NCBI RefSeq assembly: GCF_006345805.1
Contig: NC_042997.1
Location: forward strand, 125,736,001 to 125,800,000
DNA: 64,000 nucleotides
Direction of reading: 5' to 3'
Source of the DNA: Octopus sinensis
Lineage: Eukaryota
Both the position numbers and the translations under genes were made by a program. This document shows positions 1-64,000 of this stretch, piece after piece. The notes under the pieces are model-generated. The model ran no database searches and was not told the origin of the DNA. It was given only the letters and a program-made list of their open reading frames with translations. Numbering within the stretch: position 1 is the first letter of the stretch; every line of letters begins with the position of its first letter.

Positions 1-150
1 CTGCTGACCTCCCCTGTTTGAAGGTTGTAATGGACACAGGTTTGAGTGTCACATAGCTAGCTAGAGGCAATGGCCTCTTGGAGCTAATCAACGGCAGCAT
101 TCGTCCTATTTTTCTGGACTGCATGTTAGCTTGGCGATAACTATTAATAT
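1..150. repeat. Dispersed repeat, homologous to 51619-51775
   Basis: CTGACCTCCCCTGTT..GGACACAGG..CACATAGCTAGCTAGAGGC..GAGCTAATCAACGGCAGCAT shared; the 51.6-kb copy follows a hammerhead-like motif. Confidence 0.8.
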
Positions 151-196
151 CCAGTACAGCTGCCATAGTCCCTTTAGAAAGAATTAGAAATAATGA

Positions 197-247
<51 letters not shown>

Positions 248-344
248 CGGGAAGCTTTATGAAAATAGACAAAAGACGAAGGCAGGTGGGAAACAAACAA
301 ACAATTGTATTAGTATGGCGCTCAGGAAATATAAATAAAACAAG

Positions 345-382
345 TCTTTAACGTTTCGAGCCTACGCTCTTCAACAGAAAGA
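345..382 (-). ncRNA. Degenerate minimal hammerhead motif in Penelope-like terminal remnant
   Basis: Minus strand TCTTT | CTGTTGA | A-GAGC-gtag-GCTC | GAAA | CG | TT | AAAGA; one core substitution. Confidence 0.4.
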
Positions 383-3300
383 TACACAGAGAGAAAAAAA
401 ACACAGAAAGGAGAGAAAAAAAATGCGTGCAGTAACTAACGAATCAACATGGCGATCTGATTTCGGCCAGAGGTCAAAGATCAAACATGAGACGCGAGAG
501 CGAAATAAGGGGAGATAATAGGGTTGATAATAGGGTTGAATGACCAGCTATTAGTGCGTATGAGAGGTCTGGACGTGTGTATGTATAGGGTTGGTGTATG
601 TATTAGTATGTATAAGGGTGTGTGTGTGTGTGTGTATGAGAGAGTATTAGTGCGTATGAGAGGTCTGGACGTGCGTATGTATAGGGTTGGTGTATGTATT
701 AGTATGTATTAGTATGTATTAGTACGTATACAGCCAGCTTCTTTTAGTTTCTGCCAATTTCATTCACAAGTCTTTCATAGAAGACACTTGTCCAAAGTGC
801 CACACAGTGAGACTAAACCTGAAGCCATATCATTGAAAAGCAAACTTCTTCACCATATGACAATACCTGTGCTTATATCACACACATGCACAAAAACACA
901 CACACGCACGCACACATGCCTACATAACTTTAAAATAGAATAAGGTAACAAAAAAAAATTCTTATACAAAACAATTTTCTTGTAATGGAAATCATAAGTT
1001 GAAATTTAGCCTTCATTACAAGAAGGCCAAATCTATTCCAAGACCATTAAATTAAAGATATCAGTTTTATATGAGAAGCGTGCAAAAATGTTTATCTCTA
1101 TCTGTTTGTCTTTGAGAAACTTCAAAGTATCATACATTGTTTACAACAGTTAATGGTTGGGTGTAGGACGCTGAAAAGCCACATTTTTGTTCTGGATATT
1201 AAAACTAAATATTATTTGATAAGATAAAATTTCTAGGAACATGTCGATAAGACATTTTGTTATCGTAATCTTGCCACAAAGAAGATTTGTGTGTGTATGT
1301 GTGTGTGAGTGTGTGTGTGGAAAGGGGGGGGCGGATATGAATATATATTTATATATATATGTATGTATATTTATGTATTTAAGTATTATGTAATGTATGT
1401 ATTTAAGCATATAAATTTTACTTCTAGTTTCATTTGAAAGAATTTCAAAGTTTAGATAAACATGTGATATGTCTCACACTATATACTTTATACATTTGCG
1501 TCGTTGTGTGCGCGTGTGTATGTGTGTGTGTGTACATATATGTATATGCATACATGCATATATACTTATATAAACATATATACATATATATTTATTTCTT
1601 TATTGCCCACAAGGGGCTAAACATAGAGGGAACAAATAAGGAAAGAGAAAGGGATTAAGTTGATTATATCGATCCTAGTGCATAACTGGTACTTATTTAA
1701 TCGACCCCAAAAGGATGAAAGGCAAAGTCAACCTCAACGGAATTTGAACTCAGAATGTAACGGCAGACAGAATACCTATTTCTTTACTACCCACAAAGGG
1801 CTAAACACAGAGAGGACAAACAAGGACAGACAAACGGATTAAGTCGATTACATCGATCCCAGTGCGTAACTGGTACTTATTTAATCGACCCCGAAAGGAT
1901 GAAAGGCAAAGTCGACCTCGGCGGAATTTGAACTCAGAACATAGCGGCAGACGAAATACCGCTAAGCATTTCGCCTGGCACGCTAACAATTTTGCCAGCT
2001 CACCACCTTTATATATACATATATATACATATATATTATTAATGTAATGTGTGTATCTGTGTGTTTGCTGTTTGTGTGTATGTATGGGTGTGTGTATGGA
2101 TGAGTGTGTAAATGTGTGTGTGTGTGTATATGCATTTAATTTTTTTTATAATTTCGACCCAAAACCAATAAGTTTGAGATGAGGGTGGCACTAGACCATG
2201 CAACACTGCTACTTTATTTTATGAGGCCCATTGGGATGAAAGACAAGGTTGATTTCAGTGAAACTTGAACTCAGAATGTAAAACTCTGTAACAAATAACC
2301 CAAACCATTTTTTCCTCAATAGTTTCCATTTCATTTAACATCTGTTTCTTCGTACTCGATGGCTTAAGCATAATTGTAATGGCTCGATGTTCATCTTGTT
2401 ACCAAACCTTATGTTTTTTTTACGTAATAGGTTATTTATTTTATTCCAGAAGCTTCAAAAGCACAGAGAAAACAGACAGTTTACTGACAGGAAATGTCAA
2501 CAAATGCCATCAGTTGCACCCTGGCTATAAACTGTCATTATTGCTTATAGCAGAGCTGCAAACCATAATGTTACAGTTAGGTAACCATTACACACTCATA
2601 TTCATTTATATTCATATATAAATATATCCATGTGCACGTGTGTGTGTGTATGTGTGTGTGCATGTTTGTTTGTGTGTGGATGTGTGTGGGGGTGCAACAA
2701 ACCTCTTTCAATGCCATTCTACCAAATTACCTCTGAGAATTAGGATGGTTGTCAAGGGCTTGGGCAAGTGTCTTCTACTATAGCCTCGGGCCGACCAAAA
2801 CCTTGTGAGTAGATTTGGTAGGTGGAAACTGGAAGAAGCCCATCATATGTGTGTGTGTGTGTTGTGTGACTTTGACCCCCCCCCCCAACATCGCTTAGCA
2901 GTTCTCCATAACTTAGCAGTTCGGCAAAAGAGACCAATAGAATAAGTACTAGGCTTACAAAGAATAAGCTCTGGGGTTGATTTGCTCGACTAAAGGTGGT
3001 GCTCCAGCATGGCTGCAGTCAAATGACTGAAACAAGTAAAAGAATAAAAGAAATAAAAGAATGTGTGTGTGTGTGTGTGTGGTGGTTTCATGAATTCGAT
3101 CCTTGATCACCAAATTTCACTTAACAGTTCAACAGCACTTTTCTCAGTTGAATTATCTCACTAACTAGATTCTGCCTTTGGTCACCTCTGCATCATCTCC
3201 TTTTGGCCAGCTCTCTTTTTCCTACAGTGTTTTAGTATTTATAACTATGCAAAACCAGCTAGAAGGATAGACATATTGTTGAGAACAATAGATTTCGTTG

Positions 3301-3545
3301 GTGGTACCTGTTAGCTCAATTCTAATTCAATTATCTCATTTCATTTGGTGTCCCAGAAGGAGTCAGAAGGGTCAAGTGGCAAATACATTATTTCACTTAG
3401 TGAAGGCATCTGGTAAATGTAACTACTGCCATTCACATAGAAACTATTGTTTTACAATGAGAAAAGTGCTGTTGAACTGTTAAGTGAAATTTGGCAATCA
3501 AGGATCGAATTCACACTATACCTGCATGAAGCCACTACATATATA

Positions 3546-4775
3546 TCATCATCATTTAACGTCTGTTTTCCATGCTAGCATGGGTTGGACGATTTTGACT
3601 GAGGGCTGACAACCAGATGGCTGCACCAGGCTCCAATCTGATCTGGCAGAGTTTCTACAGCTGGATGCCCTTCCTAACGCCAACCACTCCAAGAGTGTAG
3701 TGGGTGCTTTTTACATGCCACCTGCACGGGGGCCAGTCAGGTGGTACTGGCAATGACCTCACTCGAATCTTTTTACATGTTCCACCAGCACAGGTGCCAG
3801 TGAAGCGACGTTCGAATGGTGCCCTTTTATGTGCCACGAGTACAGAAGCCAGTTGGCAGTTCTGGCAACGATCACGCTTGGAAGGTGTTCTTGGCACCCT
3901 ACTAGCACAGGCATAAGTGCCGGTAAGGCAACGCTGGTAACGATCATACTTGAATAGCTGCTCTGTCAACGATCACACTCGTATGGTGCTCTTTGCACCC
4001 CACTAGCACAGATGCCAGTCATCAAAATGATTTTGATTTTGATTTCACTTGCATCAACAGGTCTTCGCAAGCAAAATTTAGAGACCAAAGAAGGAAAAGC
4101 TACGCATAAGTGGGCTGGTTATGCTCCTGGCATAGGCCACGGGCTATGGTCTCATCTGGCTTGCCGGGTCTTCTCAAGCACAGCATATTTCCAAAAGTCT
4201 CGGTCGCTAGTCAATTCCTTGGTGAGGCCTAATGTTCGAAGGTCATGCTTCATCACTTCATCCCAGGTCTTCCTGGGTCTACCTCTTCCACAGGTTCCCT
4301 CAACCGCTAGGATGTGGCACTTTTTCAAACAGCTGTCCTCATCCATTCTCACCACATGACCATACCAGAGCAGTCATCTCTCTTGCACACCACATCTAAT
4401 GCTTATTAGGTCCAACTTTTCTCTCAAGGTACTTATGCTCTGTCGAGTATGCACACTGACATTACACATCCATCGGAGCATACTGGCTTCATTCCTTGTG
4501 AGCTTACGCATATCCTCAGCAGTCACAGCCCATGTTTCACTGCCGTGTAGCATGGCTGTTCGTACACATGCATCATACAGTCTACCTTTTACTCTGAGCG
4601 AGAGGCCCTTTGTCACCAGTAGAGGTAAGAGCTCTCTGAACTTTGGACAAGCTATTCTTATTCTAGCAGTTACACTTTCAGTGCACCCTCCTCCACTACT
4701 GATTTGGTCACCTAGATAATGGAAGCTATCAACTACTTCTAGTTTTTCTCCCTGGAATGTGGCAGAGGAAATAGT
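3546..4775 (-). mobile_element. RTE-like LINE 3' fragment (GAT-tailed family)
   Basis: LEVVDSFHYLG, RLYDACVRTAMLHGSETW, GRGRPRKTWDEV; 3' UTR ends ...CATGCTAGCATGGAAAACAGACGTTAAA(TGA)n. Confidence 0.85.
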
Positions 4776-5601
4776 GACACAACAAGGTACCAATTACTAT
4801 TGTGCATGTGTATGTGTGTGTATGTGTATGTGTGTGTGTGTGTGTGTGTGTATGCATATATATATATATATATAAACCAGCTTAGAGAAGAAGAAGAAAC
4901 GAAACGAATCAAATCGAATCGATGCGAGGGCGCTCAGTCATACAATAGTGTAATAAATAAAATATATGCATGGAGTTGAACTAGGGACAGCTGATGAAGG
5001 GGATTTTTCCTTGTGTAGTTGTCTTGTACTCTGTTTTTTCGTTGTTAAAAAAATGGTCCGTTCTATGCTGTTTTTACTTTTTCGTTTCTTGTTGAGTTCT
5101 ACGTCTATTTGTGGTGTCCTGTACACACGTATATATATTTATATATGCATGTATATATACATGTAGATGTAGGTACGTACATATATGTTTGTATGTATGC
5201 ATATATTTTATTTATTACACCATATATATATATATATATATATATATGTTGCAGGAGATTCCAAAGATGTCTGGAGGTCGTGGTTGAAGCCAATGGTGAT
5301 TTTATTGAATAAATTTACTCTTAAGTATTTCAAGATATTTTTATGTAATTTTGGTAAATATTTCTGTTAATATATATATATATATATACATATATAGTTT
5401 AAAAAATCTTATGGTATACACTTCAAAGTTTGCTGTTAGAACACATTCACTGGTTCAGTGTTTGTTGTGTATTTGATTAATGAGAGAGATGGAAGATGCA
5501 AGAATCTTTATTGATCACTACAACAAACACAGAGTCAGTCAACATACTTTATCAGCAAACTACCAGGTGTATACCATATAATTTATTAACTAATATACAC
5601 A

Positions 5602-6303
5602 CAGGGTGCAGTGAATATATTGTTGTCTAAATTACACAAAAATGAAAATAATACTGACATCTCATTTTAACAGATATATTTACCAAAATTACCTAAAAAT
5701 ATCTTGAAATACTTAAGAGTAAATTTATTCAATAAAATCACCATTGGCTTCAACCACAACCACCAGACATCTTCAGAATCTCATGCAACTCTTCTGGACA
5801 GTCTCTCTGGTGAATACTGGCATAATCCTTGCCTTCAGTTCATCTTTGGTGTTACAAGGAGTTTTGTTGATCTCTCGCTCAACTGTGCCCCACGCATGAT
5901 AATCAAGGGGGCTGCAGTCTGGGGAGTTGGGGTGTCCAGATGTTAGGGGTCTTCCAGCAGCCACTCTCTTGACCCAAGGCAGCATTATCTCCACCAGGCA
6001 CTTGATGTAGGCCTCTGTGTTGTGTTTGAGGTCATGTGGGAAGATGAATGGAAGCATAATGTCACCATCACTAGTGATCAGTCTAAACACCATGATGTTG
6101 ACTGGATGTTTGATTTTTATCATTCTTAGTATCTGAGCTTAGATTGCATTGTCCTCAGATTGACACCCAAACACTCTGAAATGTTTATACTGGAGCTTCC
6201 AGTATGAATGCCAAGCAGTACCACATGTTGTTTCCAAATTTCTGGCAGAATGAATTGTGTCATGGTGCTGTTTTCCTCACAGGTGGTGTTCAACTGACCC
6301 TAC
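5602..6303 (-). mobile_element. Tc1/mariner (maT/DD37D-like) element, internally deleted
   Basis: KHPVNIMVF..ITSDGDIMLPFIFP..NSPDCSPLDYHAWGTVERE; N-terminal CLGVNLRT; terminal CAGGGTG. A second 3' end copy lies inverted at 5248-5372. Confidence 0.8.
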
Positions 6304-6490
6304 TATACTGTGTAGTCGACAAAATCAAAAACAAACAATACGCACGCATGAAATTAAATATATAAAATGGTGACAATTTACCCATCGCAGCCTGTATAAG
6401 TGCATATATGTGTGTGTGTGTGTGCGTGTGTGTGTGTGTAAATACATTTATGTGTATGTACATATATATAAATATATATATGTACGTACA

Positions 6491-6522
<32 letters not shown>

Positions 6523-7907
6523 AATATGATAAATTGTTGTAATGTTGTAATCCTTAATGTCAGACAGTTATAATGCCCCACTCTGATATAGCAGTATAGT
6601 TAGTAAGACAAGAAGACCACAACTATCTATGACCATCTACTTCGTACTCTCTGTTTATACTGACCAATGTCACCTTATTTATAGCAACTAGTGTATACCC
6701 TTCATCACGTGGGCCGAGTGTACCATTATTACTATTATCCCCACAACATCTCCCTTTTAAGTTTTTCTTTTTTTTTCTTAAGGAGTGTTATTTTATTTTA
6801 TTTTAATACCAATACTTTTTATATCATCCCAACTCCCTTTTTTGATTTTTTTTTCTTAGTTCCACATTTAATATTTTTTTTCCATTTGGCATCTACTTCC
6901 AGGAACTCCATACATTTTCTTTTCTTACACTTGTGCACATGAGTTCAATCACCTGTAGTGGCATTTGTACTTGAAAGTACCATATAACCATTCTGTTGGT
7001 TCTATCATTCTCTTGGGTTTGCCCTCAACAAATTTTTTTTTCAGTTGGTTCGTGTCTCTTGTATATGCCTTTTCTACTTTTTACCAAATATAGCACTTTT
7101 CCTATGCATTTGGTAATCACACCATCTTCCCAACTCTGTTTTCCATTCTTATATGCCCTCACAAACACTTTTTCACTAATTTTTTAAAATCTTGCTGTAT
7201 TTTCCCTTGCAATTTTTCTTTTTTTGCCCAGTAGCAATTTGTCGAAGACTGATTTTATTTGTTTTCATCACAAACATTGACTCCACCAGTTACATACTTG
7301 CTGATGTATTTGGATTTGGAGTCACACAGTATACTCTTAAGAGTTGTTCTATACTCTTAAGAACTTTTCCTCACATGTAGACCTCCACATACAAAACATG
7401 GGTCTTTTTCTTGATTTTTGTCCTGTTTGTACTGTATTTTAGTACACACTTTATTTCTATTCTGCCTATTTCACACTTGTTTCACTTGGGAGCAATCTTT
7501 ATGCTCAATTTTCTCTGTATCGTGTCTTAAATTTACTATTCTTTCACACTCTTATGACACTTGTAAGATAACAGCTTTGGTTTTATTCCAACTTAGCAAG
7601 AATTCTTGTTCTTATTTTTGTGTCTGCCTCTGCAGTTAGCCCCTGAGTAAATATCAGGCACTTGAACATATCTGGCGTTAATTCGTCCAGAATGAATTTT
7701 TCACATTCCCTGTTAACTCTACCAGCATATGTGATGAAGTCCTCCACGTTGTTCTTTTCTAGGTTCAAATATCTCCAACATGTATTGAACAACAAGCTTT
7801 TCTCACAAAAATATTTACACAATATATATTTATTGTATCTTTAAAGTTTAATGTCAGAAGGTTTCTTTTTTAGGAGTATGTAATTACTGTAACGCTCATC
7901 TTCTCTT

Positions 7908-10900
7908 GCTTCTACTATAGCCTCGGGTCGACCAAAGCCTTGTGAGTGGATTTGGTAGACGGAAACTGAAAGAAGCCCATCGTATATATATATATATATA
8001 TATATTTGTTTGGTTTGTTTGGCATCCTTTCTGTCTCGGGAGACAATGGAGTTGCGCATTTTTTTTTTTTTTTTTTCTAGGTCTAGTCCGGCTGTTATAT
8101 TTTATTTCCTGTTACATTTCTTGCTGTGGCTGTGTAGTCCTATCCTGGACAAACACTCCCTCTGGCAGGTACTGCAAATGTAGCGAAGACTGTTCCTGGC
8201 CTGATTGTAGTGCCATGGTCTCTTGTTTATGTCTCTTCCTTTCTTTCCATTTCTCCTCTCTCTTTCTGTCACTCCTCTGTATACCCTCTTTTACTGTACG
8301 TCGCCATTCTCCACGGTTGCCGGCGACTGCCTCCCAACCGCTAATGTTGATGTTGCAGGCCTTCATATCCCTTTTGCAAACATCCTTGTAACGCAAGATC
8401 GGTCTACCCACAGACCTAGTACCCCTAGCAAGCTCTCCGTAGAGTATGTCCTTGGGGATTCTGCCATCTTTCATACGGCTAACATGCCCAAGCCATCTCA
8501 TACGTCTTTGTGTGAGGAGTGCAAACATGCTTGGTATTCCTGCTTGCCTGAGGACATCTTTGTTGGGGATATGATTCTGCCATTTGATGTGGAGGATTTT
8601 TCGGAGGCAGCGCAGGTGAAAGATGTTTAGGCGACGCTCTTGGCGTGTGTATAGCGTCCAGGTCTCGCTTCCATACAGTAGAGTGCTGAGTACACATGCC
8701 TGGTAGATCTTCATTTTTGTGGTCTTGGTCAGCTTATTGTTGTCCCAAGCCCGTTTGGAGAGTTGGGCCATCGCAGCAGCTGCCTTGCCAATGCGTATAT
8801 TGAGCTCAGCGTCAAGGGATAGGTTGTAGGTGACGGTAGAGCCCAGATAGGTAAACTTCTCCACCTCTTGTAATCTGTGGTCTCCAATATGTATGTTTGG
8901 GATGTCCGATGTAGCCTGGCCCATGATGTTGGTCTTCTTAAGGCTGATAGCTAAGCCAAAGTCGTTACATGCTTGCTCAAAACAGTTAATGAGCCTTTGG
9001 AGGGCTTCTTCTGTGTGTGTTACCAGAGCGGCATCATCAGCAAATAACATCTCCTTGATCAGGACGTTTCTGATTTTGGTCTTGGCACGCAGGCGCGAGA
9101 GATTGAACAGTTTCCGTCACTTTACTGTGCAAGAAACACTCCATCATCTGATGTCTGAAAGGCATGTGACAGCAAGAGTGAGAAGAAGATGCCAAACAAT
9201 GTAGGAGCGAGGACACAGCCTTGCTTTACCCCGTTTTTTATTTGGAAGGCGGCTGATGTTGAACCGTTGTGCTGTATGGTGCCTTGCATGTCATCATGGA
9301 AAGACTTGATGATCCTCAGCAGCTTTGGTGGACATCCGATTTTTTGGAGCAGGAGGAAGAGGCCTGTTCTGCTTACCGAGTCAAAAGCCTTTGTTAGATC
9401 AATGAAGGCCATATATAATGGCATTTTCTGCTCTCTGGACTTCTCCTGAAGTTGGCGTATGGAGAATATCATATCGATAGTTGATCTGCTTCTTCTAAAG
9501 CCACACTGCGATTCCGGATAGATTCGAGAAGCAAGTAGTTGTAGCCTGGCCAGGATAACGCGGGCAAAGGTCTTTCCAAAGTGCTTAGAAGGGATATACC
9601 ACGGTAATTGTTACAATCACCACGGTCACCTTTGTTTTTGTAGAGCGTAATGATGTTGGCATCCCGCATATCCTGAGGGACTGTACCCTCTTCCCAGCAC
9701 TGACACAGAAGCTCATGAAGGTGCCGAAGCAGGATGGTGTTTTTGCCGGCTTTGATGATCTCTGAGGGGATGCCGTCTTTTCCCGGAGCCTTATTTCTTG
9801 CTAGGGAGTCAACAGCCTTGGTGAGCTCTGCTATAGATGGCGGACTGTCAAGTTCGCACATGACTGGCAAGATCTTGACACTCTTGACTGCAGCCTCAGC
9901 CACTGTGGTCTCCCGTGAGTAGAGATCCTGGTAGTGCTCCACCCATCTATTCATTTGCTTGCCTTGATCCCTGATGAGATCTCCAGTAGTTGATTTCAGA
10001 GGGGCTGACTTGGTTGCGGATGGACCGAGGGCCTTCTTCAAACCAGCATACATCCCACGGGTGTCGCCCCTGTCAGCAGCTGACTGGATACTCTGACAGA
10101 TTTCCTGCCAATACCTATTTGCACAGCATCTGGCTGTCAGTTGGGTTTTATTTCGTGCCTTTCTGAGTTCTTCGAGTGACTTTGTAGAAGAGTCACTCTT
10201 GTATTGCACCAGAGCTGCACGCTTTGCTTCGATAACTGGCTCCAGCTCTGAGAGCCCAGCATTGAACCAATCTGGGTTTTGCCTTTCTCTCATGCCGAAA
10301 GTATCCAATGATGTCGTATACAAGGCTTCCCTGATATAGTCCCACCTACTTTCAGCAGAGGAGGTTGGGCAGCTACTGAGGGCAACCTTGATAGAAGCAG
10401 CAAAACATTTTCGCAGTGTAGGGTCCGAGGTTCTGGCGGTGTGTTGATGCGTGGTCGGCCCACTTTCTTGGAGCGATGGACTTTTTTAGGGAGAATCCTC
10501 ACCCTGCTTCTAATTAGTGAGTGGTCTGTGTCACAATCCGCACTGTGGTAACTGCGGGTCAATAGAGTGGAACTCAGAAAGGATCTCCGTGTAATGATGA
10601 GATCCAGCTGATGCCAGTGGTGAGATCTTGGATGTCTCCAGGATGCCTTGTGGGATGGCTTGCTGGTGAAGAATGTGTTTGTGATGCACAGGTTGTGGTA
10701 TGTGCAGAATTCGAGTAGTCTCTGACCATTGTCATTCATGTTGCCAATACCAAAGTGTCCAACACAAATGGGCCACGAATCATGGTCAGATCCCACGCGA
10801 GCGTTAAAATCCCCTAGAAGGTAGATATTTCAGTCGTTGGTATATTTTCTAGGACACAGTTGAGATCTTTGTAGAACTGGTCCTTGGTCTCCTCTGAGCT

Positions 10901-11838
10901 GTAGAGAGTGGGAGCATAGATGCTGAGTAGATGTACTGAGCCAGAAGAAGTCGAGAGGCGCAGTGAGAGGATACGCTCAGTGCCTCCTGATGGTGGTTCT
11001 ATTGAGGAGAGTAGTGAGTTTCTCACTGCAAAGCCAACGCCATGTTGACGAGGTTCTTCTGGATCTCTTCCCTGCCAAAAGAAGGTGAAGTCCTGCTCTT
11101 TGAGTCTGCTGTTTGAGGGAAGTCTTGTCTCCTGCAGCCCAGCAATATCTATGTTGAGCCTCTTTAGTTCACGGTCAATGATGGCCGTTTTCCTTGTGTC
11201 TTCAATACTGAGAAGATCGTCAGATATTCCAGGACACATGGTCCTGACATTCCAGCTTGCCAACTGCAGAACTGGTGTTTTCTTGAATTTTAGTTGCTTG
11301 CCTAGTGCAGAGGTTGCAGGCCGCTTTTCGAGTCGTACTCTTAGCTCCAAGCACCCAATGGAACAGGCGGCTTGTGGCGGGTCAGCACCTTTTAACTGGG
11401 AGCTGCCCAGCTTGAGGTGGGCAGTAGCTAACCAATAGGACACGGAAGTCCCTCCCACCGGCAGAGGTAACCCGTAGCGTCCATATTTTACGCCAATCTG
11501 AATGGACTTATCACTCGTAACTGTTACCTCCGTGTTGTTTCTGCAGCTTTTTACAGCAGCACTGAAGTGTCCTCTCCAGTTTGTATATGTTTGTATATGT
11601 ATATGTGTGTATATGTTTGTGTGTCTGTGTTTGTCCCCCACACACACACACAACATCGCTTGACAACCGATACTGGCGTGTTTACGTCCCCATAACTTAG
11701 CGGTTCGGCAAAAGAGACCGACAGAATAAGTACTAAGCTTACAAATAATAAGCTCTGGGGTCGATTTGCTCGACTAAAGGCGACGCTCCAGCATGGCCAC
11801 AGTTACATGACTGAAACAAATAAAAGAGTAAAAGAGTA
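7908..11838 (+). mobile_element. SINE family B copy split by the RTE insertion (halves 7908-8003 and 11581-11838)
   Basis: Left half CTTCTACTATAGCC...GAAGCCCATCG(TA)n and right half (TG)n...GCTCCAGCATGGCCACAG...AAAGAG are contiguous in intact copies (e.g. 31355-31740). Confidence 0.8.
8004..11580 (-). mobile_element. Near full-length RTE-clade LINE (APE endonuclease + RT), frameshifted
   Basis: APE motifs LASWNVRTM, IAGLQETRL, HGVGFAV, SIYAPT, HWHQLDLII, SDHSL-like DTDHSL; RT motifs NYRGISLL, FIDLTKAFD, GVKQGCVLAPTLF, LFADD, FTYLGS; coding split over five ORFs; 5' UTR to about 11580; (CCAAA)-like 3' tail. Confidence 0.93.
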
Positions 11839-12249
11839 AGCCTCGGAGGTAACTCCTTCGTCTGGTTCATACATAAGTTCTGTTATCGAGATTGCAACAT
11901 AATCTAGCGAGAACATTTTTTCACCATTTCCTGACGACTTACTCTTCATTAACTACAGCATTTATTGCTGTAATAGTAATTGTTATTGTTGTTGCTTCTA
12001 TTGTTGTTCTTGCAGTTGTAGCTGCTGCTGCTGTTGTTCTTGCAGTTGCTTTAGTTGCTGATTTTGCAACTTGAGCAAACTGGCCAACAAATTTTCCATA
12101 ATTTTACCATTTATTTTTCCATAAAATTCGCACAAAAAAAACTTTTCTGAGTTTGTTAATTCCTTATCGCCATTGTTGTAATCCTGTTGTTATAACGCCC
12201 ACTCTGGTATGTGTGTGTGCGTGTGTGTGTGTGTGTGTGTGTGGTGTGT

Positions 12250-12306
<57 letters not shown>

Positions 12307-13005
12307 GCGCATAGATATATATAAAGAGACCAAACTGTACGTACGCCGCTATAATTTTATATATATAAATACAAAAATGGGACAAGAATGCAAAACATCC
12401 AGGCAGACAATACAAAGAAAACAAAGACGGTCATTTGAAGTTTTCTTTCCTCAGTCGAATTCCAGATTATCTTTGCAATTTCGGCTGGTTATACTCGAGA
12501 TTTCTCCAATTTGGTCAGCCCCAAGGAAAAATTAAGCTAAGAGCATTAGATTCCTTGGAAGAAAGCAGTGAATGTATACGAAAACAAGGACGGAAAAAAA
12601 CGGAGAAATGTTACACAAATACAAATGCAAATAACAGGAAATAACAACAGGTGTCTTTCGACTAAGGACAAATTAAATTAAACTGGCGTGTGTGGAAGTA
12701 AAGCCTTACGGCAGGGACATAAGATTTGACAGGCACAAGGAGGAATATAGATGTTGCACAGATGGTAGTCGAGCCAAGAAAGAAAGGTCAGGCTTGGCTG
12801 AACACCGGTCACGTGGGGAGAGAAGAGAGAGAGGTAGAGGCAGAGGGATAGAAGAATTAAGGAGGGGTGAGAAAAAATAAAAGGGACAGAGTGAAGTGAA
12901 AGAGGAGGGAAAATGAGCATGAAGAGAAGGCCAGGAAATGTGAGAGATGGGAAACGAAAGAACGAAGAGTGGAATCACATACACACACACATACACACAC
13001 ACACA

Positions 13006-13046
<41 letters not shown>

Positions 13047-13349
13047 AATCATAAATATTAAAAATTATTACCAGTTCAGATGATATCTGAATTTTCACAA
13101 ATAATCTTTTCTTGCCATTTGATATCTTCAGCTTTATAATATAATTGCATCAATAAGACTTTGTTTTTTTGTGTGTGCTTTTTTTTCAAAGCCAAAACGA
13201 ATCCATTTTAATCTTTAAAAAAATGGAAAGAAGAAAAAAATTCAATTCCAGCTTCAGACAAAATTGAAGATTGTTCCATTATATATTCATGATATCTGTT
13301 CAGTAAATATATTCATGTTTTTAAAAATATGTCTGTGTAACTATTTCTT

Positions 13350-13830
<481 letters not shown>

Positions 13831-14072
13831 TATTTGTTTTAATATCAAGTTATATATAAATAGAATTTGACATTCAACTGGGGGATTGCTGAATACTATT
13901 TAGTAGAATACAGATTTATTAAACTTTTACATGTAAAAAGTTGACAGTGACTTCGAAATTCTGGCTTACGCATCTTAGTCAGACTGTCTATGTGTGTGTG
14001 CACCTATGAGTGCCTGCGTGCGTGCGTGTGTACGTGTGTGTATACACATACACACACGCGCGCGCGCACACA

Positions 14073-14342
14073 TCTCTTATTATAAAAGGCAGATTTTATC
14101 TGCCTCCCTTTGGGAGTTATACAAATCTACAATATAGGATTTCTTCAATTACAATTTACCTAGCAGTTTTAAGAGTACAATGCATCGCGTCATGCCAGGT
14201 CCAGTTTTTAAAATTTAAACTCCAATTAAGCAAAATTTACAGAAAACTCACATTCTGGTGTGTGTGTCAAATGCTTTTCTTAGTCTGGTTACACCACACG
14301 CAAACGCACACACACAGTGGGCAACGAATAAAGTGAAACTAG
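14073..14342 (+). mobile_element. Possible degenerate Helitron
   Basis: A|TCTCTTATTATAAAAGG start and GGGCAACG...CTAG end; hairpin eroded. Confidence 0.4.
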
Positions 14343-14565
14343 ATGTAATATTTGTTCTCTCTATCACGTTGATAGATACATGAGTAAAATGTATGGGAAG
14401 CTAACACATAAGTGTGAGTGAAAATGTTCTTGGAAGAGAGTAAATAGCCAGAGATAGTGATTTGAGGAAGACTTGACTTGACATTAAATAACCGTAGTGG
14501 CTTGTGTTAGTAATAAAGTAAACATACACTCATACATACATACATACATACATACATACATACAT

Positions 14566-14598
<33 letters not shown>

Positions 14599-14661
14599 TA
14601 CATACATACACACACACATACATACATACACACATACATACATACATATACATACATACAT

Positions 14662-14694
<33 letters not shown>

Positions 14695-14926
14695 TACACA
14701 CACACATAGTATTGAAGCTTGAGAACAATCAGATACATTTGCAACACATCTGTTGAAAATATTATTGTTCACACACATACATATACATATATACATACAG
14801 ACAGACAGACAGATAGACACACACACACACACATGATCCAGCATGGCCACAACCTCAAGGCTGAAACATATAAAAGAATAACAGAATATAAATGTGTGCA
14901 TGTGTGTGAGAGAGAGAGTGTGTGTG

Positions 14927-14958
<32 letters not shown>

Positions 14959-15165
14959 TGTATGTATGTATGTATGTATGTATATATATAATAATGCGGT
15001 TTTTTCAACAGCTTGAACTAAAAGTCAGAGGGGAATGGGATAAACTACTTATATTAACTTGCTATAAAAGCAGGTAGTAATTTTATCTTGTCCTTATTCA
15101 TAGTGCAAGTTTTGAAGAGTGCATTTCGATTTTAACAGCTATTTTTTTCAAAGCTATATTGGAAC

Positions 15166-15420
15166 AGCCTAGAAGACGAGCCTCATCCTGAAAGATCTGT
15201 AGAACTCGACAAGGACATCCTGAAAACCCTGGTGGAACAAAATCTCATCGTAACTGTTGAGGAACTAGCAGAGAAGCTTGGATTTGGTCATTCAACCATT
15301 CATTGACACCTGTGTGCTATCGGAAAAGTCAGCAAATTGGGTCAATGGGTTCCTCACGAACTTTCCGAGTCTAATTGCATGCAGAGAGTGAATGTATGCT
15401 TTTCTTTGCTGTCACATCTC
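15166..15420 (+). mobile_element. Mariner transposase N-terminal fragment
   Basis: SLEDEPHPERSVELDKDILKTLVEQNLIVTVEELAEKLGFGHSTIH*HLCAIGKVSKLGQWVPHEL; WVPHEL at 15346-15363. Confidence 0.9.
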
Positions 15421-15441
15421 ACCACTACTGCGCTATGTATA

Positions 15442-16080
15442 TCTATATATATATAAAACTGTAGTTGTGTGAGTGTCTGTCCCCTTCGATTTAGATTCCT
15501 AACTACTCCCACATTTTGCGGTGCAGTTTAACCAAATTCGGGTAGCTTATAGTCGTGATTCATATCGAGCCCGTCTGAGTATTAGCGCGCGTCTACGATG
15601 AGTCTACGATTTTAAAAATAATTTAACATCATTTTTTATTCCATTTTTAATGCATAATTTTTCGTGTGTCGATGGCGGCGGAGTTGGCGTCCACGCTCAC
15701 ACCTGCACCTGTGGGGAAGGGAGTGTAAGGAAATCAACGTCGTAATGCGTTGTCAAGGAGACCAGCGTTCTTTTAGAACAACGACTTCATGGCTTGAAGA
15801 CACCAAAACAGAAATGGCTAAGAAAGCGTCTACATGAGTCTACGATTAAAAAAAAATTTACCATCGTTTTTTTTCCATGTTAATGCATTTTTTCGCTATT
15901 ATATAAGGGAAGTAACTCTCTAAAAATGTCTACGATGAGTCAACGATTTTTCAAAAAATTTACCATCATATTTTTTCCATTTTTAATGCATTTTTTGCTA
16001 TTTTTTGGCTATAACTCTCTAAAAATGCTTATATAGTTATTTCCCTTACAAACCCGAGCAACGCCGGGCGATACTGCTAG
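15442..16080 (+). mobile_element. Non-autonomous Helitron
   Basis: A|TCTATATATATATAAAACTGTAGTTG 5' end; CCCGAGCAACGCCGGG hairpin then CTAG|T 3' end. Confidence 0.85.
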
Positions 16081-16224
16081 TATATATATGTATATATAAG
16101 TACGTGTACTTTTGTTTGTATGTTTGTATGATAACATACGAAAGATAATGCTGGGAGTATTATCAGGTAATGCCACGTGAGTACAAGGAATACAGATTTA
16201 TTTTATTCAAATTTCTCGTTCCCT

Positions 16225-16460
16225 ATCGTTGGGATCAAATGGCAGAAGAAAATCTACCAGACTGGCATAATTAGCAGGGCAACGAGCCACATCCTGCACA
16301 AATGATTATTTTGTTGGCTTGCATATATCCGTTATTTGAATGAAAAGACCTGCTTAACGCTGGACTGACATCTGGCTCGAGAAGCAAAGGTCGTCCGCTC
16401 TTGAACTACAGGATGTGTAGAAGTGCCTCATGAAAGCGGTCAACACTTATCTTGGCACCT
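16225..16460 (+). mobile_element. Degenerate RTE LINE C-terminal fragment
   Basis: IKWQKKI and LTSGSRSKGRPLLNY resemble the RTE LYGEL..G.R..GRP..RY region. Confidence 0.45.
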
Positions 16461-16508
16461 GAGAAGCAATCTTAGCTGTCAGCTAGTAAATATTCCTAAC
16501 GTCTAAGA

Positions 16509-16657
16509 CAGTGATTCCCGACCTCTTTTATGGCCTGCACCCTAAAAACTTTTAATATGTTCTCGCATCCCTTAAAGTAATAATTTATATAACAATAAAT
16601 CCGGCCCTGCTCGCATCCACTGGAATGGTATCTCGTACCCCAGTCTGGGAAATCCTG
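16509..16657. mobile_element. hAT MITE
   Basis: CAGTGATTCCCG / TGGGAAATCCTG termini; perfect 8-bp TSD GTCTAAGA. Confidence 0.8.
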
Positions 16658-17754
16658 GTCTAAGAAGGAAATTTCACAATGTCACCCCCACTGCTACCAA
16701 TCAACTGGTCTTATTCACACCCTGTATTTTCTGTTAATTCATGGTTAATACCTATATATATCATAATCCTTTCTACTGTAGGTGCCTAAAACTTTGGGAG
16801 AGGAGGTAAGTCGATCACATCTACCTCAGTACTTGATTGGTACTTAATTTATCGACCCCGAAAGGATTAAGACAAAGTCGACCTCGGCGGAATTTGAACT
16901 CACAACGTAATGGCAGACGAAATACCTATTTCTTTACTACCCACAAGGGGCTAAACACAGAGGGGACGAACAAGGACAGACAAACGGACTAAGTCGATTA
17001 TATCGACCCTAGTGCGTAACTGGTACTTAATTTATCGACCCCGAGAGTCGACCTCGGCGGAATTCGAACTCAGAACGTAGCGGCAGACGAAATACCGTAA
17101 AGCATTTCGCCCGGCGTGCTAACGTTTCTGCCAGCTCGCCGCCTTAACCTATGTATATATCATAACATACTATGATGTCAGCAAATAGCCAGCTGATTTT
17201 AGCCCTTTGCCTATCTGCCGCCCGTCACTCAACCAATCGTTATTTCTCGTCTGTCTACCGTTATTGGAAGTTGTGTGATTTTGTTATGTAGTTTCTTCTG
17301 TTCAAATTCACTTTGATGCCATCAGCAGAAATGTCAACATGCCAGTCGATAGTTCGTTTGAAGATCCTTTCTTTTGGGACTTATGAACGCACAGTAGTTT
17401 GCATACTTTGAAACCTAGTCTTTTACAGACTGTATCATGTCTCGTGCCACCCGTATCGCACGTGGTCACTTCGCGCCCTTCCATAAAAATCAAGGATTTG
17501 ACAACAGCTCGACGATTATTGTAACATGTGAGACATTGAAAAAAGAACTTATCAAGCATCCTCCTATTTCACAGAAAAGGCACCTCCTTCAACTCCTGAT
17601 AACAGAAGAATTAGGGGATAAAAAGCTTTTCAGTGAAATAGCTCTTAGTGGTAATATTGAAAAACGAAATTTTTGAATAACGTTTTCTGAATCGCCTTCC
17701 GTTACGGATTTTACAGAATAGTTTGTCGGGCTCCTAAGTATTTCATTCTGAATA

Positions 17755-18234
17755 TCGTAAATCCTCGAGTATAATCCGCACTTTTTTCCCAAAATTTAAT
17801 GGTCAAAATCCTTAGTGCGTACTATATACGAGATTAAAAATGAAAAATATTTTCTAAGCAATGTCCGAGTCTCTATTGTCTCAATTGTCCGGCAATGTTT
17901 ATTCAGACGCATTTTGTGAAATACCTTAACTAAGCCTGAAAGCAATGAAGTCATAAAAGAATCATCCATAACTTGCAGTAAGCAACATTTATTAAAATAA
18001 AAGTATTCAGAACACAGAATAACATGTAACAAAATCAATTTGCAAGCATATTTACACTCCCATTATTGTATTACGCATGCGCGGAAGTGCTTGCGCTGCT
18101 GGCTTAATTACGCACGACTCAAGTTAGTGAAGTGGTGCGTATTATACACAAGGTTTAGGTTTTTCAGAGGTACAGCCCCCTAAAAATCCCCTGCGTATTA
18201 TACTCAAGGGCGGACTATACTCGAGGATTTACAG
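17755..18234. mobile_element. Tc1/mariner-superfamily (pogo/Tigger-like) MITE
   Basis: About 25-bp TIRs (TC/CT)GTAAATCCTCGAGTATA(A/G)TCCGC, TA on both sides. Confidence 0.8.
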
Positions 18235-19599
18235 TAAAATATTTGAACACTACAACATTTCACGTTTCTCCATCATTTCAGCTGGTTCCTCTGACCCTAA
18301 CCTTATTGCAGGTGAAAATACATCATCCCGGACTAATTTGACTTCATCACAGTCTAATATCAAGGTTCTGATTTCCTCGCCAGTGACTGAGACAAGGTCA
18401 GAACTCCAGCTCGTTATATGCAAGCGCTCTACTAAAAGATATTTTGCATTCTCTATTTCACATGTACAACTGCAAACTATCTCTCCGATAATCAGCCTAT
18501 CTGATTTACTGGTTTTAGCTTTACGCCCTTCTTAGTCTTCCATAGATTTTCCTGTCTCTATAGCGAGCACACACACACAATCAAATGTACACACACATAA
18601 ATTTATTGGTAGTTATTAGTAGTCGATCAGCTTTGTTCAGCGCTCCATGCTAAAATATTGTTGATCATGTGGCCCTTTTTGCATTAAATAGTTTCTAGTC
18701 TCGTGATTTTTTTTCTGAACATCGAAGGAAATACCTTAAGCTGAAACTGATTTATTGAAATTGCATCGAAGCGTTGAACTGGCCAATCACATCGGCTTCT
18801 CATCAACTGACTTCTGAGGCCTCTAGGCTATTATAACTTCTTAGAACCAAAGATTGATCGCAGATTCGCTGTGACAGCAGCTTACAGAACAGATGCACAT
18901 GTTGAATCTTGCACAAATCTTAACACAAATGCCAATAATTATAGTATTCCACTTTGCACATAAATTCTCACTAATATAATCAACAATCGCATGAATTTCC
19001 TACTAAATTCCGTTGCGCATTATAGACTGTGCTTTTCGTCCCACTCAGAATACATACACTGTCACAAATAACCAATACAAGATTTACTTTTCGAACTCAC
19101 GAACTTTACTGAAGGAGTGAACGGTGAGCAATTTTTTTCTGGCTCCTCTAAAGAATAATATTGAACAGATATTCCTCAAAATATGTGTTTCTACTAAAGG
19201 CACAAGCCCGGAAATTTGGGAGAGTGGTCTCGTCGATTACATCGATCCCAGTGTTCAACTGGTACTTATTTTATCGACCCCTTATCCTCACGCAAGTTTG
19301 TCTTATGAGGATTGTTTTGTATTGAGGATTGTTTTGTGTTGAGGAGTGTGTTGTTGTTGTTGTTGTTAAGCAACAAGTCGGGTAAGGTTGATTAGGTGAT
19401 GGTTTAGGGCTTAGGGGCGGGAGACCCCAGACCTTGGAAAAAAAAAACTTTGGTCGTCTTGTAGTCGAAGGCTCTTCGTTGACGCCCGACACCACTGGGA
19501 GGTGGCCCTCGAAGTCGCTGGAAGTGGAGATCTCCAGGTCCAAATTCTTGAACGGCTGAGGAGTGTGTTGTACTGCTTTGCAGCAGTTTTTGTATGTGA

Positions 19600-20165
19600 C
19601 GCCATCTTTATTTGGTGGCCTGTGACAGATGAGCGAAATGAAGAGCTATGCAGCAGCAACGGGAAGTCAGGGTTCTGTCGTCCCGGGTATGCTGAAACAG
19701 AATGAACTGCATTGTAATTTAGACCTACTCCGGAAATATCAATATATGGTAAAGAGGGAGGGGTCGAACACAAAATTAACCCCACCACATGAAGACAAGG
19801 TGAAGATGGAAAGTAGAGTGATAATTCATAGAAATTTTTCGACAAAAACTAAGAAACTCGAGAAAGCAATGCAGGAGGAGGTGGACGAATGTCTGAAAAA
19901 ATTAAAGGAAAGCATAACGTTTTATACCAGAGGGAAAAAATACGCTTCAGTGGCAGTTACCTTTGTCTAAGAAGAGGAGACAAAAAGACACTCCACTAAG
20001 GTCTACATGGAGAAAAATGGACACTCCTGCTCACTTACCTGGGTAAACGAGTTACCAGAATTAGGGTGATCAGGATCCCACCTAGAATCGATCAGAATGG
20101 ATAATAGCGGCAATTTTCACCGCAAGAAAGAAAGGAGACAACGAGGAGGTGAAAATAATAATGAT
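19600..20165 (+). mobile_element. Probable ORF1 (gag-like) remnant of an L1/Tx1-like LINE
   Basis: MSEMKSYAAATG start, then after frameshift LTYLGKRVTRIRVIRIPPRID (RRM-like segment seen in LINE ORF1); family assignment is inference. Confidence 0.45.
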
Positions 20166-20169
20166 AAAC

Positions 20170-20445
20170 CGGACCCAACAGTCCCCAGATCTCAATATTA
20201 TTGAACATGGTGCATTATAGAAAAACATGTAATGAGTCGATATCCCCCACCATCATCACTACAAGAACTGGAGACCGTTTTAGCTGAAGAATGGGCAAAA
20301 ATTCCTTTGGAAACAACTCAAACTTTGTACGAGTCCATACCCCGTAGAATTCAAGCTGTAATTACTGCCAAAGGTGGTCCTACCCCATATTAAAATAGAA
20401 TTGTTTGAAATTTTAAGGTGTTTCCATTATTTTGTCCAACCCCTG
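20170..20445 (+). mobile_element. Tc1 transposase C-terminus and right TIR
   Basis: QSPDLNIIEH..SRYPPPSSLQEL..EEWAKIP..LYESIPRRIQAVITAKGGPTPY*; TIR reverse complement CAGGGGTTGGACAAAATAATGGAAAC followed by TA. Confidence 0.88.
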
Positions 20446-20599
20446 TATGTATATTGTTTTTAACAGCTGGAAGTAGATAAAACTATAAATAATAGCTTTA
20501 TTATTTATAGCTTTTTCCACCCAATGGTTTTTAATCTATTAAAAACCCTTGGGTGGAAAAAAGTTGAAAGCTGCAACGTGCATGTTTAACTATCGAATA

Positions 20600-21400
20600 T
20601 CATTGACCAATCTCCTTCACACTTCCCTGTCTTCTCTCATCTCTACTACACAATCTTTTTAAAGCTCTTATTCACCAGTAACTTCTGCGTAGATATTCGA
20701 CAAGATCTGCCTTTTCTTCTTTAACAATGTCTTGGTTTCCATAGTAATAGCTAACGTACAACCATTTTTTTTTCTCCAACAGTGCCCATATTACTTGAGC
20801 TTGACTTGTTTGATGGTTTCTGTTAATAATGGTATATTCCCATACAATACATTGTTCCATAAATGTTACCCTCAAAAAACGTTCTTCACTCTCTTTAAAA
20901 TTTTGACATACGTTCCATTTAATCAGCTTTGAATTATTTTCGTAAGTGTCCAGCATTCAGATACAGATATCAATATACTTTCTCCAGCAGCACAAAAAAA
21001 TCCGTATTTTGAGGCCATTAGATACATTTGGCTCTGATATTGCGGACATCTTGTTCATTGCTGACCATGCCAATTCAATTCTTATTTCATACTGTTTCTT
21101 TGAGCTTGCTTTCTATTCATAATCCTAGACATTTGAGCACATTTACAAATTTCAAGTTTGCACCCTTTGATGATGTGATGTATTCTTTTCGTTGACTGAA
21201 AGCCATGAACTCAATTTTACTGTCATTAGCATATAGTCCGATCTGTTTCGAAGCTTCCCCAATTCGTTAAGGTAGTAGCTGACAGCGTTAGAAGCAATAG
21301 CTATATCATCTGCATAATCTGTATCAATAATTATATTTTAAGAATAACGTCTCCGTTTTGAGGACCTGTTTGGAAACCTGCCTTGAATATTGGTATCAAA
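20600..21400 (-). mobile_element. Old non-LTR retrotransposon RT fragment (RTE-like)
   Basis: DYADDIAI at 21305-21316; RIELAWSAMNKM; ECWTLTK; many stops and frameshifts. Confidence 0.65.
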
Positions 21401-22498
21401 TTTTGACATAAGGTCAGTAATTCTTAAAAAGCATCATACTGTTGTTGATTTTTAACTGCAATAACTGATAAACGCTTTATGCCTCTAAATTGTTTAGTAT
21501 AACCAATGTTACCAATATCGGCTACGTCTAGATGTAAAGTTTTGTTACAGACTTCAAGTTATGAATCACAGAGTTTTCCAAACTTTTACTGACATATTGT
21601 CAAGACCCGGTGCCTTGCCAATAGAAAGGTACTCGATACAATTCTTTGGTTCTTCTTTGATAAAATCATTTGTAACTATAGTAAGGTTTATTTCAAAACA
21701 TTAATGGCTAGTTGGTTGATTGGTTGGTTGGTTGGCTGGTTGGCCGGTCGGTCGGTCAATCGGTCGGTTGGTTGGTCGGTCGGTTGGCTGGTTAGTTGGT
21801 CTATGATGTCAGGTAGCTGTCCAAGGTTAGAAAAGTGTTTCGATTTTTTTCTAATTCTGCTATCTTTAGGGTTGTTTGCATTTAGTTTTCTTCCAGTGAC
21901 TTTCTTTCTCCCTGTTATTTCATTCACAGTTGCCCGTGTTAGAAATTATTATTGGTTTTCTGAAACAATTTATATTACATTAATATTTATCCGGAAGACA
22001 AGCTTCAAGTTCTTGTTTATAGATTTCATTTACTTGACGTTTCGTATTTTTCCAACGTTGCTTTTTGTTAGCTCACACGATTTTACTTATTTTACATGTA
22101 GTTTTATATACTTCCTTCAATTCTCTCTTCTTAATTATCTCCTTACTTTCCCATGAGATAAGTTGTTGGTTTTTTTCCTTCTACTTCTAGAATATTCCCT
22201 TATGCTGCCTTTTCTTGCGTATTTCCGATGTTATTTTAAATGGAGTTGACATTATTAACGTCATCAAAAATCTGTAACGGTTCGAAGCAATTTTTAATAA
22301 CAACTTTTATTCTTTATCTTTTACTTGTTTCAGTCATTAGACTGCGGCCATGCTAGAGCACCGCTTAGAAGAATTTTTGGTTGATTGGATCGACACCAGT
22401 GTTTTTTGGTTTTCTTTTTTATATATATATAGTCTGGTACTTATTCCATTTGTTTCTTTTGCCGAACCGCTAACAGGGACGCAAACACACACACACAC

Positions 22499-22546
<48 letters not shown>

Positions 22547-22765
22547 TATATACTCTTTTACTTCTTTCAGTCATTTGACTGTGGCCATGTTGGAGCACCA
22601 CCTTTAGTCGAGCAAATCGACCCCAGGACTTATTCCTTGTAAGCCTGCTACTTATTCTATCGGCCTCTTTTGCCGAACCTCTAAGTTACAGGGACGTAAA
22701 CACACCAGCATCGGTTGTCAAGCGATGTTGGGGGGACAAACACAGACACACAAACATATACACAC

Positions 22766-22838
<73 letters not shown>

Positions 22839-24149
22839 TACGACGGGTTTCTTTCAGTTTCCGTCTACCAAATCCACTCACAAGGTTTTGGTCGGCCCGA
22901 AGCTATAGTAGAAGACACTTGCCCAAGGTGCCACGCAGTGGGACTGAACCCAGATCCATTTGTTGGTAAGCAAGCTACTGACCACACAGCCACTCCTGCG
23001 CTGCAGTTCATAGCATTATTTTCCCTTTTTTTTGTTGTTGTTGTTGATTCTAATATAATTCACTTGTATTGTAGTGTTATTTGGATATTTTTTCCTTTTC
23101 GTATTGTGCACTCGAATCAGGACGAGTTAAGACCCATAGAAGCCCTAAGCACTTAAAAGATTTTGATGCCCCCCATATATATATGTAATTTGATATATAA
23201 ACAATAATAAACCATATTTCTTTTTTTTTTTTTTTCGAAATGAATCAAAACCAACAGCAAGATGGAAGATAATGTTTTTGTATATTTCTACTTTATTTAT
23301 ATTTGAAAAGTTTTCTCTTACTTTTTTTAATAGCAAAGTCTTTGGTCAAATCCTCAAAACTGATCATACGTAACACATCTGCTTCTATATTTAGTAGAGA
23401 TGAGGCACCCTGAATACTATTTTAGCAAGTTTAAGGTGATTTCTTTTGTATCGTAAACTATTTACCATTTCTGTGGTCTCCCCCCCCCCTTCCTTTGATA
23501 TCCTAAGCACTTGCTTATTTTGCTTAATGTCAAATAGAGTGCTTAGCTGGAATGTTTTATTGTATAGAATAATATAATCCAATGCTGATTCAAAATGAGG
23601 GGTTATTTGTCATTTCTTATTTCTTTATTGTCCCCAACGGGCTAAACATAGAAGGGACAAACAAGGACAGACAAACGGATTAAGTCGATTACATCGACCC
23701 CAGTGCGTAACTAGTACTTATTTGATCGACTCCGAAAGGATGAAAGGCAAAGTCGACCTCGGCGGAATTCGAACTCAGAACGTAACGGCAGACGAAATAC
23801 CTATTTCTTTACAACCCATAAGGGGCTAAACACAGAGGGGACAAACAAGGACAGACAAACGGATTAAGTCGATTACATCGACCCCAGTGCATAATTGGTA
23901 CTTAATTTATCGACTCCGAAAGGATGAAAGGCAAAGTCGACCTCAGCAGAATTTGAACTCAGAACGTAACGGCAGACTAAATACCGCTAAGCATTTCGTC
24001 CGACGTGGAAAGTTAATCCCTTAGCATTTCCTTGCTCAAGTTTTGTCTTCATATCACCTCCAATAATTTTGTCATTGTGTTTGAGAATTACTTTAGATAG
24101 ATCAGTGAGATTGTGATAAAAATGAAACATGTCTTGCTCATGTGTTGCA

Positions 24150-24680
24150 TATGTGGCACATTAACATGAGTTTACAGTTATGCTTGAATTCACATTAAAC
24201 GAAGCAGTCACTATACGAGGAGTGTTACTTACATCTGAATACAATGCTTTGTAAGCCCTTGGACTTAGAAGTAACCATACACCTCTGAGATCTGAATTGT
24301 TTCCAGCATTTTCTGCTAAACTCGTTAGCGTTTGGCAAGCTGGCAAGTTAGAAATCTTGCGAGTGAATTTCAACGCATATGGATCTAGCTCTTAACAAAA
24401 TACTCCCGATATATAAAAATGTATCCACGACCTCTAATCTGATGTCATTCCCGAAGATGTTTGGCTCAATGTAAGGGTGACCTGGTGCAGGAATAAACAA
24501 AAGTGTTATTTTCTTCATGATGACAGTGAGACCAAGTGCAACACTTACTAGCATGCAAGTAAGTAGTTTTCAGTCTAAACAACAAAACTGGCATCGTCTG
24601 AGCAAAGCTGCTTTTCAATCAATCTTCCAACTGTCTTAGAAGTACAGTTGAATCTCCTTAGGCTAAAGACCTTTCTTGTT
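24150..24680 (-). mobile_element. Adjacent LINE fragments (RTE RT thumb 24350-24680; APE endonuclease 24150-24340)
   Basis: PAPGHPYIEPNIF..RLEVVDTFLYIGS; GVWLLLSPRAYKAL..PRIVTASFNVNSSITVNSC. Confidence 0.6.
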
Positions 24681-26485
24681 GCTCAATGCCTTAAGTGGAA
24701 GTGTGGCGGGATACTTTACGATGCTTCTCTATTTTCAACAGCCATACATACATACACGCATACATACATACATACATACATGCATGCATGCATACATGCA
24801 TACACACATGCATGCATACATACATGCATGCATACATACATACAAGTATTTACTAACATGACTTGCCAAAATGAATGCGTGTGTGTATCTACAGATGTGT
24901 GTATATGTGTGTGCGCGTGTGTGTATAGTGCGCGTGTATGTATAGTGCGCATGGTGTGCGTGTGTATGTGTGTATAGATAGACAAACAGATAACTACATA
25001 GATAGATACATACATATAGACAGACAGGCAGATAGATAGATACATACATACATTTATACATACATTGACAGATAGATAGATAGATGGATAGATAGATAGA
25101 CTTTGAAGAAAAATAATCACACGTGCTCAAGCAAAGGAAGTTAGTAGCGAATGAGAGCATGTCGCACGTGTGTGTTTGCATGTGTGTGTGTGTGTGTGTA
25201 CGTGCGTCCATGTGTGTGCGCGCGCATGTACGTGTGTATATGTGTGTTATGTTGGCATTGAGCCACCTGTAGTTCCTAAGTTTAGGTTATTGTTCTGTCC
25301 AACGTCAAATCTTAGCATGCAGAATTATGAGCAAAGTCATTCTCGACCAGCTAAAGACGTCAGCCAATTTTTCCTTAAATCACACCTTTCGGTCTTAGGA
25401 AAAACTCTGTGGATGAGAGGGAAAAAGTTTTTTTCTTTTCTCTCATCCTATCGTCCTATTTTAGCTTGTTATTCCATGTTGGCCCGATGATTGCATGAAG
25501 GTACCAGACGTGTTTAAAAATGTCATCCGGGATGTTTTCATCGCATGAAACTGTTAGTAAGTCATAAAAATATATATTGTGTTTTCTAAATAATATTTAT
25601 CTCTCACCAGATTGGGTACTCATTTGTTTTTTTTTTTTTGTTAATCTTACCATCACGGAACAGTACACTAGATAGATTAAGAGAGACAGACAGACAGACA
25701 GATCAGTGTGTTTCATCCTTAATGTATAAGCATACATCGTTGGCTAGCAAGTTACTGTGGTATTCGTCAAAGATAACATCTCTTATGGACGTGTTGTGTT
25801 AAAATAGAAAAAAAATTTTATAGGAAGATGAAAATCGTCATAACAGCGGCTAACGGGAATGCTATAAGCATTTCACTCTTCTGAGCCTCGTCAGTGACGT
25901 GACGGATTTTTATTCAGCCACGATATCGGTGAATGTTTTATTCGCTGTTTCCTTTATAAGAAGTGACAATTCTAAGCATGTAGCTGGCTATGAGTGCACA
26001 CATTGATAAGATTCAAATGGCTCGAAATACATCTCTTTCAATTTCTTTAAAATATAGCCGTATTTTGTGTCTGTACATGTGCTGTAAAACAGGAAAGAAG
26101 TCTCAATAGAAAACACATCTGCTTTTGTACTTAGTAGATATAAGATATTCCCCTATATTTTAGCAAGTTTAAGGTGGTTTCTTTTGTGCCGTAAACCATT
26201 TACTATTTCTGTGGTGTTTCCCTTCCTTTGATGCTCTAAGAAAACCAATCAGCTGTAAATAGGTGACCCCTAAGACAGACGGACGTTTTGTTCACGAGGA
26301 ATGTTGGGCCTGACCACCTAGCCAGCGAGACAGCATCATTTGGAAACCATAACAATTCGAGAAAGCGCATTGTGATCAGCGATGTATCACAACATCTGAT
26401 ACACACACGCACACACACATACATACGTAAATACACACATACATACATACATACATACATACACATACATACATACATACATACA

Positions 26486-26516
<31 letters not shown>

Positions 26517-26919
26517 CCAAGGATCGAAGTGTGAGAAGAAAGTTAGCTTCATCAAATCCGTAGTAAATATAAACAACAACTTTCAGGGACAATAGCAGTT
26601 TATTGAGACGGAAGGTTGTGGATTTTTTTTCTTATCGAAGTACGATAAATTGAAAAAAAATTCTTTATATTTCACGGTGGGCAACCAGGGTTTTACTCTT
26701 TTACTCTTTTACTTGTTTCAGTCATTTGAATGTGGCCATGGTGGAGCACCGCCTTTAGTCGAGCAAATCGACCCCAGCAGTTATTCTTTGTAAACATAGT
26801 ACTTATTCTATCGGTCTCTTTTGCCGAACCGCTAAGTTACGGGGACGTAAACACACCAGCATCGGTTGTCGAGCGATGTTGGGAGGACAAACACAGACGC
26901 ACAAACATACACGCACATA

Positions 26920-26973
<54 letters not shown>

Positions 26974-27180
26974 TACATATACATATATACGACGGGCTTT
27001 TTTCAGTTTCCATCTACCAAATCCACTCACAAGGTTTTGGTCGGCCCGAGGCTATAGTAGAAGACACTTACCCAAGGTGCCACGCAGTGGGACTGAACCT
27101 GGAACCATGTGGTTGGTAAGCAAGCTACTTACCACGCAGCCACTCCTACGTCTATATGCGAATAAGAATACAAGAGTTAA

Positions 27181-27545
27181 TGAATGGAGTAGATAGTGTC
27201 CGGGCTACATGTTTCATTGCGAACGGAACCGTGGAAGTGGTTAATATCCAAGCGAGGTATACTGCAGGCTATGCTTCAGGCCAAGGATATCTTGATTAAA
27301 TGAAAGTTTACATTGTTACAAGGACTTACACATGGAAAATTCAGTCAGAATGTGATTGGATTTTTCTGATTGAATTTTCCATGTGGTAACATATACCTCC
27401 TCGCCACAATGTTAACTTTCATTTAATCAAGATATCCTTGGCTTGGAGAGCAGCCTGCGGTATACACCTCGCTTGGATATTAACCACTTCCGAGGTTCCG
27501 CTCGCTTTGAAATATATGTAGACCGGATCTTATCTACTCCATTCC
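27181..27545. mobile_element. Fold-back MITE with TTAA-like flanks (Kolobok- or Crypton-like, tentative)
   Basis: About 140-bp diverged inverted arms plus inner hairpin; TTAA left and TTGA right; termini (T)GAATGG...CCATTCC. Confidence 0.65.
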
Positions 27546-27551
27546 TTGACT

Positions 27552-27607
<56 letters not shown>

Positions 27608-27628
27608 TGTGTGTTGATGGATGTACAT

Positions 27629-28135
27629 ATTTTTATTTATTTCATCTAGTTTTAGCTCACGAGCTGTGGCCATGCTGGGGCTAGGCCATTTGGTGTTGCT
27701 ACATGATTTTACTTCACGAATGCTTTTTAGCAATTGACATTTGGTGCAAGAGAGAGTTTGATGCAGCTACCCTCATCTGCACCTCCTGCCGCGAAGTTGG
27801 TTCATCTGGGACACCTGACAGGAAGAGGTCCAGCTTTAATTTGAAGACACCTACATCCACCCCATGCAGGTTTCTCAGGTCCTTCGGGAGGATATTGAAG
27901 AGCTGTGGACCTCTGAAGCCCAGGCTATTGCAGTATCTTGTCCTACATCTTGATGGCAAATTTGGAGTCCTTGGCACTATGCAGTGGCGCCCATTTCTAG
28001 TATTTATGTAACTCTCGATGCCAAAGTTTGGGACAAGTCCTTCCAGGATCTTCCAGATGTATATTATGTCATATCTTTCTCGCCTACTCTCTAAGGAATA
28101 GTCTTAATCTCTTGAGTCTTTCCCAATAGCTCATA
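27629..28135 (-). mobile_element. CR1-clade LINE ORF2 C-terminal fragment with 3' end
   Basis: SYWERLKRL..SLE.RRERYDIIYIWKILEG, RGPQLFNILPKDLRN, FKLKLDLFLSGVPDEP; 3' tail CCAGCATGGCCACAG... Confidence 0.85.
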
Positions 28136-28779
28136 TGCTACATAGAGGCTATCTTCTTCGTGTAGCATATATGTATGTATGTGTGTGTGTATGTATGTAT
28201 GTATGTATGTATGTATGTATGTATGTATGTATGTATGTATGTATGTATGTATGTATGTATGTATGCACATACATCGAGTAAGAGAGAGAAGATCGTATAT
28301 GTGTGTATGGAGAGTTAGATGGACAGATGGATGTACATCATTTCACAAGTTATATTATAGTGTCGTGACATAATTATGACTATGAGAAATTGGAAGAAAA
28401 TACTTTCGTCTTCTAACATTATATTTGTGAAAAGAGACAGGTTAAGAAAGAAGCCTAAAGAATAATCGATTATTCCAAGTAACAATTCTGAAGGAAAGAT
28501 ATGACCTTAAGTGAAGTTAATATACAATAATACGTTGATACTTCACAGTCATACTGAAGCAACTTACTTCATTTATAGTCAAGCGTTATATTATCATGTC
28601 ATTACTCTTGGTTGTCTCGTCTGTTAGCTTGAAAGATAATTATACTCGAGTATATATCATTAACTAGAAAACCGTCATGATGTGTTGGGACAATACGATG
28701 TTTGTATAACAGTCAAGGATGAATCAACCAATGAGTCATTGCGTGGCTAGAAATAACAGTGAAAATCTTCCCCTTAAAT

Positions 28780-29553
28780 CAGCGTTTCTCAAACTATCTG
28801 ATGTGGCGTACCGGCAGTTTTTTTTTTCTCGTCCAGGGACTGCTAATATTTCTTAGTAATATTAATTGATACCGAAAACAATATATATAATGGATATAAT
28901 AAAAGTTGACAATCTTTTTTATCTTATAGTTATTTAGTAAACAAATAGGATCTTTTCACTTTCTTTGTAACTAAACACTTTTAAACTTCGTATACTGGTA
29001 GAATGTGTTACATAAAACATCTTTTTCTCTTGGCTTTCTTGAGAAAACTCTGTAGTTTGTAAGCTATTTGTTGTTAAATTTCTTGCATTTCGGCAATTTC
29101 AACTAATCAATGACGTCTATTGAGGTGAATACAATTTCTGCTGTTGTTTGTCGACAACAACTTCCTGCGGTCTGTATTTAGTTTGTCACTGTTATTTATG
29201 ACATATTTCATATCAGTCACGTTCGTATGAATAAAAGATTGTGGGGTTAGGGTTAGAGTTAGGGTTTGGGTTAACAACAAATAGCTTACAAACTAAAGAA
29301 TTTTCTCAAGAAAGCCAAGAGAAAAAGACGTTTTATGTAACACATTCTACCAGTATACGAAGTTTAAAAGTGTTTAGTTACAAAGAAATTATTTTTTAAA
29401 TCTGCCAGTCAAAGTGAAAAGATCCAACAAATAATACAATATTACATAAGCATTTTATAATGTTTCTTTCTTTTCTGGAAACTTGCCGCGTACGGGCAGC
29501 TGATGGCTCACAAACTGGCACTGGTCGGCGGACCACCGCTTTGAGTAGAACTG
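28780..29553. mobile_element. hAT MITE carrying a nested element
   Basis: CAGCGTTTCTCAAA / TTTGAGTAGAACTG termini; perfect 8-bp TSD CCTTAAAT. Confidence 0.8.
28948..29425. mobile_element. Long-TIR MITE (GG...CC termini, 8-bp TSD; Merlin-like assignment tentative)
   Basis: GGATCTTTTCACTTT termini, more than 100 bp inverted arms, TSD AACAAATA both sides; truncated inverted relative at about 39265-39512. Confidence 0.7.
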
Positions 29554-29889
29554 CCTTAAATAACACGCTTCTGAATAAGTAAGATATATTCAAAAAATGT
29601 AGTTGCTAACATACAACTAAGTCGGGACGATCACAGCAAAGACAGCTTGCCTTACAGGTCAGCTTAGAGATAGTTTAGGGTTAAGCAACAAACAACCGGG
29701 GTATAGAAGATGGGATCTACGTGATCACTCAACCTGTTAGAAATAGTAGCCAAATCTTACTCAAATTTATAGTTTTCTGTCTTTAAAACGAGAAAGGGAA
29801 GGTTGTTATAAAGATGGGATGATCATGTCTTGGATGTCTTTAATCATTAGGTTCGCATAATTAAGATTAATTTTTTTGGGGGGGGGGGC

Positions 29890-30032
29890 AGAAGAAGAAG
29901 AAGAAGAGAAGAAGAAGAAGAGAAGAAGAAGAAGAAGAAGAAGAAGAAGAAGAAGAAGAAGAAGAAGAAGAAAGAAGAAGAAGAAGAAGAAGAAGAAGAG
30001 AAGAAGAAGAAGAAGAAGAAGAAGAAGAAGAA
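29890..30032. repeat. (AAG)n microsatellite
   Basis: Direct reading. Confidence 0.95.
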
Positions 30033-30185
30033 ACAGCAACTAGGGGGAAGAATTTTTTGACTAGATTAAGATTGTAGAGTTAGTTTTATTCCCCCTACAT
30101 TTCGACAGGTTTATTCTCCAGCCATCTTCAGGTAATTTGTGTGCATACTACTACAGCTATCTCTCTCCCTCTTTATCTCTATCTT

Positions 30186-30272
<87 letters not shown>

Positions 30273-30342
30273 TAGTGACCTCTGGCTGTCAAGCAGGAAA
30301 GCAAAACGAAAAAGGAATCTAATGAGAGTAATCTCCCTCGAC

Positions 30343-30377
30343 CTTCTCGAAAATTCTCGGATATTCTAGAAGCTTTC
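30343..30377 (+). promoter_or_regulatory. Heat-shock element (HSF binding array), 7 pentamer units
   Basis: TTC(30344)-tc-GAA(30349)-aa-TTC(30354)-tc-GGA(30359)-ta-TTC(30364)-ta-GAA(30369)-gc-TTT(30374): exact 5-bp alternation, 5 perfect and 2 single-mismatch units. Confidence 0.8.
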
Positions 30378-30382
30378 AATTA

Positions 30383-30570
30383 ACTTCCGGATGACGTGGA
30401 AGTCAGGGTCTTCCGATTCGTACCTTATATAAAGCGAACGCAATTCTAATTTCGCATTCCTTTTGTCTGTCAGTTCCTAGGCGTACGCCTTGAGCTACGC
30501 CACTCGCACACACGCGCATGCGCGCATATTCGCCTCATTTACTTTGAAACATGTAGTTAACAAAGTATGT
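30383..30570 (+). promoter_or_regulatory. Core promoter and probable non-coding first exon (ETS, UPRE/CRE-like, TATA, initiator, NRF1-like, donor)
   Basis: ACTTCCGG 30383-30390; TGACGTGG 30392-30399; TATATAAAG 30426-30434; GCATTCC about 28 nt after TATA and TCAGTT 30470-30475; GCGCATGCGC 30514-30523; candidate donor AAA|GTATGT at 30565. Locally CpG-rich. Confidence 0.6.
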
Positions 30571-30852
30571 TCATGTAATATGTTAGAAGCCTTTTCGTTC
30601 AAACTATTCTTATATGTTAATGCATTACATCCAATCATAAATATGTTATGACTTATGAATGTCTCACAAGTTCTTATTTTTCTTGTCGTTTTACGTACAA
30701 GAGGGTGACCCCTCTTCCTCGCATGCAATTGTAAAATTGTAGGTTGTCGCATACTGACATCACTACACACTCATCATTCAGAGACTCGTGGACCATATCA
30801 AACCTGCACCGCCTCTCCGAACTACATAAAATCATCATCGCTTTATTCATTA

Positions 30853-31229
30853 CTAGCAGTATCGCCCGGCGTTGCTCGAGTTTGTTTCGACCCTTTAGAA
30901 TTGGAATTTTTGAAAAGTAAAAATTTTGCATTATGTAGCTTGTTATTCTCTTTAAGTGAACATTTTTCTGGTTGAAATACACCGAAAAATGGCGACACAG
31001 CAGTCAAAAAATCGTAAAACAAATAGGGATTTTCATAGAAAAAAAAGCACATATTTTATGTAAATAATTTTTGGTGTTAACATGGTCCGATTTGAATTTT
31101 TTCTTCTACGGAAGAAAGAGCAAGCCTTCTTCTAACATACTTTCAGTTTTGGTCAACTTGCGCCGCAGGGTCTCGTTGAAGGCTACCAAACCTGCCATAC
31201 ACAGACAACTTCAGCTTTATATACATAGA
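30853..31229 (-). mobile_element. Non-autonomous Helitron, same terminal family as 15442-16080
   Basis: Minus strand A|TCTATGTATATAAAGCTGAAGTTG ... CTCGAGCAACGCCGGGCGATACTGCTAG|T. Confidence 0.85.
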
Positions 31230-31354
31230 TTTTTAGGGCGGTGAGCTGGCAGAGGTTTTAGCACGCCGGGCAGAATAATTAGCAGCATTTCGTCCGCTTT
31301 TGCGTCCTGAGTTCAAATTCCACAGAGGTTAATTTTTGCCTTTCATCTTTTTAG

Positions 31355-31740
31355 GTGTAGGAGTGGCTGTGTTGTAAGTAGCTTGCTTACCAACAACATG
31401 GTTCCGAGTTCAGTCCCACTGTGCGTCACCTTGGGCAAGTGTCTTCTATTATAGCCTCAGACCGGCCAAAGCCTTGTGAGTGGATTTGGTAGACGGAAAC
31501 TGAAAGAAGCCCTTCGTATATATGTATATGTGTGTGTTTGTGTTTGTCCCCCCCCCAACATCGCTTGACAACCGACGGTGGTGTGTTTACGTCCCCGTAA
31601 CTTAGTGGTTCGGTAAAAGAGACCGATAGAATAAGTACTAGGCTTACAAAGAATAAGTCCTGGAGTCGATTTGCTCGACTAAAAGCGGGGCTCCAGTATG
31701 GCCACAGTCAAATGACTGAAACAAGTAAAAGAGTAAAAGG
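31355..31740 (+). mobile_element. tRNA-derived SINE family B (representative full copy)
   Basis: Head TGGCTGTG..GGT (A box), GTTCAGTCCC (B box), CCTTGGGCAAGTGTCTT central domain, internal (TA)/(TG)n, tail GGCCACAGTCAAATGACTGAAAC. Other copies near 2745-3060(+), 22552-22995(-), 26697-27150(-), 31975-32355(-), 54860-55010(-), 57175-57475(-), 57495-57845(+), 63630-64000(+). Confidence 0.85.
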
Positions 31741-32145
31741 GTAAACTGATTAAGGAACTTGCAATAAAATCTCTTAAGTTTGCAACAAATGCCAGGAAGG
31801 AATCACAATCTTTGATGATCTTCCCTCTTCTCTGGTGACACTACATACATAACATTGTTAAAACCGCTCCCCACCATCAAACACAAACATATCTCTTCAA
31901 AGCCATAGAATACGCTCTAAACATATGTTGACCCTCTACAAAATTCAAGTAACACACGCACATATATATATTCTTTAATCTTTTACTTGTTTCAGGCATG
32001 CTGGAGCACCGCCTTTGGTCGAACAAATCGCCCCCAGAATTATTCTTTGTAAGCCTATCGGTGTTTTTTTTACCGAACCGCTACGTTACGGAGACGTAAA
32101 CCCACCCAAAACGGTTGTCAAGTGATGGTGGGGGGCACAAACACA

Positions 32146-32193
<48 letters not shown>

Positions 32194-32706
32194 CACATAC
32201 ATACGACGGACTTCTTTCAGTTTCCGTCAACCAAATCTACTCACAAGGCTTTGGTCGGCCCGAAAAGACACTTACCCAAGATGCCACGCAGTGGGACTGA
32301 ACCCGGAACCATGTGGTTGGGAAGCAAGCGTCTTACCACACAGCCACGCCTGCACCTATATATATGTGTGCGTGTGTGTGTGTGATGTAATATTATATTT
32401 GCTTGTAAAGTTGCTCTTCAGCACCACTTTTATTTTTTAATCCACAACTATTGTAAAAAATTTTGTGATATTTTTTATGAGATCTTTCTGACAATCATCT
32501 TGCTCAGTGTGTTTAGTATGTGTCACAGGTGTTGGTTCCTTCTCTAAATTACAAAATAGTTGATGTAGAGATTTGAATAACTGGTCAGAAGAAAAAAATT
32601 GATTTTTGTCATGCGAAAACTAAATAATACAATATTTGTTTCAAATACAGTATAGCGTCAGATATTTCTTTTTAAAAAAATGGCATACGTATAGTAATTT
32701 CTCACA

Positions 32707-33200
32707 TAGTTACAGGGTTAGACATTTTGTGAGAGGGAACAGTTGAAGATGTAAGGGGCCGAAGATGTAAGGGGGCCGTACGATGTGAAGGGACGAGGAT
32801 GGTTCCTTCGTACCACATCACACGGCTGCTACAATGAAGAAAAATTGGATAGAACATATAAATGTCAGAGCGAAAAAGACACAAGCGCGAAGAATGATTA
32901 AGAGAACATTTATTGCTATGTTAACATGTGAGTCTGTGTGTGTGGTCGGTGACTAGACTTTATAAGGTCTAGAACCAATGACCCCTGAGCGAGGAAAAAA
33001 TGAGTTTTTATAAGGAGTTGTAGACTCAAACAGGGTAGTAAACAGACTGTCCCACGTGATCCTATTTAGAGCTTCCGACTGGTTATACACGGCAAGTTGG
33101 CGCAATCGAGTAAGAAACAAACTGCGCCAATACCAACCAATCAGAGTATGGACACAACGGGATCCAAATAGCGGCCAAAGGCTAGCTGTTACCTGTTATG
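32707..33200 (-). mobile_element. Possible solo LTR / promoter-bearing repeat
   Basis: Minus-strand order: two CCAAT boxes, E-box CACGTG (33053), TATAAAA (33006-33012), AATAAA near 32910; degenerate (A)GTTACAGG / CCTGTTA ends. Confidence 0.35.
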
Positions 33201-34242
33201 TTCGAATGCACGTATATATAATGAATGGGAGAGAGGAATTTCACCCGAGTCTACGCTACGAAGATATTGATCCCAGTGCTTGAATAGTACTTCAGTTGAT
33301 TGACCCCGGTAGCTTGACATGTAAAGTTGACCTCTGCGCCATTTGAATTCAGAACGTAAAGGTCTGTATCTAAACACCGTCAAGTATTCTGTCCGATGAT
33401 CTTACGATTCTACCAACACATCGCCCTCAATGAAGTGAATCAACAGAATTTTTAAAAAAACAATAATATTACATAGCTCGGCAAAACATGTTCTTCAAGA
33501 GAATGAATCATTTAGTTATGAGGAACAGAGGAAATTTGACGTTCCAAGTAGAACAACTTCGTCAGAGAGAGAGAAGGAGGGAGATTAAATATTTACTGTT
33601 TCCCACAAATAATTCTATCTCACACGTTATTAGATATCTTTTTTTCCTCAGGACAAAATTACTTATTCGACATTTTTTTATCGAAGAGCCATTAAACTGG
33701 TCCGTAGTATAAACCTTGTAGACCAGTTAAGTATGAAAAGATAATCCATCTTCTGTGGAATTTGAACTGGAAACGTAAAAGAAAGTAGTTAGATACTACT
33801 GGTCTACCGATTCTGCCAATATCGACCCACGCACTCACATACACACACTCACACACACGCGCGCACACACACACACACTCAGTCACTCATACGCACACGT
33901 GATATCTTAATGTTAACTATGCAAAGGTGATGTAATGGCAGGGATGTTAGCGAACTAGACTAAATGACTAAACGTCTGTATTATTTAATACGCAATATTT
34001 AATTGCGTCTGAGGCGGCGAGCTGGAAGAATCGTTAACACGTCAGACGAAATGCTTAGAGGCATTTCGTCCGTCCTTACAGTCTGACTTCAAATTCCACC
34101 GAAATCGGCTTTGCTTTTCATCCTTTCGGGGTCGGTAAAAAAAGTACCAGTTGAACAGTGGGGTCGATGTAATCGATTTACCTCCTCCCCCGAACTTTCT
34201 GGCTTTGTACCAAAATCCGAAATCAATATTTAATTATTTTCT

Positions 34243-34640
34243 TAGGCGGTGAGCTGGCAGAAACGTTAGCACACCGGGCGAAATGCTTAGCGGTATTTCG
34301 TCTGCAGCTACGTTCTGAGTTCAAATTCCGCCGAGGTCGACTTTGCCTTTCATCCTTTCGGGGTCGATTAAATAAGTACCAGTTAAGCACTAGGGTCGAT
34401 ATAATAGACTTAATCCGTTTGTCTGTCCTTGTTTGTCCTCTCTATGTTTAGCCCCTTGTGGGTAATAAAGAAATAGGTATTTCATCTGCCGTTACGTTCT
34501 GAGTTCAAATTCCGCCGAGGTCGACTTTGCCTTTCATCCTTTCGGGGTCGATAAATTAAATACCAGTTGGGTACTGGGGTCGATCTAATCGACTGGCTCT
34601 CTCCCTGAAAATTTCGGGCCTTGTGCCTAGAGTAGAAAAG
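34243..34640 (+). mobile_element. tRNA-derived SINE family A (representative dimeric copy within cluster 34010-35110)
   Basis: Head GGCGGTGAGCTGGCAG (A box) ... GAGTTCAAATTCC (B box), central GCCTTTCATCCTTTCGGGGTCGAT..AAGTACCAG. Other copies near 1595-1996(-), 16790-17147(-), 23615-24010(-), 36425-36760(+), 38760-39070(+), 39783-40200(+), 41050-41600(+), 52570-52780(-), 58396-58600(+), 59280-59500(-). Confidence 0.85.
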
Positions 34641-36774
34641 AATATTTAATTACTTTCTAAGGCAGCGAGCTGGCTGAATTCCATTAACATTCCGGACGAA
34701 ACGCTTAACGGTATTTTGTCCGTATTTACATTCTGGGTTTGAATCTGACTTTGCCTTTCTCCCTTTCGGGGTCAGTAAAATAAGTGCCAGTTAAGCACTG
34801 GGATCGATTTAAGTAACTTAGCCCCTACCCCAAAACTGCTGGCTTTGTACCAAAATTTGAAATCAATATTTATTTACCTATTTCTTTATTACCCACAAGG
34901 GGCTAAACACAGAGGGGACAAACAAGGACAGACATAGGTATTAAGTCGATTACATCGACCCCAGTGCGTAACTGGTACTTAATTTATCGACCCTGAAAGG
35001 ATGAAAGGCAAAGTCGACCTCGGCGGAATTTGAACTCACAACATAACGCAGACGAAATACCGCTAAGCATTTCGCCCGGCGTGCTAACGTTTCTGCCAGC
35101 TCGTCGCCTTGATCAATATTTATTTACCGTTTACGTTCAAATAGAACAGGGGTTGACTGCCTTTTATTCCTACTGGGGTGTCAATAAATGATAAGTAATG
35201 CTTTGAGGTCGTTTCAATCACTTTTGTCCTCCTCCTCTTCCTCCTGTTCTTCCTATAAATTGTATGTCATTGTACCAAAGTCAGAAATATTTATTAAATG
35301 TATAACACTTAATATAACGTATCAGCGGTTTTACGGTTGTGTAATATACAGAGAAATGTGAAATGGTAAGAAAATAGTCAGGTGGAATTGGAAGCTAAAG
35401 AGTACTGTTTCATTCAAAGAATGGGTGGAATGCACTCGAGGCTCGACTCTTAAAGAAAAAAAAATATTTCTCTTGTTAATTCTTTATTTTTATAGCCCAC
35501 CAGTCACGAAATCTCTTACCTCTGTATTGCTTCTCTGACAATTTTGATTAGAGGTGCAGATTTTTTTTTTTTTTTTTTGTCTATCTGTCTAGAAACTTCT
35601 GTTTTGTTATGTTACTACTGCAACAAAAACTGCAGCAGCTTTTGTTGTTGTTGTCGTCGTGATCGCCGTCGTCGTGGTCGTCGTCGTCATTATTTTTACT
35701 GCTGGCATAGTCTAGATAATAGAGATGTAGTGAAGATGAGAAGCGACGGGATGAAAGAGATAAAAATGAATTATATAAGCAAAAAGTTGTCAAATATTAT
35801 GGCTCAACTATTTCATATATCCATTTTTTTATTATTATTATTATTATTTGCACTCCGTTTCTAGAATGTAGCTGTGTCGGCCAGCATTCGAAGATATTTT
35901 CTCTTTATACATGTGCTTTGGGAAAAAGTGTGAATACCACTCGCTCTCTTTGATCCCCTACCCGCTGAGAATTGATGATCTGGTGACCTTAGTGCTTAGA
36001 TATTACGTAAAATCATTTCAATATGTGACTGCGATATTCTAAATTCGCTCCAATCGTTTTAACACACACACACACACATTCACTGAATACACTAAAAATA
36101 GACTTTTAAGTTGCTACACCACAAATATGTGTTAACAACAATAGAGCTGAGGGAAAATACCTCAGCGGAGCTTTATACATATTAAATATGTGTGTTGGCT
36201 TCTCTTACAGAAATGTGAGACTTAATTTATTCGTTATGATCAAGAGTGACCAACCGGTCCGGTGATTCTTGATATTCTTATGCAACCCCTACGCAAACGC
36301 ACGCCTACACACACAAACACACACACACACACACTTTATGAAACAAGTCACTAATATTTTCTTGTACATTGTCCTTGTGGAAAATTCCAAAAATAAATGG
36401 CAATAATTATTATTGTTATTAGAAGGGCGGCGTAAGTCGGCGATCTGGCAGGATCGTTAGCGCATTGGACGAAAATAATTTGTGGTATTTCTTCCGATTC
36501 CTTCAGTAAATGGTTGGCATCGATGTAATCGACTTGTTTCCTCCCTTCAAAATAGCTGGCCTTCTACCAAAATTAGAATGAGTTATTCGAAGGACGGTAA
36601 GGTGGCAAGTTCTGAGTTCAAATTTACACCGAGGTCGACTTTGCTTTTCATCTTTTAGGAATCGATAAATGAAGAACAAGTCGAGTACAGGGGCCGATGG
36701 TATCGACATACCTCTTTCCTTGATATTGCTGATCTCGTGCAAAATGTTAGAAAGAATTATTAAAAGGATGCTAT

Positions 36775-38490
36775 AATGTTGTCGGACAAACAGGCGACTA
36801 AACATCAGCAAATTAGAACGATACAAGGTGAAACAGAACCACAGTGAAGACCTTAGAAGCAAACTGAGCCAACTTGACATTGGTACAAAAGTAGCTAAAG
36901 AGGACTGAGTGATGTTCAGAGACGTGGTATACAACACTGCACTCACTCATCTGGGCCAGAACACGCGTGGACTCCAAGACTGGTTTGACGAAAACAATGA
37001 AGAAATTTAGAAGATACTCGATGAAAAGCAGGACAGCAGATCGGCTCCCGAGAAAGCAGCCTAGACTGCTATCAAAAGCAAGATGCAGGCAAAGCTCAGA
37101 GAAATGAAGGATTCCTGGCTCAACAACAAGGTGGATAAAATACAGAAGTATGCTGACAGCAACAACTTCAAGCACTTCTATGATACCCTGAAAGTCATCT
37201 ACGGGTTTCAGTCAACTGGAACATCACCACTGCTCAATGCTGACGGGATTATTTTCCTCACTGACAAAAATGCAACCCTGAAAAGATAGGCAGAACACTT
37301 CAACAAAGTCCTGGCCAGGCTTTTCTCGATCAACGCTGAGGTTATTGCTCGCAAGCCCCAGTTGACATCAACACTTCTCTGGCAGAACATCCAACAGATG
37401 CAGAGGTTCAGAAAGCGGTTAAACTTCTCTCAAATGGCAAGGCGCCAGGCTCTGACGCCATCTCAGCTGAAATATACAAGGTAGTGGGGGACAGTCTTGG
37501 CGCAAAAGCTCACCAACCTCTTTCAGACCATATGGCAACAGGAAATTGTTGTCGGGAGTTCAAGGATGCTTTTATTGTCCGTCTCTACAAGAAAAATAAG
37601 AACAGACAGTCCTGTGACAACCACTGAGGAATTTATCTCGTTACATTGCTGATATGATGCTCGCAAGAGTCCTCCTTAACCGCCTCCTCAACACATAGAA
37701 AACAGGCATCTACCAGAGAGTCAGTGACTTCAGAGAGGGCCCAGGGATAGTCAACATGAAATTTGCAGCACGTTAACTCCAGAAGTTTCAGGAATAAAAC
37801 AGGGACCTATATACGACGTTTGAAAACTTAACAAAGGCCTTAGACACCGTCAGTCATGAGGGATTTTGGATGATCATAGAAAAGTTCGGCTGCCCAGACA
37901 AATTCATTAGCCCAGTGCGTCACCTTCATGACGGCATGCTCGCTCAGGTGCTGGACAATGGAGATTCTTCCGTTGCATTTCCAGTCACCAACGGAATGAA
38001 GCAAGGCTGAGTACTTACACCTATGCTGTTCAACATGATGTTCTGAACCATAGTGACGGATGCTTTCCGCAACATCGACGAAACCAGAGTCAAGATCAGA
38101 CTCAGGATTGATGGCAGACTCTTCAACCTGCTGAGACTACAGGCAAAGACCAAGGTAAAAGCGCTCCAAAGACATATTTAAAGCCTCTCTGAAGTGCTTT
38201 TAGATCAACCGCAACACCTGGGAAATGCAGACACCGGACCACCTTGCCCAGTGTAACTGCACCAACAGAGGTACCACCTCCTACGAACAGAACAAGATCG
38301 CGGGAGCACAAAGAGAACGTGAGCTGCGCAAGTCCAGGGCCAACTCTTTGCCTTCATTCCCAGTAGGTCACCAGTAGCTGACCTGTAGCAGAAACTTCCG
38401 AGCATGCTTCAGCCTGGTCAGCTATAGCCGGACGCAGCATGGTCCATCTTCTTCTCCCTGGTCATCGTTGACAACAGCGGACGAATATCA
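36775..38490 (+). mobile_element. Degenerate RTE (BovB-like) LINE fragment, RT catalytic core deleted
   Basis: DWFDENN, IQKYADSNNFKHFYDTLKVIYG, NGKAPGSDAI, EKFGCPDKFI, FPVTNGMKQG; jumps from LRLQAKTKVK to KDIFKASL. Confidence 0.8.
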
Positions 38491-40609
38491 TTACGAACCA
38501 ACGGGCAAAGTAAAACACTATGAACTCTATAGGCATAACTACAGCATACATAAATTAGCATTGAGTCCCCTAGGTCCTTGAGGCTGTCGGACAACTGACC
38601 AGTGTGTCTATGCCTTAAGACAGTGCTGGGTGGAGCGCCGAACTAAATATCATACAATATTCAGTTTCTTTGTTGGTTTTGTGTTTTGTTTTTGTTTTTT
38701 TTTTGGGGGGGGGGGGTGAGGCGGAAGGGTGGTCTGAATTCAGACCGCGCCGAGACAGATTTTACCTCTTAATATTTCTATACCAGTTCTGAGTTCAAAT
38801 TCCGCCGAAGTCGACTTTGCCTTTCATCCTTTCGGTGTCGATAAAATAAATATCAGGTGCGGACAGGGGTCGATCTAATCGACTGGCTCCCTCCCCAAAA
38901 ATTTCGGGCCTTGTGCCTAGAGTAGAAAAGAATATTTCTGTACCAGTCTCAAATTCTGCCAAGGTCGACTTTTGAGGCCAACAAATTAAGTACCGTTTGG
39001 ACACCGAGGTCGTTGTAATCGACTTAACTCTCTCCCCCGAAAATGCTAGCCTTGAATTAAAATTTGAATTGAAATTTGAAATATTTCTATACCAGTCACG
39101 TACTGAGGTTAAAACATAATCGATTATTCTCTCTCATAAAATGCGCCCTTTCGTGGCAAGTTTAGAAGTTATTATTGTTATTGTAGCCACCGCCGCTTCC
39201 GTCGATGTCGTTGTTTAGCCCAGGGTCAGCCTCGACCAGGAAAAAGACTTAATATCAAATATACACCGCCGGAAGTTCTTATTGACAAACGACAGCAGTA
39301 ATTCTATTCAGCTGAATACACGTCATTGATTGGTTGAAATTACCGAAATAGGACAACTTTAACGTGAAATAACTTCGTAAATATAAGTTTTTCTCAAAAA
39401 TGCTAAGAGTAAAAGATGTTTTATATGACATATTCTACCAGGGCCGAAGTTTGAAAATGTTTGGTTACAAAAAATTATTTTTTTAAATCTGTCGGTCAAA
39501 AGGTAAAGATCCCAAAGATGTCCCGGCAGTGAACATTTCATCTTGTTTATCCTAGACTTTGTCCTTCCTGTCTTAAAGACGGTGTGATTTGAAGGAAATT
39601 TAGCTGCTATTTCAAGCATGTGAAGTAATCACGTAGAGACTTTTGCTGTGACCCATTATTATCGTCGTTGTTTATGCTAAGAGATGTGAATTGGCGATTT
39701 AGCAGACTCTTTAAACAATCAGTGTAAAATACTTTTCGGCATTTGGTTCTGTGCTCAAATCTTACCAAGACTAGCTTTTTCTTAAGGCGGCGAACTGGCA
39801 GAAACGTTAGCACGCCGGGCGAAATGCTTAGTGGTATTTCGTCTGGCGCTACGTTCTGAGTTCAAATTCCACCGAGGTCGACTTTGCCTTTCATCCTTTC
39901 GGGGTCGATAAATTAAATACCAGTTACGCACTGGGGTCGATATAATCGACTTAATCCGTTTGTCTGTCCTTGTTTGTCCTCTCTGTGTTTAGCCCCTTGT
40001 GGGTAGTAAAGAAATAGGTATTTCGTCTGCCGCTACGTTCTGAGTTCAAATTCCGCCGTGGTCGACTTTGCCTTTCATCCTTTCGGGTTCGATAAATTAA
40101 GTACCAGTTACGCACTGATTCGATGTAATCGACTTAATCCGTTTGTCTGTCCTTGTTTGTCCCCTGTATGTTAGCCCCTTGTGGGCAATAAAGAAATAAA
40201 ACTAGCTTTTTCTTTTAGGTAGCAATAGATAAAGTACCAGTCAAATACTGGAGTTTTTAAGGTGGGGGGGGATCTTCGTTGTTGTTTTCTATTTCACTCA
40301 TCCAGTTTTAGCTACGATGTGCAGTGAGGGATTCATGGAAGACTACTGACAGTATCTGCGATATCAAGATCTTACTGGCATAATCAAAAAGTTCAGAAGT
40401 GCTAACCACATTCCGGACAAAATGACGCTAAGCATTTCGCCTGGTGTGCTAACAATTCTGCCAGCTCACCACTTTAAGCCCCAAAATAGTATTAGTCAAT
40501 GTTTTTTTGTCACTGCATAATTAATTCTAATTAATATATTCAAGGTTCGCTGCATTCAGTATATCAACAACGAGCGATCCAAATTTTGAATTCTATGAAT
40601 AAATAAATA

Positions 40610-40692
40610 GACAGACAGACAGACAGACAGATAGACAGATAGACAGATAGATAGATAGACAGATAGATAGATAGACAGATAGATAGATAGAC

Positions 40693-40761
<69 letters not shown>

Positions 40762-40780
40762 TAGATAGATAGATAGATGG
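40610..40780. repeat. (GATA/GACA)n microsatellite
   Basis: Direct reading. Confidence 0.95.
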
Positions 40781-41715
40781 CGTATAAGGGTGTACATACG
40801 TAATCGACTGAGCCATCCCTCAAGATGTTTGCCCTTGTTAGAATCCATTAATAAAGGAACAGTGGGACGGGAGAAGTGGAACACTGACGAACTGATTAAC
40901 AGTAAATAAACACTTCCTTTGCGTCCTGAGTTCCATTGTCGTTAGCTTTATAATTCATTTTTCTGGGTTTGATAAAATAAGTAGTTGTTTAGATGAATCC
41001 AGGTAAAAAGTCACAGGTAAAAAACGTCACAGGAAAAAAGGGGTTTTATCCGGGTGAAATGCTTAGCAGTATTTCGTCTGCCATTACGTTCTGAGTTCGA
41101 ATTCCGTCGAGGTTGACTTTGCCTTTCCTCCTTTCGGGGTCGATAAATTAAGTACCAGTTACGCACTGGGGTCGATGTAATCGACTTAATCCCTTTGTCT
41201 GTCTTTGTTTGTCCTCTCTGTGTTTAGCCCCTTGTGGGTAGTAAAGAAATAGGTATTTCGTCTGCCGCTACGTTCTGAGTTCAAATTCCGCCGAGGTCGA
41301 CTTTGCCTTTCATCCTTTCGGAGTCGATTAAATAAGTACCAGTTACGCACTGGGGTCGATATAATCGACTTAATCCGTTTGTCCATTCTGTGTTTATCCA
41401 CTTCTGGGTAGTAAAGAAATAGAAATAGGTATTTCGTCTGCTGTGACGTTCTGGGTTCAATTTCCGCCGAGGTCGACTCTGCCTTTTATCTTTTCGGAGT
41501 CGATAAAATAAGTACCAGTTGAGTATTGGGGTTGATGTGATCGACTATCTCCTCTCCAAAATTTCAGGCCTTGTGCCTATAGCAGAAAAGTTTATTACCG
41601 GTCACCGTTTATTAGATAAGCCCTGTTTGCAGTAACGTAGCTAAAGTGTGTTCCAACCGGAGTAACCAATGAGTTTACCGCTTCTTCCTTCCCCCAGGCC
41701 CCGAATCCTATACAG

Positions 41716-42010
41716 CAGTGGTTTTCAACCATCTTTTATCTATGCATCCCTTTGATTACTATTCTATTCTGGAGGACTCCCATCGCCATTCGACCTTTAA
41801 AACTAGTTTTATAGATATTTCTTTCGGAACTCGTGTTTTTGTTTTTCACACATTAACTTGTGTTGAACAACGTAAAACGTTAGAGGAGGAAACTGAGCTG
41901 TTTCCGGCAAAGAAACATTGTTTTCATGGACACTTAAAATAATAATGTGGATCCCCCAAAGTCTTATTTGGACTCCCTAGGGTCATATGGTCCCTGGTTG
42001 AGGACCACTG
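41716..42010. mobile_element. hAT MITE
   Basis: CAGTGGTTTTCAACC / GGTTGAGGACCACTG; TSD CTATACAG/CCATACAG. Confidence 0.8.
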
Positions 42011-42659
42011 CCATACAGGCTTATACAGCAGACCAAAACAGTGCTACTCTCGTAAAAGTCTCCCCGGGACGAACAGCTCTCCTTGGCCCCTCTAGCTACG
42101 CTACTGCCTGTTCGCGTAGATTTATGACAAAGGGCATTCCAGTTACAACCATTCAGGCTTTCTCTCGGCGTTGTCTATCTAAGACTACAATATTCAAGGT
42201 GTCCTACTATCTTTCGAAAACAGTAGGATGTAATATCAGAAAGATTTGCTGGTTGTTTCTAAAGGTTTGAACGAGCACACAGAGGTTCTTTCTAAAGGTT
42301 TGTATAAGTCCCAGTTCTTAGAATTGTTTTGTCCCAGGTCAGTTGTGACTGTCCCGTCTTCTTGTTTTTCAGATTCAATTTGTTTGGAGTCACGTTATCC
42401 AATATGCTCATCTTCAAATCCGTAAGGAGTGATTTGAAGATTTGGCTATTATGTCTAGCTGGTTGACTAATCACGTAGATGTTAGCTCCCTCGTTAGCTT
42501 GTATAAGTACCACTAACATTCTGTCACAGAATCGGTCGTGTATACCCTTTTCCTACCGTGAATTGGCGTTTAGTCAAAATGAGAAATCATTCTTTTGAGA
42601 AGTTTCACGCACATTTATTTACTTACTGGTTAAAAACGTACCTATTTTAAAATATAGTG

Positions 42660-43135
42660 GAAGCTAGCTACGTGACGTCAGTGGGAACTATGTTATAGCC
42701 GTCATAAATAGCATCTTACTCTAGTCTAGCTGCTTGCCAGAACAGAACCAAATAGGATTCTGCGAGGGCTTCTCATTAGTAGTGACTTGTTCAGATATAT
42801 ATATATTTATATTTATACCCACCCACAAGAATTTCGAATCGCATTTCGCCTGCTTCAGCTCTTCCTCACAAATGTTTGCAACTAATTAATTCATACATCA
42901 CCGACTTCTTCTACTCACCCCTCCCCATCCGAGTTAGCTTCGGTCTGGTTGGATTTTTAGGGTTTGTGACCATCTCTTGTGACTTTTAATGTAATAGTCT
43001 CTGCTAGATTTCACAAAATGATTACAGCCCGGATGAATGGATTCCCTTTTTACGTCGAATAATCGTCAACTTCTAGAAATATCTACGAACAGTATTCTTT
43101 CGAACTTAACTCAGAGCGAGAGAGATAAACGAACG

Positions 43136-43178
<43 letters not shown>

Positions 43179-43221
43179 ATAATATCAACAATAATAAAAG
43201 AACGAAGGAGGATCGCTAAAC
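42660..43221 (+). promoter_or_regulatory. Proximal upstream region/5' UTR of SQSTM1 with full CRE and partial HSE
   Basis: TGACGTCA 42673-42680; CATAAATA 42703-42710; TTCTAGAA 43071-43078 with imperfect third unit; elevated CpG relative to flanks. Confidence 0.4.
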
Positions 43222-43396
43222 ATGTCATTGACAATCAAGGCATATATCCTTTCAGGTCGATCTAAGACTGATTCCGTTGAGATACGAAGGTTCAATGTAT
43301 CGGACAATACTGTCAGGAACTACCACCAACTTGAGGATAAAGTATATGAAGTGTTTCCTAGTTTGAACCGAACTGGAATCAATTTACACTGGAAAG
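43222..43396 (+). CDS. SQSTM1: Sequestosome-1/p62 first coding exon (N-terminal part of PB1 domain); rest of gene not found in window
   Basis: Translates MSLTIKAYILSGRSKTDSVEIRRFNVSDNTVRNYHQLEDKVYEVFPSLNRTGINLHWK, matching the p62 PB1 pattern (LT[VI]KAY, EIRRF, V..[LV]FP.L, HY/W[RK]). Ends at AAAG|GTAAGT donor, phase 1, at the position where vertebrate SQSTM1 exon 1 ends as I recall it. The ORF-track extension into (CT)n is intronic read-through. Confidence 0.88.
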
Positions 43397-43430
43397 GTAA
43401 GTTGTTTTCACATCCCAGCTTTGCTACGGT

Positions 43431-43500
<70 letters not shown>

Positions 43501-45530
43501 CTCTCTCTCGCCCTCTCTCGCTCTCTTCCTAAACTTTGTTTCTACCCAAACAAAGTTTTAAACAAAAATTTAATTATAGGTTTTAGTCGTCCATAAAGAA
43601 TAATAGCTGTGTGTGCAGCGGCGGTGAGTTTGTCTGGAAGATATATTACATGTCTTTATTCAATCTCAGACAAGAATGAATGAAGAGAGACAGAAGGACA
43701 GGAAAAAGAAAGAAGATAAGCGGCGATTTAACTATTTGATTTGTGTTCCACATCCCAAGAGATGGACTTTTTGGAACGATCGAACGAACACATGAAGGTA
43801 ACCACGAGAGAAGAAGCGAACTAATTGTAAAGTTGATGTTTTGTTTACGTATGTGCAAGTGTGTGTGTTTATACGTTGGTATGATTGCGTATGCGTGAGA
43901 GAAAGAGAGAGAGAGTATGTGTATGTGTGAGAGAGAGAGATTTTGTTTTGTTTTTCTGTGGATTTGAATTAGTATGACTGTCGGAGAGAGGGTGCGTTAT
44001 TTTGACATACTGGTATGTGTGTTGTGTTGTGTTGTGTTGCGCAGTTTCCTCCTGTGCTGGGGTGTATGTAAATATCCTAGTACACATCTATGAGTGTGTG
44101 CTTGCGTGTGTGTGTGTGTGTGTAGATGTGATCGTGTCGGTGTTTGTTACCTGTATATAGTTATGTCTCTCTATGTGAACATGATTGTTTGTTATAGTTG
44201 GTGTTTCTGATTAAATGTGACGACTGTAACATCAAATAACGAACAGTGAAGCAGCGGTGGGGGGGGAAGAAAAGCAGAAACAAATGGAATCAAACAGAAC
44301 AGACATCTGTTTGGTTTATGTCATTATTGTTATTGCAGGAGACCTGTAATGGTTCCAGTAGAATTTCTAGCAAATCTGGGAAAGAGTTGGAAAATGTCTG
44401 TGTATTATGTGTGTGTGTGTGTGTGTGTGTGTGTATTGTGTGTGTGTGAGAGAGAGAAGGGGGAGAGAGAGAGAGAGAGAGAAAGAGAAACTGCCTGTAA
44501 GAGTTTAAACGAATTTTTACATAAATGTGTGAATACAGATATATATAGTGTATGTATATATGTATTTATACATACATATATATATGTATATATATATAGA
44601 GAGAGAGAGGGGGGGAAGAGAGACGTATACAGATATATGTACATAAAAATGTATGTATATATGTATGTATATATATATTTATATACATTTATTTATATTT
44701 ATTTATGCATGCGTATGCATATATATGTATGTGTAATGTATATGTGTGTGTATATATATAAATGTGTGTATATATGTGTGCATGTATGCACATATATACA
44801 CACACATGTATGTATGTATGTATGTATGTGTGTGTGTATGTATGTGGTATGTATGTATGTATGTATGTATGTGTGTTGTATGTATGTATGCGTGTAATAT
44901 AGAACTGTTCGATTTACAGGCGTAATATAAAAAAGATTCGGACTTTCAGTTTAGCTTCGTGTAAAAACTTTCAGCCTGGCAAAAACCTTCACTATCGTTT
45001 GTCGAAACTATTCTGTATAAGTATAGAGTGTCGAACAAAATGCTTTGCGGTGTTTGTTCCTGCTCTATACGTCCTGAGTTCAAATCCCGCTGCGGTCACC
45101 CTTACCTTTTACCCCTCAGAGGGTCGATAAAATAAAGGGCAATCGATCTTTCGGTAAAAATCGATGATGTTACGAGTAAATGTACAACATTGTTTTTCAT
45201 ATGTTCGACAAAGCAACTAACGTCATGTACTAAAACCGAAACATTACCAAATAAAGTACGAGTCTAGCACTGGGATCGGTTGTATCGGCTAAAATCTCCT
45301 TTTCGAAACTGTGAGCCCTTGTTCCTTAATCAGAAACCATTATTACGGATATAAAAAAAAATATTGCCATATGTACGCGTATATGCGTGATGGAGGTGGG
45401 GGATTTATGCTACTGTTGTATATAACCATTATTAAACATTAAACTGGAGGATTCCTCAAACTTATAGCAATCTTTAGGGCCTTAATCGAAAAGCTAAAGG
45501 TTGAGAACGTTGAAGTTATTTCCCTTATTT

Positions 45531-45571
<41 letters not shown>

Positions 45572-45572
<1 letters not shown>

Positions 45573-45738
45573 TTTATTTTAAGCAGCAGAAAATTCAACA
45601 AAATCTGTTACTCTGAGTTCTCGTTGCCGTTCATCAGACAGTTTTTGCTAGTTTTTTCTAGCAAAAACTGTCTGATGAACGGCAACGAGAAACTCAGAGT
45701 AACAGATTTTGTTGAATTTTCTGCTGCTTAAAATAAAG
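45572..45738. repeat. Near-perfect fold-back (80-bp arms) containing hammerhead motif
   Basis: Arms 45572-45651 and 45658-45738, loop TTTTTT; flanked by (TA)n. Confidence 0.9.
45668..45705 (+). ncRNA. Minimal type I hammerhead ribozyme motif (Penelope-associated type)
   Basis: CTGT | CTGATGA | A-CG-gcaa-CG-A | GAAA | CTC-a-GAG | TA | ACAG: helix I CTGT/ACAG (extendable AAAA/TTTT), intact core, GNRA-capped short helix II, near-palindromic helix III, GUA triplet. Confidence 0.6.
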
Positions 45739-46214
45739 CATATTACTCTACCACTGGTATTTGAGTACTCTTTTTTCCACCTTGTTTCACATTTATGTGT
45801 TTACTCCGGTATATATATATATATAGAGAGAGAGATTTTAAACACGTATGAAGTGAGTGCTTGTCTTCGAAAACATAATGTGTTTCAACTCATTATATTA
45901 TACATGTAAGACCCAATAATATATATATATATATATATCCGTTAATGAGATAAAAAAAAAAACCATAGGCTGTGAAGATTTTATATAACATTTATAAAAT
46001 AGAATGGTATTACAGCTGTTTCCAAGATATATTATTATCCATTCATCGGAGGACGGTAGAGGTAATGTGTGAGAGAGATGGTTTAGCAATAATTAATTTA
46101 GATAAGATATGAAATAGAGAGTGAAATGGGGGGGATGAAAATAGATGTGAGATATGGAGGGATATTGCATTTGTAGATCTATTATTTAGGCAGAATGGTA
46201 TACATATAAGATTC

Positions 46215-46608
46215 CAATACCTTGTGAGTAAATTGCAATAGTATTTAAAATTGGTCATTCCAAGTATAGAGTTTGTACACAGTGCTATTGAAAGTGACCT
46301 AAAAGTAGGGAATGTATTTGTTAGGTCAAATCGAAAACAGGAAGAGAGGAATAAAGAAAAGAGAAAAAAAGAGAAGAAAAAAAGAAGAAAAAAGAAAAAA
46401 CAGGAAGAGAGGAATAAAGTAAAGAAAGAAAAAAGTAAAAAAGAAAAACAAGGAGAGTGATAACAAAGAGATGAAGACAGGGAAAGTGTACCAGTTAGTG
46501 GTCAGTCAAGATAACTACTTTTAGGTCACTTTAAATAAAGCCCTTCAATGGCAATGTGTACAAACTCTATACTTGGAATGACCAATTTTAAATACTATTG
46601 GAATTTAT
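46215..46608. repeat. Inverted repeat (about 95-bp arms) around an AAG-rich spacer
   Basis: GTATTTAAAATTGGTCATTCCAAGTATAGAGTTTGTACAC at about 46231 versus its reverse complement at about 46554-46593. Confidence 0.75.
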
Positions 46609-48546
46609 TCACTCAGCTGGCAAAATGGATAATCTTACGACAGACTGGTATCCTGTTCAAGGGTGGGGAATATATTATACCCTACTCAATCCAGGAAACC
46701 GGCTTTATGGGCCTATGTCTCAGGAAGGCACTTTGATACGGTTTGTGATCGTTATACATATTCCACGTAAATACTGTCCCCTTTCTATACCTAAATTTGA
46801 TCTAAGTCAACTGTTTGTGAAAAAAACACTTCCCGATAAAATCTAATATTATTGAAACGTGGCCGTAGTTTCCACCAGCTGACCTTAAGAAAGGATCCAC
46901 TTCTTATTCCAGTGATTTTTTTTTTTATTAACTTAGCGTTAACCTGAGGAGGAAACTGCAAGCAGCAAGGGAGATAACTCATTTGTTTCTTTTACTGACT
47001 TTTGAACACACATGCACACATACATGCACACACACACACATGCACAGTTTTGTCTTCAAATTGCGAAGATGTCTTCAGTGAAATGATTTTCAACTTGATG
47101 CGTTTCCCTTGGGCAAGATATATATGATATATTATACATGTATGTATGTATGTACACGTATATAAGTCTTTATTCAGTTTATTTCAAGATTTCTTGCCAA
47201 TAGAGAAACCTAGATTCAAAGCTCCATTGGAATTTCAACATCAACAACAGGGTATTTTTGTTTTTATGTATGTATGTATGATGTATGTATGTATGTTGTA
47301 TGTCATTATTCAGTTTATTTCAAGATTTTTGCTTGTATGTACGTATATATGTATGTATGTGTATATGTATGTATGTATGTATGTATGTATGGATGTATGT
47401 ATGCTTGCATGTATGTATGTATGTGTGTGTGTGTGTATGCATGTATGTGTTCTGTGTGTGTATTAGTGTATGTATGTAGTTAGGAGAGGGAGTATGACAG
47501 GAACAAGAGAAAGGGAAGTGTGAGTGGGTGGGTATATTCATAAAAGGGATGTCAGAGCAGAAAAGTGATGAGGGTGGGTTGTATAGGGAGTGGGGTTATG
47601 GCCATCTTACATTTTAAGGCTGAGTGCAAAAGGAAGCTGGGAGGTAGGGAGCAACAGATTAGACAGGTAGAGAGAAATAAGCGAAGAAATCTGGGAGAGC
47701 CATTGAAGGAATGAGAGGTGAGGGGTCGTGGAATGGGCCAGAGGGTGAGAGGAAAAAGATGAGGTGTATTGAGGGGACAGAGGAGCTATAGGGAGAGAGA
47801 AAGGAGATAGAGGGTGGGGTGGGGTGGACTAGTTGTGGGTGAATGCAGTGAGGTATAGTAGAATGCTTGGAGGTGGAGTAGAAGTAAAGGGGAGAGCAGG
47901 GTGTGGGTATAGAGAAAGCATCCCAGATGATGAGCAGTGGAGGGAGGGCTGAGAGAGGGATAGGGGGAGTAGTGGGTGCAGCGGGGGAGGGGCGAGGTTC
48001 AGTGAGAGGATGAAATGCTAGAGGGCCCCTAGAGGTGTAAGGGTAGGTAGTGAGATAAAGACAATAGGAGGCATTGGGTGGCAGAAGAGGCACCTCCAGG
48101 AGGGAATGTGTTGTTGTTGTTGTTGCTGTTGTTGTTAGTACAGCAGGCCAGGTACAACAGATGAGATGGGGGTAAGGGAGGGGCTATCCCTACTGTAAAT
48201 TGTTGCTCAGAGTTATACTAGAAGACACTTGCTTAACCCATTCCTTATTTTGAGATGCTCTGTTTTTCTCTCAATTATTTTAATGGTTCTGGGTTCAGTC
48301 CCTATAGTCTTCTACTATAGCCTTGGGCTGACCAAAGCCTTGTGAGTGGATTTGGTAGACAGAAACTGAAAGAAGCATGTCGTATATATGTGTATATATA
48401 TAATATATATATATAAGTTTAACAATTAAGGATAATCTCTTAATAAGGGATCTTAACAAGAAATTATCGGGGTAGCTAGCGTGAAAAACCTCATAAAAGA
48501 AAAGAATTCGAAAATAATTTTTTCTTTTGAACAAATTAATATAATC

Positions 48547-48680
48547 TATATTGTATAGGGGCATTATTACACATAAATGCCTCACACTAGGAGGGACAAA
48601 GTCATTACTACATTGGTAGTAATGACTTGTCCCTCCTAGTGTGGGCATTTATGTGTAATAATGCCCTCTATACAATATAT
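48547..48680. repeat. Fold-back (about 65-bp arms)
   Basis: ...GTCATTACTAC-attg-GTAGTAATGAC...; TA-rich flanks. Confidence 0.85.
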
Positions 48681-49932
48681 ATATATATGTATATGTATAG
48701 TATGTATGTATGTATGTATGTATGTAGTATGTATGTATGGTGTGTGTATGTGTGTGTATAGAATAAGTACTAGGCTTACAAAGAATAAATCCTGGGGTCA
48801 TTTTGCTCGACTAAAGGCAGTGCTCCAGCATGGCCACAGCCAAATGACTGAAACAAGTAAAAGAGAGAGAGTATAACAAAGAATTTAGTAAAATAACTTA
48901 GTTATCATTAAGCTAGTTTTAGGAACATTAATTGTGACTAAGGTTTGGTGAAAGATTTTAATTCAAAACTTATGAAAATATGACATTTGTACTACAGAGC
49001 CAGAGTCAGTTTCAGCCAGGTTGGTAACAAAAGGGTTAAGATGCTGCGCAGTGAAACTGAACTCAAGACCATACACACATCACATGCACACATGTGCACA
49101 CACACACACGTGCACACACACACACACATATATACATACGTCATCTTCATTCCCATTTGAAGTTTGTCTTCATATATATGTGTTTATATATATATATAAC
49201 CCATGCTAGCATGGAAAACGGACGCTAAATGATGATGATGATGATGATATATATATATATATATGTATATGTATAACGGAAGTATTGTATGTATGTATGA
49301 GTGTGTGTGTGTAGTAGGTAGGCAGATAGGTAGGTAAGTAGGTAGGTAGTTTGATAGTTATCCACCCCCTTTAGGCAATTCAAATACAGAGAAAGCATAT
49401 ACACAAAATAACAGCTGTTGCTTTAGTAAACCCATAAGTTTTGTCTGTTCATCCATGCTGTGCTGGGTAAATACCACCAAAGGTAAATACAGAAGAACAA
49501 TCACTTTTTAACTCCACCCAAGTCCATCTGCACTATTCCAAAGAGAGACATTGAAAAACCCCAATGTGGTCGTCACTTGACCTGCTAGAAATAGAAGCTA
49601 AGTCTCCCTTAGATTGCTATTTTAATAAAAAGGACACATTGAATAATGTAGACCTAGAGACAAGATAGTTATGGCCAGAATAGCTTTGATCACGTGTGTG
49701 TCTGATCAAGGTTGACCTGGGGCTAAATAATATCAACTACTGTTGCCAGATGGGGATAACTCTATCTACTGGAAATATCAACCATGTCTCACTCAAATTA
49801 CACCCTCATTTTAGTAAAGGGTAGCAGCATTAAAAATTTCTTTGTTATCTGACTGCCAGAGATTTCAAGGATAGAATTAGTTACATGCCAGACCCTAACC
49901 CCTCCAAAAGAACATGCCACTGGAAAGTGTTG

Positions 49933-50526
49933 TGGTTCATGCTTCCCTTCTCTTAAGTGTTAAAACCCGAGTAGGTAAGATTTTCCTTAGCTTAATAGAC
50001 AAGTACTTCCCCTGTACAAATAGGTTCATTAAAATATTTAATAAGCACACCCTGAGAATTTCCTTTAGCTGTACAACCAATGTAAAAAAGATTTTAGTAG
50101 GTAGACCCATACCTGAGACACAGGCAGGATGTCCATGTAGGGGTAACTCAATGTGTCCACTGAATGCTCACTGTAATACAGAGGTTGTTGTATATGAGGC
50201 AGAAGCGACAGCAATAGGACCAAATTGGCAACCAAACATACAAAGTCCCCTTCAGAATCCACTATAACAACCACAAGTCCTCTAACATCCTGGAGAGATG
50301 TAATGCCACAACTTTGGCCAAGCACATATGGTCATTCAAAGAAAGCACTACCACATACAGAATAAAGTGGAGGATTTTAGAGTAATGTAAAGCATACTTC
50401 AAAAGCAGCAGGAAGCACAGATCATGCCTGACTGAGAAAAGAGTGATTTTAAAGGACTCCCAGCGCCCAGGCATCTACCTGAACAGCAGAAGTGAAATTT
50501 TTAGTCTTTGCCCATATAAAAGGTAG
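49933..50526 (+). mobile_element. Penelope-like element GIY-YIG endonuclease region, frameshifted
   Basis: VKTRVGKIFLSLIDKYFP..KIFNKHTLRISFSC; CPCRGNSMCPLNAHC; YNNHKSS..NATTLAKHIWSFK..YRIKWRIL..CLTEK..LNSRSEIFSLCPYKR. Confidence 0.85.
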
Positions 50527-51270
50527 TACAAACTACATAGCTGCATGTCCCATCATGACTATAATTGCCAGACCCCCAACTTCGGCCCTCCATCATTACC
50601 TGGGAGTCCAGCAAAAAGTTTGACTAACGCACCTACTAACAAACACACATGCTCCAACATGGTGGACACCTACCCAATAGCTTTTATCCACAACCTCCTT
50701 GCACACACAAAAGGCCCCACGAATTTAACCAATACATAAAAGAAAGAAAACACACTAATGAATACAGATATGTAACACCCCACCCACCCACCCATCCCTG
50801 ACAAAGGCTATTCATATAGCACCACTAAATGCATTCCATTCCCACAAGAATACCAACCTTAAAGATACACACATTTGCCAAAAACCTTTTTCCAGAAAAA
50901 TCCCACCAACTTGCAACAAAACCACTCCCAAAGATGATGCTTTTAATTCCAAGTGACATAGTTCTTAACTTAACCACTTTTCATTTCAACATTTTTTCAT
51001 TGCAACTACAAGCTGGATGTGTCTATTAAATCTCTGAAAATAGAGAGTAGCTGCTATATTTCATTTCATAATGGCTACCTCTGAAGAGTGCAGGGTTACA
51101 TAATTGAACTTTAACCTTACACTGCATTAGTGTGAAACTAATTGGAAAGATCAACCGTAATGGATATCTAATACTGTACACTTTGATTAATATACCCACC
51201 CTACTGACAGATATACGAGTGCATTTGTTCCTGACTTATGGACTCTTATACAGTTTGCACATATATATAC

Positions 51271-51420
51271 ACTAACAGCTAAGCCCGGTTTCACCCGGTC
51301 GGTTTGGATGATGTGGCTGTAAAACCTGCTCTGTGGAAGCATTTGACTTGTTTGGGCATGCTTTTGTTAAAAAACAATTTTAGAATGACTTTTTTCTGTC
51401 AAAATGCTAAAGATAACTGA
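51271..51420 (-). mobile_element. Possible Helitron 3' end
   Basis: Minus strand CCGGGTGAAACCGGG hairpin about 10 nt before TTAG|T. Confidence 0.4.
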
Positions 51421-51564
51421 CCAACAAAAAAAAAACAACCAAGAGCAGCCAAACCCAGCAAGCATTGCTGCTGACCATCTCTTCGAAGTGTTATTTACCT
51501 AAATTCAGTGGAATACATACACTGGTATTCCAAAATAGAAATAATATTTCTAAATCTCTCTAAA

Positions 51565-51605
51565 GGCTGTTGATAAGGGGCAAATACCCCGAAACTAGTC
51601 TGTAG
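51565..51605 (+). ncRNA. Degenerate minimal hammerhead motif
   Basis: TTGATAA | GGGG-caaata-CCCC | GAAA | CTAG | TC; helix II and palindromic helix III intact, core mutated, helix I not supported. Confidence 0.4.
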
Positions 51606-51778
51606 ATGCCAGACCAGCAAGGGGAAGTGGCTGACCTCCCCTGTTCGAAGGTTATAATGGACACAGGTTCGTGTGTCACATAGCTAGCTAGAGGCGATAG
51701 CGTCTTGGAGCTAATCAACGGCAGCATCCGCCCTATTTTCCTGGAATGCCATGTTAGCTTGGCAATAACTATTAACAT

Positions 51779-51822
<44 letters not shown>

Positions 51823-51834
<12 letters not shown>

Positions 51835-52254
51835 AAACAAGTCAAAATAGAAAATGCTAAAATAATTTTATAAAGAACATTTCAGTACCGGTTTCGGTCA
51901 TTTTGAGACCTTTTCAACTGTAACGATTAAATAATTAAATTAGAAAAATTAGAAGAAAAGTTTTTTTAAAGGAATATTTCTATAGTAGTGTTCAGATATA
52001 AGTAGCATTCTGCCTTTCTCTGACTCCCTTGTTTGCACTGGTGCAAACAAGGGAGTCAGAGAAAGGCAGAATGCCACTTATATCTGAACACTATACAAAT
52101 ATTCCTTTAAAAAAACTTTTCTTCTAATTTTTCTAAATTTAATTATTTAATCGTTACAGTTGAAAAGGTCTCAAAATGACCGAAACCGGTACTGAAATGT
52201 TCTTTATAAAATTATTTTAGCATTTTCTATTTTGACTTGTTTTTTTATATATAT
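51823..52254. repeat. Near-perfect fold-back (about 210-bp arms) containing degenerate hammerhead motif
   Basis: Centre GTTTGCAC-tg-GTGCAAAC at 52031-52048; arms run out into (TA)n on both sides. Confidence 0.9.
52154..52197 (+). ncRNA. Degenerate minimal hammerhead motif
   Basis: TTACAG | TTGAAAA | GGTC-tcaaaat-GACC | GAAA | CCGG | TA | CTGAAA; core carries two substitutions relative to CUGANGA. Confidence 0.45.
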
Positions 52255-52800
52255 CAACTCGTGTGTCCCTTTTCACCCTTATACATATATATATATATAT
52301 TTATATACCGGAGTAAACACATAAATGTGAAACAATGTGAATTTCTGCTGCTTTTAAATAAAGTATATATATATATATATATATATAAATATACAACATG
52401 CTTCTCTCAGTTTCCATCTACCAAATCCACTCACAAGACTTTGGTCAGCCTGTGGCTATAGTAGAAGACACTTGCCCATGGTGCCATGCAATGAGCCCAA
52501 AACCATGTGGCTGAGAAGCAAACTTCTTACCACACAGCCACACCTATTGTATAATAATTATTTCAACTATAGATACAAGGCCTGAAACTTTTGGTAGGAG
52601 TGAGGCTAGTCAATTACACTGACCCCCAGTTCTTAACTGGTATTTAATTTATCATTTGCGAAATGATGCAAAACAAAGTCAATCTCAGCAGAATTGGAAC
52701 TAAGACCATAGAGACAGATGAAACACCTCAAAGCATTTTGTCTGGTGTGCTAACAATTCTGCCAGCTCACTGCCTTAATCTTATTGTATAATATTACCAA

Positions 52801-52955
52801 CAGGAGTGTAGCTAAGGTGAGGCAAGCAGGGCACATGCCCTGAGTGCTACTTTGAGGTGGGGCACAATTTTGGCCAAGATCAACACTTTTTGGCTGGAGG
52901 GGGGGTGCAATTTTGACACTTGCCCTGGGTGCCGTTTACCCTGGCTATGCCCCTG
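52801..52955. mobile_element. hAT MITE
   Basis: CAGGAGTGTAGC / GCTATGCCCCTG; TSD ATTACCAA/ATTACCAG. Confidence 0.7.
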
Positions 52956-53171
52956 ATTACCAGTCTAATTTTCTTCAATTCACACCCAAGTGTTTTTGAA
53001 AAAAGAGCACATTTGGCAATGTAATCCAAGACTTATTACGGCTGTGTGATTAAGAAGTTTGTTTCCCAACTATACTGTCTTGGGTTCTATAGTCCAAGGC
53101 CAATCAAAGCCTTGTGAGTGGATTTGGTAGAAAGAAACTTACAGAAGCCTATCATGTGTGTGTGTATGTGT

Positions 53172-53211
<40 letters not shown>

Positions 53212-54384
53212 CCATGTTGAGGCATCACTTGGTTGTAAATAGGCATCATTATCATCATCATACAGTTAGATTCTTCATTTCCAATCTTTTGTGAAAAGCA
53301 TGTCTGACCATCGGAAAAATATTACCTTAAATGGAAACAGGTGCAGGTTGGTCACAGAACAGGAATATGGCTGTAGAAAATTTGCCTCAACAGATTCCAG
53401 CTGACACATGCAAGCTTAGAAAAGTGGACATAAATAATGATGATGATGAATAAAAGATGGAATGGTCAAGCATGACCCTAGGTATGCTATATGAAGAGTG
53501 ACTTGGAACTAAGCAACAACACATATAGTGCCAACCAGCAGCATATCAGGAACAGGACCACAAGGGTAGTTGTCCTGTGTTCAAAATTTTTAGGGGTGCA
53601 AAACTTCAGAAGAAAAAGCTATAAAATAGCAATAATAAATAAAAAATATAGCACACTCTGCCGTCAGTACCTGCTTTGCCCTGAGGCCTGACAACCCACT
53701 CTGTGCCACTGGTGCCTACAACATAGTTAGTCAGCCTGCTAGAAAAAGTAAGTATATGTCTTTCAAATCTTACTCTCTCACCTTAAAATAAAAAGCAAAT
53801 GACATATTCTTTTCTACTTTAGGCACGAGGCTCAAAATTTTGTGGGAGGGGGGCCAGTCAATTAGACTGACCCCTGTATGCAACTGGTACTTAATTTATC
53901 AACTCTGAAAGGATGAAAGGCAAAGTCAACCTTGGTGGAATTTGAACTCAGAACGTAAAGATAGATAGAATAAAAGCAAATGACATATTGAGTAATATAG
54001 TCCTTTATACAGCAAGTCAGCATAAAGGACAGGATAGTCATGGTTAGAATATTTCAATCATAGGTATACTGGATCAGAACTGGCCTAGAGCTAAACAACA
54101 ACAACAGCATTACCATCAATACCATGCCACCAACAGCAGCACACCTTTTATTTCAATCATTAGACTGTGGCCATGCTGGAGCATGGCCTCGAAGAATTTT
54201 AATTAAATGAATCGACCCCAATACTTATTTTTAAAGCCTGGTACTTATTCTATCAGTCTCCCTTGCTGAACTGTAAAGTTATAGGGATGTAAACACAGCA
54301 ACACTGGTTGTCAAGCAGTGGTGAGGGATAAACACACACACACACATAATTGTGTATGTATATATATATATATATAATCATCAT

Positions 54385-54700
54385 CATCATCGTTTAACGT
54401 CCACTTTCCATGCTGGCATGGGTTGGATGGTTTGACTAAGGACTTGCAAGCCAAGAGGCTGCACCAGGCTCCAATCTGATATGGCAAGGTATCTACAGAT
54501 GGATGCCCTTCCTAACACCAACCACTCTGAGAGTGTAGTGGGTACTTTTATGTGCCACCGGCGTGGATACCAATCAGGCGGTACTGGCATCAGCCACAAC
54601 AGTGACTTCTCTTGACTCAACAGGTCTTTGCGAGCACAGTTTATTGCCCAATGATTGAAGGGTACTCTTAAATGGGCCAGTTATGCTACACTGGCATAGG
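54385..54700 (-). mobile_element. 3' UTR fragment of the GAT-tailed LINE family
   Basis: (CAT)n-CGTTTAACGTCCACTTTCCATGCTGGCATGGGTTGG...GGATGCCCTTCCTAA. Confidence 0.75.
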
Positions 54701-55640
54701 TCACAGCTATGATCTCACACATGCATACATATATATATATATATATGAGCGTCCAATAACACTATACTTGTTCCACGTCCTCGCGTTGTTGTGTTTTCAT
54801 GTTTGGATTACATACATGCATGCATGCATACATACATACATACCTACATATATACACACACATATATACGACGGGCTTCTTTCAGTTTCCATCTACCAAA
54901 TCCACTCACAAGGCTTTGGTCGGCCCGAGGCTATAGTAGAAGACATTTGCTCAAGGTGCCACGCAGTGGGACTGAACCCGGAACCATGTGGTTGGTAAGC
55001 AAGCTACTTACATACATATATTTATATATAACTTATGATGGAAGTAAACAAAGTTTGCTTTAGAAGCATTGAGATGTATTGAAAGATACAGAAATAATTT
55101 ATTCTCAAATGCATGATAATACTAATAAAATTGCATGAACAGGATAAAGTATCCATATATTGCAGAAAAATACATTACCGGCCAGATGGCTGGCTGGCTG
55201 GCTGGTAACGTATTTTTCTGCAATATATGGATAGTTTAACCAGTTCGCGCTATTTTATTAGCATTATCACGCGTTTAAGAATAAATTATTTATGTAGCTT
55301 TGAATATATATATGTATATATATATATGTTAAGGATAATTTCAGATAGGCTCGATAATTTATTTATACATATATTCTGTCATAGAGTGATGCATATCAGT
55401 CTTTTAAATATTACCAATGTATCAGTCATTAAAATATTAAAACATATTAAAAATTCATGAATACACAAATACATAAAAATCTAATATACATATATAAATA
55501 TATGAGTGTAAATAGGTTAGAACAACTTTGTAAAAGTTATTAAGAATAAAAGTATGCCCTTACAAAAAGGTGAAGAAAGTAAAATCTTCCAAAGAGCAAT
55601 TAAGAGAACGTCATAGCATTGCGGTTGGAATATTTCAAAG

Positions 55641-56030
55641 ATCATCATCATCATCATCGTTTAACGTCCGTTTTCCATGCTAGCATGGGTTGGACAGTTC
55701 GACCGGGGTCTGGGAAGCCAAGAAGCTGCACCAGGCTCCAGTCTGATCTGGCAGTGTTTCTACAGCTGGATGCCCTTTCTAATGCCAACCACTCCGTGAG
55801 TGTAGTGGGTGCTTTTTACGTACCACTGGCATAGGTGCCAGGGGAGCCTGGCAGCGGCCACATCAGTTGGTGCTTTTTACGTGCCACCAGCACGGAAGCC
55901 AGTCAAGGTGATGCTGGCATCAGCCACATTCGGATGGTGCTTTTTACGTGCCACCAGCACAGGTATCACAACTACAATTTCCATTTGATTTTTATTTTGA
56001 CTCAATAGGTTTCCTCAAGCACAGCAGGTC
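55641..56030 (-). mobile_element. 3' UTR fragment of the GAT-tailed LINE family
   Basis: (CAT)n-CGTTTAACGTCCGTTTTCCATGCTAGCATGGGTTGG... and GTGCTTTTTACGTGCCACC repeats. Confidence 0.75.
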
Positions 56031-56372
56031 ATATGTAAATAATCTGAGAGAATAAGTAATGTTGTTAAGGTAAAATGTTGATGGAAATCCTCTTACAGTT
56101 GTTTCAGGGGTACAGTAATCCATAGATTTAAGGGTGTTTTCATTCCGAAAATTGGCTACTACTTCCTTCATCAGAGAGTTTCTTATTCAGGATTTCACCT
56201 ATATATATATAGAGAGAGAGACAGAGAGAAGTTATGAGAGGTAATGGTGTCAGTGAGACCCAAAGGTGTCAGGTAATGCTGAATAAGTGCTATGAATACA
56301 CCATAGTTAAGTTCCAGGTTCAGTGATTATGCGAATAAGGGGTCCAACTTTGGTCATATATCAGCGTGTGTA

Positions 56373-56789
56373 TATAAAATTTTTTTTTCCGTGGTGAGAT
56401 ATAAAACCAAGGCTGTGTTGATTTTAGAACATTTATAAATAGAAGGTCTTACAGCTCTTTCTAGGATATTTATTATATCCCTTCATTGGAGACGGTTTGA
56501 GAAGATGGTTAAGCAATAGTTAATTTAGATAAGATACGAAATAGAGAGTGAGGTGGAGGAATGAAAATAGATGTGAGATATGCAGAGATATTGTATTTTC
56601 ATTCCTCCACCTCACTCTCTATTTCGTATCTTATCTAAATTAACTATTGCTTAACCATCTTCTCAAACCGTCTCTGATGAAGGGATATAATAAATATCCT
56701 AGAAACAGCTGTAAGATCTTCTATTTATAAATGTTCTAAAATCTACACAGCCTTGGTTTTTTATCTCATTACGGAAAAAAAATTTTATA
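56373..56789. repeat. Fold-back (about 197-bp arms) containing hammerhead motif
   Basis: Arms 56373-56569 and 56594-56789; single-arm relative at about 45945-46180. Confidence 0.9.
56671..56716 (+). ncRNA. Minimal type I hammerhead ribozyme motif (Penelope-associated type)
   Basis: TCT | CTGATGA | A-GGGATAT-aataa-ATATCCT-A | GAAA | CAGCTG | TA | AGA: helix I TCT/AGA, intact core, 7-bp helix II, palindromic helix III, GUA cleavage triplet. A.A rather than R-Y at the base of helix II. Confidence 0.65.
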
Positions 56790-58337
56790 CATATATTTAT
56801 ATATATATACATATATATAGACAGGCTTCTTTCAGTTTCTGTTTACCAAATCCATTCACAAGGCTTTGGTCAGTCCAAAGCTATAATGACAATAATAAAA
56901 GACACTTGCCCAAGGTGCTGCGAAGTGGTTGGGAATAAGACTTCTTACCACCAGCCACCCAAAAACAACAACAGCACAAGCAACGCTCCATACTACCAAC
57001 AACATCACAACAAAAGGGAAAACAACACCAAAGAGCAATCGTTCTTAGCTTTTTTGTTTTTTGTTTATGGAACACTTTCATTCCTATTTTGTTCAATTGG
57101 ACCCTCACAGCCATTTGATGTACATAAAAAAAAACCCTGCTGTGTTTTTATAATTAAATAATATCAGGAATTCTTTTATTCTTTTACTCGTTTAAGTCAT
57201 TTGACTGTGGCCATGCTGAAGCACCACATTATTTTTTATAAGTCTGGTTCTTATTCTATCGGTCCCTTCTGCCGCTGTTAAGTTACGGTGATGTAAACAC
57301 AACATCAGTTGTCAAATGATGGGGTGGGGAACAAATACAGACACAAAGACACACACATTAATATACACATATATATATATATATATACAATGGGCTTCTT
57401 TTAGTTTCCTTCTACCACACTCACAAGGCTTTGGTCAGCCTGAGGCTGTAGTAGACAATACTAACCCAAGGTGCCAAAAAAATTTTAATATTTGATGTAG
57501 CTTGCTTACCAACCATATGGTTCTGGGTTCAGTCCCACTGCATGGCACCTTGAGCAAGTGTCTTCTACTATAGCCTTGGGCCGACCAAAGCCTTGTGAGT
57601 GGATTTGGTAAACGGAACCTGAAAGAAGCCTGTCATATGTGTGTGTGTGTTTGTTTGTTCATGTATCTGTGTTTGTTCCCTCACCATCACTTGACAACTT
57701 GGTGTGTTTACTTCCCCGTAACTTAGCAGTTCAGTACAAGAAACCAATAGAATAAGTACTAGGCTTACAAAGAATAAGTCCTGGGATCGATTTGTTTGAC
57801 TAAAAGCAGTGCTCCAGCATAGCTGCAGTCAAATAAATGAAGCATATAAAGGAATATTATAGAAGTACAACCAATTTATTGCAGATAAATTTTAGCAAAA
57901 AATCTTATCTGGATTCTCAAGGGTTGCATGGATCCTGGTTGCAAAACGCTGCATAGAGGAAGCTTCTATGTGGTTGCATGATCTTCCTGAAATAACAGCA
58001 TAAAAGATGGTATCGTCAAGGCTGAAATAGGACTGCTGACCTGGGACTAAACAGTAACAATGAAATACTACACCTCCAAGAACAACATCACACCACACTT
58101 CCAACAACAGCAACAGCAGCAACAATAACAATACAATAATTGCCTTAAGCTATTGACAACACCTCTTTAGAACCAAACATGCCACAGCTGTTACAACCAT
58201 CATCATCACCCTGTAACACCACTACCACTAGTAGCAGCGCTACCACCACCTCCACCACTACTACCAGTAGCACCCTAACCAATGCTACTACTACTACTAC
58301 TACTACTACTACTGCTACTACTACCACCACCACCACC

Positions 58338-58387
<50 letters not shown>

Positions 58388-59570
58388 AAGCATCATAAGG
58401 CAGCGAGCTGGCAGAAACGTTTGCACACCGGGCAAAATACATTTATGAGTTCAAATTCCTCCGAGGTCGACTTTGCCTTTCATCCTTTCGGGGTTGATAA
58501 ATTAAGTACCAATTATGCACTGGGTTCAATGTAATCGACTTAATCCCTTTGTCTGTCTTTGTTTGTCCCCTCTATGTTTAGCTCCTTGTGGGTAGTAAAG
58601 AAATAAGAAGAAGCATCACCACCATCACCAGTAGCACCATAAAAAAAAACACCACCATTGCCAGTACTACCACCACCACCACCATCATCACCAACACCTA
58701 CACCACTACAATCACCACCACCACTACCAGTGTCACCACCATCACCACCACCAACAACACCAAAAACTAACAGCACTACCACCACCACTACTACTATCAG
58801 TAGCATCACCAAAACCAGCACAGCACCACCTCCACCACCACCCCAACAGCACCACTGACAGTATTATCAAAAACATCAGTACCATGAGCCAGCCATGTGG
58901 CCAGGTTTGGTATATATATATATATATATATATATTTGGTATACATATCTGTTCCCAGTAATATGTAGGTGTAAATAGTAACTAAATATCCTTACTGGTG
59001 TATTATTACAGTCTAGTAACTAACTTTCACTCCTCTAAAAATTTCTGGCCTTGTGCCTTTGTAAGAAAATTTTTTTTCCTTATACACGTACACACACACA
59101 CACACAGAGAAAGAAAAACAGATACCCTGAGAGAGAGTGAGAGAGAGATATTTATATCTACAATTATATGTTTTTACCCAGTAAATTTTTACAAAAAAAT
59201 ACAATGTTATCTATCTATCATCTATCTATCTATCTACCTCTCTATCTATCTATATATCTATTTATTTATCTGTCTATCTTATTTCTTTATTACCCACAAG
59301 AGGCTAAACATAGAGGGGACAAACAAGGACAGACAAAGGGATTAAGTCGATTACATCAACCCCAGCACGTAACTGGTACTTAATTTATCTACCCCGAAGG
59401 ATGAAAAGCAAAGTCGACCTCAGCGGAATTTGAACTCAGAACATAAAGACAGACGAAATACTACTAAGCATTTCACCCAGCGTGCTAACGATTCTGCCAG
59501 CTTGATCTATCTATCTGCATACATGTATATATGGGTGTGTCTGTGTGTGTATGTATATATATGTATGTAT

Positions 59571-59601
<31 letters not shown>

Positions 59602-59814
59602 AATAAAAAATAAAATAAGCAACAAGGATATCCAAAGGCAATGCAGATAATGATGCATTACCTCCGGATATCCTTGTTGCATATTTTGATTTTAATTACC
59701 TTACTTTGAAATTGTATGGATAATACCGTACTAAATTCTGGTGCCTCAACTTAAGTACCATATTCATCTGAATCTAAATTTTTGCTGAACTCATCTACCA
59801 TACCCAAAGTATAT

Positions 59815-60607
59815 ATACCACACTCCAGGGGAAGAAACTAGAAGTAGTTGATAGTTTCCACTACCTAGGTGACCAAGTTAGTAATGGAGGTGGAAACTCA
59901 GAGAGTGTCACCACTAGAATACGAATAGCCTGGGCAAAGTTTAGAAAGCTTACACCCCTACTGGTGACAAAGGGTCTCTCACTCAGAGTGAAAGGTAGAT
60001 TGTACGACGCATGTGTGCGAACTGTGATGCTTCACTGTAGTAAAACATGGGCTGTGACTGCAGAGGACATGAGTAGGTTTGAAAGAAATGAAGCTAGCAT
60101 GATCTGCTGGATGTGTAATGTCAGTGTGCACACACTGCAAAAACCTGACAAATAATGTGAGTTCATGGCTGTTTCCTGCACCAGTTTCGCATAGCCCCAG
60201 CCTATCCAAAGTACCTTGGATTGCAGAACGACCTGCTTTGCTTACCTTGGATCGTAGGGTGACCTGCTGTGCTTGAGGAGACCTATTGAGTCAAATACAT
60301 CAACATCAAAATAAATATCAAATGGAAATTGTAGTTGTGATACCTGTGCCGGTGGCACGTAAAAAGCACCATTTGAATGTGGCCAATCCCAGTGCTGCCT
60401 TGTCTGGCTTCTGTGCCAGTGGCACGTAAAAAGCACCCACTACACTCACGGAGTGGTTGGTGTTAGGAAGGGCATCCAGCTGTAGAAACACTGCCAGACC
60501 ATACTGGAGCCTGGCACAACCTCCTGGCTTCCCAGACTCCAGTCTAACCATCCAACCCATGCTAGCATGGAAAACGGATGTTAAACGATGATGATGATGA
60601 TGATGAT
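59815..60607 (+). mobile_element. RTE-like LINE 3' fragment (GAT-tailed family), internally deleted
   Basis: KLEVVDSFHYLG, KGLSLRVKGRLYDACVRT; same 3' UTR and (GAT)n tail as 3546-4775. Confidence 0.8.
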
Positions 60608-60609
60608 AT

Positions 60610-60610
<1 letters not shown>

Positions 60611-60645
<35 letters not shown>

Positions 60646-62345
60646 GTTTAACGTCCGCTTTCCGCGCTAGCACGGGTTGGACGGTTTGACCGGGTCTGGG
60701 AAGCCAGGGGCCGCTCCAGGCACCAGTCTGAATCTGGCAGAGTTTCTACGGCTGGATGCCCTTCCTAACGCCAACCACTCCGTGAGTGGATTGGGTGCTT
60801 TTTACGTGCCACCTGCACAGGGGCCGGAGGGTCCGGCATCGTCACGATCGGATTCGAGCATTTTAACGTGTCAGCGGCACGGGGGCAACGAGGTCCGGGG
60901 TACTTTGGGGATTGGGGTATTTTGGGGATCCAGGGTACTTTGGGGATCCGGGGTACTTTGGGGATCCGGGGTACTTAGAATGGGTAGGGGGGTACTAGAA
61001 TGGGTAGGGGGTATGTGGAATTGCTGCAGAAAGCAGCCCGGGTCTTTGTAGTCACAGCATATCTCCAGAGATCTCGGTCCTTCGCCATTGTCTCAGTGAG
61101 GCCCAATGCTCTGAGGTCATGCTTGACCACCTCATCCCATGTCTTCCTGGGTCTACCTCTCCCCCTGATACCTTCAATGTTTGGAGTGGCACTTCTTCAC
61201 ACATCTCTCTTCATCCATCCGCAGCACATGACCATACCATCGCAAGCGTCGCTCTTGCACACCACATCTGATGCTTCTTATATCCAGCATTCTCTCAGGA
61301 TACTTACACTCTGTTTTGTGTGTACACTGACACTACACATCCAGCGGATCATGCTAGCTTCATTTCTTTCAAGTCTACGCATGTCTTCTGCAGTCACAGC
61401 CCATGTTTCATTACCGTGAAGCATGGCAGTTCGCACACATGCATCATATAATCTACCTTTTGCTCTGAGGGAGAGGCCTTTTGTTGCCAGTAGGGGTAGG
61501 AGCTTTCTGAACTTTGCCCAGGCTATTCGTATTCTAGTGGTGATACTCTCTGTGCATCCACCTCCGCTACTAACTTGGTCTCCCAGGTAGCGGAAACTAT
61601 CAACTACTTCTAGTTTCTCTCCCTGGAGTGTGATGGAATCTGTTTTCTGAGTGTCTGTTGTGTCTATTGTCCCTGTGCATCTGCCGCACATGAAAGCTAT
61701 CTTATCTGTTAATTTCCCTTTAATGTTGCTGCACCTCTTATGTGTCCATAACTTACATTGGGTGCATCTTATGGAGTTTCTACCTGTACCTTTCCTACAG
61801 GTTGAGCAGGGCCACCTACCCAAGGGGATGTGTGTGAGTACCTCTTGCTGCTTACTAATACTTTGGTCTTTGCCACATTTATTCTAAGGCCCTTTGATTC
61901 CAAACCTTGCTTCCATACCCGAAATTTCTCTTCTAGTTCCGGTAGTGATTCTGCTATGAGAGCTAGGTCATCGGCATAGAGGAGCTCCCAGGGGCATCCC
62001 GTTTGAATTCCTCTGTTATTGCTTGAAGTACTATGATGAACAAAAGGGGACTGAGGGCTGAGCCCTGGTGCACACCTACTTCTACTCGGAATTTTTCACT
62101 ATATTCGTTGCCAATCCTAACCTTGCTAACAGCCTCTCTGTATAGAGCCTGTACAGCCCTTATTAGCCATTCTTCAATCTCCAGTTTCCGCATCGACCAC
62201 CAGATAAGGAACGGGGAACCCTGTCAAGGCTTTCTCCAAGTCTACAAAAGCTATGTAGAGGGGTTTATCTTTAGCTAGGTACTTCTCCTGCAGTTGTCGG
62301 ACCAGGAATATAGCATCAGTGGTGCTTCTACCTGGTACAAAACCG
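60611..62345 (-). mobile_element. RTE-like LINE (GAT-tailed family), RT region with embedded PHD finger, 5'-truncated
   Basis: QFGFVPGRSTTDAIF, FVDLEKA, GVHQGSALSPLLF, LLYADD, then C6-C9-C20-C23-H28-C31-C46-C49 pattern in ORF 61278-61823, then YLG thumb region; (CAT)n tail at 60611. Confidence 0.9.
60897..61011 (+). repeat. G-rich 18-bp minisatellite (GGGGTACTTTGGGGATCC)n inside LINE 3' UTR
   Basis: About 4.5 units followed by two AGAATGGGTAGGGGG units. Confidence 0.85.
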
Positions 62346-62500
62346 AACTGCATTTCATATATATATATAATATTTATAGGGAGAGAGAGAGAGAGACATA
62401 CATGCAAGTGTTCAAAGTATGAAGTTAATTTTGTTATCTGTGTTCCAACAATGGAGCTTTGTATCTTCATTAACAACTAGCTCCCTCCTTACAAGAAGAG

Positions 62501-62535
<35 letters not shown>

Positions 62536-64000
62536 TCACACACAAAAGTACAAGCATGTTAGTATTGTTACTTGTCAGATGATGAGTAATTTTGAATGTA
62601 GACTTTTGCCAACATTGGTAAAATTAATGAAATTTGATATACATACAATAATTATAATTAACTTTTATCAAATTTCTTGAGGCTTATACAAAATGATGAA
62701 ATGTATACTAATTTTCAAAAGTAAAATATTTATTACCTTAAAATAAAATTAAACAAATTTCTCATTTGTATATTTGCATTAAATACAGATTATTTTTCTG
62801 AATTTTATCAATACAATCACAGTCTACTCAATCAAAAACCTATCTCTGCAAAATATGAACTCCTTCCATAACTACCCTGTTATTTGCTCCTCCTACTATT
62901 ACTCCATCTACTGTTCCTACTCCTCCTTCTTCTCATTCTCTTCCTCCTTCTCATTCTCTTCCTCCTTCTCATCCTTCTCCTTCACTACTTCCTCCTTCTC
63001 ATTCTCCTCTTCTTTCTCCTTTTTCTCCTCCTCTTCCTGAATATTCTCCTCCTTTACCTCCTCCTTCTTCTGCTTCTCCTCTTTCTCTTCCTTCATTTTC
63101 TCCTCCTCTGTGTTTTTGAGTGTGTGTGTGTGTTTGTATGTAATTTTCCATTACTTATTGCCTATCACCAAGCTTAGTATGTGCTCTCATCATGCTTCTC
63201 TTACATTAACTCTCTCTGTATATGTCTTTTACTCTTTCTCTCCTCCCCCCCTTTCTCTATAAAGCATTTAACATAATTAATACAATGACTGAATCTAACC
63301 ATGTCATAAAATATGAAAATTTGCAAACTCTGGAAGTGCTCTCTTATAAAATAAATAATAATACAGATAGTTACTCTGCTGAAAATATTTTACCTACATT
63401 GAGTTAAATAAGAAAAAATGAAAGAAAGAGAAACATTACCTGGTTAAACCTCTGTTCTTGGTGCAGGTAAAAACTCTGGCATCAAAAGTATTCCTTAGAA
63501 TAGTTAGGGAAAACTTCCCCCTACAATACAATCCGCCAGATCTTTAGTATTAACTCAGTAATCCTCTGTTCTCGGTACAGGTAAAAACTCCAGTATCAAA
63601 AATATTCTTTAGAATCATTAGGCGTAAGAGTTGTTGTGTGGTAAGTAGCTTGCTTACCAACCACATGGTTCTGGATTCAGTCCCACTGTGTGACACCTTG
63701 AGCAAGTGTCTTCTACTATAGCCTTGGGCTGACCAAAGCCTTGTGAGTAGATTTGGTAGACGGAAACTAAAAGAAGTCCATCGTATGTGTGTGTGTGTGT
63801 GTGTGTGTGTTTGTGTATGTGTGTGTGTATGTGTATGTTTGCGTGTCTGTGTTTGTTCCCCCAACATTGCTTGACAACTGATGCTGATGTGTTTACGTCC
63901 CCGTAACTTAGCGGTTCAGCAAAAGAGACTGATAGAATAAGTACTAGGCTTACAAAGAATAAGTCCTGGAGTCGATTTGCTCGACTAAAGGCAGTGCTCC

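What the first reader, a model, noticed from the sequence alone, without database searches (positions are those of the whole stretch)
30343..30570. Orphan heat-shock-type promoter 12.8 kb upstream of p62: candidate stress-inducible distal promoter of SQSTM1
Seen: a 7-unit HSE in exact 5-bp register, about 50 bp upstream of TATATAAAG, with ACTTCCGG (ETS), TGACGTGG, an initiator-like site, GCGCATGCGC and a GTATGT donor about 110 nt after the predicted start. Established: alternating nGAAn arrays next to a TATA box are the hallmark of HSF1 target promoters; TGACGTGG is the UPRE consensus bound by XBP1s/ATF6-type factors; p62 is the autophagy receptor for aggregated proteins. Inference: no recognisable ORF lies between this promoter and the p62 ATG, so it may drive a non-coding exon spliced onto SQSTM1, coupling heat-shock and UPR signalling to selective autophagy. 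Candidate acceptors are at 42372 and 43007. It could instead drive a lncRNA.
Basis: partly seen in the sequence, partly recalled or inferred. Interest (0 to 1): 0.72.

Follow-up and report, generated by a model that had tools for sequence, protein, structure and literature searches.

The report
Orphan heat-shock promoter upstream of octopus p62
A textbook heat-shock-type promoter really does sit 12.9 kb upstream of the octopus autophagy-receptor gene p62/SQSTM1, but p62 has its own conserved promoter next to its start codon, so whether the upstream element feeds p62 or makes a separate non-coding RNA is still open.

Summary
Window 30343-30377 holds seven contiguous nGAAn/nTTCn units, five perfect and two with one mismatch. 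A TATATAAAG box follows 48 nt later, an initiator-like A 30 nt after that, and the best local splice donor 109 nt further on. None of 100 shuffles of the window gave such an array. The block is single-copy in 386 kb of cephalopod DNA.

The window is Octopus sinensis CM016859.1:125,736,001-125,800,000. The ORF at 43222 is coding exon 1 of sequestosome-1 (XP_029638908.1).

The claim that this is a p62 promoter is neither shown nor excluded, and new evidence weakens it. p62 has a proximal promoter with a cAMP-response element (CRE) and a TATA-like box, plus a leader of about 0.5 kb carrying upstream ORFs. Both are conserved between Octopus and Argonauta. Cuttlefish/squid mRNA contigs show the equivalent leader unspliced. 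The proposed acceptors are weak, unconserved or outside the conserved block. No HSE-TATA unit lies within 10 kb upstream of p62 in Argonauta or in a decapod.

Best reading (about 0.4): a real HSF-responsive promoter acting on the p62 locus as a stress-specific upstream promoter or enhancer. Main rival (about 0.3): an independent heat-inducible non-coding RNA. Heat induction of p62 is already known in other animals, so interest is moderate.

The parts
30343..30377 (+). Heat-shock element array: seven contiguous inverted nGAAn units (five perfect; GGA and TTT are one-mismatch units)
   Evidence: (no match in 100 shuffles)
30383..30399 (+). ACTTCCGG (ETS-type core) abutting TGACGTGG (UPRE/CRE-like). 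Together they form the near-palindrome ACTTCC-GGATGACGT-GGAAGT.
   Evidence: TGACGTGG is unique in the window; ACTTCCGG occurs twice counting both strands
30426..30434 (+). TATA box TATATAAAG, 48 nt after the HSE array
30456..30564 (+). Predicted non-coding first exon (109 nt). It starts at the initiator-like gCATTCc (A at 30456, 30 nt after the TATA box). It holds GCGCATGCGC at 30514-30523 and only two tiny upstream ORFs: ATG at 30518 with 9 codons, and ATG-TAG at 30551.
   Evidence: The transcription start and the exon are inferred from spacing, not shown.
30565..30570 (+). Candidate splice donor AAA|GTATGT. It is the best donor in the 450 nt after the predicted start but only moderate: about 5.6 bits against 12.0 for the real p62 exon-1 donor, on an approximate matrix.
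30271..30849 (+). Island of unique sequence containing the promoter. It is bounded by a (CA)n microsatellite upstream and by the terminus of a repeated element at 30850 downstream.
42651..43221 (+). Conserved proximal p62 promoter and 5' leader. It holds the CRE TGACGTCA at 42673-42680 and an invariant GTCATAAATAG at 42701-42711. It also holds conserved upstream ATGs at 42872, 42989 and 43018, and a TTCTAGAA dimer at 43071-43078.
   Evidence: Decapod mRNA and genome colinearity.
43222..43396 (+). Coding exon 1 of sequestosome-1/p62 (first half of the PB1 domain), with donor AAG|GTAAGT. The next exon lies about 36 kb downstream, outside the window.
42351..42372 (+). It is strong by sequence, but it lies upstream of the conserved proximal promoter in DNA that does not align with Argonauta.
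42990..43007 (+). It lies inside the p62 leader, has a weak pyrimidine tract, and its AG is not conserved in Argonauta.

Best explanation
The block is a genuine, single-copy RNA polymerase II promoter of the heat-shock type. Under proteotoxic stress, trimeric HSF would bind the seven-unit HSE. The TATA box 48 nt downstream would then position initiation at about 30456, giving a 109-nt non-coding exon that ends at the GTATGT donor.

It is not the ordinary p62 promoter. That promoter is a separate, conserved CRE/TATA-like element 12.3 kb further down, with a leader of about 0.5 kb that carries upstream ORFs.

The HSE block is the only HSE array in the 43 kb upstream and 20 kb downstream of the p62 ATG. 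It points at p62 with no gene between them. I therefore think it most likely supplies the heat-shock input to the SQSTM1 locus. It could do so as a stress-specific upstream first exon or as a promoter-like enhancer acting on the proximal promoter.

Shown: the motif anatomy and its non-random nature, its single-copy status in the DNA available, the identity of p62, and the existence of the proximal promoter. Inferred: HSF binding, the transcription start, use of the donor, and any functional link to p62.
For: - The HSE array is far beyond chance, and TATA, initiator and donor sit at canonical spacings.
- CpG observed/expected is 1.58 against a window mean of 0.62.
- The block lies in a 580-nt unique island between a microsatellite and a TE terminus. 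No second copy exists in 386 kb of cephalopod DNA.
- It has the same orientation as p62, and the 12.6 kb between them holds only TE fragments.
- No host gene is recognisable in the 30 kb upstream.
- Introns of 13-36 kb are normal in this gene.
- The proximal p62 region has only a two-unit TTCTAGAA, too short for an HSF trimer site, and there is no other array in the window.
- p62 transcripts rise on heat shock in C. elegans (PMC6906454 abstract; PMC5316864). HSF1-dependent p62 expression is reported in human cells (Samarasinghe 2014, cited as reference 12 in PMC5591275).
Against: - No transcript, junction or binding data could be reached.
- p62 has its own conserved promoter, and decapod mRNAs show an unspliced leader with no upstream exon.
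- No conserved or convincing acceptor exists in the p62 leader.
- The donor is only moderate.
- No HSE-TATA unit lies within 10 kb upstream of p62 in Argonauta hians or in a decapod genome contig. The arrangement is therefore not demonstrably ancestral.
- Splicing from the distal exon to p62 exon 2 would skip the start codon.
- One human study found that HSF1 restrains rather than induces p62 mRNA (PMC5591275).
Confidence: 0.4

Rival explanations
1. The promoter is functional and heat-inducible, but it drives an independent transcript. This would be a spliced or unspliced long non-coding RNA, or an unannotated small gene, that ends before p62 and has no role in p62 expression.
For: - The predicted exon has no usable ORF.
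- No conserved acceptor exists in the p62 leader.
- The canonical p62 mRNA architecture in cephalopods is a proximal, unspliced leader.
- An AATAAA lies at 31763 on the + strand.
- HSF-driven non-coding RNAs are known elsewhere: Drosophila hsr-omega and human satellite III (my own knowledge).
Against: - No Rfam family or small-RNA host signature occurs in 29.8-43.4 kb.
- No block conserved with Argonauta that could be an exon lies in the last 10 kb before p62.
- An orphan hsp70-type promoter with no cargo is unusual.
- Transcripts started 12 kb upstream on the same strand usually run into the next gene.
Confidence: 0.3
2. The block is a non-functional or decaying relic. It could be the orphaned promoter and 5' UTR exon of a heat-shock gene whose coding part was lost or moved by rearrangement in this TE-rich region. 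It would be silent or transcriptionally irrelevant today.
For: - No HSP or any other coding sequence follows it.
- The surroundings are almost entirely TEs and microsatellites.
- Conservation could not be tested, and no counterpart was seen within 10 kb of p62 in Argonauta or a decapod.
Against: - Five perfect and two near-perfect units, an intact TATA box and a high CpG content argue for either selection or very recent origin.
- TEs have inserted around the 580-nt island but not within it.
Confidence: 0.2
3. The block is the promoter end of a low-copy transposable element, for example a solo LTR carrying HSEs, so its position near p62 is accidental.
For: - The island begins with TG and ends with CA (30272 and 30849), as LTRs do.
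- The genome is TE-rich.
- Heat-responsive LTRs exist in other organisms (my own knowledge).
Against: - No second copy occurs in the window, in the rest of the O. sinensis p62 locus, in O. vulgaris, in A. hians or in the decapod loci, 386 kb in all.
- There is no target-site duplication and no terminal inverted repeat.
- The repeat that starts at 30850 has its terminus there in every copy, so it does not include the block.
Confidence: 0.07

Closest known systems
hsp70-type heat-shock promoters (Drosophila hsp70, human HSPA1A)
   Same: A contiguous array of inverted nGAAn units lies a few tens of bp upstream of a consensus TATA box, with an initiator about 30 nt downstream. The promoter region is compact.
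   Different: No chaperone coding sequence, or any other, follows it. The first coding exon on the strand is p62, 12.8 kb away. Inducibility is untested.
Heat-shock/HSF-1 control of p62: C. elegans sqst-1 (PMC5316864, PMC6906454) and human SQSTM1 (Samarasinghe 2014, cited in PMC5591275)
   Same: The same gene family sits downstream. The idea that the heat-shock response raises the selective-autophagy receptor is already established in those systems.
   Different: In those systems regulation was shown at the mRNA level, not through a distal TATA promoter with its own exon. In the octopus nothing has been measured. One human study reports the opposite sign (PMC5591275).
Alternative upstream first exons of human SQSTM1 (own knowledge, not tested here)
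   Same: Non-coding first exons upstream of the main promoter.
   Different: The human variants splice to exon 2 and yield an N-terminally shortened protein. Here that route would remove the start codon and half of the PB1 domain, and no in-leader acceptor is convincing.
HSF-driven non-coding RNAs: Drosophila hsr-omega and human satellite III transcripts (own knowledge)
   Same: An HSE promoter with no protein product and repeat-rich DNA downstream.
   Different: The 184-nt repeats downstream belong to a family dispersed across the window in both orientations. They are not a locus-specific tandem array. No RNA evidence exists.

Membership tests
HSF-target heat-shock promoter | At least three contiguous inverted nGAAn units in 5-bp register | tested here: met
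   Seven units, five of them perfect, at 30343-30377. None of 100 shuffles matched.
HSF-target heat-shock promoter | HSE located just upstream of a core promoter (TATA and initiator at canonical spacing) | tested here: met
   The TATA box lies 48 nt after the HSE, and the initiator-like A lies 30 nt after the TATA box.
HSF-target heat-shock promoter | HSF binding and stress-inducible transcription | not testable with these tools
   No expression or ChIP data are reachable. Exact-ORF look-ups in public assemblies found nothing.
HSF-target heat-shock promoter | Drives a chaperone or stress-protein gene | tested here: not met
   No HSP or other host ORF lies on the + strand between 30.5 and 43.2 kb.
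Alternative promoter / first exon of SQSTM1 | Upstream, on the same strand, with no intervening gene | tested here: met
   p62 identity.
Alternative promoter / first exon of SQSTM1 | Splice junction from the distal donor to a p62 exon | not testable with these tools
   No O. sinensis transcript contigs could be retrieved. Decapod mRNA contigs show only the proximal leader.
Alternative promoter / first exon of SQSTM1 | A credible, conserved acceptor upstream of the p62 ATG | tested here: not met
   The 43007 acceptor has a weak pyrimidine tract, and its AG is absent in Argonauta. The 42372 acceptor lies outside the conserved block and leaves 10 upstream ATGs. The AG at 43200 follows a (CT)17 tract that is specific to O. 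sinensis.
Alternative promoter / first exon of SQSTM1 | Conservation of the distal promoter at orthologous loci | tested here: inconclusive
   The O. vulgaris flank ends 1.66 kb short of the syntenic site. No HSE-TATA lies in the 10 kb upstream in A. hians or in a decapod contig, but the element could lie further out.
Transposon-borne promoter | Multiple copies, terminal repeats, target-site duplication | tested here: not met
   A single copy in 386 kb of cephalopod DNA, with no terminal repeats. Genome-wide copy number was not testable.
hsr-omega-like heat-shock lncRNA | HSE promoter, no ORF, locus-specific tandem repeats, heat-induced nuclear RNA | tested here: inconclusive
   The promoter and the lack of an ORF are met. 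The downstream repeats belong to a dispersed family. The RNA is untestable.

The most novel reading that the evidence does not exclude
Octopus has a dedicated heat-shock promoter 12 kb upstream of p62. On stress it either produces a p62 mRNA with a short alternative leader that bypasses the proximal leader and its conserved upstream ORFs, or produces an hsr-omega-like heat-shock non-coding RNA. The first route would switch both transcription and translation of the autophagy receptor. The second would be the first such RNA described in a mollusc.
Probability: 0.3. Interest if true: 0.55.

Novelty: new member of a known kind. Interest (0 to 1): 0.36.

Why it matters
If the block is active, it gives a concrete cis-element linking the heat-shock response to selective autophagy in a cephalopod. 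Thermal-stress biology matters for this group in aquaculture and under ocean warming, and almost no promoters have been characterised in it. The block would also be a compact, strong, inducible promoter candidate for cephalopod transgenesis.

The concept itself, HSF raising p62, is already known from nematodes and mammals. The gain is therefore a new instance and a possible new architecture, not a new principle.

The more solid by-product is the definition of the canonical p62 promoter and its conserved leader with upstream ORFs in cephalopods.

Tried and rejected
1. Protein word-index searches with the 59-aa exon and with a 158-aa N-terminal query returned nothing, although the orthologues are in the database. 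The full HMMER scan and a search with the Argonauta protein found them.
2. Pfam does not recognise the half PB1 domain of exon 1 on its own. PDB phmmer gave only weak sequestosome-1 hits. Identity was settled through the orthologues.
3. I looked for further p62 exons in the window and found none. Exon 2 lies 36 kb downstream.
4. I tried to reach the syntenic distal region in other species. Loci are fetched around the coding range with at most 10 kb of flank. The O. vulgaris locus stops 1.66 kb short. In the cuttlefish genome locus, exon 1 is more than 11 kb upstream of exon 2 and was not included.
5. Exact-sequence look-ups of window ORFs, and of the O. vulgaris and A. hians exon-1 ORFs, aimed to find ORF-called assemblies that could be walked. 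None is in the collection.
6. Decapod 5' UTRs do not align with either octopus region, being too diverged.
7. An HSE-like site in the decapod contig at -3.8 kb lies in repeat-like DNA with no TATA box and was rejected.
8. Rfam and tRNA scans found nothing.
9. A metagenome scan for the 30-mer found nothing.
10. A divergent gene on the minus strand was rejected. Only a MITE-like hairpin and TE fragments lie upstream, with no Pfam hits.
11. I checked whether the alternative 'MA' first exon of the O. bimaculoides model could be the distal exon. No matching ATGGC-donor pattern was found.
12. The bacterial promoter/terminator scan is irrelevant to a eukaryote.

Full report
**What is there**

Window 30343-30377 reads cTTCt cGAAa aTTCt cGGAt aTTCt aGAAg cTTTc. 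These are seven pentamers in unbroken 5-bp register with alternating orientation. Five are perfect and two carry one mismatch.

The six-unit core pattern occurs once in the 64-kb window, and none of 100 dinucleotide-preserving shuffles produced it. From base composition alone I estimate about 0.3 such sites in a 2.7-Gb genome (my own arithmetic). A scan for arrays of four or more units finds nothing comparable elsewhere in the window.

The following elements come downstream:
- ACTTCCGG at 30383-30390 and TGACGTGG at 30392-30399. Together they form a near-palindrome.
- TATATAAAG at 30426-30434.
- An initiator-like gCATTCc whose A, at 30456, lies exactly 30 nt after the TATA box.
- GCGCATGCGC at 30514-30523.
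- GTATGT at 30565-30570.

TATAWAAR occurs 29 times on the + strand of the window. One falling in the right place by chance has a probability of about 2%.

The donor context is AAA|GTATGT, not AAG|GT. On an approximate metazoan donor matrix that I wrote from memory, it is the best donor in the 450 nt after the predicted start. It scores about 5.6 bits, against 12.0 for the real p62 exon-1 donor.

The predicted 109-nt exon has only a 9-codon ORF and an ATG-TAG.

**Context of the block**

The block sits in a 580-nt island of unique sequence, 30271-30849. A (CA)n microsatellite bounds it upstream. Downstream, a repeated element has its terminus at 30850 in every copy found.

CpG observed/expected is 1.58 in 30301-30600, against 0.62 for the window. 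Young repeat copies reach similar values.

No second copy of the island exists in the window or in the other cephalopod loci fetched, 386 kb in all. A metagenome scan for the core 30-mer also found nothing.

The 12.6 kb down to p62 consists of reverse-transcriptase fragments and SINE-like or tandem 184-nt repeats. There is no host ORF and no Pfam hit. Nothing in Rfam matches.

The 30 kb upstream likewise shows only TE-derived ORFs.

**Identity of the locus**

Window 33222-64000 is 100% identical to the locus fetched for Octopus sinensis sequestosome-1. That protein is XP_029638908.1 and the record is GCA_006345805.1 CM016859.1. The window is therefore CM016859.1:125,736,001-125,800,000.

The ORF at 43222 is coding exon 1 of p62, spanning 43222-43396 with donor AAG|GTAAGT. 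It matches 58/58 residues of the O. sinensis protein and 58/59 of O. vulgaris. It is 84% identical to the Argonauta hians 'sequestosome-1-like' protein, which Pfam resolves as PB1-ZZ-UBA.

Exon 2 lies about 36 kb further on, outside the window. A 12-kb intron would be unremarkable in this gene.

**The new finding that bears on the interpretation**

p62 has its own promoter. In an alignment of O. sinensis, O. vulgaris and A. hians, identity between Octopus and Argonauta is at the random level (0.32-0.42) upstream of about 42,650. It then jumps to 0.66-0.85 and stays high, with one dip, all the way to the ATG.

The conserved stretch contains:
- a perfect CRE, TGACGTCA, at 42673-42680 (TTACGTCA in Argonauta);
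- an invariant GTCATAAATAG at 42701-42711;
- conserved upstream ATGs at 42872, 42989 and 43018.

Between O. sinensis and O. vulgaris there are only 4 substitutions in 42,595-43,221 (0.6%). The intergenic DNA further upstream differs by 2.8%.

Five RNA-seq-derived p62 mRNA contigs from two decapod species carry 174-382 nt of sequence before the ATG. The longest leader is colinear with a decapod genomic contig from about 490 nt before the ATG, so it is unspliced.

The canonical cephalopod p62 transcript therefore starts about 0.5 kb before the ATG. In the window that is between roughly 42,680 and 42,740. The exact start is uncertain because the octopod-decapod alignment is loose.

The distal block is not needed to express p62. 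For it to add a leader exon, it needs an acceptor inside or before p62 exon 1.
- The 43007 acceptor has a poor pyrimidine tract, and its AG is replaced in Argonauta.
- The 42372 acceptor is strong, but it lies upstream of the conserved block and would yield an 849-nt leader with 10 upstream ATGs.
- An AG at 43200 follows a (CT)17 tract that is only (CT)5 in O. vulgaris and absent in Argonauta.

Splicing to exon 2, the usual route for an upstream first exon, would remove the start codon and half of the PB1 domain.

No HSE-plus-TATA unit lies within 10 kb upstream of p62 in A. hians or in the decapod contig. The one HSE-like site in the decapod sits in repeat-like DNA without a TATA box.

The O. 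vulgaris locus I could fetch ends 1.66 kb short of the syntenic position. The most informative comparison was therefore out of reach.

**Points in favour of a link**

- The block is the only HSE array in the 43 kb before and 20 kb after the p62 ATG.
- The proximal region has only a two-unit TTCTAGAA.
- The block points at p62 with no gene between them.
- p62 mRNA is known to rise on heat shock in C. elegans, in work tied to HSF-1 (PMC5316864; PMC6906454 abstract).
- HSF1-dependent p62 expression is reported in human cells (Samarasinghe et al. 2014, cited as reference 12 in PMC5591275). That citing paper itself found that HSF1 restrains p62 mRNA.
- Watanabe et al. (PMC5240838) place the HSF1 effect at p62 phosphorylation.

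**Verdict**

The motif anatomy is shown. HSF binding, the start site, donor use and any connection with p62 are inferences.

I rank the readings as follows:
1. A functional heat-shock promoter that serves the p62 locus as a stress-specific upstream promoter or promoter-like enhancer: about 0.4.
2. A functional promoter for an independent non-coding or unannotated transcript: about 0.3.
3. A silent relic of a lost heat-shock gene: about 0.2.
4. A low-copy transposon promoter: about 0.07.

The kind of element is known, and the idea of heat-shock control of p62 is known. What would be new is the architecture, and a first characterised stress promoter in a cephalopod. Interest is moderate.

The decisive data are simple and may already exist: heat-stress RNA-seq or long reads from O. 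sinensis, and the syntenic sequence in other octopods.

Noticed in passing
window 42651-43221: Conserved proximal p62 promoter and leader of about 0.5 kb. It holds a perfect CRE (TGACGTCA, 42673-42680) and an invariant GTCATAAATAG (42701-42711). It also holds three upstream ATGs conserved between Octopus and Argonauta (42872, 42989 and 43018), including a minimal ATG-TAA and a 14-codon upstream ORF. This suggests translational control of p62 through upstream ORFs.
   Followed up: partly
whole window: The window is Octopus sinensis chromosome record CM016859.1 (GCA_006345805.1), positions 125,736,001-125,800,000. Window 33222-64000 is 100% identical to the fetched locus L010.
   Followed up: yes
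window 43397 onward; L010 46486-46605: Only coding exon 1 of p62 is in the window. The next exon lies about 36 kb downstream (window-equivalent about 79.7 kb), and the coding range of the gene spans about 65 kb.
   Followed up: yes
window 43141-43176 and 40198-41050: Differences between O. sinensis and O. vulgaris next to p62. A (CT)17 tract just before the ATG is (CT)5 in O. vulgaris, and O. sinensis has a net excess of about 1.2 kb of 184-nt repeat units.
   Followed up: partly
proteins P0020, P0021 (loci L002 and O. bimaculoides): The public names of the orthologues look wrong. The O. vulgaris p62, which has PB1-ZZ-UBA, is called 'SDCCAG3 family protein-like'. The O. bimaculoides RefSeq model XP_014776332.1 is called 'ENTR1 family protein'. 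That model starts with an alternative 'MA' exon joined to exon 3, so it lacks the PB1 domain. It is either an alternative 5' exon or a model error.
   Followed up: partly
window 8115-11773 (-), 36816-38400 (+), 59778-62476 (both strands): LINE-type reverse-transcriptase ORFs and fragments. The 8-12 kb copy has long open frames of 160-340 aa. The 37.8-kb piece gives only a weak RVT_1 hit.
   Followed up: no
window 1589-2075, 16742-17096, 23614-24100, 34060-35060, 38766-41559, 58367-59449: A dispersed family of 184-nt units, often in short tandem arrays and in both orientations, with high CpG content. A second SINE-like family is present at ten or more sites (for example 22592-23000, 26743-27154, 31351-31745 and 63618-64000).
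   Followed up: no
window 28960-29077 and 29271-29388: A 118-nt inverted repeat, 97% identical, 193 nt apart. It is MITE-like, and a related copy lies at 39257-39512.
   Followed up: no
window 29890-30270: About 140 nt of (GAA)n, a (CT)-rich stretch and (CA)45 lie directly upstream of the HSE block. Microsatellites are common throughout this genome, so no meaning is attached to them.
   Followed up: no
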